From the NCBI GenBank assembly GCA_963422735.1, contig OY730476.1, positions 4,736,001-4,800,000 of the forward strand: a stretch of 64,000 nucleotides of DNA, written 5' to 3'. The notes beneath the pieces are model-generated. The model was not told the DNA's origin. It searched no databases and saw only the letters and a list, made by a program, of their open reading frames with translations. Source of the DNA: Candidatus Latescibacterota bacterium. GTDB taxonomy: Bacteria; Latescibacterota; UBA2968; UBA8231. Positions 1-64,000 of this stretch are shown here, piece by piece (the first letter of the stretch is position 1; each line of letters begins with the position of its first letter). The position numbers and the translations under genes were made by a program.

Positions 1-472
1 TGGCCATGGTTGCGTCGTCGAGTGCCGTCCACACTGTGACGATGGGATTGGTGTCAATGCCCCAGCCGACGCCTACGTCTTGGTGCCAAGGCAGTTCGCG
101 GCGGAGTTCGGGCGGTTTGTTCATAAACATCGAGCGGAAGACCGAGACCTCCTCGCCGATGTAGCGGCGGGCAATCTGGTGGAAGAGGGGATGCTGAATA
201 TAGGAGAGGAAGAGCGGGTCCTGCTCTAGGTCGTCGATGCGCCGGTACGCGAGCGTCTGCACTTGATTGCCCATGGTGCGGCGCACTTCGCCATGCTCCT
301 CGACGACCTGCAAGCGCATGTGCTCGTAGCGGACGCGGCCCAGCATGATGTCGTCGATGCGCTGTTGCAAGGCGGCCAATCCGTCTGGGGATAGGACTTT
401 GCCCAGCCGCAGGTAGCCTTGATCCATGAACTGCTCGTGGTGTGCATCGTCAAAGGTGGAAAGGGCTTGCAT
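1..472 (-). CDS. Phytanoyl-CoA dioxygenase (PhyH) family Fe/2OG dioxygenase, runs off window edge
   Basis: Not in the ORF track. Manual translation from ATG 472 (RBS AAGGAG): MQALSTFDDAHHEQFMDQGYLRL...MFMNKPP...LPWHQD...VTVWTALDDAT, with the PhyH GY motif, HQD iron motif and WxALDD. Confidence 0.88.
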   Translation of the reverse strand, partial: MQALSTFDDAHHEQFMDQGYLRLGKVLSPDGLAALQQRIDDIMLGRVRYEHMRLQVVEEHGEVRRTMGNQVQTLAYRRIDDLEQDPLFLSYIQHPLFHQIARRYIGEEVSVFRSMFMNKPPELRRELPWHQDVGVGWGIDTNPIVTVWTALDDATMA

Positions 473-511
473 GATGCGGTCTCCTTTTTTTCGACAGGGT
501 GTAGTCAATAC

Positions 512-610
512 TTCGGACCGTTTTTGGCGTTGTGATGCTCAAGGGTTTATCCACCAAGGACACCAAGGACGCGAACTTGGGACCGTTTTTGTGCCTTGTG
601 TGGCTAATCA
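512..610. repeat. Degenerate short repeat/palindromic intergenic element
   Basis: Tandem CACCAAGGA x2; GGACCGTTTTT occurs twice (~515 and ~580); the right end (TTGTGCCTTGTGTGG) is loosely complementary to the left. Confidence 0.4.
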
Positions 611-674
611 TTAAAAAATGTCCGAACTATTGATTATACAAGGTCTAGGATGCGCACGGGCAACGCCGCTGCGA

Positions 675-2276
675 TCAAGGCTCGTACACGGTCAAGAGTT
701 GGTCGGCCACGACATCTTGCAGATGCTGCACAGTGCCGCTGGGCCAGCGAATTTCCACTTCATCTACGCGGGAGCGGTCTCCCAATCCGAAAAAGGGGCG
801 CAGCGCGCTTTGGCACATGTAGCTCGATCCGGCGCGCACTACATCCCATCGCACCCAGTCGCCCGCGGCGACGCGCACTTCGACCCCGACTGAGTCCCCG
901 ACCAACTGCAAGCTCAAATAGTGCTGGGCATTGCCGCCGTCGTTGCGCAAGAGCGCGGCTGCTTGGTTGTTGTTGGCTACTGTGATGTCGAGGTCGCCGT
1001 CGTTGTCGTAATCGCCCATGGCCGCGCCGCGGCTCACTTGCTGCAACTTGAGGCCCGGCCCCACCTGATTGCTCACGTCGGCAAAGCGTCCTTGGCTCTC
1101 GTTGCGGAAGAGTTGGTTTTGCTGCGCGTACGTCACGGCGTCGAACAGGTGGATGTTGTCGTCGAGGTGGCCGTTGGCGACAAACAGGTCGCGGTCGCCG
1201 TCGTTGTCGTAGTCGATGAAAAGGGTGCCCCACGCGAGGAACTGCAAGCTGGGAACTCCCAGCCCAGACTGAAAGGTCACGTCGGCGAAAAACCCGTTGC
1301 CGAGGTTGCGGTACAGACTGTTGGTTTCCCACTGGTAGTTGGTGACGAAGAAGTCAAACCGGCCGTCGCCGTCGTAGTCGCCCACATCCACTCCCATGCC
1401 GGCCAGCGGCTTGCCCGCGTCGTTATAAGCGACCCCGGCCAAAGCGCCGATTTCGGCAAAGCGTCCCCCGTCGTTGCGGTAGAGCAAATTGGGGGTGCGG
1501 TCGCCGGCCGCGTACAGGTCGAGATCGCCATCTGCGTCGTAGTCGATGAAAAAGGCTCCTAATTCCTTGGCAGCATCTGGCAGCAACCCGACTTCATAGG
1601 TGACATCGGCAAAGGTGGCGTCGCCTTCGTTGCGATAAAAGATGTCGCGCTGCGGCTCAAAGGCCTCTGGCCCGCAGTACACCGCAATCCCACCGGAGCG
1701 GATACAGGGCTGGTGTATCTCGGGGCGAAACTTGGCGTAATTGGCCACGAAGAAGTCCAAATCGCCGTCTAAATCGTAGTCGGCAAAGGCCGCGCCCGTG
1801 CTCATCGCCGGATTAACTAGCTCTGGCCCGGCCACGCCGGTTGCGTCGGTTACATCGGCGAACCGGCCCGTAGCCTCGTTGCGGTAGAGGATATTGGGGC
1901 CGTACGCAGTGATGTACAAGTCCAAGTCGCCGTCTGAATCGTAGTCGGCTGCGGCACAGCCCAACCCGTAGCCCGAATCGGCTACGCCGGCTTGGTCGGT
2001 TGCGTCGGCGAACTGGCCGGTGCCCGCGTTGCGGTAGAGCGCACCCGGCCCGACGCTGTTGACGAAGTACAGGTCGAGCCATCCGTCTGAATCGCAGTCG
2101 AAAAAGGCCGCGCCCGAGCCCATGGTCTCCATTGGATACTTTTGCCCCTTAGCTCCATTCTGATGGCGAAAAGCGATTCCGGCCTCGGCCGCCACCTCCA
2201 CAAACTGCACCTCGGCGCGACCCAGCGCGGTCTGCAGACATGCCAAGGCGGCCCCTAAGAGGGCGCACCGCGTCAC
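675..2276 (-). CDS. CRTAC1-like protein (FG-GAP/VCBS repeats + ASPIC/UnbV domain)
   Basis: Many DxDxDGDxD repeats; C-terminal FGLG...VEIRWPSG. GTG start at 2276 gives a signal peptide (VTRCALLGAALACLQTALG) and overlaps the upstream TGA (GTGA). Confidence 0.9.
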   Translation of the reverse strand: MTRCALLGAALACLQTALGRAEVQFVEVAAEAGIAFRHQNGAKGQKYPMETMGSGAAFFDCDSDGWLDLYFVNSVGPGALYRNAGTGQFADATDQAGVADSGYGLGCAAADYDSDGDLDLYITAYGPNILYRNEATGRFADVTDATGVAGPELVNPAMSTGAAFADYDLDGDLDFFVANYAKFRPEIHQPCIRSGGIAVYCGPEAFEPQRDIFYRNEGDATFADVTYEVGLLPDAAKELGAFFIDYDADGDLDLYAAGDRTPNLLYRNDGGRFAEIGALAGVAYNDAGKPLAGMGVDVGDYDGDGRFDFFVTNYQWETNSLYRNLGNGFFADVTFQSGLGVPSLQFLAWGTLFIDYDNDGDRDLFVANGHLDDNIHLFDAVTYAQQNQLFRNESQGRFADVSNQVGPGLKLQQVSRGAAMGDYDNDGDLDITVANNNQAAALLRNDGGNAQHYLSLQLVGDSVGVEVRVAAGDWVRWDVVRAGSSYMCQSALRPFFGLGDRSRVDEVEIRWPSGTVQHLQDVVADQLLTVYEP

Positions 2277-2452
2277 GCGCGCTCGGAGTCCGTGGCGGCT
2301 TCGCTGGCCCCGCGGCCGGCCGCCATGTTGCGGATTCTCTGGGCCACGTCGCCAAAGCCTTTGTAGGCGACCGCGACGACAATGCCGTAAAAGAGGACGC
2401 TGGCGACGATAAAGACGAGTTGCCATAGGGCTTTCCAAGTTTCGACGTCCAT
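2273..2452 (-). CDS. 59-aa single-TM membrane protein coupled to the SSS transporter
   Basis: MDVETWKALWQLVFIVASVLFYGIVVAVAYKGFGDVAQRIRNMAAGRGASEAATDSERA*; starts 4 nt after the SSS stop; its TGA overlaps the next GTG. Just under the shortest ORFs in the track. Confidence 0.75.
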   Translation of the reverse strand: MDVETWKALWQLVFIVASVLFYGIVVAVAYKGFGDVAQRIRNMAAGRGASEAATDSERA

Positions 2453-2456
2453 AGCA

Positions 2457-3998
2457 CTACTCCATTTCGCTAAAGTCTAGAGGGCGCGGCGGGTGCGAGC
2501 GCTGCGTGAGCGAGGCCACGACCAGCATGGCCAACCCGCCCAAGGCTAGGCTGGTAAGCCCGACGAGGTTAGAGTTTTCGACCAACGGCAACAAAAATTC
2601 GGGCACCAAGTGCTGGTTTTCGTTCATAATCAGGAAGTTGAGCGGCACCAGTGCGCCCAGTATCAGAGCGCAGTACGCACCCGGGGTATTGGCCTTTTTC
2701 CAATATAGCCCCAAGGCCACAGTGCCGACGCAGCCGGAAAAGTAGATGCTGCCGGTGACGTACATAAAGCGAAAGGCCGTCTCGGGAAGTTGGTAGAATG
2801 CACCGAAGATGGCCAGAAAGGCGGCGAGGATGACGACGATGGCCCGGGTCCAGTAGATCTCGCGCTCGCTCGACAGCCCGCCCCAAGTGCCGTCCGCCGC
2901 CCGCTGGCCGCTCGACTTGGCGAGCATGGCCTTAATCGGCGAAACCACATCGCGGACGATGACGCCGCTCCAAGCGAGTAGGTAGCTGTCGTGAGTGGAC
3001 ATGAAAGCGGCGAACATCCCGGCCATGAGCAGGCCGGCGATGCCGATGGGCAGGATTTTGCCGAGCATTTCGGGCATGGCGTAGTGGGGGTCGAGCGCGG
3101 GGTCGCCAAAATAGGCCAGCGCCGCGATACCCCAAAACATCGGCACCATCGCCCGCCCCATGACCGTGCCCGCCGAGATCCAGAATACGCGACGGGCCAC
3201 CTTGGGGCTTTCGGCACTGAGAGGCCGCATCATTTCGGGTTGCCAGACCACGCCGACTAAGCCGACGCAAAATAAAAACAAGATCACTGAGATGCCGTAG
3301 TCGGGATTGGCTATGGGGTCGAAGCCGATGTCGCCTTTGTGGACCTCGACGGCTTGGACCATGGTGTCCCAGCCGAGTTGCGGGTGATTGAGAATGACAT
3401 ACGTGCCAAAGAAAAACCCCAGCGCCAGCAGCACGAACTGCGCGAAGTCCGTCAGCACCACCGAGACCATGCCGCCCATCAGCGTGTAGAAGACGACGAT
3501 GACCAACATGCCGACCATGACGTAGTTGACGTATTCCTTGTCGAGGCCGGTGAAGCCAACGATGAACTTGCTGCCGAGAATGGGGAACAGCCCCATGTTG
3601 AGGGTGCCGGCGAGGGTGAGGATGATGCCGCCGAGCAGGCGTACGCCGCGCGTGTACTTGAGCTCGTAGAACTCGGGCACGGTCATCACCTGCAAATGGC
3701 GCAGGCGACTGACGATAAAGCCCGTGCGGCCGATGATGGCGGTGGTAAGAAGCGCCACGAGGCCAAAGACGAAGGGCACGAAGCCGTACTTAAAGCCCTC
3801 CTCGGCCATGTACATGACCGTTACTAGCCCGAGGCCGGTTGAGACCATCGTGGCGACGGCCATGTGGGTTTTGAGGCCGCGGCCGGCGACGAGGAAGTCG
3901 GAGATGCTTTTGATGGCCCCTCGGGCCAACGTGCCGGCGACGATGGTACCGCCGACATAGACGAGGACGATAGCGTAGTCGATCCAGCTCAGGTTCAT
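2457..3998 (-). CDS. Sodium:solute symporter (SSS) family protein
   Basis: N-terminal IDY..V..Y, DFLVAGR, T.PEF..KY, GGM.SV..TD..Q and AAFMST.DS motifs; many TM segments; RBS AGGAG before ATG 3998. Confidence 0.93.
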   Translation of the reverse strand: MNLSWIDYAIVLVYVGGTIVAGTLARGAIKSISDFLVAGRGLKTHMAVATMVSTGLGLVTVMYMAEEGFKYGFVPFVFGLVALLTTAIIGRTGFIVSRLRHLQVMTVPEFYELKYTRGVRLLGGIILTLAGTLNMGLFPILGSKFIVGFTGLDKEYVNYVMVGMLVIVVFYTLMGGMVSVVLTDFAQFVLLALGFFFGTYVILNHPQLGWDTMVQAVEVHKGDIGFDPIANPDYGISVILFLFCVGLVGVVWQPEMMRPLSAESPKVARRVFWISAGTVMGRAMVPMFWGIAALAYFGDPALDPHYAMPEMLGKILPIGIAGLLMAGMFAAFMSTHDSYLLAWSGVIVRDVVSPIKAMLAKSSGQRAADGTWGGLSSEREIYWTRAIVVILAAFLAIFGAFYQLPETAFRFMYVTGSIYFSGCVGTVALGLYWKKANTPGAYCALILGALVPLNFLIMNENQHLVPEFLLPLVENSNLVGLTSLALGGLAMLVVASLTQRSHPPRPLDFSEME

Positions 3999-4087
3999 GC
4001 GTACTCCTGTGGTGTTTTCAGTAGTGGAAAGGCGCAAACAGCCTGCCAATCTAACATGTTAGCGAAGGCATGTCACCTCGCAGGCGA

Positions 4088-4116
4088 TTGACCTTCCAAG
4101 AGGCGGTTCATATACT
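4088..4116 (+). promoter_or_regulatory. Sigma70-type promoter
   Basis: TTGACC-17 nt-TATACT, upstream of ATG 4171. Confidence 0.7.
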
Positions 4117-4170
4117 TGCGCCGCGCTTCACCGCGCCGTTAGACGTGAACATCAACTACTTAAGAGGGAT

Positions 4171-4596
4171 ATGAATATGTTGCTGCGATTCATGCGCCGG
4201 TTGCCGCTGTTGGTCACAGCCCTGTTGTGGACCGGCTGCGCGGGCGATGACTCGACGCTGGGGCCGGACGAGCCGGACGGCGCGGGCGCGCTCGACGAGC
4301 AGGTTAGCGAGGTCTTTGCGGTTAGTTGCGCATTTTCGGGTTGCCACAGCGGCGGGGAGCCCGCGGCCGATTTGTCGCTGGAGGGCGACTTTGCCGCTCG
4401 CATCGTCGGCGTCGCCAGCGGCCAGCGGCCCGATCTCATGCTCGTCTATCCGGATAATCCCGATCGCTCATACCTGCTGCTCAAGGTGCGCGGCGACGAC
4501 GAAATCGTCAGCCAGCAAATGCCGCCGGGCCGGGTTCTGCCCCCAGAGCAGGTGGAGATAATCCGCGCGTGGATCGCCAGCGGGGCGAAGGAGTGA
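4171..4596 (+). CDS. Lipoprotein with a c-type cytochrome-like domain (CX4CH)
   Basis: Lipobox WTGC; CAFSGCH heme motif; SYLLLK; QMPP candidate axial Met; C-terminal WIASGA. Confidence 0.75.
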   Translation: MNMLLRFMRRLPLLVTALLWTGCAGDDSTLGPDEPDGAGALDEQVSEVFAVSCAFSGCHSGGEPAADLSLEGDFAARIVGVASGQRPDLMLVYPDNPDRSYLLLKVRGDDEIVSQQMPPGRVLPPEQVEIIRAWIASGAKE

Positions 4597-4735
4597 TCAG
4601 TGGTTAGTGGCCAGTGGCCAGTGGTTAGTGGCCAGTCCCTACCACTCCCCCGGGCGTGGAGGGGAAACTGCTCACTGCTCACTAACCACTGACCACTAAC
4701 CACTAACCACTAACCACTAACCACTAACCACTACC
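4597..4735. repeat. Heptamer-built inverted repeat element (TGGYYAG)n-core-(CTRRCCA)n
   Basis: Five TGGTTAG/TGGCCAG units, a GC core, then about 9 complementary ACCACTA/CTCACTG units running up to the next ATG. Confidence 0.9.
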
Positions 4736-5794
4736 ATGCCCGTCTTTTCTCCATCGTCCTTAATCGAAACCAGCGCCTCCATTTTTGCCGCGGCTGGAAT
4801 GCGCGCTGGCGAGGCGCGCGTTGTCGCCGAATTGCTCGTCGAAGCCAATCTCGTCGGCCACGACTCGCACGGCGTCATCCGCATTCCCCAGTACTTGGGC
4901 CAAGTAGAAGCCGGCGACATGGTGCCAGAAGCCGCTGTCGAAGTCGTTCACGAGGCACCAACACTTGCCGTACTCGACGCGCATTGGGGCTTTGGACAGG
5001 TGGCGATGAGTCGCGGTGTAGAGTTGGGCTTGGAGAAGGCGCGGGCTATGGGCATGGCCGCTGTCGCCGTCCGCCAAGCCAATCACATCGGCCGCCTCGG
5101 CAGCTACGTGGAGCGCATTGCCGAGGACACTGCTATCGCCCTGCTGTTCGTCAACGGCGCGCCGGTCTGTCGCATGGCCCCGTGGGGAGGGCGCGAAGCC
5201 CGGCACGGCACTAATCCAATCGCCATGGCGTTTCCGTCGCGCACAGGCCCGCCCGTCGTCCTCGACATGACCACGTCGGCTGTGGCCGAGGGCAAGGTGC
5301 GGGTGCAGCGCAATCGCGATGCCAAGGTGCCCGATGGCTGGCTGCTCGACGCCGAAGGCCAGCCGACCAACGATCCCCACACCCTGTACGCCGACCCACC
5401 CGGCACCATTCTGCCCTTGGGCGGCAGCCTCGGGCACAAAGGCTACGGCCTCAATGTAGCGGTCGAGCTGTTGGCTGGTGCGTTGGCCGGCGCCGGCTGC
5501 GTAGGCCAAGATCGGCCCTTCCGCAACGGGGCCATGCTGTTGGTGCTCGACGTGGAAAAGCTGGTGGGGTTAGACGCCTATTTCGCCGAGGCCGACGCAT
5601 ACATCGCGTTTGTCAAGTCCTCAGCCACTGCACCGAGAGTCGAGGCGATTTTGATGCCCGGGGATAGCGAGCGGGCGGTGGCGAAGAAGCGAAAGACGGA
5701 GGGGATCTTCGTGGAGGACGAGACGTGGGCGCAGATTGTGGCGAGTGCGGCGAAGGTGGGGGTTGAGGTGAGTGATGAGGGAACTTGCCGCTAA
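4736..5794 (+). CDS. Ldh_2 (malate/L-lactate dehydrogenase type 2) family oxidoreductase
   Basis: GHDSHG, NHIGRLG, GTNPIA, DMTTS..A.GK and GHKGYGL motifs. Confidence 0.93.
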   Translation: MPVFSPSSLIETSASIFAAAGMRAGEARVVAELLVEANLVGHDSHGVIRIPQYLGQVEAGDMVPEAAVEVVHEAPTLAVLDAHWGFGQVAMSRGVELGLEKARAMGMAAVAVRQANHIGRLGSYVERIAEDTAIALLFVNGAPVCRMAPWGGREARHGTNPIAMAFPSRTGPPVVLDMTTSAVAEGKVRVQRNRDAKVPDGWLLDAEGQPTNDPHTLYADPPGTILPLGGSLGHKGYGLNVAVELLAGALAGAGCVGQDRPFRNGAMLLVLDVEKLVGLDAYFAEADAYIAFVKSSATAPRVEAILMPGDSERAVAKKRKTEGIFVEDETWAQIVASAAKVGVEVSDEGTCR

Positions 5795-7770
5795 AACACA
5801 ATGCTCGACACGGCCTTGGAAATCAACGCCAGCGCAATCGACGACATGCCGACCAATCCCATCCCGCACGAATAGCCGGCCAACAAAATTGGCGCATACG
5901 CTCGCCAGCGCGCCTCGCCAAAGCGCTTTTGCAAGTGATAGCGGCCCAGCAACGCGCCGATGAAGTTGGGCAGCAGAAAGTGCGGCCACGCGCCCACGCC
6001 GCCGATGAAGCCGTAGAACAGGGCGATCGGCCAGCGCAAGAGCGCCAGCGCGCCCAAAATCCCCGCACTGCCCAGCGCACCCGTGAGCACGTATTCCCAG
6101 CGAATGATGGTCTTGATCAGCTCGTTGCCCCCCTCGGCGAGCGTTGACTTGGCCCAGAACGCCTGCATGGTGGCGTGGAAGGGCCAAAACTTCTGCACGT
6201 AGGGATAGGCCGCCGAGGGAATCGGCCCGAGCTTCCAGATAAAAGACCAGAACACAAACGAGCAGACGAACATGATTAGCAAGGTTACGCCGGCCAGCTT
6301 GACGATGCTGCCGAAGTGAGTGCGGGTCAGTTCGAGTTGCTTGAAGGCCGCCGCTTCGTAGCCCCACTGGAAGAGCGGAATCGGCGCGAACCACACGGCC
6401 GCGCCCTGATAGCCCGACAGGTAAAAGGAGCCTTCGCGCAGATAGGGGAAGGACGCTCCTTGCGGCGAGCCGGTCAGGCCGATCATGCGCGCCCCGATGT
6501 ACGAGTAAATCGGCGTCCACACAAAGCCGAAGAACGCGCTGATCCACCAAGGAAATTCCGGCACCAAATACCACACCAAGACCACGAAGCCGAGCGTGCT
6601 CACCGCCCAGATGCCCAAGGCGAGGGGAATGGGCATGTCGCCGCGGCCCTCGGTTAGACCCGCGTCCTCCCCGCGTTTAACCCCGCGCAAAGTCCACAGG
6701 GTCTTGCCCACCATGGCAAAACCCATCACGGCCACGACGGCCGCGCCGCCAATGGAGAAGCTGAGCCAGAAGTCGAATGAGTTGGCGATCTGAGTTGGAA
6801 TTGCCGACATGCCCGGCTCCCAAGTGTGCAGCACGTCGTAGGCGTAGAGCACCGGATTGACGAGGATGTTGACGAGGAAGGCCGCGGCAAAGGAGCCGAC
6901 CACGATCCAAAAGGGCAGGACAAAGCCGACCATGACGTGCCCTAAATCCGTGCCAATGCCCATGATGCTGGCCGGCAGCATTTCCTTGAGCGAGACAGTT
7001 AGGTCGATAAACGGAATCGGCAGAATAGTCACTGTTTCGGTGAAGAAAATGCCCGATATCGTGGGGATGACCACGTAGAACAGCCCCCAGACAATGCCGA
7101 TAAAGGCCCCGACGCTAAAAACCTCCCACCGCCAGCCTTGGCTCGGCCCCGAGCTCTCGGCGAGAGCGGTCGCGCCGCCGGCCTGCACTGCGGCCAACGG
7201 GTACGGCAGGCGCTCGATATCGTTGGTGATGCGGAACAGCACGTAGCCCAAGGACAGGCTGTTGACCTTCTGCATTGCGATGACGGTCAGCAGCAGGGCA
7301 ATGGGCTTGATCCAATCGGGGTGCAAAAAGGAGCGCCCCTCTAGGGCTTGTGAGCCGCGCGGAGGCACCACCCAGTCGGGGATGTACTGGTGCAAACCAT
7401 CGGCTTGGGGCGATTGGATCAAGTACTGGTCCCAGATCAGCCCGCCAAAAGGCCCGCCGAACAGCTCGGCCCCGGTGCCCAACTTGCCGCCCATCACGAC
7501 CAAGCCGCCGGCCACCCAGTAGAGAATGATCACCTCTTGGGTGCGCAGACGCGCAAAGGAGCGCTTGGCAATTTCGATGAAGAGGATGAGCGTTACCCAC
7601 TCGGCGCCGCCGGCCATGCTCTGGCCGGTCACCAACCCCAAGTAGATGGCTCCGGGCAGCATGATGAAGCCGACGAAGAGCGCGGCCCACAAGGTCTTGA
7701 CGTTGAAGCCCGGTTCAAATTTGAGGTCCGTGGGAATCAGCTCGGGTGATTCTTTGTCGTCTTGAGCCAT
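5791..7770 (-). CDS. Multipass membrane protein, OPT-like 'peptide transporter'
   Basis: 659 aa, more than 14 hydrophobic segments; ERLPYP motif shared with the neighbour (ERLPF); no ATPase domain. Confidence 0.65.
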   Translation of the reverse strand: MAQDDKESPELIPTDLKFEPGFNVKTLWAALFVGFIMLPGAIYLGLVTGQSMAGGAEWVTLILFIEIAKRSFARLRTQEVIILYWVAGGLVVMGGKLGTGAELFGGPFGGLIWDQYLIQSPQADGLHQYIPDWVVPPRGSQALEGRSFLHPDWIKPIALLLTVIAMQKVNSLSLGYVLFRITNDIERLPYPLAAVQAGGATALAESSGPSQGWRWEVFSVGAFIGIVWGLFYVVIPTISGIFFTETVTILPIPFIDLTVSLKEMLPASIMGIGTDLGHVMVGFVLPFWIVVGSFAAAFLVNILVNPVLYAYDVLHTWEPGMSAIPTQIANSFDFWLSFSIGGAAVVAVMGFAMVGKTLWTLRGVKRGEDAGLTEGRGDMPIPLALGIWAVSTLGFVVLVWYLVPEFPWWISAFFGFVWTPIYSYIGARMIGLTGSPQGASFPYLREGSFYLSGYQGAAVWFAPIPLFQWGYEAAAFKQLELTRTHFGSIVKLAGVTLLIMFVCSFVFWSFIWKLGPIPSAAYPYVQKFWPFHATMQAFWAKSTLAEGGNELIKTIIRWEYVLTGALGSAGILGALALLRWPIALFYGFIGGVGAWPHFLLPNFIGALLGRYHLQKRFGEARWRAYAPILLAGYSCGMGLVGMSSIALALISKAVSSIVF

Positions 7771-7773
7771 GCG

Positions 7774-9672
7774 CTAGTTTCCGTATAGCGGGTGGCCTTG
7801 CCCGGGGAACCAAATCATATCGACGCAAAAGGACAGGCCAATCCCGGTGAAGTACCCGAGGATGAGGCCGATGAAAAAGGGCTGGGCGCGGTGGTAGAAG
7901 CCGATGCCGCCCGAACGCATAATAGCCCATTTGGCCAGCCAAGAGACGAAGATCGAAAAGACGATAATGGTCATTGGGTAGGAACAGATGCCGACCGGCA
8001 TGCCAATGGGGTGTAGGGGCCACCAAGAGAAGCGGTAGCGCATAAAGGTCAACAGCCCCATGGCGCCCGCGCCGCTGACGAGGTGGGCCAATCGCGTCCA
8101 ATCCGGGGTCTTGAGGTCGATTTTGCGCAGGCTCTCCACGTAGGGCACTTGCGAGCCTGTGCCGAAGATCCATCCCCCGTAGTTGTACGCGCCAAAAGAG
8201 TAGCCCATGTAGAGCGCGAAGGCCATGGAGACGACGAGGGCCACCAGCGCCGAGAGGAGGATGTAGAAGCTCAGCCAGCGGCGGTTGCCGCGGATGTGGC
8301 TGGACACCTTGGCGCTGTTGGCCGCGGCGACCATGAAGAAGCCCTTGAGCTCGTGGTGCCAGCCGTAGGACAGCCCCATGGCGATGTTGCTCTGCGCGGT
8401 GGCGTACGGCCCAAGCGCGTAGCCGACAAAGGTCTGGCCGACTAGCGGTGCGCGGCTGAAAAGCAGGCCGCCCTCCATGATGATGCGCGTGATGCCCACG
8501 TAGAGAACCAAGGTGGCCAAGATGAAGAGCGCGACCGTGGGCGGGTTCATTCCGGCCCGCCACATCGAGAAGGCGATGTAGAGCAGGGCCAGCCCGCCGC
8601 CAAAGACGATCATCCGGTAGGACATCAGTTCGTCTGTATCGTCGATGTCCGCATCGTTGTACACGGCTTTGCGCCAGATCGCGCCGAGGTGTCCGCGCGC
8701 CATCCACAGCATGCCGCCGACGAGGGCGATCAGGGCGCCGAAAGACTGCCAGCCGATGCCGGGGTGCCCGAGGGTGTACACGTCGCGGCCAGCAATGGTG
8801 TAGCCAAAGCGGTTGAACAGGCCCTGTTGCAGCATGGTCAGCACAGTGAAAAACCACATGCTAAAGGACACGTCGAGATTGACGAAGTACGTGAAGCCAA
8901 CGATGGCCCAGTTGATATTCGTGTTGATGGCGGGAAATTCGCGGCCAATGCGGATGGGGTCGGAAAGATCGCGCGGGATGGGTGGAAAGGCCGGAGTAAA
9001 GTACGTGACCACATTCCACATAACCATGCAGAAGGGCAGGGCAAAGCCGAACCAGAACGCCTTTTGGCGGACGAAGCTGGGCCAGTTAGAGCCGCGCGGC
9101 GGGGCGATGAGCTGTTGGGGCAATTCCATCAGGGCAAAGGGCAGGCGCTCGTACTCGACCCACTGCTTGCGCAGGGCCGCGACCATGCACTGACACAAAA
9201 AGAAGATGGCCATCACCAAGCTGGTCCACCAAAAAAGCGGCCCGATCCAAGCGCCCCAAGGGATGGATTCGCCTGCGGGCAAGCCGTTGTAGAACCACTT
9301 GAGGGCAATCGCGTCGTTGGGCACCAGCCATTCCTCGATGTACTGCACTACTTTGCTCTGCCACTGATTCTCGGGCGAGGCAAAGTACTGGGGAGCGGCG
9401 ACTACCGCGATCATGTACGTGGAAGTGCCCCAGGTGGGAATCGAGGCCCCCACCAAAGACATAGTGAAGACGAAGCCCAGCTCGCTAGTGCTCAGGCCGC
9501 GCACTTTTAGTAGGGCATTGAGAAAAACCAAGCCGGTAAAGAGAAAGACCACGCTCAAGGGCAGGTAGCTGATTGCCCACTGCGAGGACTTGAGGATGAA
9601 CATGCTGTACGGGGCCCCGATGTTGATCAAGACCACGAGGCTCAAGCCGATGAGGAAGGCGCGTGCGGTCAT
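7774..9672 (-). CDS. DUF6785/DUF6784-like multipass membrane protein
   Basis: Start MTARAFLIG; IPWGAW..PL, RKQW..ERLPF and WWPLHPIG motifs; C-terminal PFFIGLILG. Confidence 0.75.
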   Translation of the reverse strand: MTARAFLIGLSLVVLINIGAPYSMFILKSSQWAISYLPLSVVFLFTGLVFLNALLKVRGLSTSELGFVFTMSLVGASIPTWGTSTYMIAVVAAPQYFASPENQWQSKVVQYIEEWLVPNDAIALKWFYNGLPAGESIPWGAWIGPLFWWTSLVMAIFFLCQCMVAALRKQWVEYERLPFALMELPQQLIAPPRGSNWPSFVRQKAFWFGFALPFCMVMWNVVTYFTPAFPPIPRDLSDPIRIGREFPAINTNINWAIVGFTYFVNLDVSFSMWFFTVLTMLQQGLFNRFGYTIAGRDVYTLGHPGIGWQSFGALIALVGGMLWMARGHLGAIWRKAVYNDADIDDTDELMSYRMIVFGGGLALLYIAFSMWRAGMNPPTVALFILATLVLYVGITRIIMEGGLLFSRAPLVGQTFVGYALGPYATAQSNIAMGLSYGWHHELKGFFMVAAANSAKVSSHIRGNRRWLSFYILLSALVALVVSMAFALYMGYSFGAYNYGGWIFGTGSQVPYVESLRKIDLKTPDWTRLAHLVSGAGAMGLLTFMRYRFSWWPLHPIGMPVGICSYPMTIIVFSIFVSWLAKWAIMRSGGIGFYHRAQPFFIGLILGYFTGIGLSFCVDMIWFPGQGHPLYGN

Positions 9673-9818
9673 GTCGGCTGCCCGGCGTAGCGCTGTCGGT
9701 CGTCCGTACTGGGAGCAAATTCGGACGGCACCGGCTCGCAGTACTCTTGGCGGCTCGCCGGCGCTAGGGTGCGCCACACGAGGAATCGCTTGCGCAGCAC
9801 GTTGAGGATTTGGCTCAT
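9669..9818 (-). CDS. 49-aa ORF: duplicated 3' end of the FtsX-like gene, coupled (ATGA) to the DUF6785 gene
   Basis: MSQILNVLRKRFLVWRTLAPASRQEY...QPT*; LNVLRKRFLVWRTL is identical to the C-terminus of 10586..15181; GAGGGG RBS-like sequence upstream. Confidence 0.6.
   Translation of the reverse strand: MSQILNVLRKRFLVWRTLAPASRQEYCEPVPSEFAPSTDDRQRYAGQPT
9768..9808. repeat. 41-bp perfect direct repeat, copy 1
   Basis: GGTGCGCCACACGAGGAATCGCTTGCGCAGCACGTTGAGGA, identical at 10664-10704. Confidence 0.97.
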
Positions 9819-9851
9819 GCCCCCTCGATCTTCTTGCGACTCTTCACGGCT

Positions 9852-10232
9852 TCAAACCTCCATGGTGACCACATCGTATCGCGGAATGTGGCCATCCCGG
9901 GTCACGAGGATCAACTCTTCGGTTCGAGCTTGGGCAATCAGCAACCGATCAAATGGATCCCGGTGGTACATTGGAAGGATGCCGGCCTGCTCAGCGTGAC
10001 GGAACGTCAGCGGAAGGTGAGTGAAACCCTTTTCCTCAACCAACCTCGACAGATTATCCGGAGCGACTAAGCGACCCTTTGCCCGCTTGACCGCGATTTC
10101 CCACCCGGTGATGGCACTAACGAAGACGTCATTGTGCGGATCGGCGATTGTGGCAAGGGTATCTTCGGCTAGTTGCTCAACATCGGATAGCCACCATAAA
10201 AAGGTGTGGGTGTCCAACAGTAGCTGCGACAT
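9852..10232 (-). CDS. vapC: PIN-domain toxin
   Basis: LLLDTH, SAIT.WEIA.K, HRDPFDR.LIAQA and LVTRD motifs. Confidence 0.95.
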   Translation of the reverse strand: MSQLLLDTHTFLWWLSDVEQLAEDTLATIADPHNDVFVSAITGWEIAVKRAKGRLVAPDNLSRLVEEKGFTHLPLTFRHAEQAGILPMYHRDPFDRLLIAQARTEELILVTRDGHIPRYDVVTMEV

Positions 10233-10234
10233 CG

Positions 10235-10489
10235 CTAACGCTTATCTGGAAAAATTTTCGCGTTCTCAAGCAGATCCATGAGTTCTTCATCGGGATCGTC
10301 GAAGTCTGGAGACATCCAGATCTTTCCTTCTAGCCCACCAGGCTGACGTTCCTCCAGCCGATCCCGATACGGTTCCAGCCGCAAATACGGCTCGCCGGCC
10401 TTGGCGATCACAATTTCTTCCCCGGCCCAAGCCAACTTGCCTAAGCGCGAAAGTTGCGATTTGGCCTCGTGCATGTTCACCTTCGTCAT
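10235..10489 (-). CDS. vapB: Phd/YefM-family antitoxin
   Basis: VNMHEAKSQLSRL...GEEIVIAKAG.P; acidic tail DFDDP; directly upstream of vapC. Confidence 0.93.
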   Translation of the reverse strand: MTKVNMHEAKSQLSRLGKLAWAGEEIVIAKAGEPYLRLEPYRDRLEERQPGGLEGKIWMSPDFDDPDEELMDLLENAKIFPDKR

Positions 10490-10503
10490 TGTGAATCCTC
10501 CGA

Positions 10504-10547
10504 TAGCTAAGTTAAGCTAAGTCTATTTTGTGGCGGGGCCTTGTCAA
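10504..10547 (-). promoter_or_regulatory. vapBC promoter with candidate operator
   Basis: TTGACA-16 nt-TAGACT on the minus strand; repeated ACTTAGCT overlapping the -10 and start site. Confidence 0.65.
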
Positions 10548-10585
10548 GGGCGAACGGCAAGCGGTCTAGCGAGCAGACTTTGGCC

Positions 10586-13500
10586 CTACACCGCCTGCTG
10601 CCCAGCCCCGGCAAATGCCTCTTCCACCTCGTCCTGATACCCTTGACGGATCCCCGGCGACAAGGTGCGCCACACGAGGAATCGCTTGCGCAGCACGTTG
10701 AGGAACTTGCGATTCATCCGCTGCCAAGAAGCCACATCGCCGCTGAGGCGCTCGATATGGGTCTCGATCTTGTAGATGTGGTGCTCGCCGGTGGGAGTCG
10801 CCAGCAGGCGCACCTTTTGGCTGATCCCTAGGTCGTAGGGCGCCAGCCAAGTGCGCATGGCAATGGCGTAGGACGGCCCCGGCCCCTCTGCGGCGACGGA
10901 CAGCTCGACATTGCGGGCGATGAAATCGCCGATTGAGCCTTCGCCATACGCGGCGAAGACCGACTTGAGATACACGTACATGCTCGGCACTTCGGCCCCG
11001 GCGACCGTGAAGGGAAAGTCAAAGCGCCAGTGGCCGCCGATGGGTGGGGGGAGTTGCCATTGCCGCGTCACATCTGGGACGGCCATGTTGGCCGCCAAGC
11101 GCGCTGGATACAAGGTCGATAAATAGACCGTGCCGATGACGATGAGCGTAGCCCACACCGCAGAAAGCGATGAATAGTTGAGCGTCAGGCCAGCGAGCAG
11201 CCCGTATTGCAGCATGAACAGATGGGCAATTTGGCCCAAGGCGTAGCCAACCACCGCGCCAAAGGTGGCAAAGACTGCGGATTCGGCCAAAAACAGCAGG
11301 CCGATGTGGCTGGGAGCCAAGCCGACGACGCTGTAGATGCCGATTTCGCGCACGCGCTCATACACGGCCCCCATCATGGTATTGAGCACGATCAAGGCGG
11401 CGATGATTACCGGCACCAAAAGCTGGCCGGCCCCGCTTATTTGGGTGGATCCGATCGAGCTGTAGGCCACCACGCGATCGCCTTGGCCGACGAACAAGGT
11501 CAGCGCAACCCGCGACATAAAGGACTCCACGCGCTGGACGAATTCCGGGTTGTCCGCGTCTGCGGCAATGGCGATGGAGCGCAGACGGCCGTCCATGTCG
11601 CGGACGCGCTGGTAGGGCAAGAAGAGGGTGTTGACCACTTCGAGGTGGTTGAAGGTTTCGACCGCGGTGGCCGCCAAGGCGCGCGGATCCTCGGTGCTCT
11701 CGCGAGTGATTAGGCCGGCGTCTTTGACCGTATCGACGGGCGTTAGGCGTTCGCCATCGAGATCGACGACCTCTTTCAGGGCCGCGCTGTCGAACAGGCC
11801 GATGACCTGGTACTCCTCGCCGTAGAGCGCGATGGCAGCCGTACCCACATCCTCGGCCCCAATGCCGACGAGCGCGGCTAGGCTGTCGGGCAAAATGACG
11901 GCCTTGTCGTCGCCCGCGGCGAAGAAGCGGCCGGCCGAGAGGTGCGCGTCGAGGCCCGTGACCTCTGCTTCGGCTGGCTGTAGGCCCACCAAGCCGTGCG
12001 CGAAACTAGCCGCGCCGGTCGCGGTGACTGCAAAGTCGATATAGGCCCGCTCGGATTCGACCGGCGACAAGTACCAAGCGCGCGGCACGACCAAGGCGCG
12101 GTCGCCGAACGCGCTCTGCACGTAGTCCAAAATGGAATCCTGCATGCCGCGCCAAGCGCGATCGCGGATGAGGCCGCCCTCGTACAGAGGCGGGGTGTCG
12201 CGCGGTAGGCGATAGAAGTCGAGGCTGGACTTGACCGAAGTAAAGGAATTGACGGTAAAGGTCAAAAAGGTCAGGGTCGCGGCCGTCAGCGCGGTGCGCA
12301 GGCGGCGCTTGCTCAAGTTGGAGATGCCCAACAGCACGGCCGCAAAACCCGCGGCGAGGCGGCCCACGTCGGTCTCGTGCAGGCCCGCGGCCGCGCCCTT
12401 GCGCCGTTGCAGCAGCGCCTTGAAGCGCGCGACGACGATGCAGATGACGAGGACGCCCAAGGCGAGGATGACAAACGCGAGGAAGATGATGTACGGCGAG
12501 GTGCTCAACTTGAAGGCCGGATGGACGAAGCGCAAAATTAAAAACACGAGGACGAAGATGCCGACAAAGCCGGCAATTTGCCGCCGCACGTCCGGGAAGC
12601 CGAAGAAGAATCGCTCGCAGAAGAAGGCAAAAGGCAACAGGAGCGCGAAGTAGAAAATCACCGCGCGGACCGCGTCGTTGGCAGTAGCCTTGACTTCCGG
12701 GTAGATGCGGGCCTCCAGCCCGAGGGCGCGGCGGACCGCGCGCTGGTAGCCGGTGTAATCGAAAGCCGCGAGTTTGTCGCGGGCTTCGAGCAGGGCCTCC
12801 CGCGCTTGGTCGTGCATGGCCTGTACCTGTTCGAGGACGATGCCGTGGCGCACCATTTGTTTGATCCGCGCCTCGTCGAGGATCCAGATGTCGCGGGCCG
12901 CTTGCAATGCTGGGTAGGGAATGAGGCCTTGTTCGACCGGGAAGCCCGCGCCCTGTGCCCGCTCAATGGTCGCCAGATCGACGCGGGCCGGGTCGAGATC
13001 GGCGAACAGGGCTGAGTCCGCATTGGTGAGCATGTAGCGCACGCCGGCGAGTGCGCTCTCGCCGCCAAAGGCACCCTCGCCCGCGAGAATTTTGACGCGG
13101 GTGCCCGGTTCGGCGAACACCACGCCGGCCTGCACCACCCGCTCCTGCACTGCGCTTTGGTTTTCGATGTAGCTGAGGGAAAACGAGCGCGGCGGGGCGT
13201 CGTTGGTGCCGAGGACATTGACGCGGTCCATGGCGGATAGATAGCGCGGATCAACCACCTTCAAGAAGCTGAGGGCGCGGCAGCGAAAGAGAACCTGCAA
13301 CATGCGGTTTTCCCACCATCCATAAGGCTGGATGCCCGGATAGGTTTTGTCGCCCTCCTCGCCGAGGTCGGGCGCGGAGACGATGCGCCCATATTCGTCG
13401 AGTTCAAAGGCTTGTACTCGGTTGGCAAAGCGGTTGCGCACGATGTCGAACTTAAAGTAGCCTGTTTCGTCCCCATGCGTGACCATAAGGGTGCGTACGC

Positions 13501-15181
13501 CAGCTACGGAGTTGGGGCCGGGCTGGAGATAGGTGACGAGGGCTTGGGGCACTGGGGCCTTGGGCACGGCAAAATTTACGTCGCGGTCGAACCAGTAGAT
13601 ATTGCCCTCTAGGCTGTGCCCCCAATCGCGCAGGGTCAGCTTGGTGTCGTTGAAAAAGTCCGGGTCGGAAGCGGCTTTGAGCAGCAGTCCGGCTATGGTG
13701 CGGGTCTGTTCGGCGAGGTTGTCGAGCGCGACGAATTCGAGCCGATCGAGGGGCGTATCGATGCGCTGGCGCAGTTGGTTGGGCGTGACGAAAGAAAGCG
13801 CCTCCTTGCCCACGAAGGCCGCCGCCTCGCTGTCGAGGGCCAGCCGCACGGGCATGAAGTTTTTCCACACCCGTTTCTGCGGAGCAATAGCGTCTTGGTA
13901 GCGAGTCGAGTCGGCGAAAATCTCGCGGTTATAGCGAGCAAAACGCGAGGCGTAGTGCGCCATCAAGTTCTTCTGATAGTCGTCGTTGCGCCAAGCCGAG
14001 TTGTAGAACGTGCCCATGGTGAAGCTGCCAACCCGGGGGCTGTGGCTGGCCAAGTCGAGGCCGACGAAGAGGCGGAAGTCGATGCGCTCAGCGGGTGGGA
14101 TCTGGTCGCGGAAATGCTCGCTTTTGCGTGCGTGGCGGTAGAGAAAATCGTTGACGCCGGCCAAGCCCTGAAAATGCCCGGGAGTGGCCAAAAAGAGCAC
14201 GGTGTAGCGGGTGCCTTCAGCGACGAGCAGACGCGCGATTTCGAGCAGCGCGGCCATGCCGGTCGCGCTCTCGGCCCCCGGGGCTAGGGCGGGGACGACC
14301 GAGATCGCATCGTAGTGAGCTTGCAGGACGATGATTTGGTCGCCCCACTGCTGGATTTCGCGGCGCTGGCCGCGCGGCATGTCCTCGGCCAAGCCCGGGA
14401 GGACGGCGAATATATTGCGCGCCCGGATCTGCTCCCAGTCCATGCGCGCTTTGAGATGCACCTCGGCATTGCCGGTGCTCGCTTGCTGCCGCAGGACTTC
14501 GGCGTCGGCCGCTTCTACCCAAAAGCGCGGGATGTCCACGGGCACTTGGAGGAATTTCTCGGCGGCCTCACTGCGCGTGACGCGGCCATCGTCGTACAGC
14601 AAGATAGCCTGCGCTCCCAAGGCCCGTGCTTCGACATGGGCGTTGCCCGAGCCAAATCCCATCAGCGCGATGCTGCCCGCTAGCCGCTTCCCGTCCATCT
14701 CGGCCAAGCGGCCGCGCCCCAAGTCTATGAGGTGGCCGGAGATGCCGCCCGGCGGCAGGGACGGTGGGCGCACGTGGTTGGGCCACAATCCGTAGATGGG
14801 GATGGTCGCGTCCGAGCCGGCCAAGCGCAGCCGACCGCCGCGATCTAGGGGGACGGAAAGGGGAAAAAATTCGCTGGTGACTTGGAGGCCGAGGCCGCGG
14901 AATTCCCCTTCGATATAGCGGGCTGCGTTCGCGGCCCCCGCATAGCCGGTGATTCGAGACGAGTCCGCAGTGAGGATGCGGAGATGCCGCTCTAGGTCGG
15001 CAGCGTTTATTTGCGCGACGGCTTCGCGCAGCGAGGGTGCTTGGTTGGTGGGCGGAGATTCGCGCAGCGGTACCCAGCCAATGGCCCGTTCAATCCAGCG
15101 CGAAATCGCAGCCGGATCAAAGGCCGTGACCGATAACAGGAAGAAGGCCGCGGTGGCGAACAGGAGGAATTTGGTCAGCAT
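10586..15181 (-). CDS. 1531-aa fusion: PA + M28/nicalin-like domain, TM block, MacB/FtsX-like permease
   Basis: AHYD...APGAES..G...LLE..RL in the N-terminal domain; RRLRT.LT MacB-type start; ER.REIG..S.VG..P FtsX motif. Confidence 0.8.
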   Translation of the reverse strand: MLTKFLLFATAAFFLLSVTAFDPAAISRWIERAIGWVPLRESPPTNQAPSLREAVAQINAADLERHLRILTADSSRITGYAGAANAARYIEGEFRGLGLQVTSEFFPLSVPLDRGGRLRLAGSDATIPIYGLWPNHVRPPSLPPGGISGHLIDLGRGRLAEMDGKRLAGSIALMGFGSGNAHVEARALGAQAILLYDDGRVTRSEAAEKFLQVPVDIPRFWVEAADAEVLRQQASTGNAEVHLKARMDWEQIRARNIFAVLPGLAEDMPRGQRREIQQWGDQIIVLQAHYDAISVVPALAPGAESATGMAALLEIARLLVAEGTRYTVLFLATPGHFQGLAGVNDFLYRHARKSEHFRDQIPPAERIDFRLFVGLDLASHSPRVGSFTMGTFYNSAWRNDDYQKNLMAHYASRFARYNREIFADSTRYQDAIAPQKRVWKNFMPVRLALDSEAAAFVGKEALSFVTPNQLRQRIDTPLDRLEFVALDNLAEQTRTIAGLLLKAASDPDFFNDTKLTLRDWGHSLEGNIYWFDRDVNFAVPKAPVPQALVTYLQPGPNSVAGVRTLMVTHGDETGYFKFDIVRNRFANRVQAFELDEYGRIVSAPDLGEEGDKTYPGIQPYGWWENRMLQVLFRCRALSFLKVVDPRYLSAMDRVNVLGTNDAPPRSFSLSYIENQSAVQERVVQAGVVFAEPGTRVKILAGEGAFGGESALAGVRYMLTNADSALFADLDPARVDLATIERAQGAGFPVEQGLIPYPALQAARDIWILDEARIKQMVRHGIVLEQVQAMHDQAREALLEARDKLAAFDYTGYQRAVRRALGLEARIYPEVKATANDAVRAVIFYFALLLPFAFFCERFFFGFPDVRRQIAGFVGIFVLVFLILRFVHPAFKLSTSPYIIFLAFVILALGVLVICIVVARFKALLQRRKGAAAGLHETDVGRLAAGFAAVLLGISNLSKRRLRTALTAATLTFLTFTVNSFTSVKSSLDFYRLPRDTPPLYEGGLIRDRAWRGMQDSILDYVQSAFGDRALVVPRAWYLSPVESERAYIDFAVTATGAASFAHGLVGLQPAEAEVTGLDAHLSAGRFFAAGDDKAVILPDSLAALVGIGAEDVGTAAIALYGEEYQVIGLFDSAALKEVVDLDGERLTPVDTVKDAGLITRESTEDPRALAATAVETFNHLEVVNTLFLPYQRVRDMDGRLRSIAIAADADNPEFVQRVESFMSRVALTLFVGQGDRVVAYSSIGSTQISGAGQLLVPVIIAALIVLNTMMGAVYERVREIGIYSVVGLAPSHIGLLFLAESAVFATFGAVVGYALGQIAHLFMLQYGLLAGLTLNYSSLSAVWATLIVIGTVYLSTLYPARLAANMAVPDVTRQWQLPPPIGGHWRFDFPFTVAGAEVPSMYVYLKSVFAAYGEGSIGDFIARNVELSVAAEGPGPSYAIAMRTWLAPYDLGISQKVRLLATPTGEHHIYKIETHIERLSGDVASWQRMNRKFLNVLRKRFLVWRTLSPGIRQGYQDEVEEAFAGAGQQAV
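10664..10704. repeat. 41-bp perfect direct repeat, copy 2 (inside the 3' end of the FtsX-like gene)
   Basis: Identical to 9768-9808. Confidence 0.97.
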
Positions 15182-15209
15182 TGATGAACGGGTGCCGGGC
15201 AGCGGACAG

Positions 15210-15236
15210 AAAAAGAGGCAGGCCGCGGCCTGCCCC
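15210..15236 (-). terminator. Intrinsic terminator
   Basis: GGCAGGCCGCGGCCTGCC hairpin followed by TCTTTTT on the minus strand. Confidence 0.75.
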
Positions 15237-15262
15237 TAGGCTATTCAACTGGACCAACCCGG

Positions 15263-16027
15263 CTAGTTGGCCGCCAACTTGTCGATGTTTTTGACCTTCT
15301 CAATGTCGCGTTTAAAGCGGAAGCGGAGGTCAATGGTCTCTATGGGTTCGTTGCGGAAGTCGTAGCGCAGCCCAAACTCGGGAATCTCAACGGTGATCTC
15401 GGCGACGTCGTCGTGAATTTTAGAGAAGACCACGTAGCCCTCGACCTCTTGCCCCGAGAAGCAAAACTCGTCGTCTGGGTACTTGGCTTGGGTGTAGATA
15501 GCGTAGCGCTCGTTGTAGCGCATATAGCCCAAACCGTTGAAGGCCAGTGGGAAACGCCTGAAGTACTCTTCTACGTCATAACTTCCCCAAGGATAATAGT
15601 GCCGCCCATTTGCCGACTCCGCGGTTACCATCAGCGGGTCGAACTTGACCTTGGGGTATTCATAGTTTTTGACCGCGATCTTGAAGATGGACAAGCGCTG
15701 CGGCGACTTGCCCGTACGCGGATCAATCCAATTGCCATAGGTGAACGGATTGGACGGTAGTTCGTCGGCCGGACCACTGGCGTTGGTGGACTCGGCCGGG
15801 TACTGGCGGTTGATCTCCTCATCGGTCATGGGCCGCACGGACACTTCGAGGCGGTTCTGCACGAAAGTGACCGTGCCATCGTCGAGGATTTTCATGCTCG
15901 ACCCTTGAATATCGGTCTGTTGCTGGGATGCCTCTAAGGGCTGAAACAGCCCGGGGACTAGGTAGTGGCCGCAGCCCAACAAGAGGGCCGCAGCGGCGAG
16001 GATGGAAATTTTTTGGTAAGCGTACAT
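15263..16027 (-). CDS. Lipoprotein of unknown function
   Basis: RBS GAGGAG; MYAYQKISILAAAALLLGC lipobox; beta-rich body. Confidence 0.8.
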   Translation of the reverse strand: MYAYQKISILAAAALLLGCGHYLVPGLFQPLEASQQQTDIQGSSMKILDDGTVTFVQNRLEVSVRPMTDEEINRQYPAESTNASGPADELPSNPFTYGNWIDPRTGKSPQRLSIFKIAVKNYEYPKVKFDPLMVTAESANGRHYYPWGSYDVEEYFRRFPLAFNGLGYMRYNERYAIYTQAKYPDDEFCFSGQEVEGYVVFSKIHDDVAEITVEIPEFGLRYDFRNEPIETIDLRFRFKRDIEKVKNIDKLAAN

Positions 16028-16049
16028 GGAATACTCCTCTCTGACGGAC

Positions 16050-17357
16050 TTATCGCTCGACTGGATTTGCAGCCTGTCTCCGCCGGGATACAAATTCCCC
16101 AAACGGTCCTTCCTCCACCGCGATGACCGCAGCGTATTTCTCGCGCAGTTGCTCGATGTAGCGGTCGAATAGGGGCGCGGCTTGGGCGTCGCGCAAATCG
16201 CGCGCGACTTGCGTTTGCAATTCTCGCTCGAGCGCGTTCGAGCGGGTGTAGCGTTGCGCGTTGGCCTCGTAAAAGGCGCGTACCTGCGTGGGGTCAATCT
16301 GGATGTGGGCGAATATCTCTCGCTCCCACAAGGCTTGGATCAGCTTCTGTTCGCGCACCTTTGCGCGGCGCGGCTCCAACTCGGCGTAAAAATTGTGCTT
16401 GTGCGCCTCCTGCGGCAGGATCTGGTCGGCGACAAAGGCCCGCGTCACCTTGAACCCGAGGACGCTGACATCGGCCGGCAGCGGCTCGGCGTCTGCACCG
16501 AGCCGGACGAGGGCCTGCTGGTAGTCTGCCGCACTCCAGGCACCCGCGACACTGCTGACCAACCGCACTTCCGGTCGCGCCGCGCCCGCGGCGACCTGTC
16601 GCAACGCGGCCGTGTCTAACTGCACAGCGTACTGATTTGTCAACTTCTCCAGATAGGCCAAGTTCGCCTGTTGCTTCTTGTGTCGGCTTAGGGCCGCTTC
16701 CACGAGCGGGCGGCGGTCCGCCAACGCGACTTCGCGTTCAGCAGCAATGGTTATTACCCAATACTGCCCGTTGGTTTCCACCAACTCAACGTCTCCCACC
16801 TCGCGCAGGAAAAGGGCGGCCACCCGCGCGTCGTGCGCGTTGAGCGCGTTGAGCCACCCGCTCTCGCTCCACTCCCCGGGCAAATCCGCTCCATCCTGAG
16901 CTTTTCTGAGCATCTCCATGGCTGCGGCCCGCTCGCGCACGGGCAAGCGACGCAGGCGAATTTCGCGTGCCGCGCCCGATTCGGCGAAGAATTCTGCAAG
17001 CTCAGTTTCCGCATAAGCCAACTGCTGGCCCATTTCGCGCACGAGCAATGCTTCGACTAGCTCCTTGCGTTCCCAAGCCGCCACTGCACTGGCGACCGCT
17101 TCGTCTAGCCCTTGGGCGCGGGCTTCGAGCAGCAGGAGCTCCTTGTCGATGAGTGCCTGAAATTGGCGTCGCCAATCCGCGAGAGTCTGGGCTTGGCTAC
17201 CGGCGGGTAGCTTTTCTAGGGCAGCGACAAAATCCTGCGCGCTAATCTCGGCCTCACCCACTCGGGCGAGGATCGCCGACGCGCTTTCTGGCGGCGCGTC
17301 GGCGCAGGCTGAGAATCCCAAAGCGAGGAGGGCCACCTGTGGCTTTAGAAGCTCCAT
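16050..17357 (-). CDS. SurA/PrsA-like foldase lipoprotein (degenerate parvulin domain)
   Basis: Lipobox FSAC; LARVGEAEIS; LIDKELLLLEARAQGL; paralogous to 33820 and 47191. Confidence 0.75.
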   Translation of the reverse strand: MELLKPQVALLALGFSACADAPPESASAILARVGEAEISAQDFVAALEKLPAGSQAQTLADWRRQFQALIDKELLLLEARAQGLDEAVASAVAAWERKELVEALLVREMGQQLAYAETELAEFFAESGAAREIRLRRLPVRERAAAMEMLRKAQDGADLPGEWSESGWLNALNAHDARVAALFLREVGDVELVETNGQYWVITIAAEREVALADRRPLVEAALSRHKKQQANLAYLEKLTNQYAVQLDTAALRQVAAGAARPEVRLVSSVAGAWSAADYQQALVRLGADAEPLPADVSVLGFKVTRAFVADQILPQEAHKHNFYAELEPRRAKVREQKLIQALWEREIFAHIQIDPTQVRAFYEANAQRYTRSNALERELQTQVARDLRDAQAAPLFDRYIEQLREKYAAVIAVEEGPFGEFVSRRRQAANPVER

Positions 17358-19960
17358 CCTCTTCTTTCGGCTGGTCGGCCACCCAAACGCTCTTCCTCTT
17401 GCCCGGCATAGATCTCGATGAAGGCAATAGTATTGCTCACGTCTTGGTCGGTGAGGTTGGCGAAGTTGATGTCGTTGACCTGAAAGCCAACGTTGGATGT
17501 GACGCTGTATCCTAGGTACTGCACCCGATTGGTGTACTGCACGGTGAACACTTTGCCGATGAAGTCGTCGATATATTCGGGCGGCAGCGGGTCTGGAATC
17601 GCCTCGGCATTGCGAAAGATTATGGCTTCCACCCCGACCTCGACGCGGCTTCTCGTCAGCACCGGGAACACGGCGGACAGGGAAAAAATTTCGCTTAATT
17701 CGTTGATCTCAAGCTGGACAGTGCGCGGTTGGGTGCGCTTGCGCCACATGTTTTTCCAGCGCGGGATCAAGGTGATGTTGCGCCCGATGGGAAACGGATA
17801 ATCCGCCTTGTTGATCACGCCAAAGAATGCGCTGTCGCGGAGACGCTCGGCCGCTTCGTCGCGCTGCTTGAAGTGATCGAGGCGGAACTTGTTGGTAAAG
17901 CTCAGGTTGCCACGGGTGTACTTGTAGCCGACGAAGCTCTGATTGACGATGGTGTTTTCGGTGATTCGGGGATCGTCAAAAGGTTGCAAGCCGCCAATCG
18001 AGCCAGGGCGCTGCACCCATTGCAGTAGGTTGTCGGCAATATTGTCTTCGACGGACTTGAGCATGTGGACGACCTCAAACTTGCCCGTCCTGGAGATGTC
18101 GCGCACCGCGCTGAGCAGCGCGAACACGGCTGTTGACCGCTCTTGGCCGGCGATCAGCCACTCGCGATTGCGGCCTATGGTAATATTGATACCTGGATAA
18201 ATCTCGGCCCCTCCGTACACATTCCAGCCGCGATGGCCCTTGCGGTAGGGGTAGTCGGCTTCGTCGTCGTTTTCAAAGCGGTCCACCACGGTGTTGTGGT
18301 TCATATCGACGCCGAAGAGGAAATCGGGCGGGTCAATGTAGTGGCGCAGAAACGGCTCTTCGTAGTCCGGGGTGAGGTTGGAGTTTTCGTTGAAGTCCGA
18401 GAGCAGGTCGTTGTTTTCGTCGAGGCCGGGGAAGACGGCGTTGTCGCCGCCCCCACCGCCAAAGCGCGGCCAATCGACGAGCTGGTCTTGATCGTCGTTG
18501 TCGTCAATGTACTCGAACCAATTCTGCCGCTGGTTTTCGTAGTCCACGACATCGTTTTGGTCGGTGATGTACCCACGCGTGGTGTACCCGTAGTCCATGC
18601 TGAACGCTTCGCCGTAGCCAAAGTAGCGGCCCGTGCGGCGCGTGGCGTTGACGAACCAAGCATCGGCCGTGCGGTCGCTCTTTTTGAGGTTGCCCAGTTT
18701 CTGGATGTTGATGTTGGGATAGCGCTGAAACTGGGTGTTGCGCGCGAATTCGCCGCGCACCTCCATGCCCCACATATCCTCGATGACCAAGTCCACGCTG
18801 GCGATTTGGTTGGCCGAGGGCAGCCCGTAGTCAAAGCGGACGACGCGCTGGTTGGTGTTATCGCGCACATTGCCTTCGGAGCGGGTGACCAGCAAGAAGA
18901 TGGGCTGGCCGTTGATATTCGTCTGCAAGTTGGAGGTTATCTCCACTCGGTAGTCGTTGGAGAGCACCATGGCAAAGCTGACCTTTTGCACCACCAGCGG
19001 ATCGGGGACTCGGTAGCGGAGCAGGATCGGGGCCTCTTCAAGGGCTTCGAGAAAGCCCTCGCGCTGGCGACCACCCTCAATGGTGGGATTAACCGAGGTC
19101 TCTTGGCCATCGACGATCATCTGTGCCGAGAAGAACAGGGCACCAGAGCCATCGCCGGGCGAGTCGTCGGAGATGCGAACGGTTATTTCAGTGACATTGC
19201 CCGAATTTTGGCTGCTGGTCAGCAAGCCGGCGCGCGAGTTTTCCGAGAAATTGCTGCTCGCCGAGCCGAAGTTCGTATTGACATAGGTGACCCCTAAGCC
19301 CATGAAGTCGCCGATTTGGGCGGCACCGCGCAGGCCGACAAAGTTGGTGAAGTCCGTGTCTTGCACTCGGTTGGATCCCTGTACGGCTCGCACTGGCTCA
19401 TTGATGCGCGACAGCAGCACGGTGGTCTCGTACTTGTCGGACGCAAAGTCCCACTGGACGCCGTTGAAGCGCGAACGGCTGAAGGTCAGCGGGGTCAGGG
19501 TCGTGCGGATTTGGTCGCCGATGGTCAGAGCGGAGTAGTACTGGCCCTTGGAGTCCGCGGCTACGATTAGGTTTTGGAACCAACTGCTGAATTTCTGGTC
19601 TTTGAAGACCGCGCTGCCGAAGGCCAGCGGCTGCTGCTGACGCCACTCGTAGATGCGCCAGCCGCGGGTGATCCAGTTGCCGAAGATATCGTACTGGCCC
19701 GTGCCCTCCAGCGAAGTGCGGACGTAGCGCTGATACGGTTCCTTGGCGTAGTTGGTGTACTTGTAGCCTCCCCAGTGGTAGATGTAGTAGAGGTCTTGGG
19801 GCACGTACCACTTGCGCAGAGTCGGGATCAGCGGGTCGAAGCCCTCGATTCTAACCTGCGAAGTGGCACCGCGCTCGCGCCCTGGAGTTGCCGCTTCGAC
19901 GCTGGACGCCGCAACGGCCAGGACGAGCAAGGCAACCCCCCAGAACATAACTTTGTGCAT
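17345..19960 (-). CDS. 871-aa secreted, probable outer-membrane protein with Ca-binding Asp-rich loops
   Basis: Signal peptide; alternating amphipathic strands; DDNDDQD and DENNDLLSD motifs; terminal WSF. Confidence 0.6.
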   Translation of the reverse strand: MHKVMFWGVALLVLAVAASSVEAATPGRERGATSQVRIEGFDPLIPTLRKWYVPQDLYYIYHWGGYKYTNYAKEPYQRYVRTSLEGTGQYDIFGNWITRGWRIYEWRQQQPLAFGSAVFKDQKFSSWFQNLIVAADSKGQYYSALTIGDQIRTTLTPLTFSRSRFNGVQWDFASDKYETTVLLSRINEPVRAVQGSNRVQDTDFTNFVGLRGAAQIGDFMGLGVTYVNTNFGSASSNFSENSRAGLLTSSQNSGNVTEITVRISDDSPGDGSGALFFSAQMIVDGQETSVNPTIEGGRQREGFLEALEEAPILLRYRVPDPLVVQKVSFAMVLSNDYRVEITSNLQTNINGQPIFLLVTRSEGNVRDNTNQRVVRFDYGLPSANQIASVDLVIEDMWGMEVRGEFARNTQFQRYPNINIQKLGNLKKSDRTADAWFVNATRRTGRYFGYGEAFSMDYGYTTRGYITDQNDVVDYENQRQNWFEYIDDNDDQDQLVDWPRFGGGGGDNAVFPGLDENNDLLSDFNENSNLTPDYEEPFLRHYIDPPDFLFGVDMNHNTVVDRFENDDEADYPYRKGHRGWNVYGGAEIYPGINITIGRNREWLIAGQERSTAVFALLSAVRDISRTGKFEVVHMLKSVEDNIADNLLQWVQRPGSIGGLQPFDDPRITENTIVNQSFVGYKYTRGNLSFTNKFRLDHFKQRDEAAERLRDSAFFGVINKADYPFPIGRNITLIPRWKNMWRKRTQPRTVQLEINELSEIFSLSAVFPVLTRSRVEVGVEAIIFRNAEAIPDPLPPEYIDDFIGKVFTVQYTNRVQYLGYSVTSNVGFQVNDINFANLTDQDVSNTIAFIEIYAGQEEERLGGRPAERRGWSF

Positions 19961-19989
19961 AACAACCCTCCCTTAAAGCGTTTTTAAGT

Positions 19990-20020
19990 AGTTAGCTGGC
20001 CACTAACCACTAACCACTGA
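19990..20020. repeat. Short heptamer repeat element
   Basis: CTGGCCA CTAACCA CTAACCA CTGA; same units as at 4597 and 49805. Confidence 0.8.
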
Positions 20021-20024
20021 TACA

Positions 20025-21806
20025 TCAATATACTACGGCAATGCTCCGCATCTGCGTGGCGACGCCGGCGTCGGTAGCAGCCTCGAGGCGAAGCAAGTAC
20101 ATACCCGGCGGCACGGCACCAGCGTCGTCGCGACCATCCCAGCTAACTTGGTTGGGGCCGGAGCGATCGCGGGCTTTGTAGAGGTGATGCACCGGCCGAC
20201 CGCTCAAGTCGTACACGACGACCTCGACCTCGACCTCGTGAGTCGCCTTGAGCAGGATGTAGTCGAGGGTGATCTGGTCGTTGATGCCGTCGCCATTGGG
20301 CGTGATTACCGCGGACGAGAACACGACGCCGGTAAAAAGCTCGTCGTCGATGCGGGCGCTGACGACGAGCGTGTTGTCGGCGACTTCCTCGGCCGCATCG
20401 CCAAAAGCGATTCGCTGCGGAAACGCATCGGACTGGCTGTCGGCGATCTCGCCGCGAAATTCCGTGCCAGAGACGGTTACCAAGCTGGCGAAGCGCACTG
20501 CGACTTCTTGGCCGCTGCGGGTAATGCGTTCGTCGGGGAAGCTCACCTGTAAGCGGCCCAAATCGGACGCCGAGGTGAAGTTGTCAATCTCGACCCCATT
20601 GACGCGTACGCCCGTGGCGCGGGCTGCAAACGGAGTGTGGATGATCACGGTGTCGAAGCCGCGATTGCCGCTTGAGACGACCGAGCGCAGGTGATAGGTA
20701 AATTCGCTCTCCTGACCGAGGGTCGCCGTGGCTGGGCTGATTTCGGCAATGACCGAATCGGCGAGGGACGGCACCGTGTAGTTGAAGACCACCGAATCGA
20801 TGACGGCTTTGTCGAGCAAGCTGTTCGACAGGAGCTTGAATTGGAACTGGAGGTAGCGCCGGTTGTCCGGAGAATTGATCGAGGATTCGAGTAGTTCGGC
20901 GTAGGGCGGGGACCACGCACTCCAGTCGCGGTCGTTTTCGAGGATGACGCCTGCATACGAGGGGTCGAGTGTGCGGTCGAAATCCGCTAAGGCCACTTCC
21001 TCCAATTCCCCGGGAATGCCCGTCTGGCGGAAGTAGAGCGAGTCCGTGACGACGAAGCCGGTCTTGGTGCTGAATTGGGCTTGAGCGCTGCCGTCGATGC
21101 GGCTATATACATCGACCGGCCCGAAGTTAGCCGCTTCCCCCAGATCAATCACTTGCGATATGTACTGGGCAAAGGGCGTGACACCGACGCCAAAAACTTC
21201 GAGGTCGCCCATCTGGAAGCCGCGTTCGCCCGTGCTACGCAGCCTGAAAAAGCGCACCTGCGTCGGCGGGAAGCTTAGGTCCAGCTCGGGCAGGCCGTGC
21301 GAGCGATCTTGTGCTATGAGCGCGTACACGGGATTGCCGCCGACAAAGTTGAGCGAATCGCCGTCGTTGACATAGAACTCGTAGCCGCGCAGCGAGCGCT
21401 CGTCATCGTTGAGGACGCCGCGCCGAAAATAGAGGCGATGGAGGACAAAGATGGCGCCCATATCGACTTCGAGTTCGGCCCCGTTGGGGTTGGTGTACAC
21501 GCGCCAGCCCGTGGTGTGGGAGTCGTCAATGAGTTCGTTGATTATCTGATTGGAACGCGCCGCGGCCGTGCGCACCGAGGTGGTCGCGCTGCCGCCGAGC
21601 TCCTTGATGCGCGGCAGGATGTTTTCCTCGGGATCGGCCTCTAGGGGCGACAGACCCCCTTCGTCGGTGACTTCGAGTGCGTTGAAGACGAGCGAGTTGC
21701 GCTCCCACTCCAGCCCATCGCCGCCTATTTTGAGCCGTTCCGCGGCTGTGGCCGGAGTGCTGCATCCCATCGCTAGGCAGGCTAATGCGAGTGCGGCACG
21801 GGTCAT
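20025..21806 (-). CDS. Secreted discoidin-like protein with C-terminal FlgD/CHU-type (T9SS type-B-like) domain, paralog 1
   Basis: Signal peptide/lipobox; WSAWS; RRYLQF; ITPNGDGIND...YDLSGR...WDGRD...PGMY. Confidence 0.8.
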   Translation of the reverse strand: MTRAALALACLAMGCSTPATAAERLKIGGDGLEWERNSLVFNALEVTDEGGLSPLEADPEENILPRIKELGGSATTSVRTAAARSNQIINELIDDSHTTGWRVYTNPNGAELEVDMGAIFVLHRLYFRRGVLNDDERSLRGYEFYVNDGDSLNFVGGNPVYALIAQDRSHGLPELDLSFPPTQVRFFRLRSTGERGFQMGDLEVFGVGVTPFAQYISQVIDLGEAANFGPVDVYSRIDGSAQAQFSTKTGFVVTDSLYFRQTGIPGELEEVALADFDRTLDPSYAGVILENDRDWSAWSPPYAELLESSINSPDNRRYLQFQFKLLSNSLLDKAVIDSVVFNYTVPSLADSVIAEISPATATLGQESEFTYHLRSVVSSGNRGFDTVIIHTPFAARATGVRVNGVEIDNFTSASDLGRLQVSFPDERITRSGQEVAVRFASLVTVSGTEFRGEIADSQSDAFPQRIAFGDAAEEVADNTLVVSARIDDELFTGVVFSSAVITPNGDGINDQITLDYILLKATHEVEVEVVVYDLSGRPVHHLYKARDRSGPNQVSWDGRDDAGAVPPGMYLLRLEAATDAGVATQMRSIAVVY

Positions 21807-21848
21807 CGCTGTTCCTTTTTGCTGTAATAGTGGCAAAAGCAGGCTCCC

Positions 21849-24224
21849 TCAGTAGGCCACCGGCACGATCCGCTGCACCGTCTCGGTATAGGAGTCGCCG
21901 GCAATTTCGATCTGCGCTAGATAGGTCCCTGGTCGCACGAGATCACCGGTGTGGTCGCGGCCATTCCAAGTAAAGCGATAGCGCCGAGCGAGCCCATCGC
22001 CGCTGTCGAGAACGCGCACTTTGTGGCCGGCCAAGTCGTAAATGTGGACCCGGATTGGCCGCGGCGTCACTAGCTTGAGCGCGTCGAATTCAATGACCAG
22101 CTCATCGCCGGCCCCATCGCCATTAGGCGTCAGTACGCGCGGCGCAAGGGCGACGTTAGTCAGTAGGCGGTCGTTGACCGGTAGTTGCACTGAGATGGAT
22201 TCGCTCGGCACATCGGTTTTGGCGTCGCCTTGGTCGACGAGTTGGCGCACGTTGGTGCCGAGGTTGCTGTTGCCGAGGAAAAGATCGAAGCGCGTTTGGT
22301 TCTGGTAAATGGTACTGCTAAACGAAAGCTCGATTAGCGCCGAGCGGCGGACTGTGGTCGGTAGATCGACGACAAACCCCTCGGCGACCGGGGTGATTGT
22401 GCCCTCCACTGGCTCGTCGCCCAACTTCAGACTGGTGAAATCAACGGGCACGGACGCGGTCATAGTCAGGCGGTCAAAGCCCTGCGAGCGCCCGCCAAAG
22501 ATCGGCAGGACAAAATACGTAAAGTCCTTTTTGACGCCCGGTTCGACTTGACTGGGAAAGACCTCGGCACGGGTTTCGAGGGCAATGGGATTTTCCACGT
22601 TCAAGTGTAGGGCGTCAATCGACGGTGCCGCGTTGGGGTCGTCTGAGATCAGGCGCAGATCGAGCTGGGCATAGCGACGCGGCGAGGGCGAGCTAAAGAG
22701 CGCGCCGGAAGTCACGTAAGGGTCGCTCCAGACGCTCCAGTCCGAGCCGACGGAAATTGTGGTTTCGGTTGGCCCGCGCAGGCTCTTGGGCGTCTTGTTC
22801 CACTTCCGCTCGGTGATCTCTTTGCCCTTCTTGTCGAAGTAGTGAATACGCTCGACGACTTCCCCGCCAGTGCGGCTGCGCAGCTCGATGCGCGTGCCGG
22901 GCGGAACATCGGCGTCCCACTCGACCGAGGTCAGGGCCTTGGCTTGGCCGAGGTCGAGGATCGGCGAGGTGAACTGCAACTCGGCCGGAAAGCCCTCGCC
23001 GTAGATCTGGAACTCGCTAATCAGGGCGAAAAGGCGGTAGGTGCCGTGGGTGCCGGTGCGATCGCCGCCGTGGCGGGAGGATGGGAAAAACTGCTTGATG
23101 TAGCGAATTTTCTGCAAGTCGAATTGGTGGTCGAAGTTGCGAATAGTCGTCTCGTTCAGCGGGCTGTCGTCAACAAAGGCGATCTCGTGGAAATTTAAGG
23201 TGCCGTCCGGGGCGATCGATCCGTCGGAAGCGAGGAGCTGGTACCAGAAGAAATTGGCGTAACGACTGCGAATCCGCGACGGGGCACCGGCCGGCTCGCC
23301 GATGATGCGGATCTGGTCGATCCAGTAATGGGCCCCTAGATCGAAGATGATGCGATTGAAGATGTCGAAGCCGGTCTGGGTCTGGTGATAAGTCTGCATG
23401 CCCCAGTTGGTTACAATATCGCCGTCAACCATGTTCTCGCCGCCGGAGAGCACGGCCTGCAAGTCGGTGACGAGTTCGATGTTGCCACCGCGCTCAATGA
23501 TCCCGAGGGAGATGTTGTCGCCGATAGTGGAAGCCGAAATCTCGGCTAGGCCAGCTTTCTCGACGAACTTGGACAGTTCAATGCGAATGATGCGGACTAG
23601 GCCCGAGGATTCTTTGAACTCGCGGACGGTGCCCTCGACAAAGCCGCCGCTAATGTCGTCCGAACCGGACGCGCTCAAGCCGAGGGTGCGCTGGCGGGGG
23701 TCGAGGACGAGCGTGTGGCTTTTATTGAAGCCAATTGCCTTGGAGAGACCGTAGCCCAAGGTGCCTTCTACGGGTACTAGTGCGTTGGTAAAGAACTTCT
23801 CGCCGCTCGACAGTAGGATGTTGAAAAACTCAAAGGGCGGCGCGGAATTGTCGAAAGTGATGACGATCTCGGAGGCGGTCACCAGGCGGCCCAAGTCGAG
23901 TTCGATATAGGCGTTTTCAAGGCCATCGGCCGGGTCGGGCGACCAGCTAGTCGTCGGATTGCCATCTATGATGAGGCCGGCGTCGCGGGCGTTGCTGCCG
24001 ACGCGGCGGATGCCGCCGCCAAAGCCCTCGGCATTGCGCACGGCGTCGATGTTTTTGCGCACGGGCACGGGCTGGATGCGGCCGGTCGCTTGTAGCTCCA
24101 CGGCGCGGACCGGGTACTCCCACTCTTGCCAAGCGGATCGGGTGTCAAACGAGACGCGCTCGCCAAAGGCGAAACTAGCTAACGCTATAACGAGGCCTAG
24201 TGCGCGAGTGATTGTCATAGCCAT
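21849..24224 (-). CDS. Secreted discoidin-like protein with FlgD/CHU-type CTD, paralog 2
   Basis: IDGNPTTSW, IELDLG, WSVWS, SPSPRRY, LTPNGDG, WNGRD. Confidence 0.8.
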   Translation of the reverse strand: MAMTITRALGLVIALASFAFGERVSFDTRSAWQEWEYPVRAVELQATGRIQPVPVRKNIDAVRNAEGFGGGIRRVGSNARDAGLIIDGNPTTSWSPDPADGLENAYIELDLGRLVTASEIVITFDNSAPPFEFFNILLSSGEKFFTNALVPVEGTLGYGLSKAIGFNKSHTLVLDPRQRTLGLSASGSDDISGGFVEGTVREFKESSGLVRIIRIELSKFVEKAGLAEISASTIGDNISLGIIERGGNIELVTDLQAVLSGGENMVDGDIVTNWGMQTYHQTQTGFDIFNRIIFDLGAHYWIDQIRIIGEPAGAPSRIRSRYANFFWYQLLASDGSIAPDGTLNFHEIAFVDDSPLNETTIRNFDHQFDLQKIRYIKQFFPSSRHGGDRTGTHGTYRLFALISEFQIYGEGFPAELQFTSPILDLGQAKALTSVEWDADVPPGTRIELRSRTGGEVVERIHYFDKKGKEITERKWNKTPKSLRGPTETTISVGSDWSVWSDPYVTSGALFSSPSPRRYAQLDLRLISDDPNAAPSIDALHLNVENPIALETRAEVFPSQVEPGVKKDFTYFVLPIFGGRSQGFDRLTMTASVPVDFTSLKLGDEPVEGTITPVAEGFVVDLPTTVRRSALIELSFSSTIYQNQTRFDLFLGNSNLGTNVRQLVDQGDAKTDVPSESISVQLPVNDRLLTNVALAPRVLTPNGDGAGDELVIEFDALKLVTPRPIRVHIYDLAGHKVRVLDSGDGLARRYRFTWNGRDHTGDLVRPGTYLAQIEIAGDSYTETVQRIVPVAY

Positions 24225-24281
24225 GTTCCCTTAGTCCGTCTTAAACATTGATCTGCCATAGTAGGCTGGCTGCGTGCGCTC

Positions 24282-26081
24282 TCAGTACGCCAGCCCTACC
24301 AGCAGCGACCGGTCCTCAGAGCCGGTATCCGTATCAATGGAAAGCCGCAGGATGTAGAGCCCAGGCGGCGGGGTGGCTCCGTTCTCGTCCAAGCCGTCCC
24401 AAGTCACTTGCTGCGGCCCGTTGAGCGTACCGCTTTTTTGCAAGTGCCGCACTGGGCGGCCGGCGAGGTCGTACACGATTAGGTCGGCGGGCACCTGCGA
24501 GAGGGCGCGCAGCAAGATATAGGACACCCGTAGATGGTCGTTGACTCCGTCGCCGTTGGGGCTGAATATCGGTGGGTCGGCCCCCAATTCGAGGATGAGC
24601 TCTTGGCGCAACGCGCCCTGGATGGATAGGCGGTCGGCTTGGACTTCGGGGGAGGCGTCTCCGGCCACCACGTCTTGGCCGAGTTCGCCCGTTTGGCTGT
24701 CGAAAACCTTGGCAAAAAAGGTGGTGCCATAGACGGTCACCATGGCCTCGAAGCGGATGCGCAAACGCTGGCCCGACTCGGTCACTCGGTCATCGGTCAG
24801 TTGGATGGCCAGCTTGCTCTCGTCCTGTGCATCCTCCTCTGTAAAGGATACGGATATCCCGTCTAGCTCGACGCTGTTTACCTCGGCCTTAAAGGGCGTT
24901 TTGATCTCCACGCGGTCGAACCCGTCGTTGGCCGGGCCGAAAGTCGAGCGAATGTAGTAGTCAAAGGTGTTGCTCTCGCCGAGGGTGACCGTCGCTGGAA
25001 AGACTTCGGCCGTCAGCTCTTCGGCCAGCGTCGGGACCGAATAGTCAAAGGCGAACGAATCGACAAAGGCCGACTGGCGGGCATCCTCGGACGAAAACAA
25101 CAGGCGGAACTGGACGTAGCGGCGGTTGCCCGGGGATAGTAGCGCGCCAAAGAAGTCCTCGTATGGTGCCGACCAAGGGCTCCACTCTTCGATGTTGTCG
25201 ATAATCGCACCCTTGTTGGACGAGGTCAGATCGTCGTACTCGGCGGCCGCTTCGGGCGAGCCTATCGGCAAGATAGGCTCTTCCTGCCGATCCTCGCCCT
25301 CGAAGACCTCGGTTTTGCGATAGTAAATTTTGGGGTCGGGCACCGTGCCGGTGCGCGTCTGCAATACCACATTAGTCAAGGGGTCGAAGCGGGTCTGCAA
25401 GCGAATTTGGCCAAAGTTAGCCGCCTCGCCGAGGTCGATGACTTCGGAGAGATAGCTGCCGGTGGGCGCGAAGCCATCGCCAAAGACCTCGACTTCCTCG
25501 ACGATGAACTCTTGGCCCGAGCGGCTAATTAGGCGGATGAAGCGCACGAACTGGAGGGGGATGTGGGCGTCGATATCCGATTCGCTCTGTTCGAGATTTG
25601 CGCTGACTTGGTTGATGAAGGCAATCGGACGGTCCTCGCGCAGTTGCTCGGGATTGCCGTCGTGAACAAAAAGCTCATAGGCGCGGAGAAAGATGTCGGG
25701 GTTGCCCTGAAAGCGAATGCGGTTGATCGGCAGAATCGCGCCTAAGTCGATCAGCATGGAGGTGCCGTCGGGGCGGCGCTCGCGGGTGACGCGCCAGAAG
25801 GTCTCAGCATTGCCGTCGGTGAGCAGGCCGGTCAGCTCCTCGCGCGACTGCGGCGAGGAGATGGTGCCACCTCGCCGCTTTAGAGTGAGGATTTCGACGG
25901 CATTGGTGGTCGAGTCCACCACGGCCGGCAGCAGGACGGATTGGTCGGTGGTGAGTCCGGTCAGCTCGCCGACATCGTCCCATGCAAAGCCAGAGCCTCC
26001 TGCGGTCCACACTTCTACAGCATCGGCCGCCCTAGCGCCCAACAGAATGCAGATCAACAGCCTAAATCGCCATTTGAACAT
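24282..26081 (-). CDS. Secreted discoidin-like protein with FlgD/CHU-type CTD, paralog 3
   Basis: TDGNAETFW, IDLG, WSPWS, RRYVQF, FSPNGDGVND, WDGLD. Confidence 0.8.
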   Translation of the reverse strand: MFKWRFRLLICILLGARAADAVEVWTAGGSGFAWDDVGELTGLTTDQSVLLPAVVDSTTNAVEILTLKRRGGTISSPQSREELTGLLTDGNAETFWRVTRERRPDGTSMLIDLGAILPINRIRFQGNPDIFLRAYELFVHDGNPEQLREDRPIAFINQVSANLEQSESDIDAHIPLQFVRFIRLISRSGQEFIVEEVEVFGDGFAPTGSYLSEVIDLGEAANFGQIRLQTRFDPLTNVVLQTRTGTVPDPKIYYRKTEVFEGEDRQEEPILPIGSPEAAAEYDDLTSSNKGAIIDNIEEWSPWSAPYEDFFGALLSPGNRRYVQFRLLFSSEDARQSAFVDSFAFDYSVPTLAEELTAEVFPATVTLGESNTFDYYIRSTFGPANDGFDRVEIKTPFKAEVNSVELDGISVSFTEEDAQDESKLAIQLTDDRVTESGQRLRIRFEAMVTVYGTTFFAKVFDSQTGELGQDVVAGDASPEVQADRLSIQGALRQELILELGADPPIFSPNGDGVNDHLRVSYILLRALSQVPADLIVYDLAGRPVRHLQKSGTLNGPQQVTWDGLDENGATPPPGLYILRLSIDTDTGSEDRSLLVGLAY

Positions 26082-26109
26082 AGCGCGTGTCGCCTCTTGC
26101 CCCATAGAC

Positions 26110-26143
26110 AAAATAAGGGGAGGGGAACGCGTTCCCCTCCCCT
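26110..26143 (-). terminator. Intrinsic terminator
   Basis: Perfect palindrome AGGGGAGGGGAACGCGTTCCCCTCCCCT followed by TATTTT on the minus strand. Confidence 0.8.
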
Positions 26144-26188
26144 ATGTGCAATAAACGTAACGTAAGACGAAAACTGCCTAAAGCCGAT

Positions 26189-27100
26189 TTAGAGTTCTTC
26201 GCCTACCAGCGACTTGATTTGGCCCCAAGAGCTTTCCTCGACCGAGGTGTCCACTTCTTCGATCCCCGTCAGGAAGATGTCGGGCATGCCGCCGCTGTTC
26301 ATAAACTGTTCGGCCATGCTGTACTGGGCCTGCCAGAAGAAACCGTTCTCGCAGCAGTCCTCAGAGAGCGGATCGTTGCCATTGGCGTTGAGACCTTCGT
26401 CGGCATCGTCAACCGAGATCGACATGCCGATGGTCTGCTCGGCCGCGAGCGTCCACACCGTGCTGGCGTCCGGGCCGCCGCTGATCGAGATCGGGTCCAT
26501 CAGTTCGGCGCTGAACTCGTAGTAATACTCTTGACCTTGATTGACCTGACCGGCATCGACGAAGTCGGTGTGGGTCCACCAGAAGTTCAGGGCGTCTTGC
26601 TCAAAATTGCCCAGCGCACCGTTGTACATCTGGACGCGCGAGAACTGCTCGGAGAAGCTCAGGCACATCTGGTAGGCCGGCTGCAAGTCTTGGTCGTTGG
26701 GCGCCGAGTACGGGCCGCCGCCTTGGTTGTCGGGATCAAAATGCACTTCGCAGTTGTCGTCGCGGAAGGTGCAGGCGGGGTTCTTATCGACGATCAGGAA
26801 ATCGTCGTGAACGTGAATCATGGCGTGAATGCGATTGTTGGCATCGCTCCAGCCGATGATCAGGTCGATAAACAGGTCATCGGCGTCGTCGGCACCGCCG
26901 GTCAGCGGATTCATGTCTTCAATGGTGACCTCAAAACTGCGATCAACCCAAGCCCAGTCGGAATTGTCTCCATCGATGGTGGGCAGGGCGTTGCCGGGGA
27001 TACCCACGGCAAAAAAGAGCGGTACTTCAGCCGGCTCCTGCGCAAAGGCAGTACCAGCGACGAGTAACGCGCCTAGAGTCAAAGCTAGGACTTTGCGCAT
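26189..27100 (-). CDS. Acidic secreted protein, CBM9/DOMON-like, with C-terminal SVEESSWGQIK motif
   Basis: Strong RBS GAGGAGG; signal peptide ending AFA; PTIDG..DW; V.DD; D..EV.FDP; SWGQIK tail. Confidence 0.7.
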   Translation of the reverse strand: MRKVLALTLGALLVAGTAFAQEPAEVPLFFAVGIPGNALPTIDGDNSDWAWVDRSFEVTIEDMNPLTGGADDADDLFIDLIIGWSDANNRIHAMIHVHDDFLIVDKNPACTFRDDNCEVHFDPDNQGGGPYSAPNDQDLQPAYQMCLSFSEQFSRVQMYNGALGNFEQDALNFWWTHTDFVDAGQVNQGQEYYYEFSAELMDPISISGGPDASTVWTLAAEQTIGMSISVDDADEGLNANGNDPLSEDCCENGFFWQAQYSMAEQFMNSGGMPDIFLTGIEEVDTSVEESSWGQIKSLVGEEL

Positions 27101-27135
27101 TGTTAAATCCTCCTCAATAGTGATCGTGAAAAGAT

Positions 27136-27170
27136 AAAAGAAAAGGCCCGCCATAGGGCTTCAACGGGCG
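27136..27170 (-). terminator. Terminator-like hairpin upstream of the 27100 start
   Basis: GCCCG...CGGGC followed by CTTTTCTTTT. Confidence 0.5.
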
Positions 27171-27313
27171 GAATTACGAGGTTTCTCAAAAGAGTAGCGG
27201 TTGGTACTTCGCACCTCCTTTCGTCGGCGATTTTTGGGTCATTCTTTGTATAATAGTCGGGTAAACAAATAAATATGTGCTTGCCTGTCAAGATTTTTCT
27301 GCTCGCGAACCTC

Positions 27314-29656
27314 CTAGTACGCCACGGAGATAAGCACTTGCGTTTTCTCGTCGCCCGCGTCGCCCGCGACGAGGACTTCGAGCACGTACAGGCCTGGGGC
27401 CACGCGCTCGCCGTGGCTGTCACGGCCATCCCAGACGAGCTTGCGCTGGCCGGCGAGGCTATCTTCGCTGCGATCGTACACCGGGCGGCCGGCAAGATCG
27501 TACAGGCGCAATCGCAAAGGGCGCGGCGCTAGTACATTGACCAGCGCGATCTTCAGCGTCAGTTCGTCGTTGATCCCGTCGCCATTGGGAGTAATCGCCT
27601 TGGACGAGAGGGACATATTGGCGAATAACTCCCGAGAGATTGGCAGGCTGACGATGTTGGTGCTGCTCTCGATTTGGTCGGTGGCATCGCCCGGGTCCAC
27701 GCGCTGGCGCACGCTCTCGTCTTGGCGGCTGTCCTGCAAAAAGACGTCGAAGAGCGTCGATTGCCGAAATACGGAAGATTCAAACTTCAGTTCGATGAGT
27801 TGGTCGGTGCGGACGCGGTTGGGCAGATGGACGAGGAAACCGCTTGCGGTGGTGTCTATCTGCGCGTCGAGTGCGGTGCCATTGTGCGAGATGCCCATAA
27901 AATGCACGGGCGCGGTTGATTCCACCGCGAGGCGGTCAAAGCCGATGACATTTTCAGACCGCAAGTAATAGGTAAACTCCGTCAGCATTCCCGGCAGGGC
28001 CTGCTGAGGCGAAATTTCTCCGAGTACGCGGTCGGCGAGGGGTTGAGTAAATTTGACAGCTAAGTGGCCAAGAGAAGCCGCCGCCGCGGGCGAATCCGAG
28101 ATCATGCGCACGTCAACTTCCATGTAGCGGCGCGGCGAGGGTGAAAGAAATGCCTCGCCCGAGAAGCTGTAGATGCGGCTCCACGCGCTCCAATCACCGC
28201 CCGCGGCGAGAGTCGTGTCGATAGGGCCTTTGAAGCTGGGGATGAGCTTGTTGTACCTCCGCTCGGAGACTTCCTTGCCGTTTTTGTCGCGGTACGTGTA
28301 CGTCTCGATAATCTCATTGCCGGTGCGGGTGCGGAGCTCGACGCGCGTACCGGGCGGCTCATCACCGCTCCACTCTATGGAGTTGAGATTTTTGCCTGTG
28401 CCTAAGTCGATCAGGGGTGAGCGGAAGCCGACCTCCGGCGGGAAACCCTCGCCGAAAATCTGGATCTCGTCGGTCGTCCCGCCCGCTCCGCAGCCCGGGA
28501 CTTTGTTGATGCCGCCCTCCTCGCCGAGCCGCTGGAAGGAATAGCAACTGGTATCCCAGAACTTCCACCAGATGCGCACGAAGCGCGTCGGCAGCAGGTC
28601 GAAGTGGTGATCGACTAGGCCGCGGGACCGCTGTTCGGGGTTAGCTTCACCGGAGAAATGCTTGGCCCATAGGCGGGTGCCGTCGGGCGAGAGCGAGCCA
28701 TCCGAGGTCATAAACTCGTAGAAGCGGAAGTCCCAGCGCCGCCGGGAGACATAGTGGTTGGTGGTGATGCCGCCGCCGAAACCCGAGCGCACGACCACGC
28801 CGCCGATGACGCGGACCTGGTCAACCCAGTAGACGGCGCCCAGATCGAGGATCATATGGGCGAGGATGTCGGTTGACCCGCGTGAGGCCGTGCCGGCGCG
28901 CCAGCGCTCGTAGAGGTCGCCATCGAAGAGGGCGCGGGCCTTGCCGAGCGGCTGCTGGTCGGTCTGGGAGAGGTTGATATTGACGTCGACGGCACCGCCG
29001 CGTTCGAGCAGGCCGAGGGCGATGTTGTCGCCGACGGCTTCGACCTCGACCTCGGCGAGGCGGGCACCGGGCACTACGAGGAGCGGTTCGAAGCGGATGA
29101 ATTGGATCGGCTCTTCGTCGATTTTTTCTATTTGGTACGTCACCTGATGGCGACTGTTTTCCTTGAAACGCTTCTTGACGCGATAGACGAGGGAACCTTC
29201 AATGGGCGCGGCAATAAAGTCGGTCTCCGGCTCGCCGGTCGAAAGCAAGAGGTCGAACAGCGCAAAGGGCGGAGCCTCCGCGTCGAAGACCAAAGTAACA
29301 CTGTGTGCCGAGACTGCACGGCCCAGGTCAATCTCGATAAACCAGTCTTCGGCCTCGGCCTCCGGATCGGGCGCCCAGCCGGTTGCGGGGTTGCCGTCAA
29401 TGACGAAGCGGGCAGCGGCGCGATTGGACCCTGCATTGCGGATGCCACCGCCGAATTGGTCCAAATCGCTCACAGCGTTAGTTCCCTTCTCGATCCGGGT
29501 TGGATGGATCGCGCCCTGCGGCGTCAATTCCACCGCGCCCAAGGGCAGATTCCATTGCCGCCAATCGCGCGCCGAGTCGTAGCGCAACTCATCGGCCGCT
29601 AGCGGATAGCTACTGCCCAAGACCAAGACGGCGACGAGGGCCATGCGAACATTCAT
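27314..29656 (-). CDS. Secreted discoidin-like protein with FlgD/CHU-type CTD, paralog 4 (closest to paralog 2); start uncertain, up to 29704
   Basis: FGGGIR, IDGNPATGW, WSAWS, SPSPRRY, ITPNGDGIND, WDGRD. Confidence 0.8.
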   Translation of the reverse strand: MNVRMALVAVLVLGSSYPLAADELRYDSARDWRQWNLPLGAVELTPQGAIHPTRIEKGTNAVSDLDQFGGGIRNAGSNRAAARFVIDGNPATGWAPDPEAEAEDWFIEIDLGRAVSAHSVTLVFDAEAPPFALFDLLLSTGEPETDFIAAPIEGSLVYRVKKRFKENSRHQVTYQIEKIDEEPIQFIRFEPLLVVPGARLAEVEVEAVGDNIALGLLERGGAVDVNINLSQTDQQPLGKARALFDGDLYERWRAGTASRGSTDILAHMILDLGAVYWVDQVRVIGGVVVRSGFGGGITTNHYVSRRRWDFRFYEFMTSDGSLSPDGTRLWAKHFSGEANPEQRSRGLVDHHFDLLPTRFVRIWWKFWDTSCYSFQRLGEEGGINKVPGCGAGGTTDEIQIFGEGFPPEVGFRSPLIDLGTGKNLNSIEWSGDEPPGTRVELRTRTGNEIIETYTYRDKNGKEVSERRYNKLIPSFKGPIDTTLAAGGDWSAWSRIYSFSGEAFLSPSPRRYMEVDVRMISDSPAAAASLGHLAVKFTQPLADRVLGEISPQQALPGMLTEFTYYLRSENVIGFDRLAVESTAPVHFMGISHNGTALDAQIDTTASGFLVHLPNRVRTDQLIELKFESSVFRQSTLFDVFLQDSRQDESVRQRVDPGDATDQIESSTNIVSLPISRELFANMSLSSKAITPNGDGINDELTLKIALVNVLAPRPLRLRLYDLAGRPVYDRSEDSLAGQRKLVWDGRDSHGERVAPGLYVLEVLVAGDAGDEKTQVLISVAY

Positions 29657-29722
29657 AAAAGCCTTGCTTTCGCGCATGTATCGCAGAAAGTGTCCCATAT
29701 TCATATTGATAATTTAATGCTA

Positions 29723-29750
29723 AAGATACCCTCGGCGCGGAACAAGGCAA
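29723..29750 (-). promoter_or_regulatory. Candidate sigma70 promoter of the minus-strand cluster
   Basis: TTGCCT-16 nt-TATCTT in the AT-rich divergent region. Confidence 0.45.
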
Positions 29751-29837
29751 ATGGGCTAGCCGCAGGCTGGAGCGGAACGTCCGCTCCGTTTATATCTTAA
29801 CTTTCCGAAAGCCCACATCAAGCCTTTGCTGGAGAAT

Positions 29838-30758
29838 ATGTCAATAATGATTGGTCGAATTGCACTCTGTGCGCTGATTGCCATGCCAGTCTGCGCTCAG
29901 CACGAGAAAGTCGAGTGGATCGTCAGCCTGCCTACGGGCTGGTCCACCACCATGGTCCTAGTGCCAGCCGGGTTTTTCCCCCGAGGCATGGAAGGGGAAG
30001 CCTTTGACGAACAGCCCGTGCGCGAGATTTACCTCGACGCGTATCTGATCGACAAATACGAAGTCACGGTGGCGCAATGGGGAGAGTACCAACGCGACAC
30101 GGGTGCGCTGATCCCGGAGTGGACCTTGCAGAATACGGCCGCGCGGCAAAATCACCCCATTACGCTGGTGACGTGGTACGATGCAGCGGCCTTCTGCCAG
30201 TGGGCCGGCAAGCGGTTGCCCACCGAAGCCGAGTGGGAACGCGCCGCTCGCTGCGACGACGGCCGCAAGTATCCTTGGGGCGACGGCCTCGATGCCTTTC
30301 GCGCCAATTACTTCCAAAGCGACGATCCGTTTGAGCGCGGCTTCGGGGCCATCCTCAGCACCAACCCGGTCGGCTTTTTCGATGGTTCCAATAGGGACGG
30401 CTACCAAACGCGAGACGGTGCTAGCCCCTTTGGAGCCTACGATATGGTGGGCAATGTCTTCGAGTGGACCAACGACTGGTACCATCCGGGCTACTACGCT
30501 CTCAGCCCAGACACCAATCCCCAAGGACCGGACGAGGGCGTCGTCAAAGCCGTGCGGGGCGGCTCGTACGCGATTGACGCCAGCCACGTGCGGCCCACGT
30601 ACCGAGCGCGGGACGCCCCGGACTTCAAAGGCCCGGACGTGGGGTTTCGCTGCGCCTCCAGCACCAGCTTGGGCACGGGCACAATGCTGCGCCGCCAGAC
30701 ATGGGGCGCGATAAAAAGCGTCCCGTTGGCTTGGCCCAAAGGGGGGGACGATGAATAA
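29838..30758 (+). CDS. FGE-sulfatase (SUMF1-like) domain secreted protein with TWGAIK tail
   Basis: KYEVT, RLPTEAEWE.AAR, YPWG, DMVGNV.EW, RGGS and GFRC motifs; lacks the catalytic Cys pair after RGGS. Confidence 0.88.
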   Translation: MSIMIGRIALCALIAMPVCAQHEKVEWIVSLPTGWSTTMVLVPAGFFPRGMEGEAFDEQPVREIYLDAYLIDKYEVTVAQWGEYQRDTGALIPEWTLQNTAARQNHPITLVTWYDAAAFCQWAGKRLPTEAEWERAARCDDGRKYPWGDGLDAFRANYFQSDDPFERGFGAILSTNPVGFFDGSNRDGYQTRDGASPFGAYDMVGNVFEWTNDWYHPGYYALSPDTNPQGPDEGVVKAVRGGSYAIDASHVRPTYRARDAPDFKGPDVGFRCASSTSLGTGTMLRRQTWGAIKSVPLAWPKGGDDE

Positions 30759-32361
30759 ACAGAGGCATCTAGTCGTTGCCGCGGTGCTGGCCTTGCTCGC
30801 CAGTGCCGCGAGCGCACCGGGGCAGGAAGGCGACTTGCGGCAACGCTTCGGCCTACAGCCGCTGCCCCCACTGCCCTATCCCGAGAACAACCCCTACAAC
30901 CCCGACCGCGTCGGCTTGGGTCGTCTGCTGTTCTTCGACCCCATCCTCAGCGGCGAGAAGGACACGGCCTGCGGCACCTGTCACCTGCCGACCTTTGGCA
31001 TGGCCGATGGCTTACCGCTCGCGGTGGGTGTCGGGGGCACGGGCTTGGGGCCGGATCGGGTGACGGGGCATTCGGCTATCACCGGTGACGAGGTGATTTC
31101 CGAGCCGCGGCACACCATGACCATCTTTAACGTCGGCTACAACGGCGACGAGTCCGGGCTGCCCTCGGCCAAGGGCTTCATGCTGTGGGACGGCAAGGAT
31201 CGCGGCTTGGAGGCCCAAGCGCTACGGCCGCTCATCGTGCGCGTGGAACTGCGCGGCGACGCCTATGAGCGCGAGATGGCCGTTGACAGCGTACTGACGC
31301 GGCTGCGGGGGATTCCCGAATACGTCGCCCTCTTTGAACAAGCCTTCCCGGCCGAAGCCGACTCCGTGGCCCGTCAGTTGCCGCGCCTCGGATGCGCGCA
31401 CGATCCGACGCCCTTGCAGTCGGTCATTACGCGCTCGACTTTTGGCCGGGCTATCGCTGCGTTTGAGCGCGAGCAGAACGTGGTCAACACCGCGTACGAT
31501 CGCTACGTGGCCGGCGACGACGAGGCCCTGACGCTGGCGCAGAAGCGCGGGCTTGAACTCTTCCACACCAAGGCGCGCTGCGTCACCTGCCACAGCGGCC
31601 CGCTGTTTACGGATTCGACCTTCCGCGCCCAAGGCGTTGAGCAGATCGGGCCGGGTCGATCGTCGGCTACGACCAATAGGGGCACCCCGCGTCCCACAGG
31701 CCGGGACGAGGGGCGCTTTCTCAACTCGGGCAACCGCAGCGACATCGGTGCTTTCCGCGTCGTCGGACTGCGCCAGATCGCGCAGACAGCTCCCTATATG
31801 CACGACGGTGCCCTTGCGACGCTGGAGGATGTCATCGAGTTCTACAACCGCGGCGGTGGCGACGAAGCCTCCATCCCCGCCGAGAACATCGATCCCGAAC
31901 TGGTGCCGCTGGGCTTGAGCGCCGAGGAGAAGCAAGACCTGTTGGCCTTCATGCACGCCCTGACCGATTCGACGATAGCGGTTCACGTGCCAGCGCGAGT
32001 GCCCAGCGGCCTGCCGCCACCGGGTCTCGAATTGGCCGCTAGGGCGGGCCTTGTGGTCTCGGTTCCCGCGCCAGCGGCCCGGCCTGTGGCCGTGCGAGTG
32101 TTCAATTTTCCCAACCCCTTTAATGCCTCAACTTCGATTTCAGTGGCACTGCCAGAGGCGGCGCAAGTCGATATCGAGGTGTACAATATTTTGGGGCAAG
32201 TGGTGCGGCGGCTCTTTAAGGGATACTGGCCAGCCGGCGTCTATCAGCTAGCGTGGGATGGGCGCGACGAGGGCGGGCGAGCGGCCGCCAGCGGAGTATA
32301 TCTCATCTCAGCGCAGATGGGTGGCGCACGCTACCTAGCGCGGATGACCCTCCTGCGCTAA
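30751..32361 (+). CDS. Di-heme cytochrome c peroxidase/MauG family protein with FlgD/T9SS type-A-like CTD
   Basis: LGRLLFFDP.LS; CGTCH; CVTCH; TAPYMHDG; NFPNPFN...YNILGQ...WDGRD..G..AASGVY. Confidence 0.9.
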   Translation: MNKQRHLVVAAVLALLASAASAPGQEGDLRQRFGLQPLPPLPYPENNPYNPDRVGLGRLLFFDPILSGEKDTACGTCHLPTFGMADGLPLAVGVGGTGLGPDRVTGHSAITGDEVISEPRHTMTIFNVGYNGDESGLPSAKGFMLWDGKDRGLEAQALRPLIVRVELRGDAYEREMAVDSVLTRLRGIPEYVALFEQAFPAEADSVARQLPRLGCAHDPTPLQSVITRSTFGRAIAAFEREQNVVNTAYDRYVAGDDEALTLAQKRGLELFHTKARCVTCHSGPLFTDSTFRAQGVEQIGPGRSSATTNRGTPRPTGRDEGRFLNSGNRSDIGAFRVVGLRQIAQTAPYMHDGALATLEDVIEFYNRGGGDEASIPAENIDPELVPLGLSAEEKQDLLAFMHALTDSTIAVHVPARVPSGLPPPGLELAARAGLVVSVPAPAARPVAVRVFNFPNPFNASTSISVALPEAAQVDIEVYNILGQVVRRLFKGYWPAGVYQLAWDGRDEGGRAAASGVYLISAQMGGARYLARMTLLR

Positions 32362-32362
32362 A

Positions 32363-33284
32363 GTGGACCGGCAGGTTTTTGCCTACGAGGCGCTCGCCGC
32401 CCTGCTGCTGTGGGGATGCGGACGAGAGCCTGAATCCGCGAGCGGCAGTGTGCGGTTTCGCGGGGGGCTTACTCTTCGTGTTGGCTTGGCTCATAAGCAC
32501 CGGTCTCGATGTGTATGTAGCCGTCCTGCTGGTCGTTGGTGCCTTAGTTGTGTTTATCGGCCCCGCGCGCATAACCTGCGAGGCGGGTCTGCCTAGTATC
32601 CAGACGCCGATGGTACCCCAGGCTTTTATGATCCGTGGCTTTGGCCCCCAAGTGCTGGGCCTGCAGAATATGACCGGCTTGGGGTTGAGCACGGTGTGGT
32701 TAGGGGATACTGCGGCCAATATGATGAATTCAGTGATGCACAGCTTGCGCCTGAGCTCCGGCCAGGAGCACCATCTGCGCCACCTGCCTTGGGCGCTGCT
32801 TCTCGCCCTAGTGGTTGCGCTGGCCGGTTCGATTTGGTACACCATGAGCTTGGCCTATACCCACGGCGGCATCAATCTGCACGGTTGGTACTTTCGCGGC
32901 GTTGTGCGCTGGCCCTTCAATCACATGGCCTTGCTGGCCAACGCGCCCGAAGCGAGCTTTGCGCCCCGGCTGACCTTTATTTCCCTAGGAGCTGGCGTCA
33001 TGGGCGCACTGCTCTACCTGCGCCAGCGCTTTTTGGCTTGGCCCCTGCACCCCATCGGCTTCCCAGTGTCCAACACGCACCCGATCATCACCTTCGGCTG
33101 GTCGTCCATCCTGATAGCTTGGTTGTGCAAGGCGGCAATTCTGCGCTATGGTGGGGTACGGCTCTACCAGGCGATGAGCCCCTTCTTTTTGGGCCTAGCG
33201 CTGGGCGAGTTTTCCGCTTCTGCACGCTGGGTCTTTATCGACGGAGCATTCGGGGTAGAGGGCAATATGATTTTTGTATTCTGA
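32363..33284 (+). pseudogene. 5'-truncated DUF6785/DUF6784 paralog
   Basis: Matches only the C-terminal half of 7774..9672 (RI..EAG, WPLHPIG, PFFLGL); the GTG 32363 frame does not join the conserved frame. Confidence 0.6.
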
Positions 33285-33316
33285 GGTTTCAGCAGGGGCG
33301 CGAAAAGGAAATCCAA

Positions 33317-33796
33317 ATGCGATACTTGCGCTCGCTCAAATTGCTCTTGATCGTCGCGACGGTCGGCGCGGTGCTAGCTCTTTTTGAACAGCAGCGCACG
33401 ACCGAGTACAGGCACCTTTTGGAACGTACGCACGCGCGGGGGCAGCCGCAGCTCAAAGGCACGTCTTTGCAGGAGTTGGCACAGGTGCTGCTGGAGTTGT
33501 ATCCAGAGGGTGCGGAAGCCAATCTACTGATGGGCACGGCCCTAGCCGAGGAGGGGCGGTTGGAGGAAGCCCGGGCACATCTAGAGAAGGCCATGGAAGT
33601 GAACCCGCGCAACTTGCAGCTACTCTTTTTGTACGCGCGGCTCTTGCTAGATATGGGAGAAGATGTGGAGAAAGTGCAAGAGGTAGTAGAAGAGTTGAGC
33701 CGGTACTTTCCGCGGTCGCGGGAGAAGGTAGAGCAGTACTTTGCAGAGGCTTCAAAGGGGAAGATGCGGTTTGGCGGGGATGATCTTTATCGTTGA
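33317..33796 (+). CDS. Membrane-anchored TPR protein
   Basis: RBS AAGGA; N-terminal TM segment; EANLLMG..LA..GRLEEA..HLEKA...NP repeat. Confidence 0.8.
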   Translation: MRYLRSLKLLLIVATVGAVLALFEQQRTTEYRHLLERTHARGQPQLKGTSLQELAQVLLELYPEGAEANLLMGTALAEEGRLEEARAHLEKAMEVNPRNLQLLFLYARLLLDMGEDVEKVQEVVEELSRYFPRSREKVEQYFAEASKGKMRFGGDDLYR

Positions 33797-33819
33797 AGCC
33801 GCGTCCGCACCGCGCCTGC

Positions 33820-35454
33820 TCAGGCCCCGTTGCGCAAGCGGTCCTCGTAGATGTGAATCTGGTCGGCGTACTGATCGTTGAGTTTGACCAGCAGCGCATC
33901 GAAGCGTTCCCGGGTTAGGTCTTGGAGCAGGTGGGAGCGCACCCGGCCCCAGACCTCGTCTAGGCTCTGCTGGCGACCGGGTATCTTCTTAAGCACCTTG
34001 AAGACCGTAAAGCCCTGCGCGGTCTTGACCGGGCCGACGATTTGGCCGATCCCGGCGTCTTTGGCCTCCCAACCTAAGTTGCCGTACTTGTCGGGACGCA
34101 AAAGCTGGATGCGTCCTTCGGCGCGGCGGATGCGGGTGCTGCGCCGCGAATAGCGGCGGGCTAGCTCGCCGAAGTCGCTGCCGCGTTCAATGGCGGCCAA
34201 TACGGAGTCCGCCTGCACACGGGTATCGACGAGGATTTCGAGGATCGAGATCCGCTCCTCGCGCACGTAGAGGTCCTTGTGCGTCTCGTAGTACGCGTGA
34301 ATTTCCTCTTTGGACGGGTTGAGCGTTTCGAGCACTTTGACTTGGCGGATGCGCTCGACTAAAGCTCGGCGGCGCGTGGTTTCAATGCCCTTGGCGATGC
34401 GCTCGGCCTCGTGGATGCCTATTTCGCGGGCGTGGCGCGGCAACAGGACCTTGAGGGCATAGAGGCGACGGGCGAAGCGGCGCAAGTCATCCAATTCGCG
34501 GATCTCTGCCGGGTTGCGCTCGCTGGTCATGGCCGCCATGAAGTTATTCAGGGTCCACGACTCGCCGTCGAGTTCGAGCAGCACTAGCTGGGTCTCCCCT
34601 TTTTTGAACGTGGGCATTTCTTCGCCGGCTGCGCTGAGCCGGGCCAAGAGCAGCTCGAAGGTCTCTCGCCGTTCCCTAATATCGGCGCGGTTGGCTAGTC
34701 CTTCGAGGAATTCAAAGGTGGCGATGGCGTGCTTCTGCTCCTGCATGGTCCTGATAACAGCGGGGGCCACATCCTCGAAGGGCACTTCGCGCTCGTCGGT
34801 GACGACGAAGACCGAGAAGCCGTCTGGCTCCTGCACGGGACCGATGATCTCGCCCGGTTTGGCTCCGAATATCTGGCGGCGCAAAACGTAGTTTTTGAAG
34901 TCGAGGCGGCTCTTCCAGCCGAGGTCGCCGCCCTGCTGGGCGGTGTTGCCATCGTCGGAGAGTTCGCTCGCTACCACGGCAAAGCTGTCGGGGCCGCGCA
35001 GACGTGCGAGCACGAGGTCAATGGCAGCTGGCCCGCTGGCGAGGATGCGGCTCAGGCGGCGCTGTTGGCCGATGCGGTGCTGCTCAAAGTACTGGCGGGC
35101 CTTGTCGCGGTCTATATCCTTGGCGACAGCGACCACGCCGCGACGGTACATTTCGTCGAGGATGAGTTCCTGTTCCTGCTGCGCGACTTTGCTTTTGACT
35201 TGGAAGTCGTTTTCTAAGCCCTCTCGGCGGGCGGCCAACAGCAAGATCTCGATGTTGATGAGTCGCTCAAGTGCTTGGCGTTGGAGGTCGTCCGGGGCGT
35301 TCTTGGGAAAAAGCCGCGAGGCCGCGCGCTCGACGCGGTCGAGCGTGATGGCGACGTCGCCAACGCGGGCGAGTACATCTGGGTCGGGTGGGGGTTCGGG
35401 GACGGTGCAGGCGGAGAATAAAGCACTGAACAACAAGAAAAAAAGATGCAGCAA
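33820..35454 (-). CDS. Parvulin-type PPIase lipoprotein (two rotamase-like domains)
   Basis: Lipobox FSAC; SDD..TAQQGGDLGW; DFGELARRYS; GPVKT..GF. Confidence 0.88.
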   Translation of the reverse strand: MLHLFFLLFSALFSACTVPEPPPDPDVLARVGDVAITLDRVERAASRLFPKNAPDDLQRQALERLINIEILLLAARREGLENDFQVKSKVAQQEQELILDEMYRRGVVAVAKDIDRDKARQYFEQHRIGQQRRLSRILASGPAAIDLVLARLRGPDSFAVVASELSDDGNTAQQGGDLGWKSRLDFKNYVLRRQIFGAKPGEIIGPVQEPDGFSVFVVTDEREVPFEDVAPAVIRTMQEQKHAIATFEFLEGLANRADIRERRETFELLLARLSAAGEEMPTFKKGETQLVLLELDGESWTLNNFMAAMTSERNPAEIRELDDLRRFARRLYALKVLLPRHAREIGIHEAERIAKGIETTRRRALVERIRQVKVLETLNPSKEEIHAYYETHKDLYVREERISILEILVDTRVQADSVLAAIERGSDFGELARRYSRRSTRIRRAEGRIQLLRPDKYGNLGWEAKDAGIGQIVGPVKTAQGFTVFKVLKKIPGRQQSLDEVWGRVRSHLLQDLTRERFDALLVKLNDQYADQIHIYEDRLRNGA

Positions 35455-35741
35455 AAAGGCCTCCTAGTGGAAATTTTATCTATTCCAATAAATATATTAG
35501 TGCCGTGTAATTTTACTAAGTGCTAATTATGTTACTGACGTTGTGCAGTTTGCCGCACAATGCGTGGTTTCGCCTCGCCTCCCCCTCCCGGCGGAAGCAG
35601 GCTTCACCGCGCCACCCGTTTTCACGGGCGCAGGCTTTAGGCGCGACATCCACCGGGGGGCCACTGGTCGGAACCGTCCGCGACAAAGCACTGCGTAATG
35701 TCAGTTATAATATTGTGGACAATAAGCAATTCTGTATCAAA

Positions 35742-38700
35742 ATGATGTTTATTCCAAGCAGACTTTCAATGTGCATCGTCGCTTTAGTGTGCGGCTGCGC
35801 TGCGAGCGATTCGCCACCCGCGCCCGCAGTGCGCTTCGTCGATGCGACCGCTGCAGCAGGGATCGACTTTGTGCATACCAGCGGTCGGTCCGGGCGCAAA
35901 TACGGGGTGGAGACAATTGGTTCTGGAGCGGCGTTTTTCGATTACAACCGCGACGGGTGGATGGATTTGTACGTGGTCAATGGGGCGGATTTGCCCGGGT
36001 ATGTCTCGGCGGTGCCGCCGCAAAACGCGCTGTATCGCAACGACCGCGGACACTTTGCCGAGGTCGGCGAAAGCCTCGGGGTGGCAGACGCAGGCTACGG
36101 CATGGGCGCGTCGGTCGGGGACTACGACAACGATGGGGACGCCGATCTTTTCGCAGCCAACTTTGGCCGCAACCGGCTCTATCGCAACGAAGGATCGGCG
36201 ATGGCTTGGGCTTTTGCGGATGTGACGGCCGCGGCCGGGATCGGGGCGGACGAGCGGTGGTCAACCGGATCGTCGTTTGTCGATTGCGATCTCGACGGCG
36301 ACTTAGACCTGTACGTAGCCAACTACTTGCACTACGAATTTGAGCGCGGCGAGCTGAGCGCGGGCGGAACGCTGCGCTGGCCGCGGCGGCACTTGGCCCC
36401 CACCGAATACCGAGGGCAGCGGAACGCGCTCTGGCGCAACGACGGCGATCGCTTTGTGGACGCGACCGCCGCGGCTGGGCTGCTCACGCGCGAAGGCCGC
36501 GAGCTGGGAGCGGTGTTTTTCGACTACGACCTCGATGGCGACCCCGATTTGTTTCAGGGCAATGACGCCACGCCGAATTTTCTCTGGCGCAACGACGGTG
36601 GCCGCTTTGCCGAAGTGGGGCTTGTAGCCGGTGTGGCGTACAACGCCGGAGGCAAGCCCGAAGGCACGATGGGTGTGGATGTGGCCGATGGCGATGGCGA
36701 TGGTCGCCTCGACTTGGCGATGACCAATTTTCAGTGGGAGAGCAACACCCTGTACCACAACGCGGGCGGCGGGATGTTTGCCGACGAATCGCTGGCCGCG
36801 GGTCTAGCCGCTACCAGCTTGGACAAGCTGGCCTTTGGCATCAACTTTCTCGACGCCGACAACGATGGCGACCCTGATCTCTACGTGGCCAATGGCCACA
36901 TCGATGAAGACATCGACCGATTTGACCCACAGGCCGCGTACGGTCAGAGCGATCAGTTGTACCTCAACGATGGCCAAGGCCGCTTTGCCGACGCGAGTGC
37001 GGCCGCTGGCGTGGCCGCGCCGACGCGGGATTTGGTCGGCCGCGGCTCGGCCGTAGCCGATTACGACAACGACGGCGACCCCGATATTTTCTTAGTTAAC
37101 ACCGGGCAACGCGCCCTGCTTTGGCGCAACGACACCCAAGCGGGCCACTACTTGGCGCTGGCACTAGAGGGGCGGACAAGCAACCGCGATGGGTACGGTG
37201 CCCGCGTGGTGGTGCGCGTGGCCGGTCGGACGCTGGTGGCGGAAAAGCGCAGCGCGGCGAGCTATTTGTCGCAAAACGACGCGCGGATGTTCTTTGGGCT
37301 GGGGTCGAGCGAAAAAGCCGAGGAGGTGGAGATCGGGTGGCCTTCGGGCGTGCGCCAAGTTTTAACGGGTGTACGCGCCGGGCAGGTGCTGCGAGTCGTC
37401 GAGCCGGATGCGAGCGCACCGCAAGAGGCGGCTGGTGCAGCTCTCGCGCAGGCTACGCCCCAAGGCCGCGATGCCGAGGATCTGGAGCAATTCTGGCGGC
37501 AAGCGCCTTTAGTCCTGCCAACAAAGACGCGGGCTGCCCTGCCGCCCACAGCCCCTCTGTCCGAGTTGCGCGCCGCGTCCCAAGCCCAGCCAGAGATAGC
37601 CGATGTCCACATCGAACTAGCCGACGCACTTGTGCGCGAGCGCACGTACGACGAGGCCGAGGCCGCTTATCGCCGCGCCTTACAGCTCGACGCGGGCGCG
37701 TCCCAAGCCTACGTGGGTTTGGGCCGGCTTTACGCCGATCGCGGTGCGCTCAGGCAAGCGGTCGGTGCGCTCAGGCAGGCGATCGCGCTCGACAGCACCT
37801 TGGCCGAGCCACACTATGCCTTGGGCAACATCCACCTGCGCCAACGGCGTTTGGCCGCGGCTGTGCCGCTCTACGAACGCGCCATCGCGCTGTCGCCGCG
37901 CTACCTCCAAGCCTATTTCAACTTGGCCGGCTTGCACGCGCGGCAGACCGATTACGGCCCGGCTATAGCCGTTTTGCGCCAGGGCCTCGCGGCTCTGCCC
38001 GAGGAAGTGGAACTCATGCTGCAATTGGCGCGGATCTATTTTGCCCAGGCGCAATACGAAGATGCAATAGCGCAACTTTCCAGCGTGGTGCAAGCGCAGC
38101 CCGAACGCGCTGAAGCACGCGAACTGATGGCCCAGATCTGGATGGCGCGTGCGGCCGCGGATTCTGCTCGCGCCGCTTTGCAGCAGGGGTTGGAGTACGC
38201 CCCGGACAGTGCCGCGCTCTTGGGGCGGCTGGGCATCGTGCTCCTGCAGGAGGGCGCGGACGCCGAGGCCATACCCCTTTTGCAGCGGGCTTTAGCCGCG
38301 GACCCGGACCGCACGGAAGTGTACTATCACTTGGGCCAGGCGTTGTTGCGGCGTGGCGAGGCCATGCGCGGCCGCAAGCTTCTCGACTATTTCCACTCCT
38401 TGCAGCAGGAGCACCAAAAGTTGTTGGCCCACAAAACGGCCTTGGTACTTAATCCCAACGACGCGGACGCGTACTACAAGTTGGGTGCAGTCTATGCGCG
38501 GATTGGCCGCTACGAGGCCGCCAGCCAAGCGTACCAAGCGGCCTTGGCCGTGGCGCCGGGTCATCTCGACGCCCGCAACAACTTGGGCAACATCTACCTC
38601 CGTCGTCGAGCACTGGGGCTGGCCATTGCCGCGTACCAAGAGGTGTTGCGCCGCGACCCCCACTACGCCCGTGCCCACTACAATTTGGGCAACGCGTACC

Positions 38701-38828
38701 TGTTGGCCGGCGAGAAGGCCCGTGCAGTGGCGGCGTTTGCCCGAGCGGTCGAAGCCGACCCCGAACACCGCAAGGCGCGGCAGATGCTCGCCGAACTACG
38801 TCGGCGCGAGGCCCAAGATGAGCGCTGA
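35742..38828 (+). CDS. CRTAC1/ASPIC-UnbV lipoprotein fused to a C-terminal TPR array
   Basis: Lipobox VCGC; FG-GAP repeats; FGLG..WPSG; about 10 TPR repeats. Start 35742 or 35769. Confidence 0.88.
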   Translation: MMFIPSRLSMCIVALVCGCAASDSPPAPAVRFVDATAAAGIDFVHTSGRSGRKYGVETIGSGAAFFDYNRDGWMDLYVVNGADLPGYVSAVPPQNALYRNDRGHFAEVGESLGVADAGYGMGASVGDYDNDGDADLFAANFGRNRLYRNEGSAMAWAFADVTAAAGIGADERWSTGSSFVDCDLDGDLDLYVANYLHYEFERGELSAGGTLRWPRRHLAPTEYRGQRNALWRNDGDRFVDATAAAGLLTREGRELGAVFFDYDLDGDPDLFQGNDATPNFLWRNDGGRFAEVGLVAGVAYNAGGKPEGTMGVDVADGDGDGRLDLAMTNFQWESNTLYHNAGGGMFADESLAAGLAATSLDKLAFGINFLDADNDGDPDLYVANGHIDEDIDRFDPQAAYGQSDQLYLNDGQGRFADASAAAGVAAPTRDLVGRGSAVADYDNDGDPDIFLVNTGQRALLWRNDTQAGHYLALALEGRTSNRDGYGARVVVRVAGRTLVAEKRSAASYLSQNDARMFFGLGSSEKAEEVEIGWPSGVRQVLTGVRAGQVLRVVEPDASAPQEAAGAALAQATPQGRDAEDLEQFWRQAPLVLPTKTRAALPPTAPLSELRAASQAQPEIADVHIELADALVRERTYDEAEAAYRRALQLDAGASQAYVGLGRLYADRGALRQAVGALRQAIALDSTLAEPHYALGNIHLRQRRLAAAVPLYERAIALSPRYLQAYFNLAGLHARQTDYGPAIAVLRQGLAALPEEVELMLQLARIYFAQAQYEDAIAQLSSVVQAQPERAEARELMAQIWMARAAADSARAALQQGLEYAPDSAALLGRLGIVLLQEGADAEAIPLLQRALAADPDRTEVYYHLGQALLRRGEAMRGRKLLDYFHSLQQEHQKLLAHKTALVLNPNDADAYYKLGAVYARIGRYEAASQAYQAALAVAPGHLDARNNLGNIYLRRRALGLAIAAYQEVLRRDPHYARAHYNLGNAYLLAGEKARAVAAFARAVEADPEHRKARQMLAELRRREAQDER

Positions 38829-41265
38829 GCGGCGGCTGCAGCTCGGCGTGGGATTGGTGGCTGCGGCCACCATCGGCTATGAAATCGGCCTCGTCCGGCT
38901 GTTTTCCTTTTTGCAGCACTATCACTACACGTTTCTCGTGGTCTCAGGGGCGGTCTGCGGCTTGGGACTGGGGGCTGCGTTGAGTGCGGTGCTGCGGGTG
39001 CAGGAGGAGCGGCTGTACAGGTGCTTGGGCTATTGGGCTGGTTTTTGCGGATGCAGCATGGGGCTGGGGGCACTCGCGTTGGCTCAGTTCCCCCGCATGC
39101 CGCTGTGGATGTTGGTGGGGGTGGCCGGGGTGCCGTTTGTCGCAGCGGGTGCGTTGCTTGCTCTGGCGTTCCGCGCGCGCCATCGGCACAGCCAAGTGCT
39201 CTACTTTTGGGATCTGGTCGGCGCAGCACTGGGCATTCTGTGGATCGCGCCGGCACTGGAGTGGTTGGGAAGTGTAGGTGCGCTGGCGAGTGCCGGCGTC
39301 TTCGCACTCGCGGCGGCTGCGCTGTGGGTCGGCGGCTGGGGAGTATGGGTCGCTCCGCTCCTTTTGGCCGCCTTGCTCGCGGTCCAACGCGATGCTCAGC
39401 ATGAGCTGATTGACCTCACTGCCCTAGCTGAGGCCGGCGATAAGCCCATGTTCCGCGCCTTGGGCGCGGTGCGCCACCGAGGAGAAATAAAGGCCACGCG
39501 CTGGAGCGCGTACGCGCGTACCGACATGGTCGATCGCACGGGCGACACGGGCCTGAACTTGTATGTAGATGGCGGGGCTGGCTCGTACATGTTCCGCTTT
39601 CCCGAGGATTACCGGCGGCTGTTTTTCTTGCGCCGCGAGGTCGCGTTTTTCCCCTATTACTTTTCGCAGCGCGAGCGTGCCCTGATCATCGGGCCGGGCG
39701 GTGGTGCCGACGTGCTCTATGCACTGATGACCGGCTGGCGGAAAATTGAAGCCGTAGAGATCAACCCGGAGATCGCCGCGCTGGTCCGCTTATATGGAGA
39801 GTACAACGGCCATTTGTACGACTTGGAGGGCGTGGAACTGCACATCGGCGATGGCCGCAACTATTTGGAGCGTTCCCGCGTGCGCTACGATCTAATCGCC
39901 CTGCCCTTGGTGTATGCCGAGGCGGCCGATCTGGTGGGGTACGCGCTCTCCGAGAACTACCTATTCACCCGCGAGGCGTTTGCCGCCTATCTCGATCACC
40001 TCACCGAGGGCGGTCGGCTGGCTCTCGTAGTTCACAATCACGCGCTGATGTTGCGCGTGGTTGCCACTTTAGGGGCCTTGTGGGAAGAGCGCGGCCGCGA
40101 GCCGAGCGAGGTTCTCGACCACCTCATTGTCGTCAATGGCACCCGCGGCGATCCGGCGCGGCAAGAAGCTCACCGCCCCCTATTGCTGGTGCAGCAGCAG
40201 CCCTATACAGCCGAGCAATTGGCACGGCTACACGCGGCTATGGAGGAGTTGGGTTTAGACGCGTACTTTTCGCCCGGCAGGCGCGAACGGCCCGAGCTGG
40301 CGGCGTTGCGCGGGGCTACCTTGGCGGACTTTGTCGCCGCTGCCGCACTCGACATCTCGCCGACGACCGACGATCGGCCCTTCTTTTACGACGCTACGCG
40401 CGGGCTGGATTCCAAGCTGGCCCGGCTGTTGGTCGGTGCGTTGTTGGCGTGTGTGCTGGTGATGGTGGTGCCGCTGCCGAACATGCGCCAGCGAAGCGCG
40501 TCCGGGCCACCGCCGCTGTTGTGGGCGTTGTTCGCCGCCGGGTTGGGCGCGGGCTTTATGATGGTGGAGATCCATCTCTTGCAGCGCTTTGGCCTGTTTC
40601 TCGGCTATCCAACTCTGACGCTGGCGGTCGCGCTTTTTGGGCTTTTGTTGGGCACCGGGGCCGGGAGCCTCGCGGGCGGATGGTGCCGCCCGCTCGCACA
40701 CCCTCGGGGGCTGGGGTTGGTCGGCGTGGCCGTCGGCTTGGTCTGCTATCTCTACGGGTTCTTGCTCGATGGCGCGCTTGCAGGGGCGTTGGCGTGGCCG
40801 CTGGCAGCACGGGTGGGGCTAACGCTGGCTCTCGTCGCGCCGCTCGGAATGTTGTTGGGCACTTGTTTTTCGGCCTGTCTGCGCTTGGGTGGTGTGCAAC
40901 ATGCAGGACTCGTCCCTTGGCTGTGGGCCGTCAACGGTTTCTTTTCAGTGCTCGGATCGGTCGGGGCCGTGGCTTTGGGCATGGAGTGGGGAGTAAGCGC
41001 ATCGCTGGCGGTCGGCGCGGCTGCGTATGTGGCAGTGGGTATGGCGCTCTTCTTGGGCAGCCGTCGAACGGCTCCAGGTGCGGAAGTTGCCCGGCCGGTC
41101 GGCGCGGGCCGCTGGGCAATAGGTGCCCTGCTCTTGGTTGCGCTGGTGTGGTATGCGGCCTTTAGCTTTATCGGCGTACGCTATTGGGACGCAGCCCCTT
41201 CGGCAGCTCATCCGCGCCCGCCGGTTGCGGCCGAGGTTTGGCCGGACGCGCTTAGGGCCTTTTGA
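38818..41265 (+). CDS. Membrane-embedded spermidine-synthase-like SAM-dependent enzyme
   Basis: TM blocks flank IIGPGGGAD, VEINP, GDGR, ENYLFTREAF and TDDRPFF. Confidence 0.85.
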   Translation: MSAERRLQLGVGLVAAATIGYEIGLVRLFSFLQHYHYTFLVVSGAVCGLGLGAALSAVLRVQEERLYRCLGYWAGFCGCSMGLGALALAQFPRMPLWMLVGVAGVPFVAAGALLALAFRARHRHSQVLYFWDLVGAALGILWIAPALEWLGSVGALASAGVFALAAAALWVGGWGVWVAPLLLAALLAVQRDAQHELIDLTALAEAGDKPMFRALGAVRHRGEIKATRWSAYARTDMVDRTGDTGLNLYVDGGAGSYMFRFPEDYRRLFFLRREVAFFPYYFSQRERALIIGPGGGADVLYALMTGWRKIEAVEINPEIAALVRLYGEYNGHLYDLEGVELHIGDGRNYLERSRVRYDLIALPLVYAEAADLVGYALSENYLFTREAFAAYLDHLTEGGRLALVVHNHALMLRVVATLGALWEERGREPSEVLDHLIVVNGTRGDPARQEAHRPLLLVQQQPYTAEQLARLHAAMEELGLDAYFSPGRRERPELAALRGATLADFVAAAALDISPTTDDRPFFYDATRGLDSKLARLLVGALLACVLVMVVPLPNMRQRSASGPPPLLWALFAAGLGAGFMMVEIHLLQRFGLFLGYPTLTLAVALFGLLLGTGAGSLAGGWCRPLAHPRGLGLVGVAVGLVCYLYGFLLDGALAGALAWPLAARVGLTLALVAPLGMLLGTCFSACLRLGGVQHAGLVPWLWAVNGFFSVLGSVGAVALGMEWGVSASLAVGAAAYVAVGMALFLGSRRTAPGAEVARPVGAGRWAIGALLLVALVWYAAFSFIGVRYWDAAPSAAHPRPPVAAEVWPDALRAF

Positions 41266-41303
41266 GGGCGTAAACAAAAAGGACTGTTTAATCAGTGGTT
41301 AGG

Positions 41304-41435
41304 GGTTAGGGGTCCGTTCCATCCGCCCCCTTGGCGGTGGGTACCCGGCTACGGGCCCCGGAACATTGACGCGGGGGACCGCGCTGGTCCAGACGAGGGC
41401 TACGGGCATGCCGAGTGAAACCGGAATTCCCAACC
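41304..41435. ncRNA. Candidate structured RNA, family unassigned
   Basis: Complementary ends, three internal hairpins (one GNRA-capped) and a duplicated GGCTACGGGC, in a non-coding gap. Confidence 0.35.
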
Positions 41436-41507
41436 GTACACTAGGAAATTCCGTAGTTTTATAAGTATTGTCCCCATACATTCCCCGTTTCCTTCAGGAG
41501 AGTCCCC

Positions 41508-42173
41508 ATGAACGCACCCGCCGATTCCCATCCTCTCCGCTTTGACGTCGATTATCCCGACCGGCCCCTCAATCGCCTCACGACCTTCTTCCGGCTGTTT
41601 ACCGTCATTCCCATTTCTATCGTCTTGGCTAGCATAGACACCAGTTTTACTATGCAGTACTTCTCCGATAGCTTTTTCGGATGGGATCAAGACAAAGGCT
41701 GGAATTGGGGATATCCCAGTGGCCTCGGCCTGCTCTTTATCCCGATCCTGCTCATGCTGGTCTTCCGCCGCAAGTACCCTCGCTGGTGGTTCGACTGGAA
41801 TCTCGAGCTCCTGCGCTTCTCCTCCCGAGTTTCGGCCTACTTAGGGCTGCTGCGCGACGAATACCCCTCCACCGACGAGGAACAAGCCGTCCACCTCGAC
41901 ATTGATTACCCAGATGCCCAGCAAGATCTCAACCGCTGGTTGCCCCTAATCAAGTGGTTTTTGGCCATTCCCCACTACATCGTCCTAACCCTGCTCGGGG
42001 TCGTAGTTTTGCTCTGTCTTATCGGGGCTTGGTTCGCCATCCTTTTCACTGGGCACTACCCTCGCGCCTTGTTCGATCTGGTCGTCGGTTTCAATCGTTG
42101 GTGGCTGCGCGTTATCGCTTACGCTTTTATCCTAGTCACCGACGAGTACCCGCCCTTCCGGCTATCTGATTAG
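41508..42173 (+). CDS. DUF4389 domain membrane protein
   Basis: Two internal repeats LNR..F...IP / YPR..FD / DEYPPF. Confidence 0.88.
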   Translation: MNAPADSHPLRFDVDYPDRPLNRLTTFFRLFTVIPISIVLASIDTSFTMQYFSDSFFGWDQDKGWNWGYPSGLGLLFIPILLMLVFRRKYPRWWFDWNLELLRFSSRVSAYLGLLRDEYPSTDEEQAVHLDIDYPDAQQDLNRWLPLIKWFLAIPHYIVLTLLGVVVLLCLIGAWFAILFTGHYPRALFDLVVGFNRWWLRVIAYAFILVTDEYPPFRLSD

Positions 42174-42181
42174 GAGTGCTT

Positions 42182-43180
42182 ATGCCCGCCTTTTCCGGCT
42201 TGCGCCTTGCCGCCCCGCCTTCCTCTCGGGATGCTTGGGAAGCCCAACGCCCCGCTCTCTTGGAGGCCATGCAGCAAATCATGGGGCCTCTGCCCGGGCC
42301 GGAAAAGCGCGGGCCGCTCAATGTCCAACTCGATGAGGAATTAGACTGCGGCCTTTATTCTTGCCGCCTCATTACCTACGCCTCCGAGCCGGACTGTCGG
42401 GTGCCGGCCTATCTGCTGATTCCCCACGCCGCCCTAAAATCTCCGCTTCCGGCCGTACTTTGCCCCCATCCCACGGACGACCTCATCGGCCACAAGGTGG
42501 TCGTCGGTTTGGGTGGCCGCGCCAACCGCGCTTATGCCAGCGAACTGGCTCAAGCCGGCTTTGTCGCCCTCGCTCCGGCCTATCCCCTGCTGGCTGACTA
42601 TCGCCCCGACTGGCGCGCTCTCGGCTACCAGTCGGGGACCATGAAGGCGATATGGGACAATGTGCGCGGCCTCGATCTGCTGTCCGAACTGCCCTTCGTC
42701 ACAGGGCAGTCTTTCGCCGCCATCGGCCACTCGCTGGGTGGTCACAACTCGATCTACACCGCGGTCTTCGATCCGCGCATCGCGGCTGTCGTCTCCAGTT
42801 GCGGCCTCGATTCCTATCAAGATTATATGGACGGCGATATCACGGGCTGGACCAGCGATCGCTACATGCCGCGCTTAAAGGACTACGCACTAACGGACCT
42901 TCCCTTTGACTTTCACGATATGGTTGCCGCGTTAGCACCGCGCCCTTGCTTCATCTCCGCGCCTTTGGGCGACTCCAATTTCCGCTGGCGCAGCGTCGAT
43001 TCGGTGGTCGAAACCGCCCGAGCAGTGTACGATCTGTACGGTGCCGGCGAGGCCCTGCAAGTGGTCCATCCCGACTGCGGCCACGACTTTCCCGCCGCCA
43101 TCCGACAGCGGGCTTACGAGGTTATCGCCGAGGTCCTGAGAAGCCGTCTGAAAATTCCGGGTGTTGGCCCTTGGGAGTAG
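42182..43180 (+). CDS. Alpha/beta hydrolase (dienelactone hydrolase-like)
   Basis: VPAYLLIP, GHSLGG nucleophile elbow, APRP, GHDFP; RBS AGGAG. Confidence 0.88.
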   Translation: MPAFSGLRLAAPPSSRDAWEAQRPALLEAMQQIMGPLPGPEKRGPLNVQLDEELDCGLYSCRLITYASEPDCRVPAYLLIPHAALKSPLPAVLCPHPTDDLIGHKVVVGLGGRANRAYASELAQAGFVALAPAYPLLADYRPDWRALGYQSGTMKAIWDNVRGLDLLSELPFVTGQSFAAIGHSLGGHNSIYTAVFDPRIAAVVSSCGLDSYQDYMDGDITGWTSDRYMPRLKDYALTDLPFDFHDMVAALAPRPCFISAPLGDSNFRWRSVDSVVETARAVYDLYGAGEALQVVHPDCGHDFPAAIRQRAYEVIAEVLRSRLKIPGVGPWE

Positions 43181-44100
43181 AAAATTCCCCCTCGATGTCA
43201 CGCCTAAAGGCAGGATGAAGCGCGAGAATGACGGAGGGCTGATCCCTATAGCTTGTCCGAAAGCTGACACGCACAGACTCTGGGGGGAAATATATGGAGC
43301 CTTAAAGAAACTTCGTTTGAAGGATAACAACTTTGTTCTCATACATGACTTGAATAATGCTATGCTTAAAGCGGGTCCAGAGTTACTGTGGAACGAAATT
43401 GAATCTGAGCTGAAGTCGGAGATTCCAGACTTTCCCGCTGAGGACGTAAGCATATATGGCCGAAGCCGAAGCTATCAATTGAGCGAAGCCACTTGGATCA
43501 AAGTTAGTCACGTATCCGGCCGTATCTAGTTCGGAGTTTCTTGTTCTAAAAAAGAGCATGAAGACAAGTACGAAGAGCTCAAAAGAGCACTTGAGGTTGT
43601 GAGTGGTGGAGAATTAGACAATGAGCATCCTTGGTGGCGATATGCTGATGGAAATCTAAATACGAAGAACCCCACCCGGGAAACCCCTGAGCTGCTGTCA
43701 AACAAGAAAGAAAGAAGGTCGCGAGAAAAATCGTCCAAGGCTTGAAGGGGGTTTGGGAAGTTCTTTCGAGATATAGCTCTGGTGAATGCGATCAGAGAAG
43801 GGGAAAAACAGAGACTGTTTCCAAAGAACAGATATTTGAAACTTTAGAAAGTGTATCTTGAATTCAGAAACAGCTTCACGAGAGACCTCAGACGCATCCG
43901 AGACCAATCTATTAACTAAAGAGCGTGTCAAGACAGCGATAGAGCAAATTGAGAGAGTAGATGACCTTACAAGGGCAAGTAATGTCCAAAAGTTTCAAGG
44001 CAGCGGAAATCATTACCGAGTTCGGATTGGCAATTGAGCGAGGATACGGTAGTTTTTGTACTATGTTTGCCGCGTCAGGATATTTATCGATACTTCCCAT
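43181..44100. pseudogene. Low-GC fragmented gene remnants
   Basis: Abrupt GC drop; only short broken ORFs (e.g. 43161..43529). Confidence 0.4.
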
Positions 44101-44127
44101 AGCCAGCAATGCGATCTTCGCCTAAAA

Positions 44128-45831
44128 ATGCTCAATTTCTTTCTGCTCCTACTTCTCTTATCCGTCTCCCTCTACGCCAACCCCCACTTCCACGACGCCA
44201 CCCAAGAAGCGGGCATCGGCTTTGTCCACGTCAACGGTGCGAATGGCCAGAAGTTCGTCATTGAAACGGTCGGCCCCGGCGTCGGTTTTTTCGATTGCGA
44301 CGGCGACGGTCGCCTCGACATCTACCTAGTCAACGGAGCCGCCGTGCCTGGGACCGAATACGATCCTGCGCCGCAAAACGCGCTCTACCGGAATAGAGGC
44401 GACGGCACCTTCGCCGAGGTAACGGAGTACGCCGGCGTCGGCGACACGGGCTACGGCATGGGCTGCGCGGTCGGCGACCTTGAGAACGACGGTGACCTCG
44501 ACCTGTACGTGACCAACTTCGGTGCCAATGTGCTATATCGGAACGAGGGCGATGGAATGTTTGCGGATGTGACGGTTGCGGCTCAAGTCGGCGACGAGGG
44601 CTGGGGGGCGAGTGCTGCGTTTGCCGACATTGACCGCGACGGCTTCGTCGATTTGTACGTGGGCAACTACCACGATTTTTCCTATGCCAACCATCGAGTC
44701 TGCGCCGAGGGCGGCAGCGGCTTGCAACTCTACTGCGGCCCGGAGGCCTTTGATGGGGTGGCCGATGTGCTGTATCGGAACGAGGGCGACGGCACCTTTG
44801 CCGACATCACGGCTGCGGCCGGGCTGGGCAGCGCCGAGGGCAAGGAGCTAGGCGTGGTCTTCGGCGATGTGGATCTCGACGGCGACCCAGACCTGTACTT
44901 GGCTAACGACAAGGCCTTGAACTTCTTGTATCTCAACGACGGCACTGGCCACTTTTCGGACGAAGCACTGCTGGCCGGAGTTGCGTACAACGAGGATGGC
45001 GATGTCGAAGCGGGCATGGGCGTTGACATGGGCGACTACGACAACGACGGCGACCCAGACCTTTTTGTCACCAATTTCCAGTGGGAGACCAATACGCTGT
45101 ACAAGAATCTTGGCGACGGCACCTTTGTCGATGAAACTTTCCTCGCTGGGTTGGGCAAGGGCAGTATTGCCTACTTGGCGTGGGGTACGCGCTTTTTCGA
45201 TGCCGACAACGACGGCGACCGCGATCTTTTTGTCGCCAATGGCCACTTGGAAAGCGATGTCGAGCAATACGAGAACGCGACCTTCCCCCAGCGCAATCAG
45301 CTCTTTCTCAACGTTGGCGATGGTCGCTTTGAGGAATATCCAGAGGACGGCGGTGCCTTGTCATTGAAACGGGTCAGTCGCGGCGCGGCGTTTGGCGACT
45401 ACGATGACGATGGCGATATCGACGTGCTGGTGGCCAATGTCGCCGCCCGGCCAACCTTGATGCGCAACGATGGCGCGGGTGGCCACTGGGTGCGCTTGCG
45501 GCTAGAAGGCCGCGACAGCAACCGAGCGGGCATCGGCACCCGCGTCGAAGTCATAAGCGGCGGACAAATTATATCATATAAGTCATTGAAAAATAGTAAC
45601 TTATCCCCCCCCCCCCCCATCGCAGTCGCAAGCAGTCGGCAAGTACAGATAGACGAAGTACGCTCAGGTGCTAGCTTCCTCTCGCAGAGCGACCTGCGGC
45701 TGCACTTCGGCTTAGGAATGGACAAAAGCATTGAGCGCGTGGTCGTCTATTGGCCAAGCGGTCGGGTCGAAGAATACGCGGACTTAGGCGTAAACCAAGA
45801 GCATCTGCTCGTCGAAGGCGGGACCCGATGA
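44128..45831 (+). CDS. CRTAC1/ASPIC-UnbV protein with an in-frame insertion
   Basis: Signal peptide MLNFFLLLL; FG-GAP repeats; YCGPEAF shared with the 675 paralog; about 25 extra aa in the C-terminal domain. Confidence 0.9.
   Translation: MLNFFLLLLLLSVSLYANPHFHDATQEAGIGFVHVNGANGQKFVIETVGPGVGFFDCDGDGRLDIYLVNGAAVPGTEYDPAPQNALYRNRGDGTFAEVTEYAGVGDTGYGMGCAVGDLENDGDLDLYVTNFGANVLYRNEGDGMFADVTVAAQVGDEGWGASAAFADIDRDGFVDLYVGNYHDFSYANHRVCAEGGSGLQLYCGPEAFDGVADVLYRNEGDGTFADITAAAGLGSAEGKELGVVFGDVDLDGDPDLYLANDKALNFLYLNDGTGHFSDEALLAGVAYNEDGDVEAGMGVDMGDYDNDGDPDLFVTNFQWETNTLYKNLGDGTFVDETFLAGLGKGSIAYLAWGTRFFDADNDGDRDLFVANGHLESDVEQYENATFPQRNQLFLNVGDGRFEEYPEDGGALSLKRVSRGAAFGDYDDDGDIDVLVANVAARPTLMRNDGAGGHWVRLRLEGRDSNRAGIGTRVEVISGGQIISYKSLKNSNLSPPPPIAVASSRQVQIDEVRSGASFLSQSDLRLHFGLGMDKSIERVVVYWPSGRVEEYADLGVNQEHLLVEGGTR
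45605..45618 (+). repeat. C14 homopolymer inside a CDS
   Basis: TTAT-C14-AT, preceded by the ATAAGT...ACTTAT inverted repeat. Confidence 0.95.
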
Positions 45832-47198
45832 GGGTGCTGCTAATCTGCCTCGTCCTGTGCGCTTGCATCGAGGAAAGCCCGCGAGAAAAAGTGCGCCCCG
45901 GCGCGGCCATGGACGCTGAAGTGCTCTTTACACGCGGCGCCGCGCTCGCCTCCCAAGGCCGCCACATCGAGGCCATTGACGCCTACCAACAGGCGGCCGC
46001 GCTCGCGCCGAGGTCCGCCAAAATCCACTACAACCTCGGCAACGCCTACGTACGCCAGCTCGATTACCCGCGCGCGATTGCGTTCTATCAGCGCGTATTG
46101 GTGCTGGATTCGACGCACGTATCAGCACGGCACAACCTCGCGGCGATGTACGTCAAACAGCTCAACTACGCTCAAGCCATTGACGAACACCGCCGGGTCC
46201 TCTCGTTAGACCCGGGCCATCTGACGACCTACTACGACCTCGGCTACATCTACTTCTTGCGCGGCGAGTACGGCGAGGTGGAAACGCTGCTGCAAGCGGG
46301 TTTGGACCGCGACTCGACCCATGCCTCTTTCTATCGGCTCTTAGGTCGGACGCGCCTGAAGGAACTCGACTTTGAGCGGGCCGCGGCGGCCTTGACGCGC
46401 GCCGTCGCGCTGGACAGCACGTACGCGGCCGCGTACGTCGATCTGGCGCAGGTGGAACTCAAGCGGCGCACGTACGCGGCCGCCGAACGAGCCGCCCGCC
46501 GCGCCGTCGCGCTCGACCCCCTGTCTAAGGAGGCACACTTCGCGCTGGCCAATGCCCTCAAGCGGCTCGGCCACCGCGAGGAGAGCACTGAGGTGCTAGC
46601 GCAGTTCCGCACCCTTGACCAACAACTCGACAAAATCGACGACCAACTGCGGATGCTGGGCAATGCGCCCGACGACCACGAGGCGCGGGCGCAACTGGGT
46701 CTGCTGTACACCGAGCAAGGCCGCTTGGCCGAAGCGACCCAAGCGTATAGGCTGGCCGTGCGCCTCGCACCGGACAGCCTGCGCTATCGCAACAATCTAG
46801 GCAACATCTACCTGCGCTTGGGCCAATTCGCCGAGGCCGTCGCCGAGTATCAGGCCGCGCTGACCTTGGATCCAAAATACGCCAAAGCCCACTATAATTT
46901 GGGCCAGGCGTACATGCGCTTACAGCACTTTGACGAGGCCGTGGCGAGCCTTGCCGAAGCGCGCCGCTTAGCGCCGGAAGACGCGGAGACCCATTACTTT
47001 TTGGGGCTGCTACACGCGCGCGCCGGCGACTACGCCAAGGCCGCCGAGATGCTGACTGTTGCGGTGGCAGTCCGACCGGACTGGCTCGACGCACGGCAGA
47101 AGTTAGCCGTGGCGTACTTGAAGTCCGGCAAGATAGAAGAGAGCAAGCGGGAGCTAGCGGCGATCCGGCAAATGAAAGAGAGCAGGCAGCATGAGTAA
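45828..47198 (+). CDS. TPR-repeat lipoprotein
   Basis: ATGA overlap; lipobox LCAC; repeated HYNLG/NNLG TPR motifs. Confidence 0.9.
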   Translation: MRVLLICLVLCACIEESPREKVRPGAAMDAEVLFTRGAALASQGRHIEAIDAYQQAAALAPRSAKIHYNLGNAYVRQLDYPRAIAFYQRVLVLDSTHVSARHNLAAMYVKQLNYAQAIDEHRRVLSLDPGHLTTYYDLGYIYFLRGEYGEVETLLQAGLDRDSTHASFYRLLGRTRLKELDFERAAAALTRAVALDSTYAAAYVDLAQVELKRRTYAAAERAARRAVALDPLSKEAHFALANALKRLGHREESTEVLAQFRTLDQQLDKIDDQLRMLGNAPDDHEARAQLGLLYTEQGRLAEATQAYRLAVRLAPDSLRYRNNLGNIYLRLGQFAEAVAEYQAALTLDPKYAKAHYNLGQAYMRLQHFDEAVASLAEARRLAPEDAETHYFLGLLHARAGDYAKAAEMLTVAVAVRPDWLDARQKLAVAYLKSGKIEESKRELAAIRQMKESRQHE

Positions 47199-48762
47199 GC
47201 GTTGGATGGGAACGGCACTTTGCGCGGCGCTGGTCGGCCTAAGCGGCTGCGCCGAGGACGGCCCGGCCGTGGCCGCTGAAGATGCCGTCTTGGTGGAGGT
47301 GGGCCAAACGGCGGTTCGGGTGGTGGATTACCGCCAGTACATCGCGCGGGTGGCACCGGAATTGCGGGCGGATTACGGAACCGAACAGCTCTTGGAGGCC
47401 ATCGTCGAGCAAACGCTGCTCGTGCAGGAAGCCGAGCGGCGGGGGTTGGGCGAGAGTGCAGAATTTTTGCAATGGCAGGCGCAGGCGCAGGCGCGGCTGG
47501 TACAGCAGGCTTTGTACGAGCGCGCCGGAATCGTCCAGCCCGAGGTCTCCGAAGAGGAGCTGCGAGCCTATTTCCAGCGCAGCCCATACAACCGCCGCGT
47601 GCGCTTTAGCCTGCTGATGGTGCGCGATCAAGAGCAGCTACCAGGGATTTTGGCCGCGCTCGCCGAGGGCGCGGACTTTGAGGAGCTGTCAATGCGGCAC
47701 TCGCAGGACTCGCGGATTCTAGAGCGCCGCGCCGACATGGGCTATCACCGCTGGGGCGATACCATGGCCTCGCACGCCGCCCTGACCGAAAGGGCCTTCT
47801 CCATGCAGGTCGGGGAGATCGCCGAGCCGATGCAGGTGGCCGACGGGTACTTTCTTATCAAGCTCACGGACATGCACCCGGTTAGCTTCGAGCAGGAGCG
47901 GGAGACCATTCGGCGCTTGGTGCTGCGAGAAAAGCTCGGGCGGCAGCTTTTGGTTTACTACGATACCCTGCATGTGCGCTATAATGTGCGCTACGAGCCG
48001 GATGGGTTGGCGGTGGGCCGGTCGCCAGAGGCCGTTGTGGCTGCGTACGATGGCGGGGTGCTAACGGTCGCCCAGGCCCGCGAACTGCTAAAGGGCCAGG
48101 GCGCGGGCGAAAAGGTGCTGCGGCGCGAGCTCGGGCGGCGCGTGTTGGTCTCGCTCGAAACCGCGCGGCTTGCGCTCGCCGACGATCCGGACCTGCAGCG
48201 CGAACTAGAGCGACTGCGGCAGATGGAGCTTGCGCGGCGCTTGCAGGACGCGCTACAAGCGCAAGTGCCACCGCCCAATCCCAACGGCCTGAGCTTGTTT
48301 TACGAGGAGCACAAGCTCCGTTATACCGCACCGGCCGAGGTGGAGGTGCGCCGGCTGCTCGCCGGCGACGAGGCCGAGGGCACTGCCATCGTCGAGCGGA
48401 TGCGCGCCGGTCGCGATACGACCGCGCTGGTCGATCGCTTCGTCAGCGTGATTTACGGCCGCGGCGCGCTGGAGGGCGACAATCCGGTCAGCCGCGCCCT
48501 GCTCGCCGACGAAGGGGCTTTCCACGGCCCCTTTGCCACGGATAATGGCTATATTGTCTTACAGGTGTTGCGCCGCCGTCCAGCTCGGCTGCCGCCACTG
48601 GACGAAATCCGCGAGCAGGTGGAGGCGGATTGGGCGACAGCGCAGCTCCAAGCTGCGGTCAAAGAGTTGGCCGCGTCTCTGCGTCAGCGCCGCGCCAACG
48701 AAATCCGCTTCAGCCCAGACGCTGTGGCGTTAGCCCTTTTGGCTACTTCTCATGGCGAGTAA
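47191..48762 (+). CDS. Parvulin-type PPIase lipoprotein
   Basis: Lipobox LSGC; GADFEELS..HSQD; GEIAEP....GYFLIK. Confidence 0.85.
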   Translation: MSKRWMGTALCAALVGLSGCAEDGPAVAAEDAVLVEVGQTAVRVVDYRQYIARVAPELRADYGTEQLLEAIVEQTLLVQEAERRGLGESAEFLQWQAQAQARLVQQALYERAGIVQPEVSEEELRAYFQRSPYNRRVRFSLLMVRDQEQLPGILAALAEGADFEELSMRHSQDSRILERRADMGYHRWGDTMASHAALTERAFSMQVGEIAEPMQVADGYFLIKLTDMHPVSFEQERETIRRLVLREKLGRQLLVYYDTLHVRYNVRYEPDGLAVGRSPEAVVAAYDGGVLTVAQARELLKGQGAGEKVLRRELGRRVLVSLETARLALADDPDLQRELERLRQMELARRLQDALQAQVPPPNPNGLSLFYEEHKLRYTAPAEVEVRRLLAGDEAEGTAIVERMRAGRDTTALVDRFVSVIYGRGALEGDNPVSRALLADEGAFHGPFATDNGYIVLQVLRRRPARLPPLDEIREQVEADWATAQLQAAVKELAASLRQRRANEIRFSPDAVALALLATSHGE

Positions 48763-49804
48763 TTCGCTCGTTCTGCAACCTGCCTATATCGTTGGTCGCC
48801 AGCAGGACTATGTGTGGTTTGTCGGCCTGCCCTTTGCTGCGGTCTGCTTTGCCCTCGTGTCGGGGCACTACCTGCCGGGGGCCGCGCTGGCGGCGATCGC
48901 TTTGTGGGTGACCATTCCGCACCACTTCGTCACTTGGCTGCGCGTCTATGGCTCGCCGGCGGAGTTTGCCCGCTTCAAGGAGCGCTTCATCCTCGGGCCG
49001 GTGGTGTTGATCGCCTTTGCCTACGGCCTGATCCAGTGGGCGCCGTTGAGCTTGGTGCTGATCGTGACGTTGTGGGATCACCAGCACAGCTTGATGCAGC
49101 AATACGGCTTTGCGCGCGTGTACGATTTTAAGGCCAAGGCCGGCTCGCCCGCCACCGCCAAGTTCGACTTGGCCTTCAATTGGATTTTCTTCGGCAACAT
49201 GCTCGTAGTGTCGCCGCTTTTTTCTACGGTCTGGGTGCGCATGTTGCACGAGTGGCACCTGCCCATCGGCGCGGAGGCGGTAAAGACAATACACCTCGTC
49301 TCGTGGACCATTGCCATTGCCTACGGCCTGATCTACTTGGGGCACGTTGCCTATTGTGCCCGGCGCGGCTTGACGCTCAACCCCCTCAAATACGCCTTTC
49401 TGCTGTCGAGCTATTTCCTGTGGTACTTCACTAGTTTTACCACGGCCTATCTGCTCGTCTTTGCAGTGGCGCATCGAATCATGCACGGGATCCAGTACAT
49501 TGTCATGGTGTATTTCTACAACCGCCACAAGGTCGAGCGCACGGGCGGCGACTCGGCCCTCCTCCGCTACGTGTCGGGCAAGGGGGGCGTCAAGTTCTTT
49601 CTTCTGCTGTGTGCAGCCTACGCCATTGTCTTTCACGCGCTGAGCGAGGGCTTGGTGCGCGACTTTGGCTTCGGCTTGGTTGGCTTCAACACTAATTTTG
49701 ACCTCTTCAGCTATTCGCTGCTCAGTTCCTTTGCCCTGATACATTATTACTACGACGCATTTATATGGAAAGTGCGGAAAAAGGATGTGCAGGAGGGGCT
49801 GTAG
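48752..49804 (+). CDS. His-rich multipass membrane protein of unknown function
   Basis: About 8-9 TM segments; PHHF, HQH..Q, HRIMHGIQY and HYYYD motifs. Confidence 0.7.
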   Translation: MASNSLVLQPAYIVGRQQDYVWFVGLPFAAVCFALVSGHYLPGAALAAIALWVTIPHHFVTWLRVYGSPAEFARFKERFILGPVVLIAFAYGLIQWAPLSLVLIVTLWDHQHSLMQQYGFARVYDFKAKAGSPATAKFDLAFNWIFFGNMLVVSPLFSTVWVRMLHEWHLPIGAEAVKTIHLVSWTIAIAYGLIYLGHVAYCARRGLTLNPLKYAFLLSSYFLWYFTSFTTAYLLVFAVAHRIMHGIQYIVMVYFYNRHKVERTGGDSALLRYVSGKGGVKFFLLLCAAYAIVFHALSEGLVRDFGFGLVGFNTNFDLFSYSLLSSFALIHYYYDAFIWKVRKKDVQEGL

Positions 49805-49937
49805 TAGTGATTAGTGGTTAGTGGTCAGTGGCCAGTCCCCGCACCACCAGAAGTGTGGAGACTGGCCACTGACCACTGGCCACTGACCACTGGCCACTGA
49901 CCACTGATCACTGATCACTAACCACTGGCCACTAACT
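49805..49937. repeat. Heptamer-built inverted repeat element
   Basis: TGATTAG TGGTTAG TGGTCAG TGGCCAG, core, then 11 ACTGRCC/ACTAACC-type units ending at the RBS AGGAG. Confidence 0.9.
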
Positions 49938-49950
49938 AGGAGATTGAGCT

Positions 49951-51798
49951 ATGCTCGAAGTCGTCCTCGCCATCGCCGCTGTCGCCGTCGCCGTCGCCGC
50001 GGCCATGGTCCGCCAAGCCGCGGCCGATGTGTGCTACGACCTCTCCGACGGGGAGCGCCATCCGCACAAGTGGGGCTACACGGATACCCGCTTTGAGTTC
50101 GACGGGCCTAAGACTGTGCGGGTTACTGGCAGTCGCTATCCGCTGGCCGGCTTCACCATGCCGCACTTCATCCCCTTTGTCGAGGAGATGCTTGAGGTTC
50201 CGATTGACCCCAACGAGATGGCCGTCGAAAAAGAGGTCCAAGTGGTGCCGCCCTCGCGGGCAGACGCAAGTCTCGTCGCCGCTTGGCAGGACGCGCTCGG
50301 TGCCGAGCGCGTTTCGCTCGACGACGAGGAACGCCTAATCCACAGCCACGGCCAGCTCAGCGTCGATGAGGTCTATCGCCTGCTCTACGGCGATGCCTTG
50401 GAGCGCGTGGTCGATCTGGTGCTTTATCCAGAGAGCGAAGACCACGTGTGCGCCATCGTGCGCCTCGCCTCCGAGCACAGTGTTTGCCTTGTGCCCTACG
50501 GCGGCGGCACCAACGTCAGCGGCGCGCTGGCCCTGCCCGCCGACGATGGCCGCGTCTTTGCCTCGGTCGATATGCGGCGCATGAACCGGATCGTCGATCT
50601 CGACGCGGAAAACCTCCAAGCTTGCATCGAAGCGGGGATTTCGGGCAAGGAGCTAGAGCGGGAACTCGCCGCCCGGGGCTTTACCGTCGGCCACGATCCC
50701 GACAGCATTGAGCTTTCGACCTTGGGCGGCTGGATCGCCACCAACGCCAGTGGCATGAAGAAAAACCGCTACGGCAATATCGAAGACATCGTCCTCGAAG
50801 CGACCTTGGTGACGCCGACCGGCGCAGTGGAGACCCTGCACACCACGCCGCGCAACTCGACCGGCATCCAGCCGCGCGGGCTGCTCTTTGGCTCGGAGGG
50901 CAACCTCGGCATCATTACCAAGGCTGTGCTCAAGATCCATCCCCAACCGGAAGTACGCGAATATGGTTCGCTGGTATTCAAGTCCTTTGCCCAAGGCGTG
51001 GAGTACTTGCAGGCATTGCGGCAGACTGGGACTTTGCCGGCGAGTATCCGCTTGGTCAACAACCAAGAATTCCGCTTTGGACAGGCCCTCAAGGCCGCAC
51101 CCTCTTCTGTAAAGCGCCTCAAGGAAAAGGTGCAGAAGCTCGCCTTATTCAAGCTGTTGGGATTTGACCCGTTAAAAATGGCGGCGTGTACGATCGCTAT
51201 GGAAGGGACTCGCGCCGAGGTCGCCTACCAGAAGCGGACGATTATCAAGCTGGCCAAGGCCCACGGCGGCAAGAGCGCCGGTGCCACCAACGGCCGACGC
51301 GGCTACACGCTGACCTTTGGGATCGCCTATATCCGCGACTTTTTGAACCAGTTCGATTTCTTGGGCGAGACCTTCGAGACTTCCGTGCCTTGGAGCCGCA
51401 TCCACGACGTGACGCAGGCCGTGCAAGCGGAACTGATCGCCCAGTGTAGTACGCGCGGCGTTGCCGGGCGGCCCTACCTGTCGTACCGGGTGACGCAGAC
51501 GTACCACACGGGGGTGTGCATCTATTTTACGATGGGGTTTTCCGGGCGGGGATTGGCGCGGCCCATTGAGGTCTATCACGACATCGAGCACAGGCTGCGG
51601 CAGACGATCTTGGACAGCGGCGGCTCGCTGTCCCACCACCACGGGATAGGCAAAATCCGCCAGAGCTTCGTCCAGCACATCCAGAGCGACAACAGCATCG
51701 AGGTCCTGCGAAAGACCAAAGAAGCACTGGATCCGCAGAATATCTTTGGCATTCAGAATGGAATTTTTGGGAGTGCGTGCCGGAAGCCTGAGGAATAA
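49951..51798 (+). CDS. Alkyl-dihydroxyacetonephosphate synthase (AGPS)-like FAD enzyme
   Basis: KWGY.DT, HSHGQ, PYGGGT.V, GH.PDS.E.STLGGW, SGMKKNRYGNIED, GETFETS.PW, RVTQTY..G.CIYF and SLSHHHGIGK motifs. Confidence 0.88.
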   Translation: MLEVVLAIAAVAVAVAAAMVRQAAADVCYDLSDGERHPHKWGYTDTRFEFDGPKTVRVTGSRYPLAGFTMPHFIPFVEEMLEVPIDPNEMAVEKEVQVVPPSRADASLVAAWQDALGAERVSLDDEERLIHSHGQLSVDEVYRLLYGDALERVVDLVLYPESEDHVCAIVRLASEHSVCLVPYGGGTNVSGALALPADDGRVFASVDMRRMNRIVDLDAENLQACIEAGISGKELERELAARGFTVGHDPDSIELSTLGGWIATNASGMKKNRYGNIEDIVLEATLVTPTGAVETLHTTPRNSTGIQPRGLLFGSEGNLGIITKAVLKIHPQPEVREYGSLVFKSFAQGVEYLQALRQTGTLPASIRLVNNQEFRFGQALKAAPSSVKRLKEKVQKLALFKLLGFDPLKMAACTIAMEGTRAEVAYQKRTIIKLAKAHGGKSAGATNGRRGYTLTFGIAYIRDFLNQFDFLGETFETSVPWSRIHDVTQAVQAELIAQCSTRGVAGRPYLSYRVTQTYHTGVCIYFTMGFSGRGLARPIEVYHDIEHRLRQTILDSGGSLSHHHGIGKIRQSFVQHIQSDNSIEVLRKTKEALDPQNIFGIQNGIFGSACRKPEE

Positions 51799-52591
51799 GA
51801 CAGTCGTTATCACCGGTGCTTCTGCGGGCTTGGGCGCGACGCTGGCGCGGGAATGCGCCCAGCAGGGTGCGCGGCTGGTTATCTTGGCGCGGAATGCCGA
51901 GCGGCTGGAGGCTGTCGCCCGCGAGTGCGAGCAGTTGGGGAGCGAGGTGCTGACCGTCGTCGGGGATGTCGCCCTAGCCGAGGGTGGCAAGCGGCTGGTG
52001 GAGGCCGCGATTGAGGGCTTTGGGCGCATAGACTATTTGGTCGCCAACGCCGGCGTCAGCATGTGGACCGAGTTTGCCGCGATCGAGGATGTGGCCCTGT
52101 TCCGTACGCTGATGGAGGTGAATTACTTGGGGGCCGTGTATTGCGTGCATCCCGCGCTGCCGCATCTAAAGAAAAGCAAGGGCCTATTCGTGGCCATTTC
52201 GTCCATTCAGGGACAGGTGGGGGTGCCGTTGCACACTGGGTACTCGGCGTCCAAACACGCGCTACAGGGGTTTTGCGATGCGCTGCGAATGGAGGTGGCC
52301 TTGAGCGGGGTGGGGGTGATGACCGTGCTCTTGCACTGGCTCGAGGGGACGGAGCTGCGGCAACGCGCACTGGGGAGGGACGGAAAGGCGTTGGGCGACG
52401 CATCGCGCAAACACCGGGCGGGAGCGGTGAGCTCGGCGGCGGCCGCGCAGGCGATTGTGCGCGGGATGCAGAAGCGTCAGCCACAGCTCTACGTGCCTAG
52501 GCGACTCAGATTGCTGGCTATAGCCCACGCCCTGTGGCCGGCGCTGGCCGAGCGAGTCGTCAAGGGGAAGGTGGCGCGGGAGGAAGAGTAG
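51758..52591 (+). CDS. SDR oxidoreductase (DHRS7/DHRS7B-like)
   Basis: TGASAGLG, NAG, YSASKHALQGF.DALR.E; overlaps the AGPS 3' end. Confidence 0.85.
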   Translation: MEFLGVRAGSLRNKTVVITGASAGLGATLARECAQQGARLVILARNAERLEAVARECEQLGSEVLTVVGDVALAEGGKRLVEAAIEGFGRIDYLVANAGVSMWTEFAAIEDVALFRTLMEVNYLGAVYCVHPALPHLKKSKGLFVAISSIQGQVGVPLHTGYSASKHALQGFCDALRMEVALSGVGVMTVLLHWLEGTELRQRALGRDGKALGDASRKHRAGAVSSAAAAQAIVRGMQKRQPQLYVPRRLRLLAIAHALWPALAERVVKGKVAREEE

Positions 52592-52595
52592 GGGG

Positions 52596-55349
52596 CTACG
52601 ATCGCGTGATGCGGAGCCGTTCGGTCAGTTCGAGATCGTCCAGAATCTGCTGCAATTCCGTCTCCATGTTCTGGGCAAATTGCGAACGGACGCTCACGGT
52701 ACATTCTACGCCGACGCTCAGGTCTTCCCCGTCGCGCAGCTTGGGCAGGATCTTGGTGCCAAGCCGGTTCCACACTTCTGGCGGGACGGTGCCAGCAAGC
52801 CGCAGCGTTGTCTTTTGATTGTCCGGGCTCGGGCCCGATTCAGGCGCTGGCTGAGGTGCTGGCTCTGGGCGCGGCGCGGGTTCCGGGGGCGTCTGCGGCG
52901 AATTTTCAGACGCGGCTTTAAGTTCTTTAGCTTTGGCCTTGGTCAGCAAGAATACATCCGCTTCAAACGCCACTTCCTCGGCTTGGACCGACTCTTCATA
53001 CCACAGCCGATCGTAGTTGCCGTCAGGGTTTGCGCCAGAGGCTAGGCCGAATTCTCCCTTGGACACAAACTCGGTGATCTGGCGACGAAGGGTCATGTCG
53101 GGGTCGATCAACCGCGTTAACGAGCCGTCCAGGAAGCTTTGCCGCAAGCCCAAGAGCGGCCAAGTGCCCGTTTCCTTGAATGCGGGGGGCCAGTGCCGGT
53201 CGATGTAGCCGGTGCCAACGCGCTCGTTGAGCAGCGCCTCGGACTTGAGGGCCGCAATGATCCGCCCGCAGAGCGTCTCGCTGGCGCTCGCGTGACCTGC
53301 CCCGAGGTCGATGATCTTGAGGCCGTTATGACTATGGGAATCCGAAAGCGCCACGAATCGATAGCCGGCCCAGACTTCGTCTTTAGCGGCCTCCTCCATT
53401 TCCTTGACCTTGGCCCGAACTTCGGCGCGGTCGGCATAGTCGAACTCGGCGCCCAGTACCCCCTCTTCTACTTCGTGCGCCACCCGCTGCCAGGCAAGCC
53501 ATAGCTCGACCCGCCCCCGCATCTCCCATCCCGGCTTCTTCGCGCACCAGATCAAGGCGCCCGAGTAAAGCCGCGGCGACTTGCCCCGTTGTCTCGTCCA
53601 GTCGGCGATGCGATCGACGGCCCTGCCTTCCCGCCAGTCGATGGCGGGATCGAAGACGATCAACGCAAGACGTGGAGAATCCGGTATGGCAGTGCTATCA
53701 GCCGGAAAGAAAACGATGGGAAGGCTGGCACCACGCCGAAACTCGCCTTCAACAAGCTTGCGGATTGCTGGTTTGGTCTCGCCTTCCTCGTCCAGCGATG
53801 CACGCCGATCGCTGACGACCTTCTTCAACGTGGCCTGATGGTGGATGCGATAGCCGTCGGTGCCGACCCGGCGGATAAAGAATCCCGATCCTTCGAGTGC
53901 CGTCGCCGCATTGTCGATGGTCGTGGTCTCGACTTGGGGTTCGCCGAGCGCGAAACGCAGTTCGGGCAGATGGGCCACCTTGTCCACCTGGCCCCCGGAG
54001 GACTCGAACAGGATGGTCGTACCCGTGCGGCGGTGGATGTCGCGCAATGCCCCCCGGGTGTCGGCATCCAGAGGTCTGGCACGGGCCGCCGTCCCCACGA
54101 GGTCGGCGTCAATGGCGACGTCGAGCCGCTGCTCGCCCAACTGACCCAGGACCACGGCACGGAACTCCGGCACATCCAGCGGCGCCGATCCCAAGGTGAT
54201 CAGCGGCTCGGTTCGCGCCTTTTGGAAATGCTCGCGCGCCGCCCAGGAAACCCACTGCGCCAGCATCGCGAGTGCCCCACGGGTCTGTTGAAACTGGGCG
54301 AGCGAGCGCCACTTGCGCTGGAACACCGACAGGGTCGCCGGATGGAACGGATAGCACGCCTCGAACCGACCCCGCAGAAACTCCCTTGCCTTGGCCTCCG
54401 TCGTCGCGGTATCGACCGCCAGCCACTCGGCCGGCAGACGGGCCGTGCGCTCGAAACACCAGTCCGCGTAGGTTTTGGCCACTCTTTTACGCATACGCTC
54501 GTTGCCCAAGTCTTCGAACAGACGCCGGCGCACGACTTCGCTGATCTCGGATTCGTCATTGGCGATCAGGTCGCGGGCAACGCGGCGCACCACTTTGGTG
54601 ATCCGCTCCTGCCATTGCTGATCCCAGTCCGTCATTTCGACTTGGCTGCGCGGCAGGCTGATGACCGCTGCTGCTTGCGTGGTGCCGGTGACGGCCACCG
54701 TTAGATTCTGAATAAAGGCGTGAAAGCTCTCGGCCATGCTCCGGTGGCGGTTGACGAAGTTCAGCACTTCATCGAACAACAGCAGCACGGGTGCGTCCGC
54801 AGCGGCGAATACGTTGGCCAGCGTCTCGGTTCCCGGCGGCGTAGCTTTCGCAGCCGCACCGAGCACGGCCACGCCCTTGTCACCCGCCAGTTGACGGGCT
54901 AGGTCGATCCACGGCGTCTCTCGCCCCTGGGCCGGGTCCCAGGCATTGCCGACGAACACGCCGACGCGAGCAGGAGGCGCTTGTGCAATCCCCGCCTCGT
55001 TGAGGAGGTTTGCCACCCCGTGGAACTGGGTGGCCTCCGCGCCGGCATGGGCGATATGGTACAGCGAAGCCAGCGTATGCGTCTTGCCGCCGCCGAACTG
55101 GGTGACGAGCGTCAGAACCGGCGCGGTGTTTCCAGTTTGTCCGGCCAGCCGCCGGAGCACCATTCCCGCATGCTCCTTCAAGGCACGGGTGAAGCAGGTG
55201 CGCGAAAAGAACTGGGCCGGGTCGCAATAGTCCGCCGGTGCTGTACCGGCCACCACCTGCTCTAGGGCGATGGCAAACTCGTCCGGGCTGAACGAGCGGC
55301 CTTCGCGTACTTCCTTGCGGAGCGTGACAACTTTGTACCAAGGGTCCAT
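52596..55349 (-). CDS. DUF499 AAA+ ATPase
   Basis: PW..V...R..V; TQFGGGKTH Walker A; LLLFDE Walker B; YPFHP; FQQTRG. Confidence 0.9.
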   Translation of the reverse strand: MDPWYKVVTLRKEVREGRSFSPDEFAIALEQVVAGTAPADYCDPAQFFSRTCFTRALKEHAGMVLRRLAGQTGNTAPVLTLVTQFGGGKTHTLASLYHIAHAGAEATQFHGVANLLNEAGIAQAPPARVGVFVGNAWDPAQGRETPWIDLARQLAGDKGVAVLGAAAKATPPGTETLANVFAAADAPVLLLFDEVLNFVNRHRSMAESFHAFIQNLTVAVTGTTQAAAVISLPRSQVEMTDWDQQWQERITKVVRRVARDLIANDESEISEVVRRRLFEDLGNERMRKRVAKTYADWCFERTARLPAEWLAVDTATTEAKAREFLRGRFEACYPFHPATLSVFQRKWRSLAQFQQTRGALAMLAQWVSWAAREHFQKARTEPLITLGSAPLDVPEFRAVVLGQLGEQRLDVAIDADLVGTAARARPLDADTRGALRDIHRRTGTTILFESSGGQVDKVAHLPELRFALGEPQVETTTIDNAATALEGSGFFIRRVGTDGYRIHHQATLKKVVSDRRASLDEEGETKPAIRKLVEGEFRRGASLPIVFFPADSTAIPDSPRLALIVFDPAIDWREGRAVDRIADWTRQRGKSPRLYSGALIWCAKKPGWEMRGRVELWLAWQRVAHEVEEGVLGAEFDYADRAEVRAKVKEMEEAAKDEVWAGYRFVALSDSHSHNGLKIIDLGAGHASASETLCGRIIAALKSEALLNERVGTGYIDRHWPPAFKETGTWPLLGLRQSFLDGSLTRLIDPDMTLRRQITEFVSKGEFGLASGANPDGNYDRLWYEESVQAEEVAFEADVFLLTKAKAKELKAASENSPQTPPEPAPRPEPAPQPAPESGPSPDNQKTTLRLAGTVPPEVWNRLGTKILPKLRDGEDLSVGVECTVSVRSQFAQNMETELQQILDDLELTERLRITRS

Positions 55350-55399
55350 CTATTGCTACCTCTCAGAATCGCAGTTTTCCCGTGCGTTGTTGCGCTCGG

Positions 55400-55580
55400 C
55401 GGTCGGCAAGAAGCAACGCACACACGGATGTCTTCAGGCTCCGGATCAGAGACGCCCGGAGCGTGGTCTCATGTCTAGGACATGCTCTACGGCAATGTGC
55501 ATATCGCGAATGACGGGTTTGCCGCCGAAGACATCCGGGCGAGCGGTGATGCGTTCGAGCAGTGCTTCTTCAGTAATCAT
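55400..55580 (-). pseudogene. DUF433 antitoxin remnant
   Basis: RBS GGAG; MITEEALLERITARPDVFGGKPVIRDMHIAVEHVL then an early stop at 55446; a C-terminal EPEDIR fragment follows. Confidence 0.75.
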
Positions 55581-55628
55581 GGTTGCTCCTCCAACGATTT
55601 CGGGTTCCGAGCGACATCGTAGAATGGT

Positions 55629-58586
55629 TCACTTCGGCATGACCAGCAGCATGGCGTCGAGTAGGCGTTTTTCGTTGCAGCCTTGAGGATAGAGAGCCGA
55701 CAGCGCGTTGGCAAGGCGGAGAAAGTCCGGGCCGCGGTCCTGCTCGGCGTCGATCAGGGTGCGCAGCGCGCCAGAGTGGCCATTGGCTTGCAGCAGCATG
55801 GCGGCGTGTACACGATCCAGAGTCGTGGCCTTGATTGCTTGCAGCTCTACCTCCCCGTCGGGAACGAGCCTTCTGACTCTGCGCGGATTCCCGACCTTTG
55901 GCGCGGTTTCCAATTCCGGGAAGAGGGTTGTTTGTATGTTGGCACCGCTCTCGACCCAGTCAGCGGCGGCGCTGACGCCGTCTTCGCCGAAGAGTTCCTT
56001 GGCGCGTTCGGACACTGGTAGGAGGCGTACGACGCCTTTTGCTTGGCCGATGACGCGGCCGGTCCAGGTGCTGAGGTCGATGCCCATGGGCTGGGCGAAA
56101 CGGCGCACCACATCGAAAGGCAGGCTGAATCCCTTGGCCGCGGCCTTGGCGGATCCCTCTTCGCCTTCATCGTCTTGGTCGTCGTTGTCGGCGGGTGCTT
56201 CCGTGCTTTGCAGCGTCCAGAGGAACAGCGCGGTCAAGCGGGCGTCTTCTTCGAGTGCGCCGGCCAAACCGTTGCGCGCCGTTGCTTCGGCGCTGCCGAG
56301 CACCTGTTCGAGGGCCGCACGGCCCACCACTTCCCACACCCTCTCCAGATATTCGGGCAGCCTGACCTCGCGGCCATCGACCGTTTCGACGGCGCGATAG
56401 CGGCTGTAGATTTCCAGGGCCGGGCCGATGCAGGCGAATACCAGATCGGCGCCGCGGATGCCTTCGCCTTGCAGGCGCTCCATCCAGTCGCCGACACGAT
56501 TAGGAAGTTCGCGCAGGACATCTGCCCAGTCGCCAACCGGAGCATCTTCGGGGCGAGGGCGGCAGATAAGGTGGACGCTGGTGGCAAGGGCGGCGGAATC
56601 GCGGGCGCGGAGGCGGGTCTCGCTCTCGGTCGCAATCGGCCAGGAGCCGGTGATGGTCCAGCCGCCGCGGATCAGGCCGGAAAGCAGCGCTTCCCAACCC
56701 TCGGTGGTCTTGTGGGCGAAGACGACGGAGCCGACTCCGTCTTCGGCCAGGATGCGGCGGCCCTCGGCAAAGGCTTTCGCCATCGTCTCTTCGAACCATG
56801 CGTCGTCCTTGGGACAGCCATCGCATTGTTTGGTTTCGTCTTGCACCGCTTCGCGAATCTTGGGAGAGAGCGGGTTGGCTGTGTCGAACGGGTCGCGCAG
56901 TAGGGGATGGCCGGGCAGCGTGCGCTTGAGCCAGACGAGAAAGAAGTCGGAGAGGTCCGCGTAGGGAATCGCGTCGTAGTAAGGAGGGTCGGTGAACCAG
57001 ACGCCGGCGGATTGGTCGGGAAGGGGGTGGTTCGTGGCGTCGGCGGGTTGGATCTGGCCTGTCGAAAGTAATGGGAACCCCTCTACGACTTGTTCCACAT
57101 TCGCCAATGCACCGTCGAAATGTTCCGACCTGCCGCCGGAAATTATGGTTTCTGGAAAAGTCCATGTAATTGGTAAGGCATGCATCCCAAAGGCCGGTGC
57201 AACTGATGAGTCTGGCCTTAGCCGTGCGTTGCCGTTACAAGCCCTAGCAAAGCGGTCTAATGCACATGCCAACAGCGCACGTACTGCATCTGAACTGCAC
57301 ACGTTCCCTATTATGTTAGCTATAGCCACCAGCGCCGCCTTCTGCCGCGCGGTGAACAGGTCGCCCCACTGGAGCATGCCGTAGCGTTGCACGCTGAACG
57401 CCCTGCCGGCACCCGAACCGCCGCCGGCAGGCGTCGGCTCATCCGGTATCGGACACATGCCTTGCTTCCCGTCGCGCTCCCATTCCTCCAGGATATGCGC
57501 CACCCGCTCCTGTGCCTTCCGCACCGCTGTATAGTCCGCATCCGTCGGCAGCCGATAGTGCCGCCCTTTCTGCCCCGGCTTGAGCGTCACCACCGCGGCC
57601 ATCCGCGCCCCGCCCGTTCGCCGTCCCTCCGCGTCGAACACCACATCCGCGCCACCTCGCTCCGCCGCAAGCTGCGCCCGCACCCGCTCCGGCGGCAACA
57701 CCGTCTCGCAACAAAGGCAGGTCGCCTTCGCCCGCGTCACGGTGCCGGTGCGCACTTCGCGGTCCGTTTTCGGCTCGAAAACCTCGAACTCCACACGCGG
57801 GGCCGCGCCTTCGGGCCGCTCGACCCGGTGCCGCAGCGCCCGCTTGCGCTTGGGCTTTTTGCACAGCCAGAACGAACGCATAAGCGGGATTTCCGCGCCG
57901 CAGTTCGGCGCTTCGCAGCGCACAGAGCGCGCCCACAAATAGGCAATCGGGGTCGCGCCGTCCGGGTCCTTCGGATAGAGGTCGGCCAACTCCCGCTCGG
58001 CTTTCCGCTTGATCTCGGCCCCGGCCTTGCGCAGTTCATCCGCCAGCTTCGGCCCGTGCCGCGGAATGTCCTCCAGCATCACCTTGAGGATCAGGCAGGC
58101 CACCGGGTTCAGATCGCTGGCGAACGCCTCGCAGCCCAGCCGCAACGCCTCCAGCGGGATGGATCCGCCGCCGGCGAACGGGTCCACGACCACTGGGGTT
58201 TCCTCGCCGTGCGCGGCCTTCACTAATGCATGGCTTACATTGAGATAAGTACGGTTCGCGGCAAGGTCCCAGTTGGCGAAGTCGGCGATGAACTTGAGCA
58301 GGCCACGACGCATTTCCTGATCCGTTTCGCTTGGCCCGCAGCCAACTTGCGGAAGCAGATCACGCGCCCGCCGCTTGAACGCATCGGGGCAGTGCGGGTC
58401 GCACGGGTCCGGCAACAGCAACGCCAGCAGTACCGCCCGCGACGACGCCAAGGGCCGCCGCGCCCACCACAGATGTAGCGTCGAGGGATGGCCGTGGCGA
58501 ATGGACTTCTCGCGCACCGCATGTTTGGAGACCGCGGCGATGGGGAAATCCACTTCGGCGAGGCGTTTGCATTCTTTGGGGATCAT
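55629..58586 (-). CDS. DUF1156 adenine DNA methyltransferase
   Basis: LHLWWARRPL; DPFAGGGSIP (motif I); TDPPYY (motif IV); Cys-rich Zn insert; FAHKT..GW. Confidence 0.92.
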   Translation of the reverse strand: MIPKECKRLAEVDFPIAAVSKHAVREKSIRHGHPSTLHLWWARRPLASSRAVLLALLLPDPCDPHCPDAFKRRARDLLPQVGCGPSETDQEMRRGLLKFIADFANWDLAANRTYLNVSHALVKAAHGEETPVVVDPFAGGGSIPLEALRLGCEAFASDLNPVACLILKVMLEDIPRHGPKLADELRKAGAEIKRKAERELADLYPKDPDGATPIAYLWARSVRCEAPNCGAEIPLMRSFWLCKKPKRKRALRHRVERPEGAAPRVEFEVFEPKTDREVRTGTVTRAKATCLCCETVLPPERVRAQLAAERGGADVVFDAEGRRTGGARMAAVVTLKPGQKGRHYRLPTDADYTAVRKAQERVAHILEEWERDGKQGMCPIPDEPTPAGGGSGAGRAFSVQRYGMLQWGDLFTARQKAALVAIANIIGNVCSSDAVRALLACALDRFARACNGNARLRPDSSVAPAFGMHALPITWTFPETIISGGRSEHFDGALANVEQVVEGFPLLSTGQIQPADATNHPLPDQSAGVWFTDPPYYDAIPYADLSDFFLVWLKRTLPGHPLLRDPFDTANPLSPKIREAVQDETKQCDGCPKDDAWFEETMAKAFAEGRRILAEDGVGSVVFAHKTTEGWEALLSGLIRGGWTITGSWPIATESETRLRARDSAALATSVHLICRPRPEDAPVGDWADVLRELPNRVGDWMERLQGEGIRGADLVFACIGPALEIYSRYRAVETVDGREVRLPEYLERVWEVVGRAALEQVLGSAEATARNGLAGALEEDARLTALFLWTLQSTEAPADNDDQDDEGEEGSAKAAAKGFSLPFDVVRRFAQPMGIDLSTWTGRVIGQAKGVVRLLPVSERAKELFGEDGVSAAADWVESGANIQTTLFPELETAPKVGNPRRVRRLVPDGEVELQAIKATTLDRVHAAMLLQANGHSGALRTLIDAEQDRGPDFLRLANALSALYPQGCNEKRLLDAMLLVMPK

Positions 58587-58864
58587 CGAATCTGCTCCTC
58601 GGCCCAGCGGATGGTTTCCGGGATCGTATCCCCGGCCTCCTCCAGCAGAGCCAGCGGGTGGCCCAGGTTATGCACATACGGAAAGTCGATGTCGCGCGCA
58701 ATCATCACGGCCTTGATAGCCTTCTCGGCTGCCTTCTGTGCATGGAAACACAGGTCTTCCAGATAAACATCAGAGCGTCGATGCGACGCCAGGGCCAGAT
58801 TGCTTCTGGCGCGGTTCAGCCACTCCCGTGGGTCGTCGGGCGGATACCGCTCAAGCCGCTTCAT
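58583..58864 (-). pseudogene. HEPN-domain protein with an apparent in-frame internal deletion
   Basis: WL..A.S.L, CFHAQ.AAEKAIKA and HNL present; only 93 aa; jumps from ETIR to WAEEQIR with no RYP segment. Confidence 0.7.
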
Positions 58865-59177
58865 ACACGACCCTGCCTTCTTGCAGGGCGGGCCTGATGA
58901 CCAGCGCATGGCTATCCTTGTACCGCTCCACATCCCGCGGAGTTGCCATGACGATATCTACCGCAGTGCCGACGCCGTACAGCCTGCGATAAATCCTGGC
59001 CGTGAGTTTGCGTAAATTCGGTGCATCCTTGACGATGAGCAGGTCCACGTCACTGTGCGGCCCCACTTCCCCCCGGGCAGCAGACCCGAAGAGGATAATC
59101 CGCTCCGGCTGTGCCGCCTCCACGATGCGCCGAATGATCTCGTTCAGCGTGTCTGGATCAAACCCCTGTTGCTTCAT
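58851..59177 (-). CDS. Minimal nucleotidyltransferase (MNT)
   Basis: ILFGSAARG...SDVDLL...VDIV. Confidence 0.92.
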   Translation of the reverse strand: MKQQGFDPDTLNEIIRRIVEAAQPERIILFGSAARGEVGPHSDVDLLIVKDAPNLRKLTARIYRRLYGVGTAVDIVMATPRDVERYKDSHALVIRPALQEGRVVYEAA

Positions 59178-59277
59178 GATATGCCATGTCTTTGTAAACC
59201 AAAGCCCACCCGGTACCGTTTGTCTTGAGTCGTATCAGTATCTTGAATCACTTGGTCACGACTAACTTGACAGATCT

Positions 59278-59805
59278 TCAGATATTGCTCCGAATATGTA
59301 TGGCTTCTTCGACCGCGTTCGCAAGGTGTTCAGAAATCCAAGCATATCGTTCCTGGCTGTTTTTTCCTGCCGGAATATAGCACTTGACGATTGATGACAG
59401 TCGCCTACCATCGTTCCCGTAAGAAATGGAATCAAAAGGATTCGCGCCCTGTGACGATATATAGCCGTCTGCATCCTTCAGTCCGTGTATATGTATACCA
59501 ACCACACCCATTTCGTCGTTCCATGACTTGATGATCTCGTGATTGATCCACTTGCGATTTGCCGTTTTTTCTCCAACTAAGACAACAGTGAAGGACCGAC
59601 CGGACATCTGATTTGCGATCCACTTCTTGATTGCCGTGTCTCCACCATTTTTCATCGTCTCCCAATCGTTATCGGTCGCAGGTCTGTTTCCTTCAATGAC
59701 GCCCATATTGCGCACTTGGGCGGCCCGCCAGTTGTCTGGTCCGTAGTGGAAGCTGTAGAAACTCTTCTTTTTTTCATGGTTATAGCATCCTTCACATTTA
59801 GCCAA
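59278..59805 (-). CDS. ThsB-like TIR domain protein (DUF1863/MTH538); start problematic
   Basis: FYSFHY..D.WR..QVRN; IKKWI..Q; VVLVG..T..RKWI..EI (catalytic Glu); G.NPF. Confidence 0.85.
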   Translation of the reverse strand: MAKCEGCYNHEKKKSFYSFHYGPDNWRAAQVRNMGVIEGNRPATDNDWETMKNGGDTAIKKWIANQMSGRSFTVVLVGEKTANRKWINHEIIKSWNDEMGVVGIHIHGLKDADGYISSQGANPFDSISYGNDGRRLSSIVKCYIPAGKNSQERYAWISEHLANAVEEAIHIRSNI

Positions 59806-60184
59806 TGATCAGCGCCGCACCGACCGCCAAGCCCAAAGCAACGTAGAATGGCACCAAAGTGATGGAAAAGGTCGCTTTGAGCCACGTTCGTTTGAAAGCA
59901 CAGACATCCATCGAAAAATCGACAGCCGTCTCGTCTAAAGTTCGCACATGGTCGTACAGGTCGCGAAACAACCGCTCCTGCCGAAGGAAGTAGCCGTCCA
60001 GTCCCCAGAAGACCAGCACCGGCACAAAGCCGACCCATGCGAATTCAACGCGCCCTTCCCTGACCAGCAATACGAGCAGTGCCGACACCAGGACCACGGC
60101 CCACCCCTTCATGCGGAACGAAGCTCCGGCGAGACGGTTGATCACGCCTTGGATGAATTCGAGATGCTTGAGTTTTGCTTCCAT
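59798..60184 (-). CDS. 128-aa membrane protein (about 3 TM) adjacent to TIR
   Basis: RBS AAGGAG; KHLEFIQGVINRLA..SF.MKGW; FWGLDGYFLRQERLFR.LY. Confidence 0.85.
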   Translation of the reverse strand: MEAKLKHLEFIQGVINRLAGASFRMKGWAVVLVSALLVLLVREGRVEFAWVGFVPVLVFWGLDGYFLRQERLFRDLYDHVRTLDETAVDFSMDVCAFKRTWLKATFSITLVPFYVALGLAVGAALIIG

Positions 60185-60271
60185 GGATCTCTCCTTGGAT
60201 GTTCCGGTCAACTGCGAGTCTTTCCGAAAATTGGACGGCGAAACGACGCCCCTCCAAGCGGTCGGCCGCGC

Positions 60272-63200
60272 TCAAGGGTCTTTTTCGCCATACGGCGCTA
60301 CTCTTCCCTCCCGAACTTCCATCGGCTGCTTCAGGGCATCGACGCTCAGCAAGTAGTGCTGGACCTTACTGACCTCCCGCCATGGGCGACGGGCTGGGTC
60401 TCGAACCGGTTCCTGGAGCACAGGCTCCGTCGCGCAGTTTGTCACCACGTAAAGCCAGAAACAGTCCCGACGGTCCTCGGCGACTCGGCGCTCGTTCGGC
60501 GTGAGGAGGATGCTGCCGGTCTCTGCGGCCAACCCCTTCACCTCGATCAGGCGCAGTTCCCCGGAGTTCGGGTCAAGACTGGTCACGTCGTAGCCGAGGT
60601 TTTTCTCGTGCACATCCTCAACCTGCCGTCCCCGGGATCTTTCATGGTCCATGACGACCTGCATCGCCGTCATCTCGGTATCGGGGTGCGGCCGCAGGCG
60701 CCGGACATCCAGGGTTCCCCTTTCGGGATGGGGAAGGACCAGCGCGCTCGCCAACCGCTCGACGCCCTGCAGAGTCACCGCCTGCTGGCGTTTGAATTGG
60801 TCGCGCCGGCGTTCGCGCCGAGCCAGCAACTCCCCGTGGCGGGCTTCCGCTTGGGCTAGCCGCCCCTGTGCGCCAACAACCTGATTGGCCAGTTCGTCGG
60901 CGGCGCGACCGAGTTCCTCGTCGACTCGCCCCAGCACCTCGGTCAGGGAAAGCTCGACATGCTCGCCAATGCGCTTGATCTCAGCCAGACGCTCCGTGCG
61001 CACCTCGTCGATAAAGGGCATCAGCGCATTCTCATTGAGCCAAGCGGTCGCCTCCGGGATGGCGGCTACGGGCGGCAGATCATCGGTTGCAACCGCTGGA
61101 ATCATGTTGCCGAGTATATCCGGCTCGCAAAGGCGTGGTAACCCGTTGCTCGGCAGTTCCACAGTAAACAGACGTTCGTGGATGACTTGGCCGAGACCAT
61201 CCACCACCCGCGCCCGATAGAAGTCCAGCCGCGCCGGCTTCTCGTGCGCAAGTGAATGGAAGCAGGCGCCCTTGGCGAAGGCGTCCTGCCCGGCGTCGAG
61301 ACCGTGCCGCCGCAGCGCTTCGAACAGTGGATGCCCGGGTGTCACCCATTCGAGGTTGTGCTTCTCGGCGATGTCGCGATCGGTTGACAAGCGCGGATAG
61401 CGCGGCGTCAACTCCGGGAGCTTCCAGTCGGGATCGTGATCGCATGCCTTCAACTTGGACGGCGTGCGGCCCGGATCGAAGGTGTGGGCGAGCCCGCGGA
61501 CCGGCTTCAGCGCCAACGCGGCGTTTTCGGCGGATTCTCTGACGAACCGAGCGATGGTCTCGGGGACAACCCGTCGCTCCTGGGCGCGGGCCCGACGCTC
61601 AATGAGCATATCGAGGTTGAGCTTCTTGGCGGCCAAACCTTCCAGCGCAGTCTGACAAATCGCCCGGAAGTGCCCTTCATCCACGTCCTTCAGCAGCCGG
61701 TCCTCAAGATCAACGTCACCCAACTTGCCGGCGTAATAGTCCCGCAGCACCCGCTCCACATGAGCTGAAGGCAGGACTTCGCCAATGACGTTGAACACCG
61801 CATCGTCATCAAGGGCATCGCGGATTTCCTGAAGCTTGTCCAGAAGCCGCTGAAGCACCCGCCCTTCGATGGTGTTGGTGGCGACGAAATTGAAGATCAG
61901 GCAATCTTGCCGCTGCCCATAGCGGTGAATGCGGCCCATCCGTTGTTCGAGCCGGTTCGGATTCCACGGAATATCGTAGTTGAAAAGAATGTGGCAGCAC
62001 TGAAGGTTGATGCCTTCACCGGCGGCCTCGGTGGCCACGAGAACTTGAAAGGCGCCTTCACGGAACTGTTGTTCGGTGTGGAGCCGACTGCCTGGTTCGT
62101 CGCGGGAGCCAGGCTTCATGCCGCCATAAATGCAGCCCACGTTGAAACCCCAGGCTTTCAACTGTTCCATGAGGTAGTCGAGGGTGTCCTTGAATTCGGT
62201 AAAAAGTAGAAGGCGCTGGTCGGGGCGGTCGAAGAATCCCGTTTCCTGCATGATCTTCCGAAGATGTCCGAGTTTCGCTTCGCCGCCCGAGCCCTCGACG
62301 GCATTGGCCTCCTCGGCAAGCTCCCGAAGCTCCGCGGTCTCTTCGTGTACCTGTTCTGCGTTGCCGGCCAGCGTGACCGCCTCAAGCACTTTCTCCAAGC
62401 GTTCGCGCTCGGAATCCTCGAACTCTTCAAGCTCTTCCCAGTCGGGCAGGTCCGGCGGTGCCGCCTTTGCCAACTCTTGCGCATTCTTAAGTCCTTCATC
62501 CAGTCGCCTTGCTCGATTCTCAAGAGACCGCCGCATGGCATAGGTGCTCGAAGCGAGACGCCTCTGGTACAGCGACATCAGGAAACCGACCGCCCGAGCC
62601 CGAGGGTTGGCACCCTCGGCCGCGGCGCGGGCGCTCTGCCGTTTCACGAACCGCGTGACCCTTTGGTAAAGCTCGTATTCGGAACCGTCAATGGCAAAAC
62701 CGGCGGTATGCGGTATGCGCTTGGTGAAGACCGGCTTCGCGGTCCAGGCACCATCCGAATTACGCTCCGGGAAGTAGACCATTGCCTCCTTGGTGCGACG
62801 CAGGTAAAACGGGGCTCGCCTCCGGCCCATGGCTTGGTGAATCGATTTCACGTCGGCGTAGGCGTCCCGGTCGAGCAGTTGCAGGAACAGGGTGAAATTC
62901 TGAGGGTCGCCCTTGTGCGGCGTAGCGGTCAGTAGCAACAGGTGATCGGTGCTGTCGCGCAACAGTTCCCCGAGTTTGTAACGCTGGCTCTTGTGGGTTT
63001 CATCCCGTGCCGACATCCGGTGCGCCTCGTCCACAACGACCAGGTCCCAGTGCACCTGACGTAGTCCGGGCAAGATCTCCGTACGCTTGGCCAGATCGAG
63101 CGAGGTGATGATTTGTTTCTGCTCTATCCATTGATTGACGCCGAATTGATCGCGAATGTCGCTGCCCTTGAACACTAGAAACTTTTCATCGAACTTCTCC

Positions 63201-63712
63201 TTCAGTTCCCGCTGCCATTGAAACGCCAGATTCGCGGGGCAGACGACGAGAACCCGTTCGATGAGGCCCCGCAGCTTCAGTTCGCGGATCAAGAGGCCAG
63301 CCATGATGGTCTTTCCCGCTCCCGCATCGTCGGCCAGAAGAAAGCGCACTGTAGGGAGTTTCAGAAGGTGCTCGTAAATCGCCTCTAGCTGGTGTGGCAG
63401 CGGGTCCACGCGCGAGATGGAAAGCCCGAAGTAGGGATCGAATTCGTAGGCAATGCCGAGGGAATAGGCCTGCAGAGCGATTCGCAGAAGCCGCCCATCG
63501 CCATCATAGGAAAGTGCGGAGTCGGCAACGGTCAGGTCCGAAATGTCATCCGCGGTGAGCGTGACCCGGCGGAAATGCTCGGACCGCTGGCCAACGAGGC
63601 CGGCAACCCAGACGCCGGGACCGTTTGAGCGAACAGTCTCTATCCGCATGGGCTCGCTGAACAGCGGACCGGACAGGATCTGTCCTTCGCGGATGGGTGT
63701 TTCAGCTACCAT
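60272..63712 (-). CDS. SNF2-family helicase with C-terminal DUF3883 (PD-(D/E)XK-like) nuclease domain
   Basis: PLPHQ, LADDAGAGKT, DEAH, TATPH, EGINLQ, EQRMGRIHR; GYDV..IEVKG...LTPNE. Start 63712 or 63730. Confidence 0.92.
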   Translation of the reverse strand: MVAETPIREGQILSGPLFSEPMRIETVRSNGPGVWVAGLVGQRSEHFRRVTLTADDISDLTVADSALSYDGDGRLLRIALQAYSLGIAYEFDPYFGLSISRVDPLPHQLEAIYEHLLKLPTVRFLLADDAGAGKTIMAGLLIRELKLRGLIERVLVVCPANLAFQWQRELKEKFDEKFLVFKGSDIRDQFGVNQWIEQKQIITSLDLAKRTEILPGLRQVHWDLVVVDEAHRMSARDETHKSQRYKLGELLRDSTDHLLLLTATPHKGDPQNFTLFLQLLDRDAYADVKSIHQAMGRRRAPFYLRRTKEAMVYFPERNSDGAWTAKPVFTKRIPHTAGFAIDGSEYELYQRVTRFVKRQSARAAAEGANPRARAVGFLMSLYQRRLASSTYAMRRSLENRARRLDEGLKNAQELAKAAPPDLPDWEELEEFEDSERERLEKVLEAVTLAGNAEQVHEETAELRELAEEANAVEGSGGEAKLGHLRKIMQETGFFDRPDQRLLLFTEFKDTLDYLMEQLKAWGFNVGCIYGGMKPGSRDEPGSRLHTEQQFREGAFQVLVATEAAGEGINLQCCHILFNYDIPWNPNRLEQRMGRIHRYGQRQDCLIFNFVATNTIEGRVLQRLLDKLQEIRDALDDDAVFNVIGEVLPSAHVERVLRDYYAGKLGDVDLEDRLLKDVDEGHFRAICQTALEGLAAKKLNLDMLIERRARAQERRVVPETIARFVRESAENAALALKPVRGLAHTFDPGRTPSKLKACDHDPDWKLPELTPRYPRLSTDRDIAEKHNLEWVTPGHPLFEALRRHGLDAGQDAFAKGACFHSLAHEKPARLDFYRARVVDGLGQVIHERLFTVELPSNGLPRLCEPDILGNMIPAVATDDLPPVAAIPEATAWLNENALMPFIDEVRTERLAEIKRIGEHVELSLTEVLGRVDEELGRAADELANQVVGAQGRLAQAEARHGELLARRERRRDQFKRQQAVTLQGVERLASALVLPHPERGTLDVRRLRPHPDTEMTAMQVVMDHERSRGRQVEDVHEKNLGYDVTSLDPNSGELRLIEVKGLAAETGSILLTPNERRVAEDRRDCFWLYVVTNCATEPVLQEPVRDPARRPWREVSKVQHYLLSVDALKQPMEVREGRVAPYGEKDP

Positions 63713-63723
63713 ATTTACCACAT

Positions 63724-64000
63724 TTACCACGCAAAAAGCTCGCCTACTTCCATCGTCAGCTCTCGGCCCAGACCGCCATCCTCGCGCACTGCGAGCTGGC
63801 CTTCGGCGTATCCGACATCTGCGACGCCAGCGAAGTCGGTGGGAATCTCCATGAGAAAGTTGGCGTAGGTAAAAACTTGGGTCTCGTCGGCATCGATATA
63901 GTGAAACAGCGAGCGGCCGAAAATCCGCCCCTTTTCCAGCAATACCGGGCTAGGTTGGTGTAGGCCCGTGGTGCCAAACTCCAAGCCGCGGGCAAAGGGC
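63724..64000 (-). CDS. 3' end of a hypothetical protein entering from the window edge
   Basis: Open frame ...PFARGLEFGTTGLHQP...GELFAW* with host-like codon usage. Confidence 0.65.
   Translation of the reverse strand, partial: PFARGLEFGTTGLHQPSPVLLEKGRIFGRSLFHYIDADETQVFTYANFLMEIPTDFAGVADVGYAEGQLAVREDGGLGRELTMEVGELFAW

What the first reader, a model, noticed from the sequence alone, without database searches (positions are those of the whole stretch)
48752..52591. Eukaryote-like ether-lipid module: AGPS overlapping a DHRS7B-like reductase
Seen: an AGPS-type FAD enzyme (MKKNRYGNIED, ETFETS.PW, HHH triad, hydrophobic N-terminus) overlapped by an SDR with YSASKHALQGF.DALR.E, preceded by a His-rich multipass protein. 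Known: in peroxisomes AGPS makes alkyl-DHAP and DHRS7B/PexRAP (yeast Ayr1) reduces it, so these are consecutive steps. Inference: a bacterial DHAP-route alkyl-ether lipid pathway, distinct from the PlsAR and myxobacterial ElbD routes. The His-rich protein could be a tailoring metalloenzyme, but its linkage is weaker because a repeat element separates it. No acyltransferase or fatty acyl reductase is in the window.
Basis: partly seen in the sequence, partly recalled or inferred. Interest (0 to 1): 0.75.

Follow-up and report, generated by a model that had tools for sequence, protein, structure and literature searches.

The report
Bacterial AGPS–reductase ether-lipid gene pair
Two overlapping genes in this Latescibacterota genome encode the ether-bond enzyme known from animal peroxisomes and, very probably, the reductase for the next step, in a bacterial class that seems to lack the usual genes for starting membrane-lipid synthesis.

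Summary
ORF 49951-51798 is a true AGPS relative: guinea-pig AGPS E=5e-145 against 6e-28 for the next flavoenzyme. The SDR (probable start 51758) overlaps its end.

In a 151-genome phylum sample, AGPS was found in 109 genomes and this SDR type in 104. All 104 are AGPS-positive, none of the 42 AGPS-negative genomes has it, and in 95 of 104 it lies just downstream.

The His-rich membrane protein is an unrelated neighbour. It travels with a PPIase and TPR genes, and only 1 of 80 loci centred on its relatives holds AGPS.

FAR and acyltransferase functions lie elsewhere: a FAR-ACS-acyltransferase fusion and an unnamed HX4(D/E) acyltransferase, "X". PlsX, PlsY and GpsA were found in almost none of the 115 sampled genomes of this class (PlsX once), but in most other families, and X has the complementary distribution.

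The enzyme kind is known from the Myxococcus MXAN_1674-1676 operon, and AGPS counts in Latescibacterota MAGs are in print. This scan reached the same reading before on other DNA (e1-6805785, e1-3114939). Enzyme functions are inferred, not shown.

The parts
49951..51798 (+). AGPS orthologue (alkyl-DHAP synthase type FAD enzyme), 615 aa, with a hydrophobic N-terminal segment
   Evidence: Pfam FAD_binding_4 + FAD-oxidase_C. PDB 4bby E=5e-145 over residues 39-603, 2uuu 1.3e-84, next flavoenzyme 5.9e-28. HHH, Tyr and Arg positions invariant in 18 homologues.
51758..52591 (+). Classical SDR, candidate acyl/alkyl-DHAP reductase (alternative TTG start at 51746). Overlaps the AGPS 3' end by 41 nt (53 nt from the TTG).
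   Evidence: adh_short 2e-48. NCBIfam PRK06181 286 bits against a cut-off of 215. Downstream of AGPS in 70 of 74 loci. 104 of 109 AGPS+ genomes and 0 of 42 AGPS- genomes have it.
49805..49934 (.). Intergenic heptamer tandem/inverted repeat forming a long hairpin; a strain-variable element, not a gene
   Evidence: 71 arrays of 4 or more units genome-wide. Contigs of about 92%-alike relatives skip 49804-49934.
48752..49804 (+). His/Asp-rich multi-pass membrane protein of an unnamed family. It is a neighbour and not part of the ether-lipid pair.
   Evidence: No Pfam or NCBIfam hit. 1 of 80 loci centred on its relatives holds AGPS. Found in 40 of 151 genomes, only in family f1. Long relatives are fused to TPR repeats.
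47191..48762 (+). PpiC-type PPIase; its end overlaps the His-rich gene's start by 11 nt. This is the unit the His-rich gene belongs to.
   Evidence: Pfam Rotamase_2. FG-GAP / TPR / PPIase / His-rich synteny is kept in loci that lack AGPS.

Best explanation
ORF 49951-51798 is a membrane-tethered alkyl-DHAP synthase. It swaps the acyl chain of 1-acyl-DHAP for a fatty alcohol, making the ether bond. The overlapping SDR is the acyl/alkyl-DHAP reductase that turns the 2-keto product into 1-alkyl- (or 1-acyl-) glycerol-3-phosphate, using NAD(P)H. That product can then be acylated by a PlsC-like enzyme. The substrates come from genes elsewhere in the genome: fatty alcohol and acyl-CoA from a FAR-acyl-CoA synthetase-acyltransferase fusion, and acyl-DHAP from that fusion's acyltransferase domain or from 'X', an unnamed ~650-aa HX4(D/E) acyltransferase. 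Shown: homology, conserved active-site positions, gene order and phyletic patterns. Inferred: every catalytic activity, the cofactor and the lipid product. The His-rich membrane protein upstream belongs to a different unit (PPIase/TPR).
For: AGPS identity:
- 487.6 bits to guinea-pig AGPS across the whole length, against 101 bits for the best non-AGPS flavoenzyme.
- The HHH, Tyr and Arg positions are invariant in 18 homologues.
- GlcD models score far below their cut-offs.

SDR coupling in AGPS-centred loci (the best 80 of 569 GTDB matches):
- In the 74 loci with at least 900 nt downstream, an SDR homologue lies on the same strand within 300 nt in 59 and within 2 kb in 11 more.
- This holds although the upstream genes differ: the His-rich gene in 23 of 24 close loci and 0 of 52 distant ones; FAR in 0 of 22 and 26 of 42.
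- It also holds in two Poribacteria loci and one Trueperaceae locus.

SDR coupling in the 151-genome phylum sample:
- AGPS was found in 109 genomes and the SDR in 104, as one copy each, all inside the AGPS+ set. None of the 42 AGPS- genomes has it.
- The SDR is adjacent in 95 genomes. It is retained though unlinked in G079, G094 and G007.

Pathway context:
- FAR + Sterile + AMP-binding + Acyltransferase fusion of 1402 aa.
- X sits between FAR and AGPS in 26 or more related loci and is present in this genome. It has an invariant H-x4-(D/E) motif and a PF01553 match of 22.1 bits, 23.7 with neighbours, against a cut-off of 23.
- This genome has no PlsY, PlsX, GpsA or PlsB C-domain match.
- Families f1-f4: PlsY 0 of 114, GpsA 0 of 114, PlsX 1 of 114, X 112 of 114. 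All other families together: PlsY 29 of 36, GpsA 29 of 36, PlsX 33 of 36, X 2 of 36.

Literature:
- In eukaryotes this step is done by SDRs (PMC13256971 abstract; PMC9131029 passages).
Against: - No activity, cofactor or lipid was measured.
- Orthology to DHRS7B/Ayr1 was not tested.
- Solved relatives are generic: clavaldehyde dehydrogenase, 11beta-HSD1, FabG.
- Genus g11 has X in 5 of 5 genomes. It has this SDR type in 0 of 5, and AGPS in 1 of 5, and that one match is the 46%-identity type. It also lacks PlsY and GpsA. So this SDR cannot be the only route to a reduced backbone in the class.
- The SDR beside a divergent AGPS (L177) is only 33% identical, so that position may hold a different SDR lineage.
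- L087 and L093 have AGPS without a neighbouring SDR.
- The M. xanthus operon carries an NAD-dependent epimerase/dehydratase instead of a classical SDR.
- The genomes compared are close kin and mostly MAGs, so the counts are not independent events.
- The acyltransferase assignment of X is weak: Pfam E 0.05 on the protein, hhalign probability 3%, no PDB hit.
- Other sources of glycerol-3-phosphate (GlpK, GlpD-type enzymes) were not searched.
Confidence: 0.7

Rival explanations
1. The SDR serves the pathway at another step. It could reduce fatty aldehyde to the fatty alcohol that AGPS needs, or act on another lipid carbonyl, while alkyl-DHAP is reduced by a different enzyme.
For: SDR substrate range cannot be read from sequence, and the nearest solved relatives act on aldehydes and steroids. 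Genus g11 lacks this SDR yet has X and lacks GpsA and PlsY, so another reductase must exist in the class.
Against: The FAR proteins carry the NAD_binding_4 + Sterile architecture. From recall, that architecture is typical of alcohol-forming reductases, so they need no helper. The SDR tracks AGPS (104 of 109 AGPS+, 0 of 42 AGPS-) rather than FAR, and is translationally coupled to AGPS, not to FAR.
Confidence: 0.15
2. The pair makes only a minor ether-lipid branch. X is a glycerol-3-phosphate acyltransferase fed by an unrecognised G3P source, so the absence of GpsA, PlsX and PlsY says nothing about the SDR.
For: X was not assayed, and its acceptor is unknown. It is more widespread than AGPS (115 against 109 genomes, including g11). 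GlpK/GlpD-type G3P sources were not searched.
Against: X lies between FAR and AGPS in 26 or more loci, in the place where the M. xanthus operon has its GNPAT-type module. GpsA was not found in any of the 115 sampled genomes of the class.
Confidence: 0.2
3. The His-rich membrane protein is a metal-dependent tailoring enzyme of the ether lipid (desaturase or hydroxylase type) working with AGPS.
For: It lies directly upstream on the same strand in 23 of 24 close relatives. It has six conserved His and several Asp/Gln in helices. No CarF/PEDS1 family match was found in the genome.
Against: Only 1 of 80 loci centred on its relatives has AGPS or the SDR, and that locus is 94% identical to the window. 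It was not found in f2 (0 of 30) or f3 (0 of 19), which have AGPS and the SDR, and it is present in g11 (4 of 5), where AGPS was found only in G082, as the 46%-identity type. Its conserved partners are a small TPR protein (57 of 71 loci) and a PPIase, and 35 of 42 long relatives are TPR fusions. It matches no desaturase or hydroxylase Pfam family even at E up to 10.
Confidence: 0.04

Closest known systems
Eukaryotic peroxisomal ether-lipid pathway (FAR1, GNPAT, AGPS, acyl/alkyl-DHAP reductase PexRAP/DHRS7B, yeast Ayr1)
   Same: AGPS is homologous over its full length, with the active-site positions kept. The next enzyme is an SDR. FAR-type and acyltransferase modules are present in the genome.
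   Different: The genes are in a bacterium. AGPS has a hydrophobic N-terminus in place of the N-terminal region of the animal enzyme. The SDR's orthology to DHRS7B/Ayr1 is untested. The likely DHAP acyltransferase (X) is too divergent for Pfam to call with confidence. There is no PEDS1/CarF match, so alkyl rather than alkenyl products are expected.
Myxococcus xanthus MXAN_1674-1676 operon (NAD-dependent epimerase/dehydratase, FAR-GNPAT fusion, AGPS)
   Same: A bacterial AGPS route with a FAR and an acyltransferase. AGPS is genetically implicated in ether lipids there (bioRxiv 10.1101/2025.10.10.681575, introduction read).
   Different: Here AGPS is coupled to a classical SDR, not to an epimerase-type protein. 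FAR and the acyltransferases are unlinked in this genome. Relatives have FAR-X-AGPS-SDR or ACS-FAR-X-AGPS-SDR.
Myxobacterial ElbD
   Same: The 1402-aa protein at C1:3951560-3955768 combines FAR, acyl-CoA synthetase and acyltransferase domains. ElbD-like hits in Latescibacterota MAGs are in print (PMC11868695 passages; the sponge-symbiont preprint, section 15).
   Different: No ACP domain was detected. The domain order is FAR-Sterile-AMP-binding-Acyltransferase. It lies 0.8 Mb from the AGPS pair.

Membership tests
AGPS (alkylglycerone-phosphate synthase, EC 2.5.1.26) | VAO/PCMH-type FAD-binding domain plus FAD-oxidase C-terminal domain | tested here: met
   PF01565 7.9e-40 and PF02913 9e-34
AGPS (alkylglycerone-phosphate synthase, EC 2.5.1.26) | Full-length similarity to solved AGPS, including the N-terminal region, far above other flavoenzymes | tested here: met
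   4bby 5e-145 (query 39-603 to chain 94-656), 2uuu 1.3e-84, next 3pm9 5.9e-28. GlcD models score 173.9 against a cut-off of 567.9.
AGPS (alkylglycerone-phosphate synthase, EC 2.5.1.26) | HHH loop, catalytic Tyr and active-site Arg (their roles are recalled from the AGPS structure literature) | tested here: met
   H562-H564, Y525 and R367 align to the guinea-pig positions. The Tyr is the residue that differs in the variant entry 4bca. All are invariant in 18 homologues.
AGPS (alkylglycerone-phosphate synthase, EC 2.5.1.26) | Forms alkyl-DHAP from acyl-DHAP and fatty alcohol | not testable with these tools
   Needs an enzyme assay
Acyl/alkyl-DHAP reductase (DHRS7B/PexRAP, Ayr1; EC 1.1.1.101) | Classical SDR with a Gly-rich dinucleotide motif and a Ser...YxxxK centre | tested here: met
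   adh_short 2.1e-48. TGASAGLG and YSASK are in the translation and conserved in 21 homologues.
Acyl/alkyl-DHAP reductase (DHRS7B/PexRAP, Ayr1; EC 1.1.1.101) | Orthology to DHRS7B or Ayr1 | not tested
   No DHRS7B or Ayr1 sequence could be obtained. The nearest solved animal SDR is 11beta-HSD1 (about 1e-36 with a family profile). Sources name the homologues only as generic SDRs.
Acyl/alkyl-DHAP reductase (DHRS7B/PexRAP, Ayr1; EC 1.1.1.101) | Functional link to AGPS (consecutive steps) | tested here: met
   Downstream of AGPS in 70 of 74 loci. 104 of 109 AGPS+ and 0 of 42 AGPS- genomes; adjacent in 95 of 104. This is genomic evidence only.
Acyl/alkyl-DHAP reductase (DHRS7B/PexRAP, Ayr1; EC 1.1.1.101) | NADPH-dependent reduction of acyl- or alkyl-DHAP | not testable with these tools
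   Needs an enzyme assay. An Arg follows the second strand (LVILARN), which by a recalled rule suggests NADP(H).
M. xanthus MXAN_1674-1676 type operon | AGPS next to a FAR-GNPAT fusion and an NAD-dependent epimerase/dehydratase | tested here: not met
   The window has AGPS + classical SDR only. The FAR-ACS-AT fusion is at 3.95 Mb and X at 1.75 Mb.
CarF/PEDS1 (plasmanylethanolamine desaturase), considered for the His-rich protein | Match to PF10520 (Lipid_desat) | tested here: not met
   No Pfam family at E up to 10 in 36 family members. The genome-wide PF10520 search was also empty, but its controls rang nowhere.
GPAT/AGPAT acyltransferases (PF01553), considered for protein X | HX4D motif and a family score over the cut-off | tested here: inconclusive
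   H-x4-(D/E) is invariant in 18 sequences, with motif III/IV-like stretches. PF01553 gives E 0.05 on the protein. The genome scan gives 22.1 bits, 23.7 with neighbours, against a cut-off of 23. hhalign probability 3%. Atlas score 0.79.

The most novel reading that the evidence does not exclude
In one class of Latescibacterota (families f1-f4 of the sample), all glycerolipid synthesis starts from DHAP, as in yeast and peroxisomes. An unnamed HX4(D/E) acyltransferase (X) acylates DHAP. The AGPS-linked SDR reduces acyl- and alkyl-DHAP. GpsA, PlsX/PlsY and PlsB have been lost. On this reading the SDR in this window is a core housekeeping enzyme, and ether lipids may be major membrane lipids of the class.
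Probability: 0.45. Interest if true: 0.8.

Novelty: new variant of a known kind. Interest (0 to 1): 0.6.

Why it matters
The first acylation of glycerol-3-phosphate by PlsB or PlsX/PlsY is treated as the committed step of bacterial phospholipid synthesis. A whole bacterial class that lacks these genes and GpsA, and instead carries an AGPS, a dedicated SDR and an unnamed acyltransferase, would be a bacterial counterpart of the eukaryotic acyl-DHAP route.

It would give the first candidate gene for a bacterial acyl/alkyl-DHAP reductase. It would also bear on the debate about the bacterial origin of eukaryotic ether-lipid enzymes, and on who makes the alkyl ether lipids seen in marine and sponge samples.

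My literature searches (listings plus the texts named in this report) found AGPS and ElbD homologue counts for Latescibacterota. They found no description of the AGPS-SDR pair or of the missing PlsX/PlsY/GpsA. Subscription journals are not covered by that library.

Tried and rejected
- **Fold of the His-rich protein.** The AlphaFold model (pLDDT 81, pTM 0.80) gave no Foldseek PDB match at E <= 0.001. VIA-align gave only a generic seven-helix resemblance to microbial rhodopsins (best Z 7.5, rmsd 4.5 Å, 170 aligned), which is below what helical bundles reach by chance.
- **Pfam at E up to 10** on 36 members of the His-rich family found nothing consistent.
- **Protein atlas.** For the SDR it returned only generic SDR clusters. 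For X it returned PF01553 clusters at 0.79, a lead only.
- **X against the PDB** by sequence and by profile: no real hit. hhalign of X against the fusion's acyltransferase domain gave probability 3%.
- **Structure prediction of X** was not possible, because the tool took no new jobs.
- **A tree against named eukaryotic AGPS and DHRS7B** was not built, because no named eukaryotic sequences could be brought in. The preprint read says AGPS carries too little phylogenetic signal.
- **The PF10520 search of the genome** is uninformative, because its controls rang nowhere.
- **RNA evidence.** Contigs from RNA-labelled libraries of three studies, 90% or more alike, cover AGPS and the SDR. One 4567-nt contig spans the His-rich gene, AGPS and most of the SDR. 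Such contigs may hold DNA and do not show a single transcript, so I do not count this as expression evidence.
Full report
**What is there.** The window is C1:4736001-4800000 of a single-contig 4.95-Mb genome (95% complete, 5% contamination). Its nearest relatives are labelled Candidatus Latescibacterota, and a few are labelled Gemmatimonadota. One search gives three + strand ORFs:
- 48752-49804, 350 aa;
- 49951-51798, 615 aa;
- 51746-52591, 281 aa from a TTG.

Close homologues of the third ORF are mostly 277 aa. Its start is therefore probably the ATG at 51758, which overlaps the AGPS stop codon (51798) by 41 nt.

**The flavoenzyme is an AGPS orthologue.**
- It has the FAD_binding_4 and FAD-oxidase_C domains.
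- It matches guinea-pig AGPS at E=5e-145 (487.6 bits, query 39-603 on chain 94-656) and Dictyostelium AGPS at 1.3e-84. The best other flavoenzyme scores 5.9e-28.
- GlcD and related NCBIfam models score far below their cut-offs (173.9 against 567.9).
- The HHH triplet, the Tyr that differs in the variant entry 4bca, and the Arg of ASIRL all align. All are invariant in 18 homologues. That these residues are catalytic is recalled, not tested.

**The SDR is tied to AGPS.** It is a classical SDR: adh_short 2e-48, and NCBIfam PRK06181 above its cut-off.

I took the best 80 of 569 GTDB matches to an AGPS alignment and looked for neighbours by tblastn.
- Of the 74 loci with at least 900 nt downstream, 59 have an SDR homologue on the same strand within 300 nt, and 11 more have one within 2 kb.
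- Four have none. L038 and L040 have only about 1 kb of flank. L087 and L093 truly lack it.
- The pair persists while everything else changes. The His-rich gene is upstream in 23 of 24 close loci (AGPS at least 76% identical) and in 0 of 52 distant ones. A FAR gene is upstream in 0 of 22 close and 26 of 42 distant loci.
- Two Poribacteria loci and one Trueperaceae locus also have AGPS-SDR.

In a 151-genome sample of the phylum:
- AGPS (E <= 1e-100) was found in 109 genomes.
- This SDR type (E <= 1e-45) was found in 104 genomes, once per genome.
- All 104 are AGPS-positive, and none of the 42 AGPS-negative genomes has it.
- In 78 genomes the SDR is within 300 nt downstream of AGPS, and in 17 it is 300-2500 nt downstream.
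- In 3 genomes it is far away on the same contig (G079, G094, G007), and in 6 it is on another contig.
- These genomes are kin, so the counts are not independent events.

**Is the SDR DHRS7B-like?** I could not test this.
- No DHRS7B or Ayr1 sequence could be obtained.
- Sources call the homologues only 'SDR family oxidoreductase' or 'short-subunit dehydrogenase'.
- With a family profile, the best solved relatives are a yeast hydroxyacyl-CoA dehydrogenase, clavaldehyde dehydrogenase and 11beta-HSD1 (about 1e-36), a little above FabG (about 1e-32).
- That the alkyl-DHAP step is done by SDRs in animals, yeast and Dictyostelium comes from the abstract of PMC13256971 and passages of PMC9131029.

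**The His-rich membrane protein is a neighbour, not a partner.**
- It has no Pfam or NCBIfam family. It has 292 homologues, all unnamed, in Latescibacterota and Pirellulaceae.
- Conserved positions include H57, D109, Q111, H112, H245, H331, D335 and K340.
- Its model has no convincing solved relative.
- Of 80 metagenome loci centred on its relatives, only one (L153, 94% identical to the window) has AGPS or the SDR.
- Latescibacterota-type copies at 65-78% identity keep FG-GAP / TPR / PPIase upstream but have no AGPS.
- In 57 of 71 loci the next gene is a small membrane-anchored TPR-like protein. This genome's copy of that gene is at window 33317-33796.
- A profile search found 1595 relatives, many of 500-820 aa. 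I scanned 42 of the 150 listed, choosing the long ones, and 35 carry C-terminal TPR repeats.
- In the phylum sample the family was found in 40 of 151 genomes, only in family f1 (39 of 63). It was not found in f2 (0 of 30) or f3 (0 of 19), which have AGPS and the SDR. It is present in g11 (4 of 5), where AGPS was found in only one genome, as the 46%-identity type.

**The repeat between the genes.**
- Positions 49805-49934 are tandem heptamers in inverted orientation. They fold at -83.9 kcal/mol, z = -9.35.
- The genome holds 71 arrays of four or more such units.
- Contigs of about 92%-alike relatives join 49803/49804 to 49935, with 16 or 36 other letters in between.
- The repeat is therefore a strain-variable insertion.

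**The rest of the pathway.**
- The strongest FAR match in the genome is a 1402-aa protein with NAD_binding_4, Sterile, AMP-binding and Acyltransferase domains at C1:3951560-3955768. It is followed by Lgt, an old-yellow-enzyme-like protein and another SDR.
- In distant AGPS loci the order is FAR, then a ~650-aa protein 'X', then AGPS, then the SDR. One locus (L177) has ACS-FAR-X-AGPS-SDR.
- X has an invariant H-x4-(D/E) motif and stretches like acyltransferase motifs III and IV.
- PF01553 matches X only marginally: E 0.05 on the protein, and 22.1 bits (23.7 with neighbours) in the genome scan, against a cut-off of 23.
- This genome has X at C1:1748846-1750783.

**The wider pattern.** I tested this.

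In this genome, PlsY, PlsX, GpsA and the PlsB C-terminal domain gave no match, while the controls rang. PF01553 matches only three places: the fusion protein, a 234-aa PlsC-like ORF, and X.

In the phylum sample (the counts per family leave out G000, which has X and none of the other three):

| Gene | f1 | f2 | f3 | f4 | all other families |
|---|---|---|---|---|---|
| PlsY | 0/63 | 0/30 | 0/19 | 0/2 | 29/36 |
| GpsA | 0/63 | 0/30 | 0/19 | 0/2 | 29/36 |
| PlsX | 1/63 | 0/30 | 0/19 | 0/2 | 33/36 |
| X | 61/63 | 30/30 | 19/19 | 2/2 | 2/36 |

- The one PlsX match in f1 is in G126, on its own contig, in a genome with 7% contamination.
- The two X matches outside f1-f4 are in f7 (1 of 1, a genome without PlsY, GpsA or PlsX) and in G020 of f8.
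- X is thus the complement of the classical genes.
- Exceptions: G020 has both sets. G015 (f14) has none of these genes. Genus g11 has X but not this SDR type.

**Reading.** The pair most likely carries out two consecutive steps: ether-bond formation on acyl-DHAP, then reduction of the 2-keto group. In this class the same reductase may also serve ordinary acyl-DHAP, which would make the DHAP route the main entry to membrane lipids. All catalytic statements are inferences.

**What is known.**
- The M. xanthus MXAN_1674-1676 operon is a described bacterial AGPS route (introduction of bioRxiv 10.1101/2025.10.10.681575).
- Agps homologues were reported in 67 of 92 and ElbD homologues in 50 of 92 Latescibacterota MAGs (PMC11868695 passages).
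- Both were also reported in sponge-symbiont MAGs (section 15 of bioRxiv 10.64898/2026.06.23.733905). The supplements of these preprints were not seen and may list neighbouring genes.
- This scan had already reached the same reading on two other Latescibacterota genomes (e1-6805785 and e1-3114939). It had also noted AGPS-SDR-acyltransferase operons in other phyla (e1-5152840 and e1-5211310), which I did not check.

Noticed in passing
window 49805-49934; genome-wide: A family of heptamer tandem repeats (CCACTGA/CCACTGG type), often in inverted pairs that form long hairpins. There are 71 arrays of 4 or more units in the genome, including one just downstream of X and one beside the FAR-ACS-AT gene. 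The element is absent at this site in about 92%-alike relatives.
   Followed up: partly
window 48752-49804; G000:C1:1585528-1586550: An unnamed His/Asp-rich membrane-protein family. It is paired with a small TPR protein in 57 of 71 loci and fused to C-terminal TPR repeats in 35 of 42 long relatives scanned. This genome also has a 29%-identical copy inside a 588-aa ORF. Its function is unknown; the PPIase, TPR and FG-GAP neighbours point to an envelope role.
   Followed up: partly
window 52596-58586 (- strand): DUF499 (917 aa) and DUF1156/methyltransferase-like (985 aa) genes lie directly after the SDR. Close relatives have full-length DUF499 in some loci, fragments in others and none in the rest, as in a variable defence-type island. 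Not checked against PADLOC.
   Followed up: no
window 32253-33796: A DUF6785/DUF6784 membrane protein is followed by this genome's homologue of the small TPR protein that elsewhere follows the His-rich gene. A second PPIase and an FG-GAP/ASPIC-TPR fusion lie next to it (33820-38828).
   Followed up: no
L015 (G000:C1:3942000-3960000): The FAR-ACS-acyltransferase fusion is followed on the same strand by Lgt (prolipoprotein diacylglyceryl transferase), an old-yellow-enzyme-like flavoprotein and a 364-aa SDR with an N-terminal extension.
   Followed up: no
L086 (Trueperaceae MAG) 3169-11156: FAR, X, AGPS and the SDR are followed by a FA_desaturase-family gene. This is the same cluster in a different phylum label, with a possible desaturase.
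   Followed up: no
L176, L178 (G082, G088): AGPS-like genes at 44-46% identity sit in other contexts (glucokinase, DeoC aldolase and PhyH; a sodium:solute symporter) without FAR, X or an SDR. They may be paralogues with another role.
   Followed up: partly
phylum sample, genomes G015, G020, G126 and genus g11: Exceptions to the complementary pattern. G015 has none of X, PlsY, PlsX or GpsA. G020 has both sets. G126 has a lone PlsX on a separate contig, possibly contamination. Genus g11 has X but not this SDR type; one of its five genomes (G082) has the 46%-identity AGPS-like gene.
   Followed up: no
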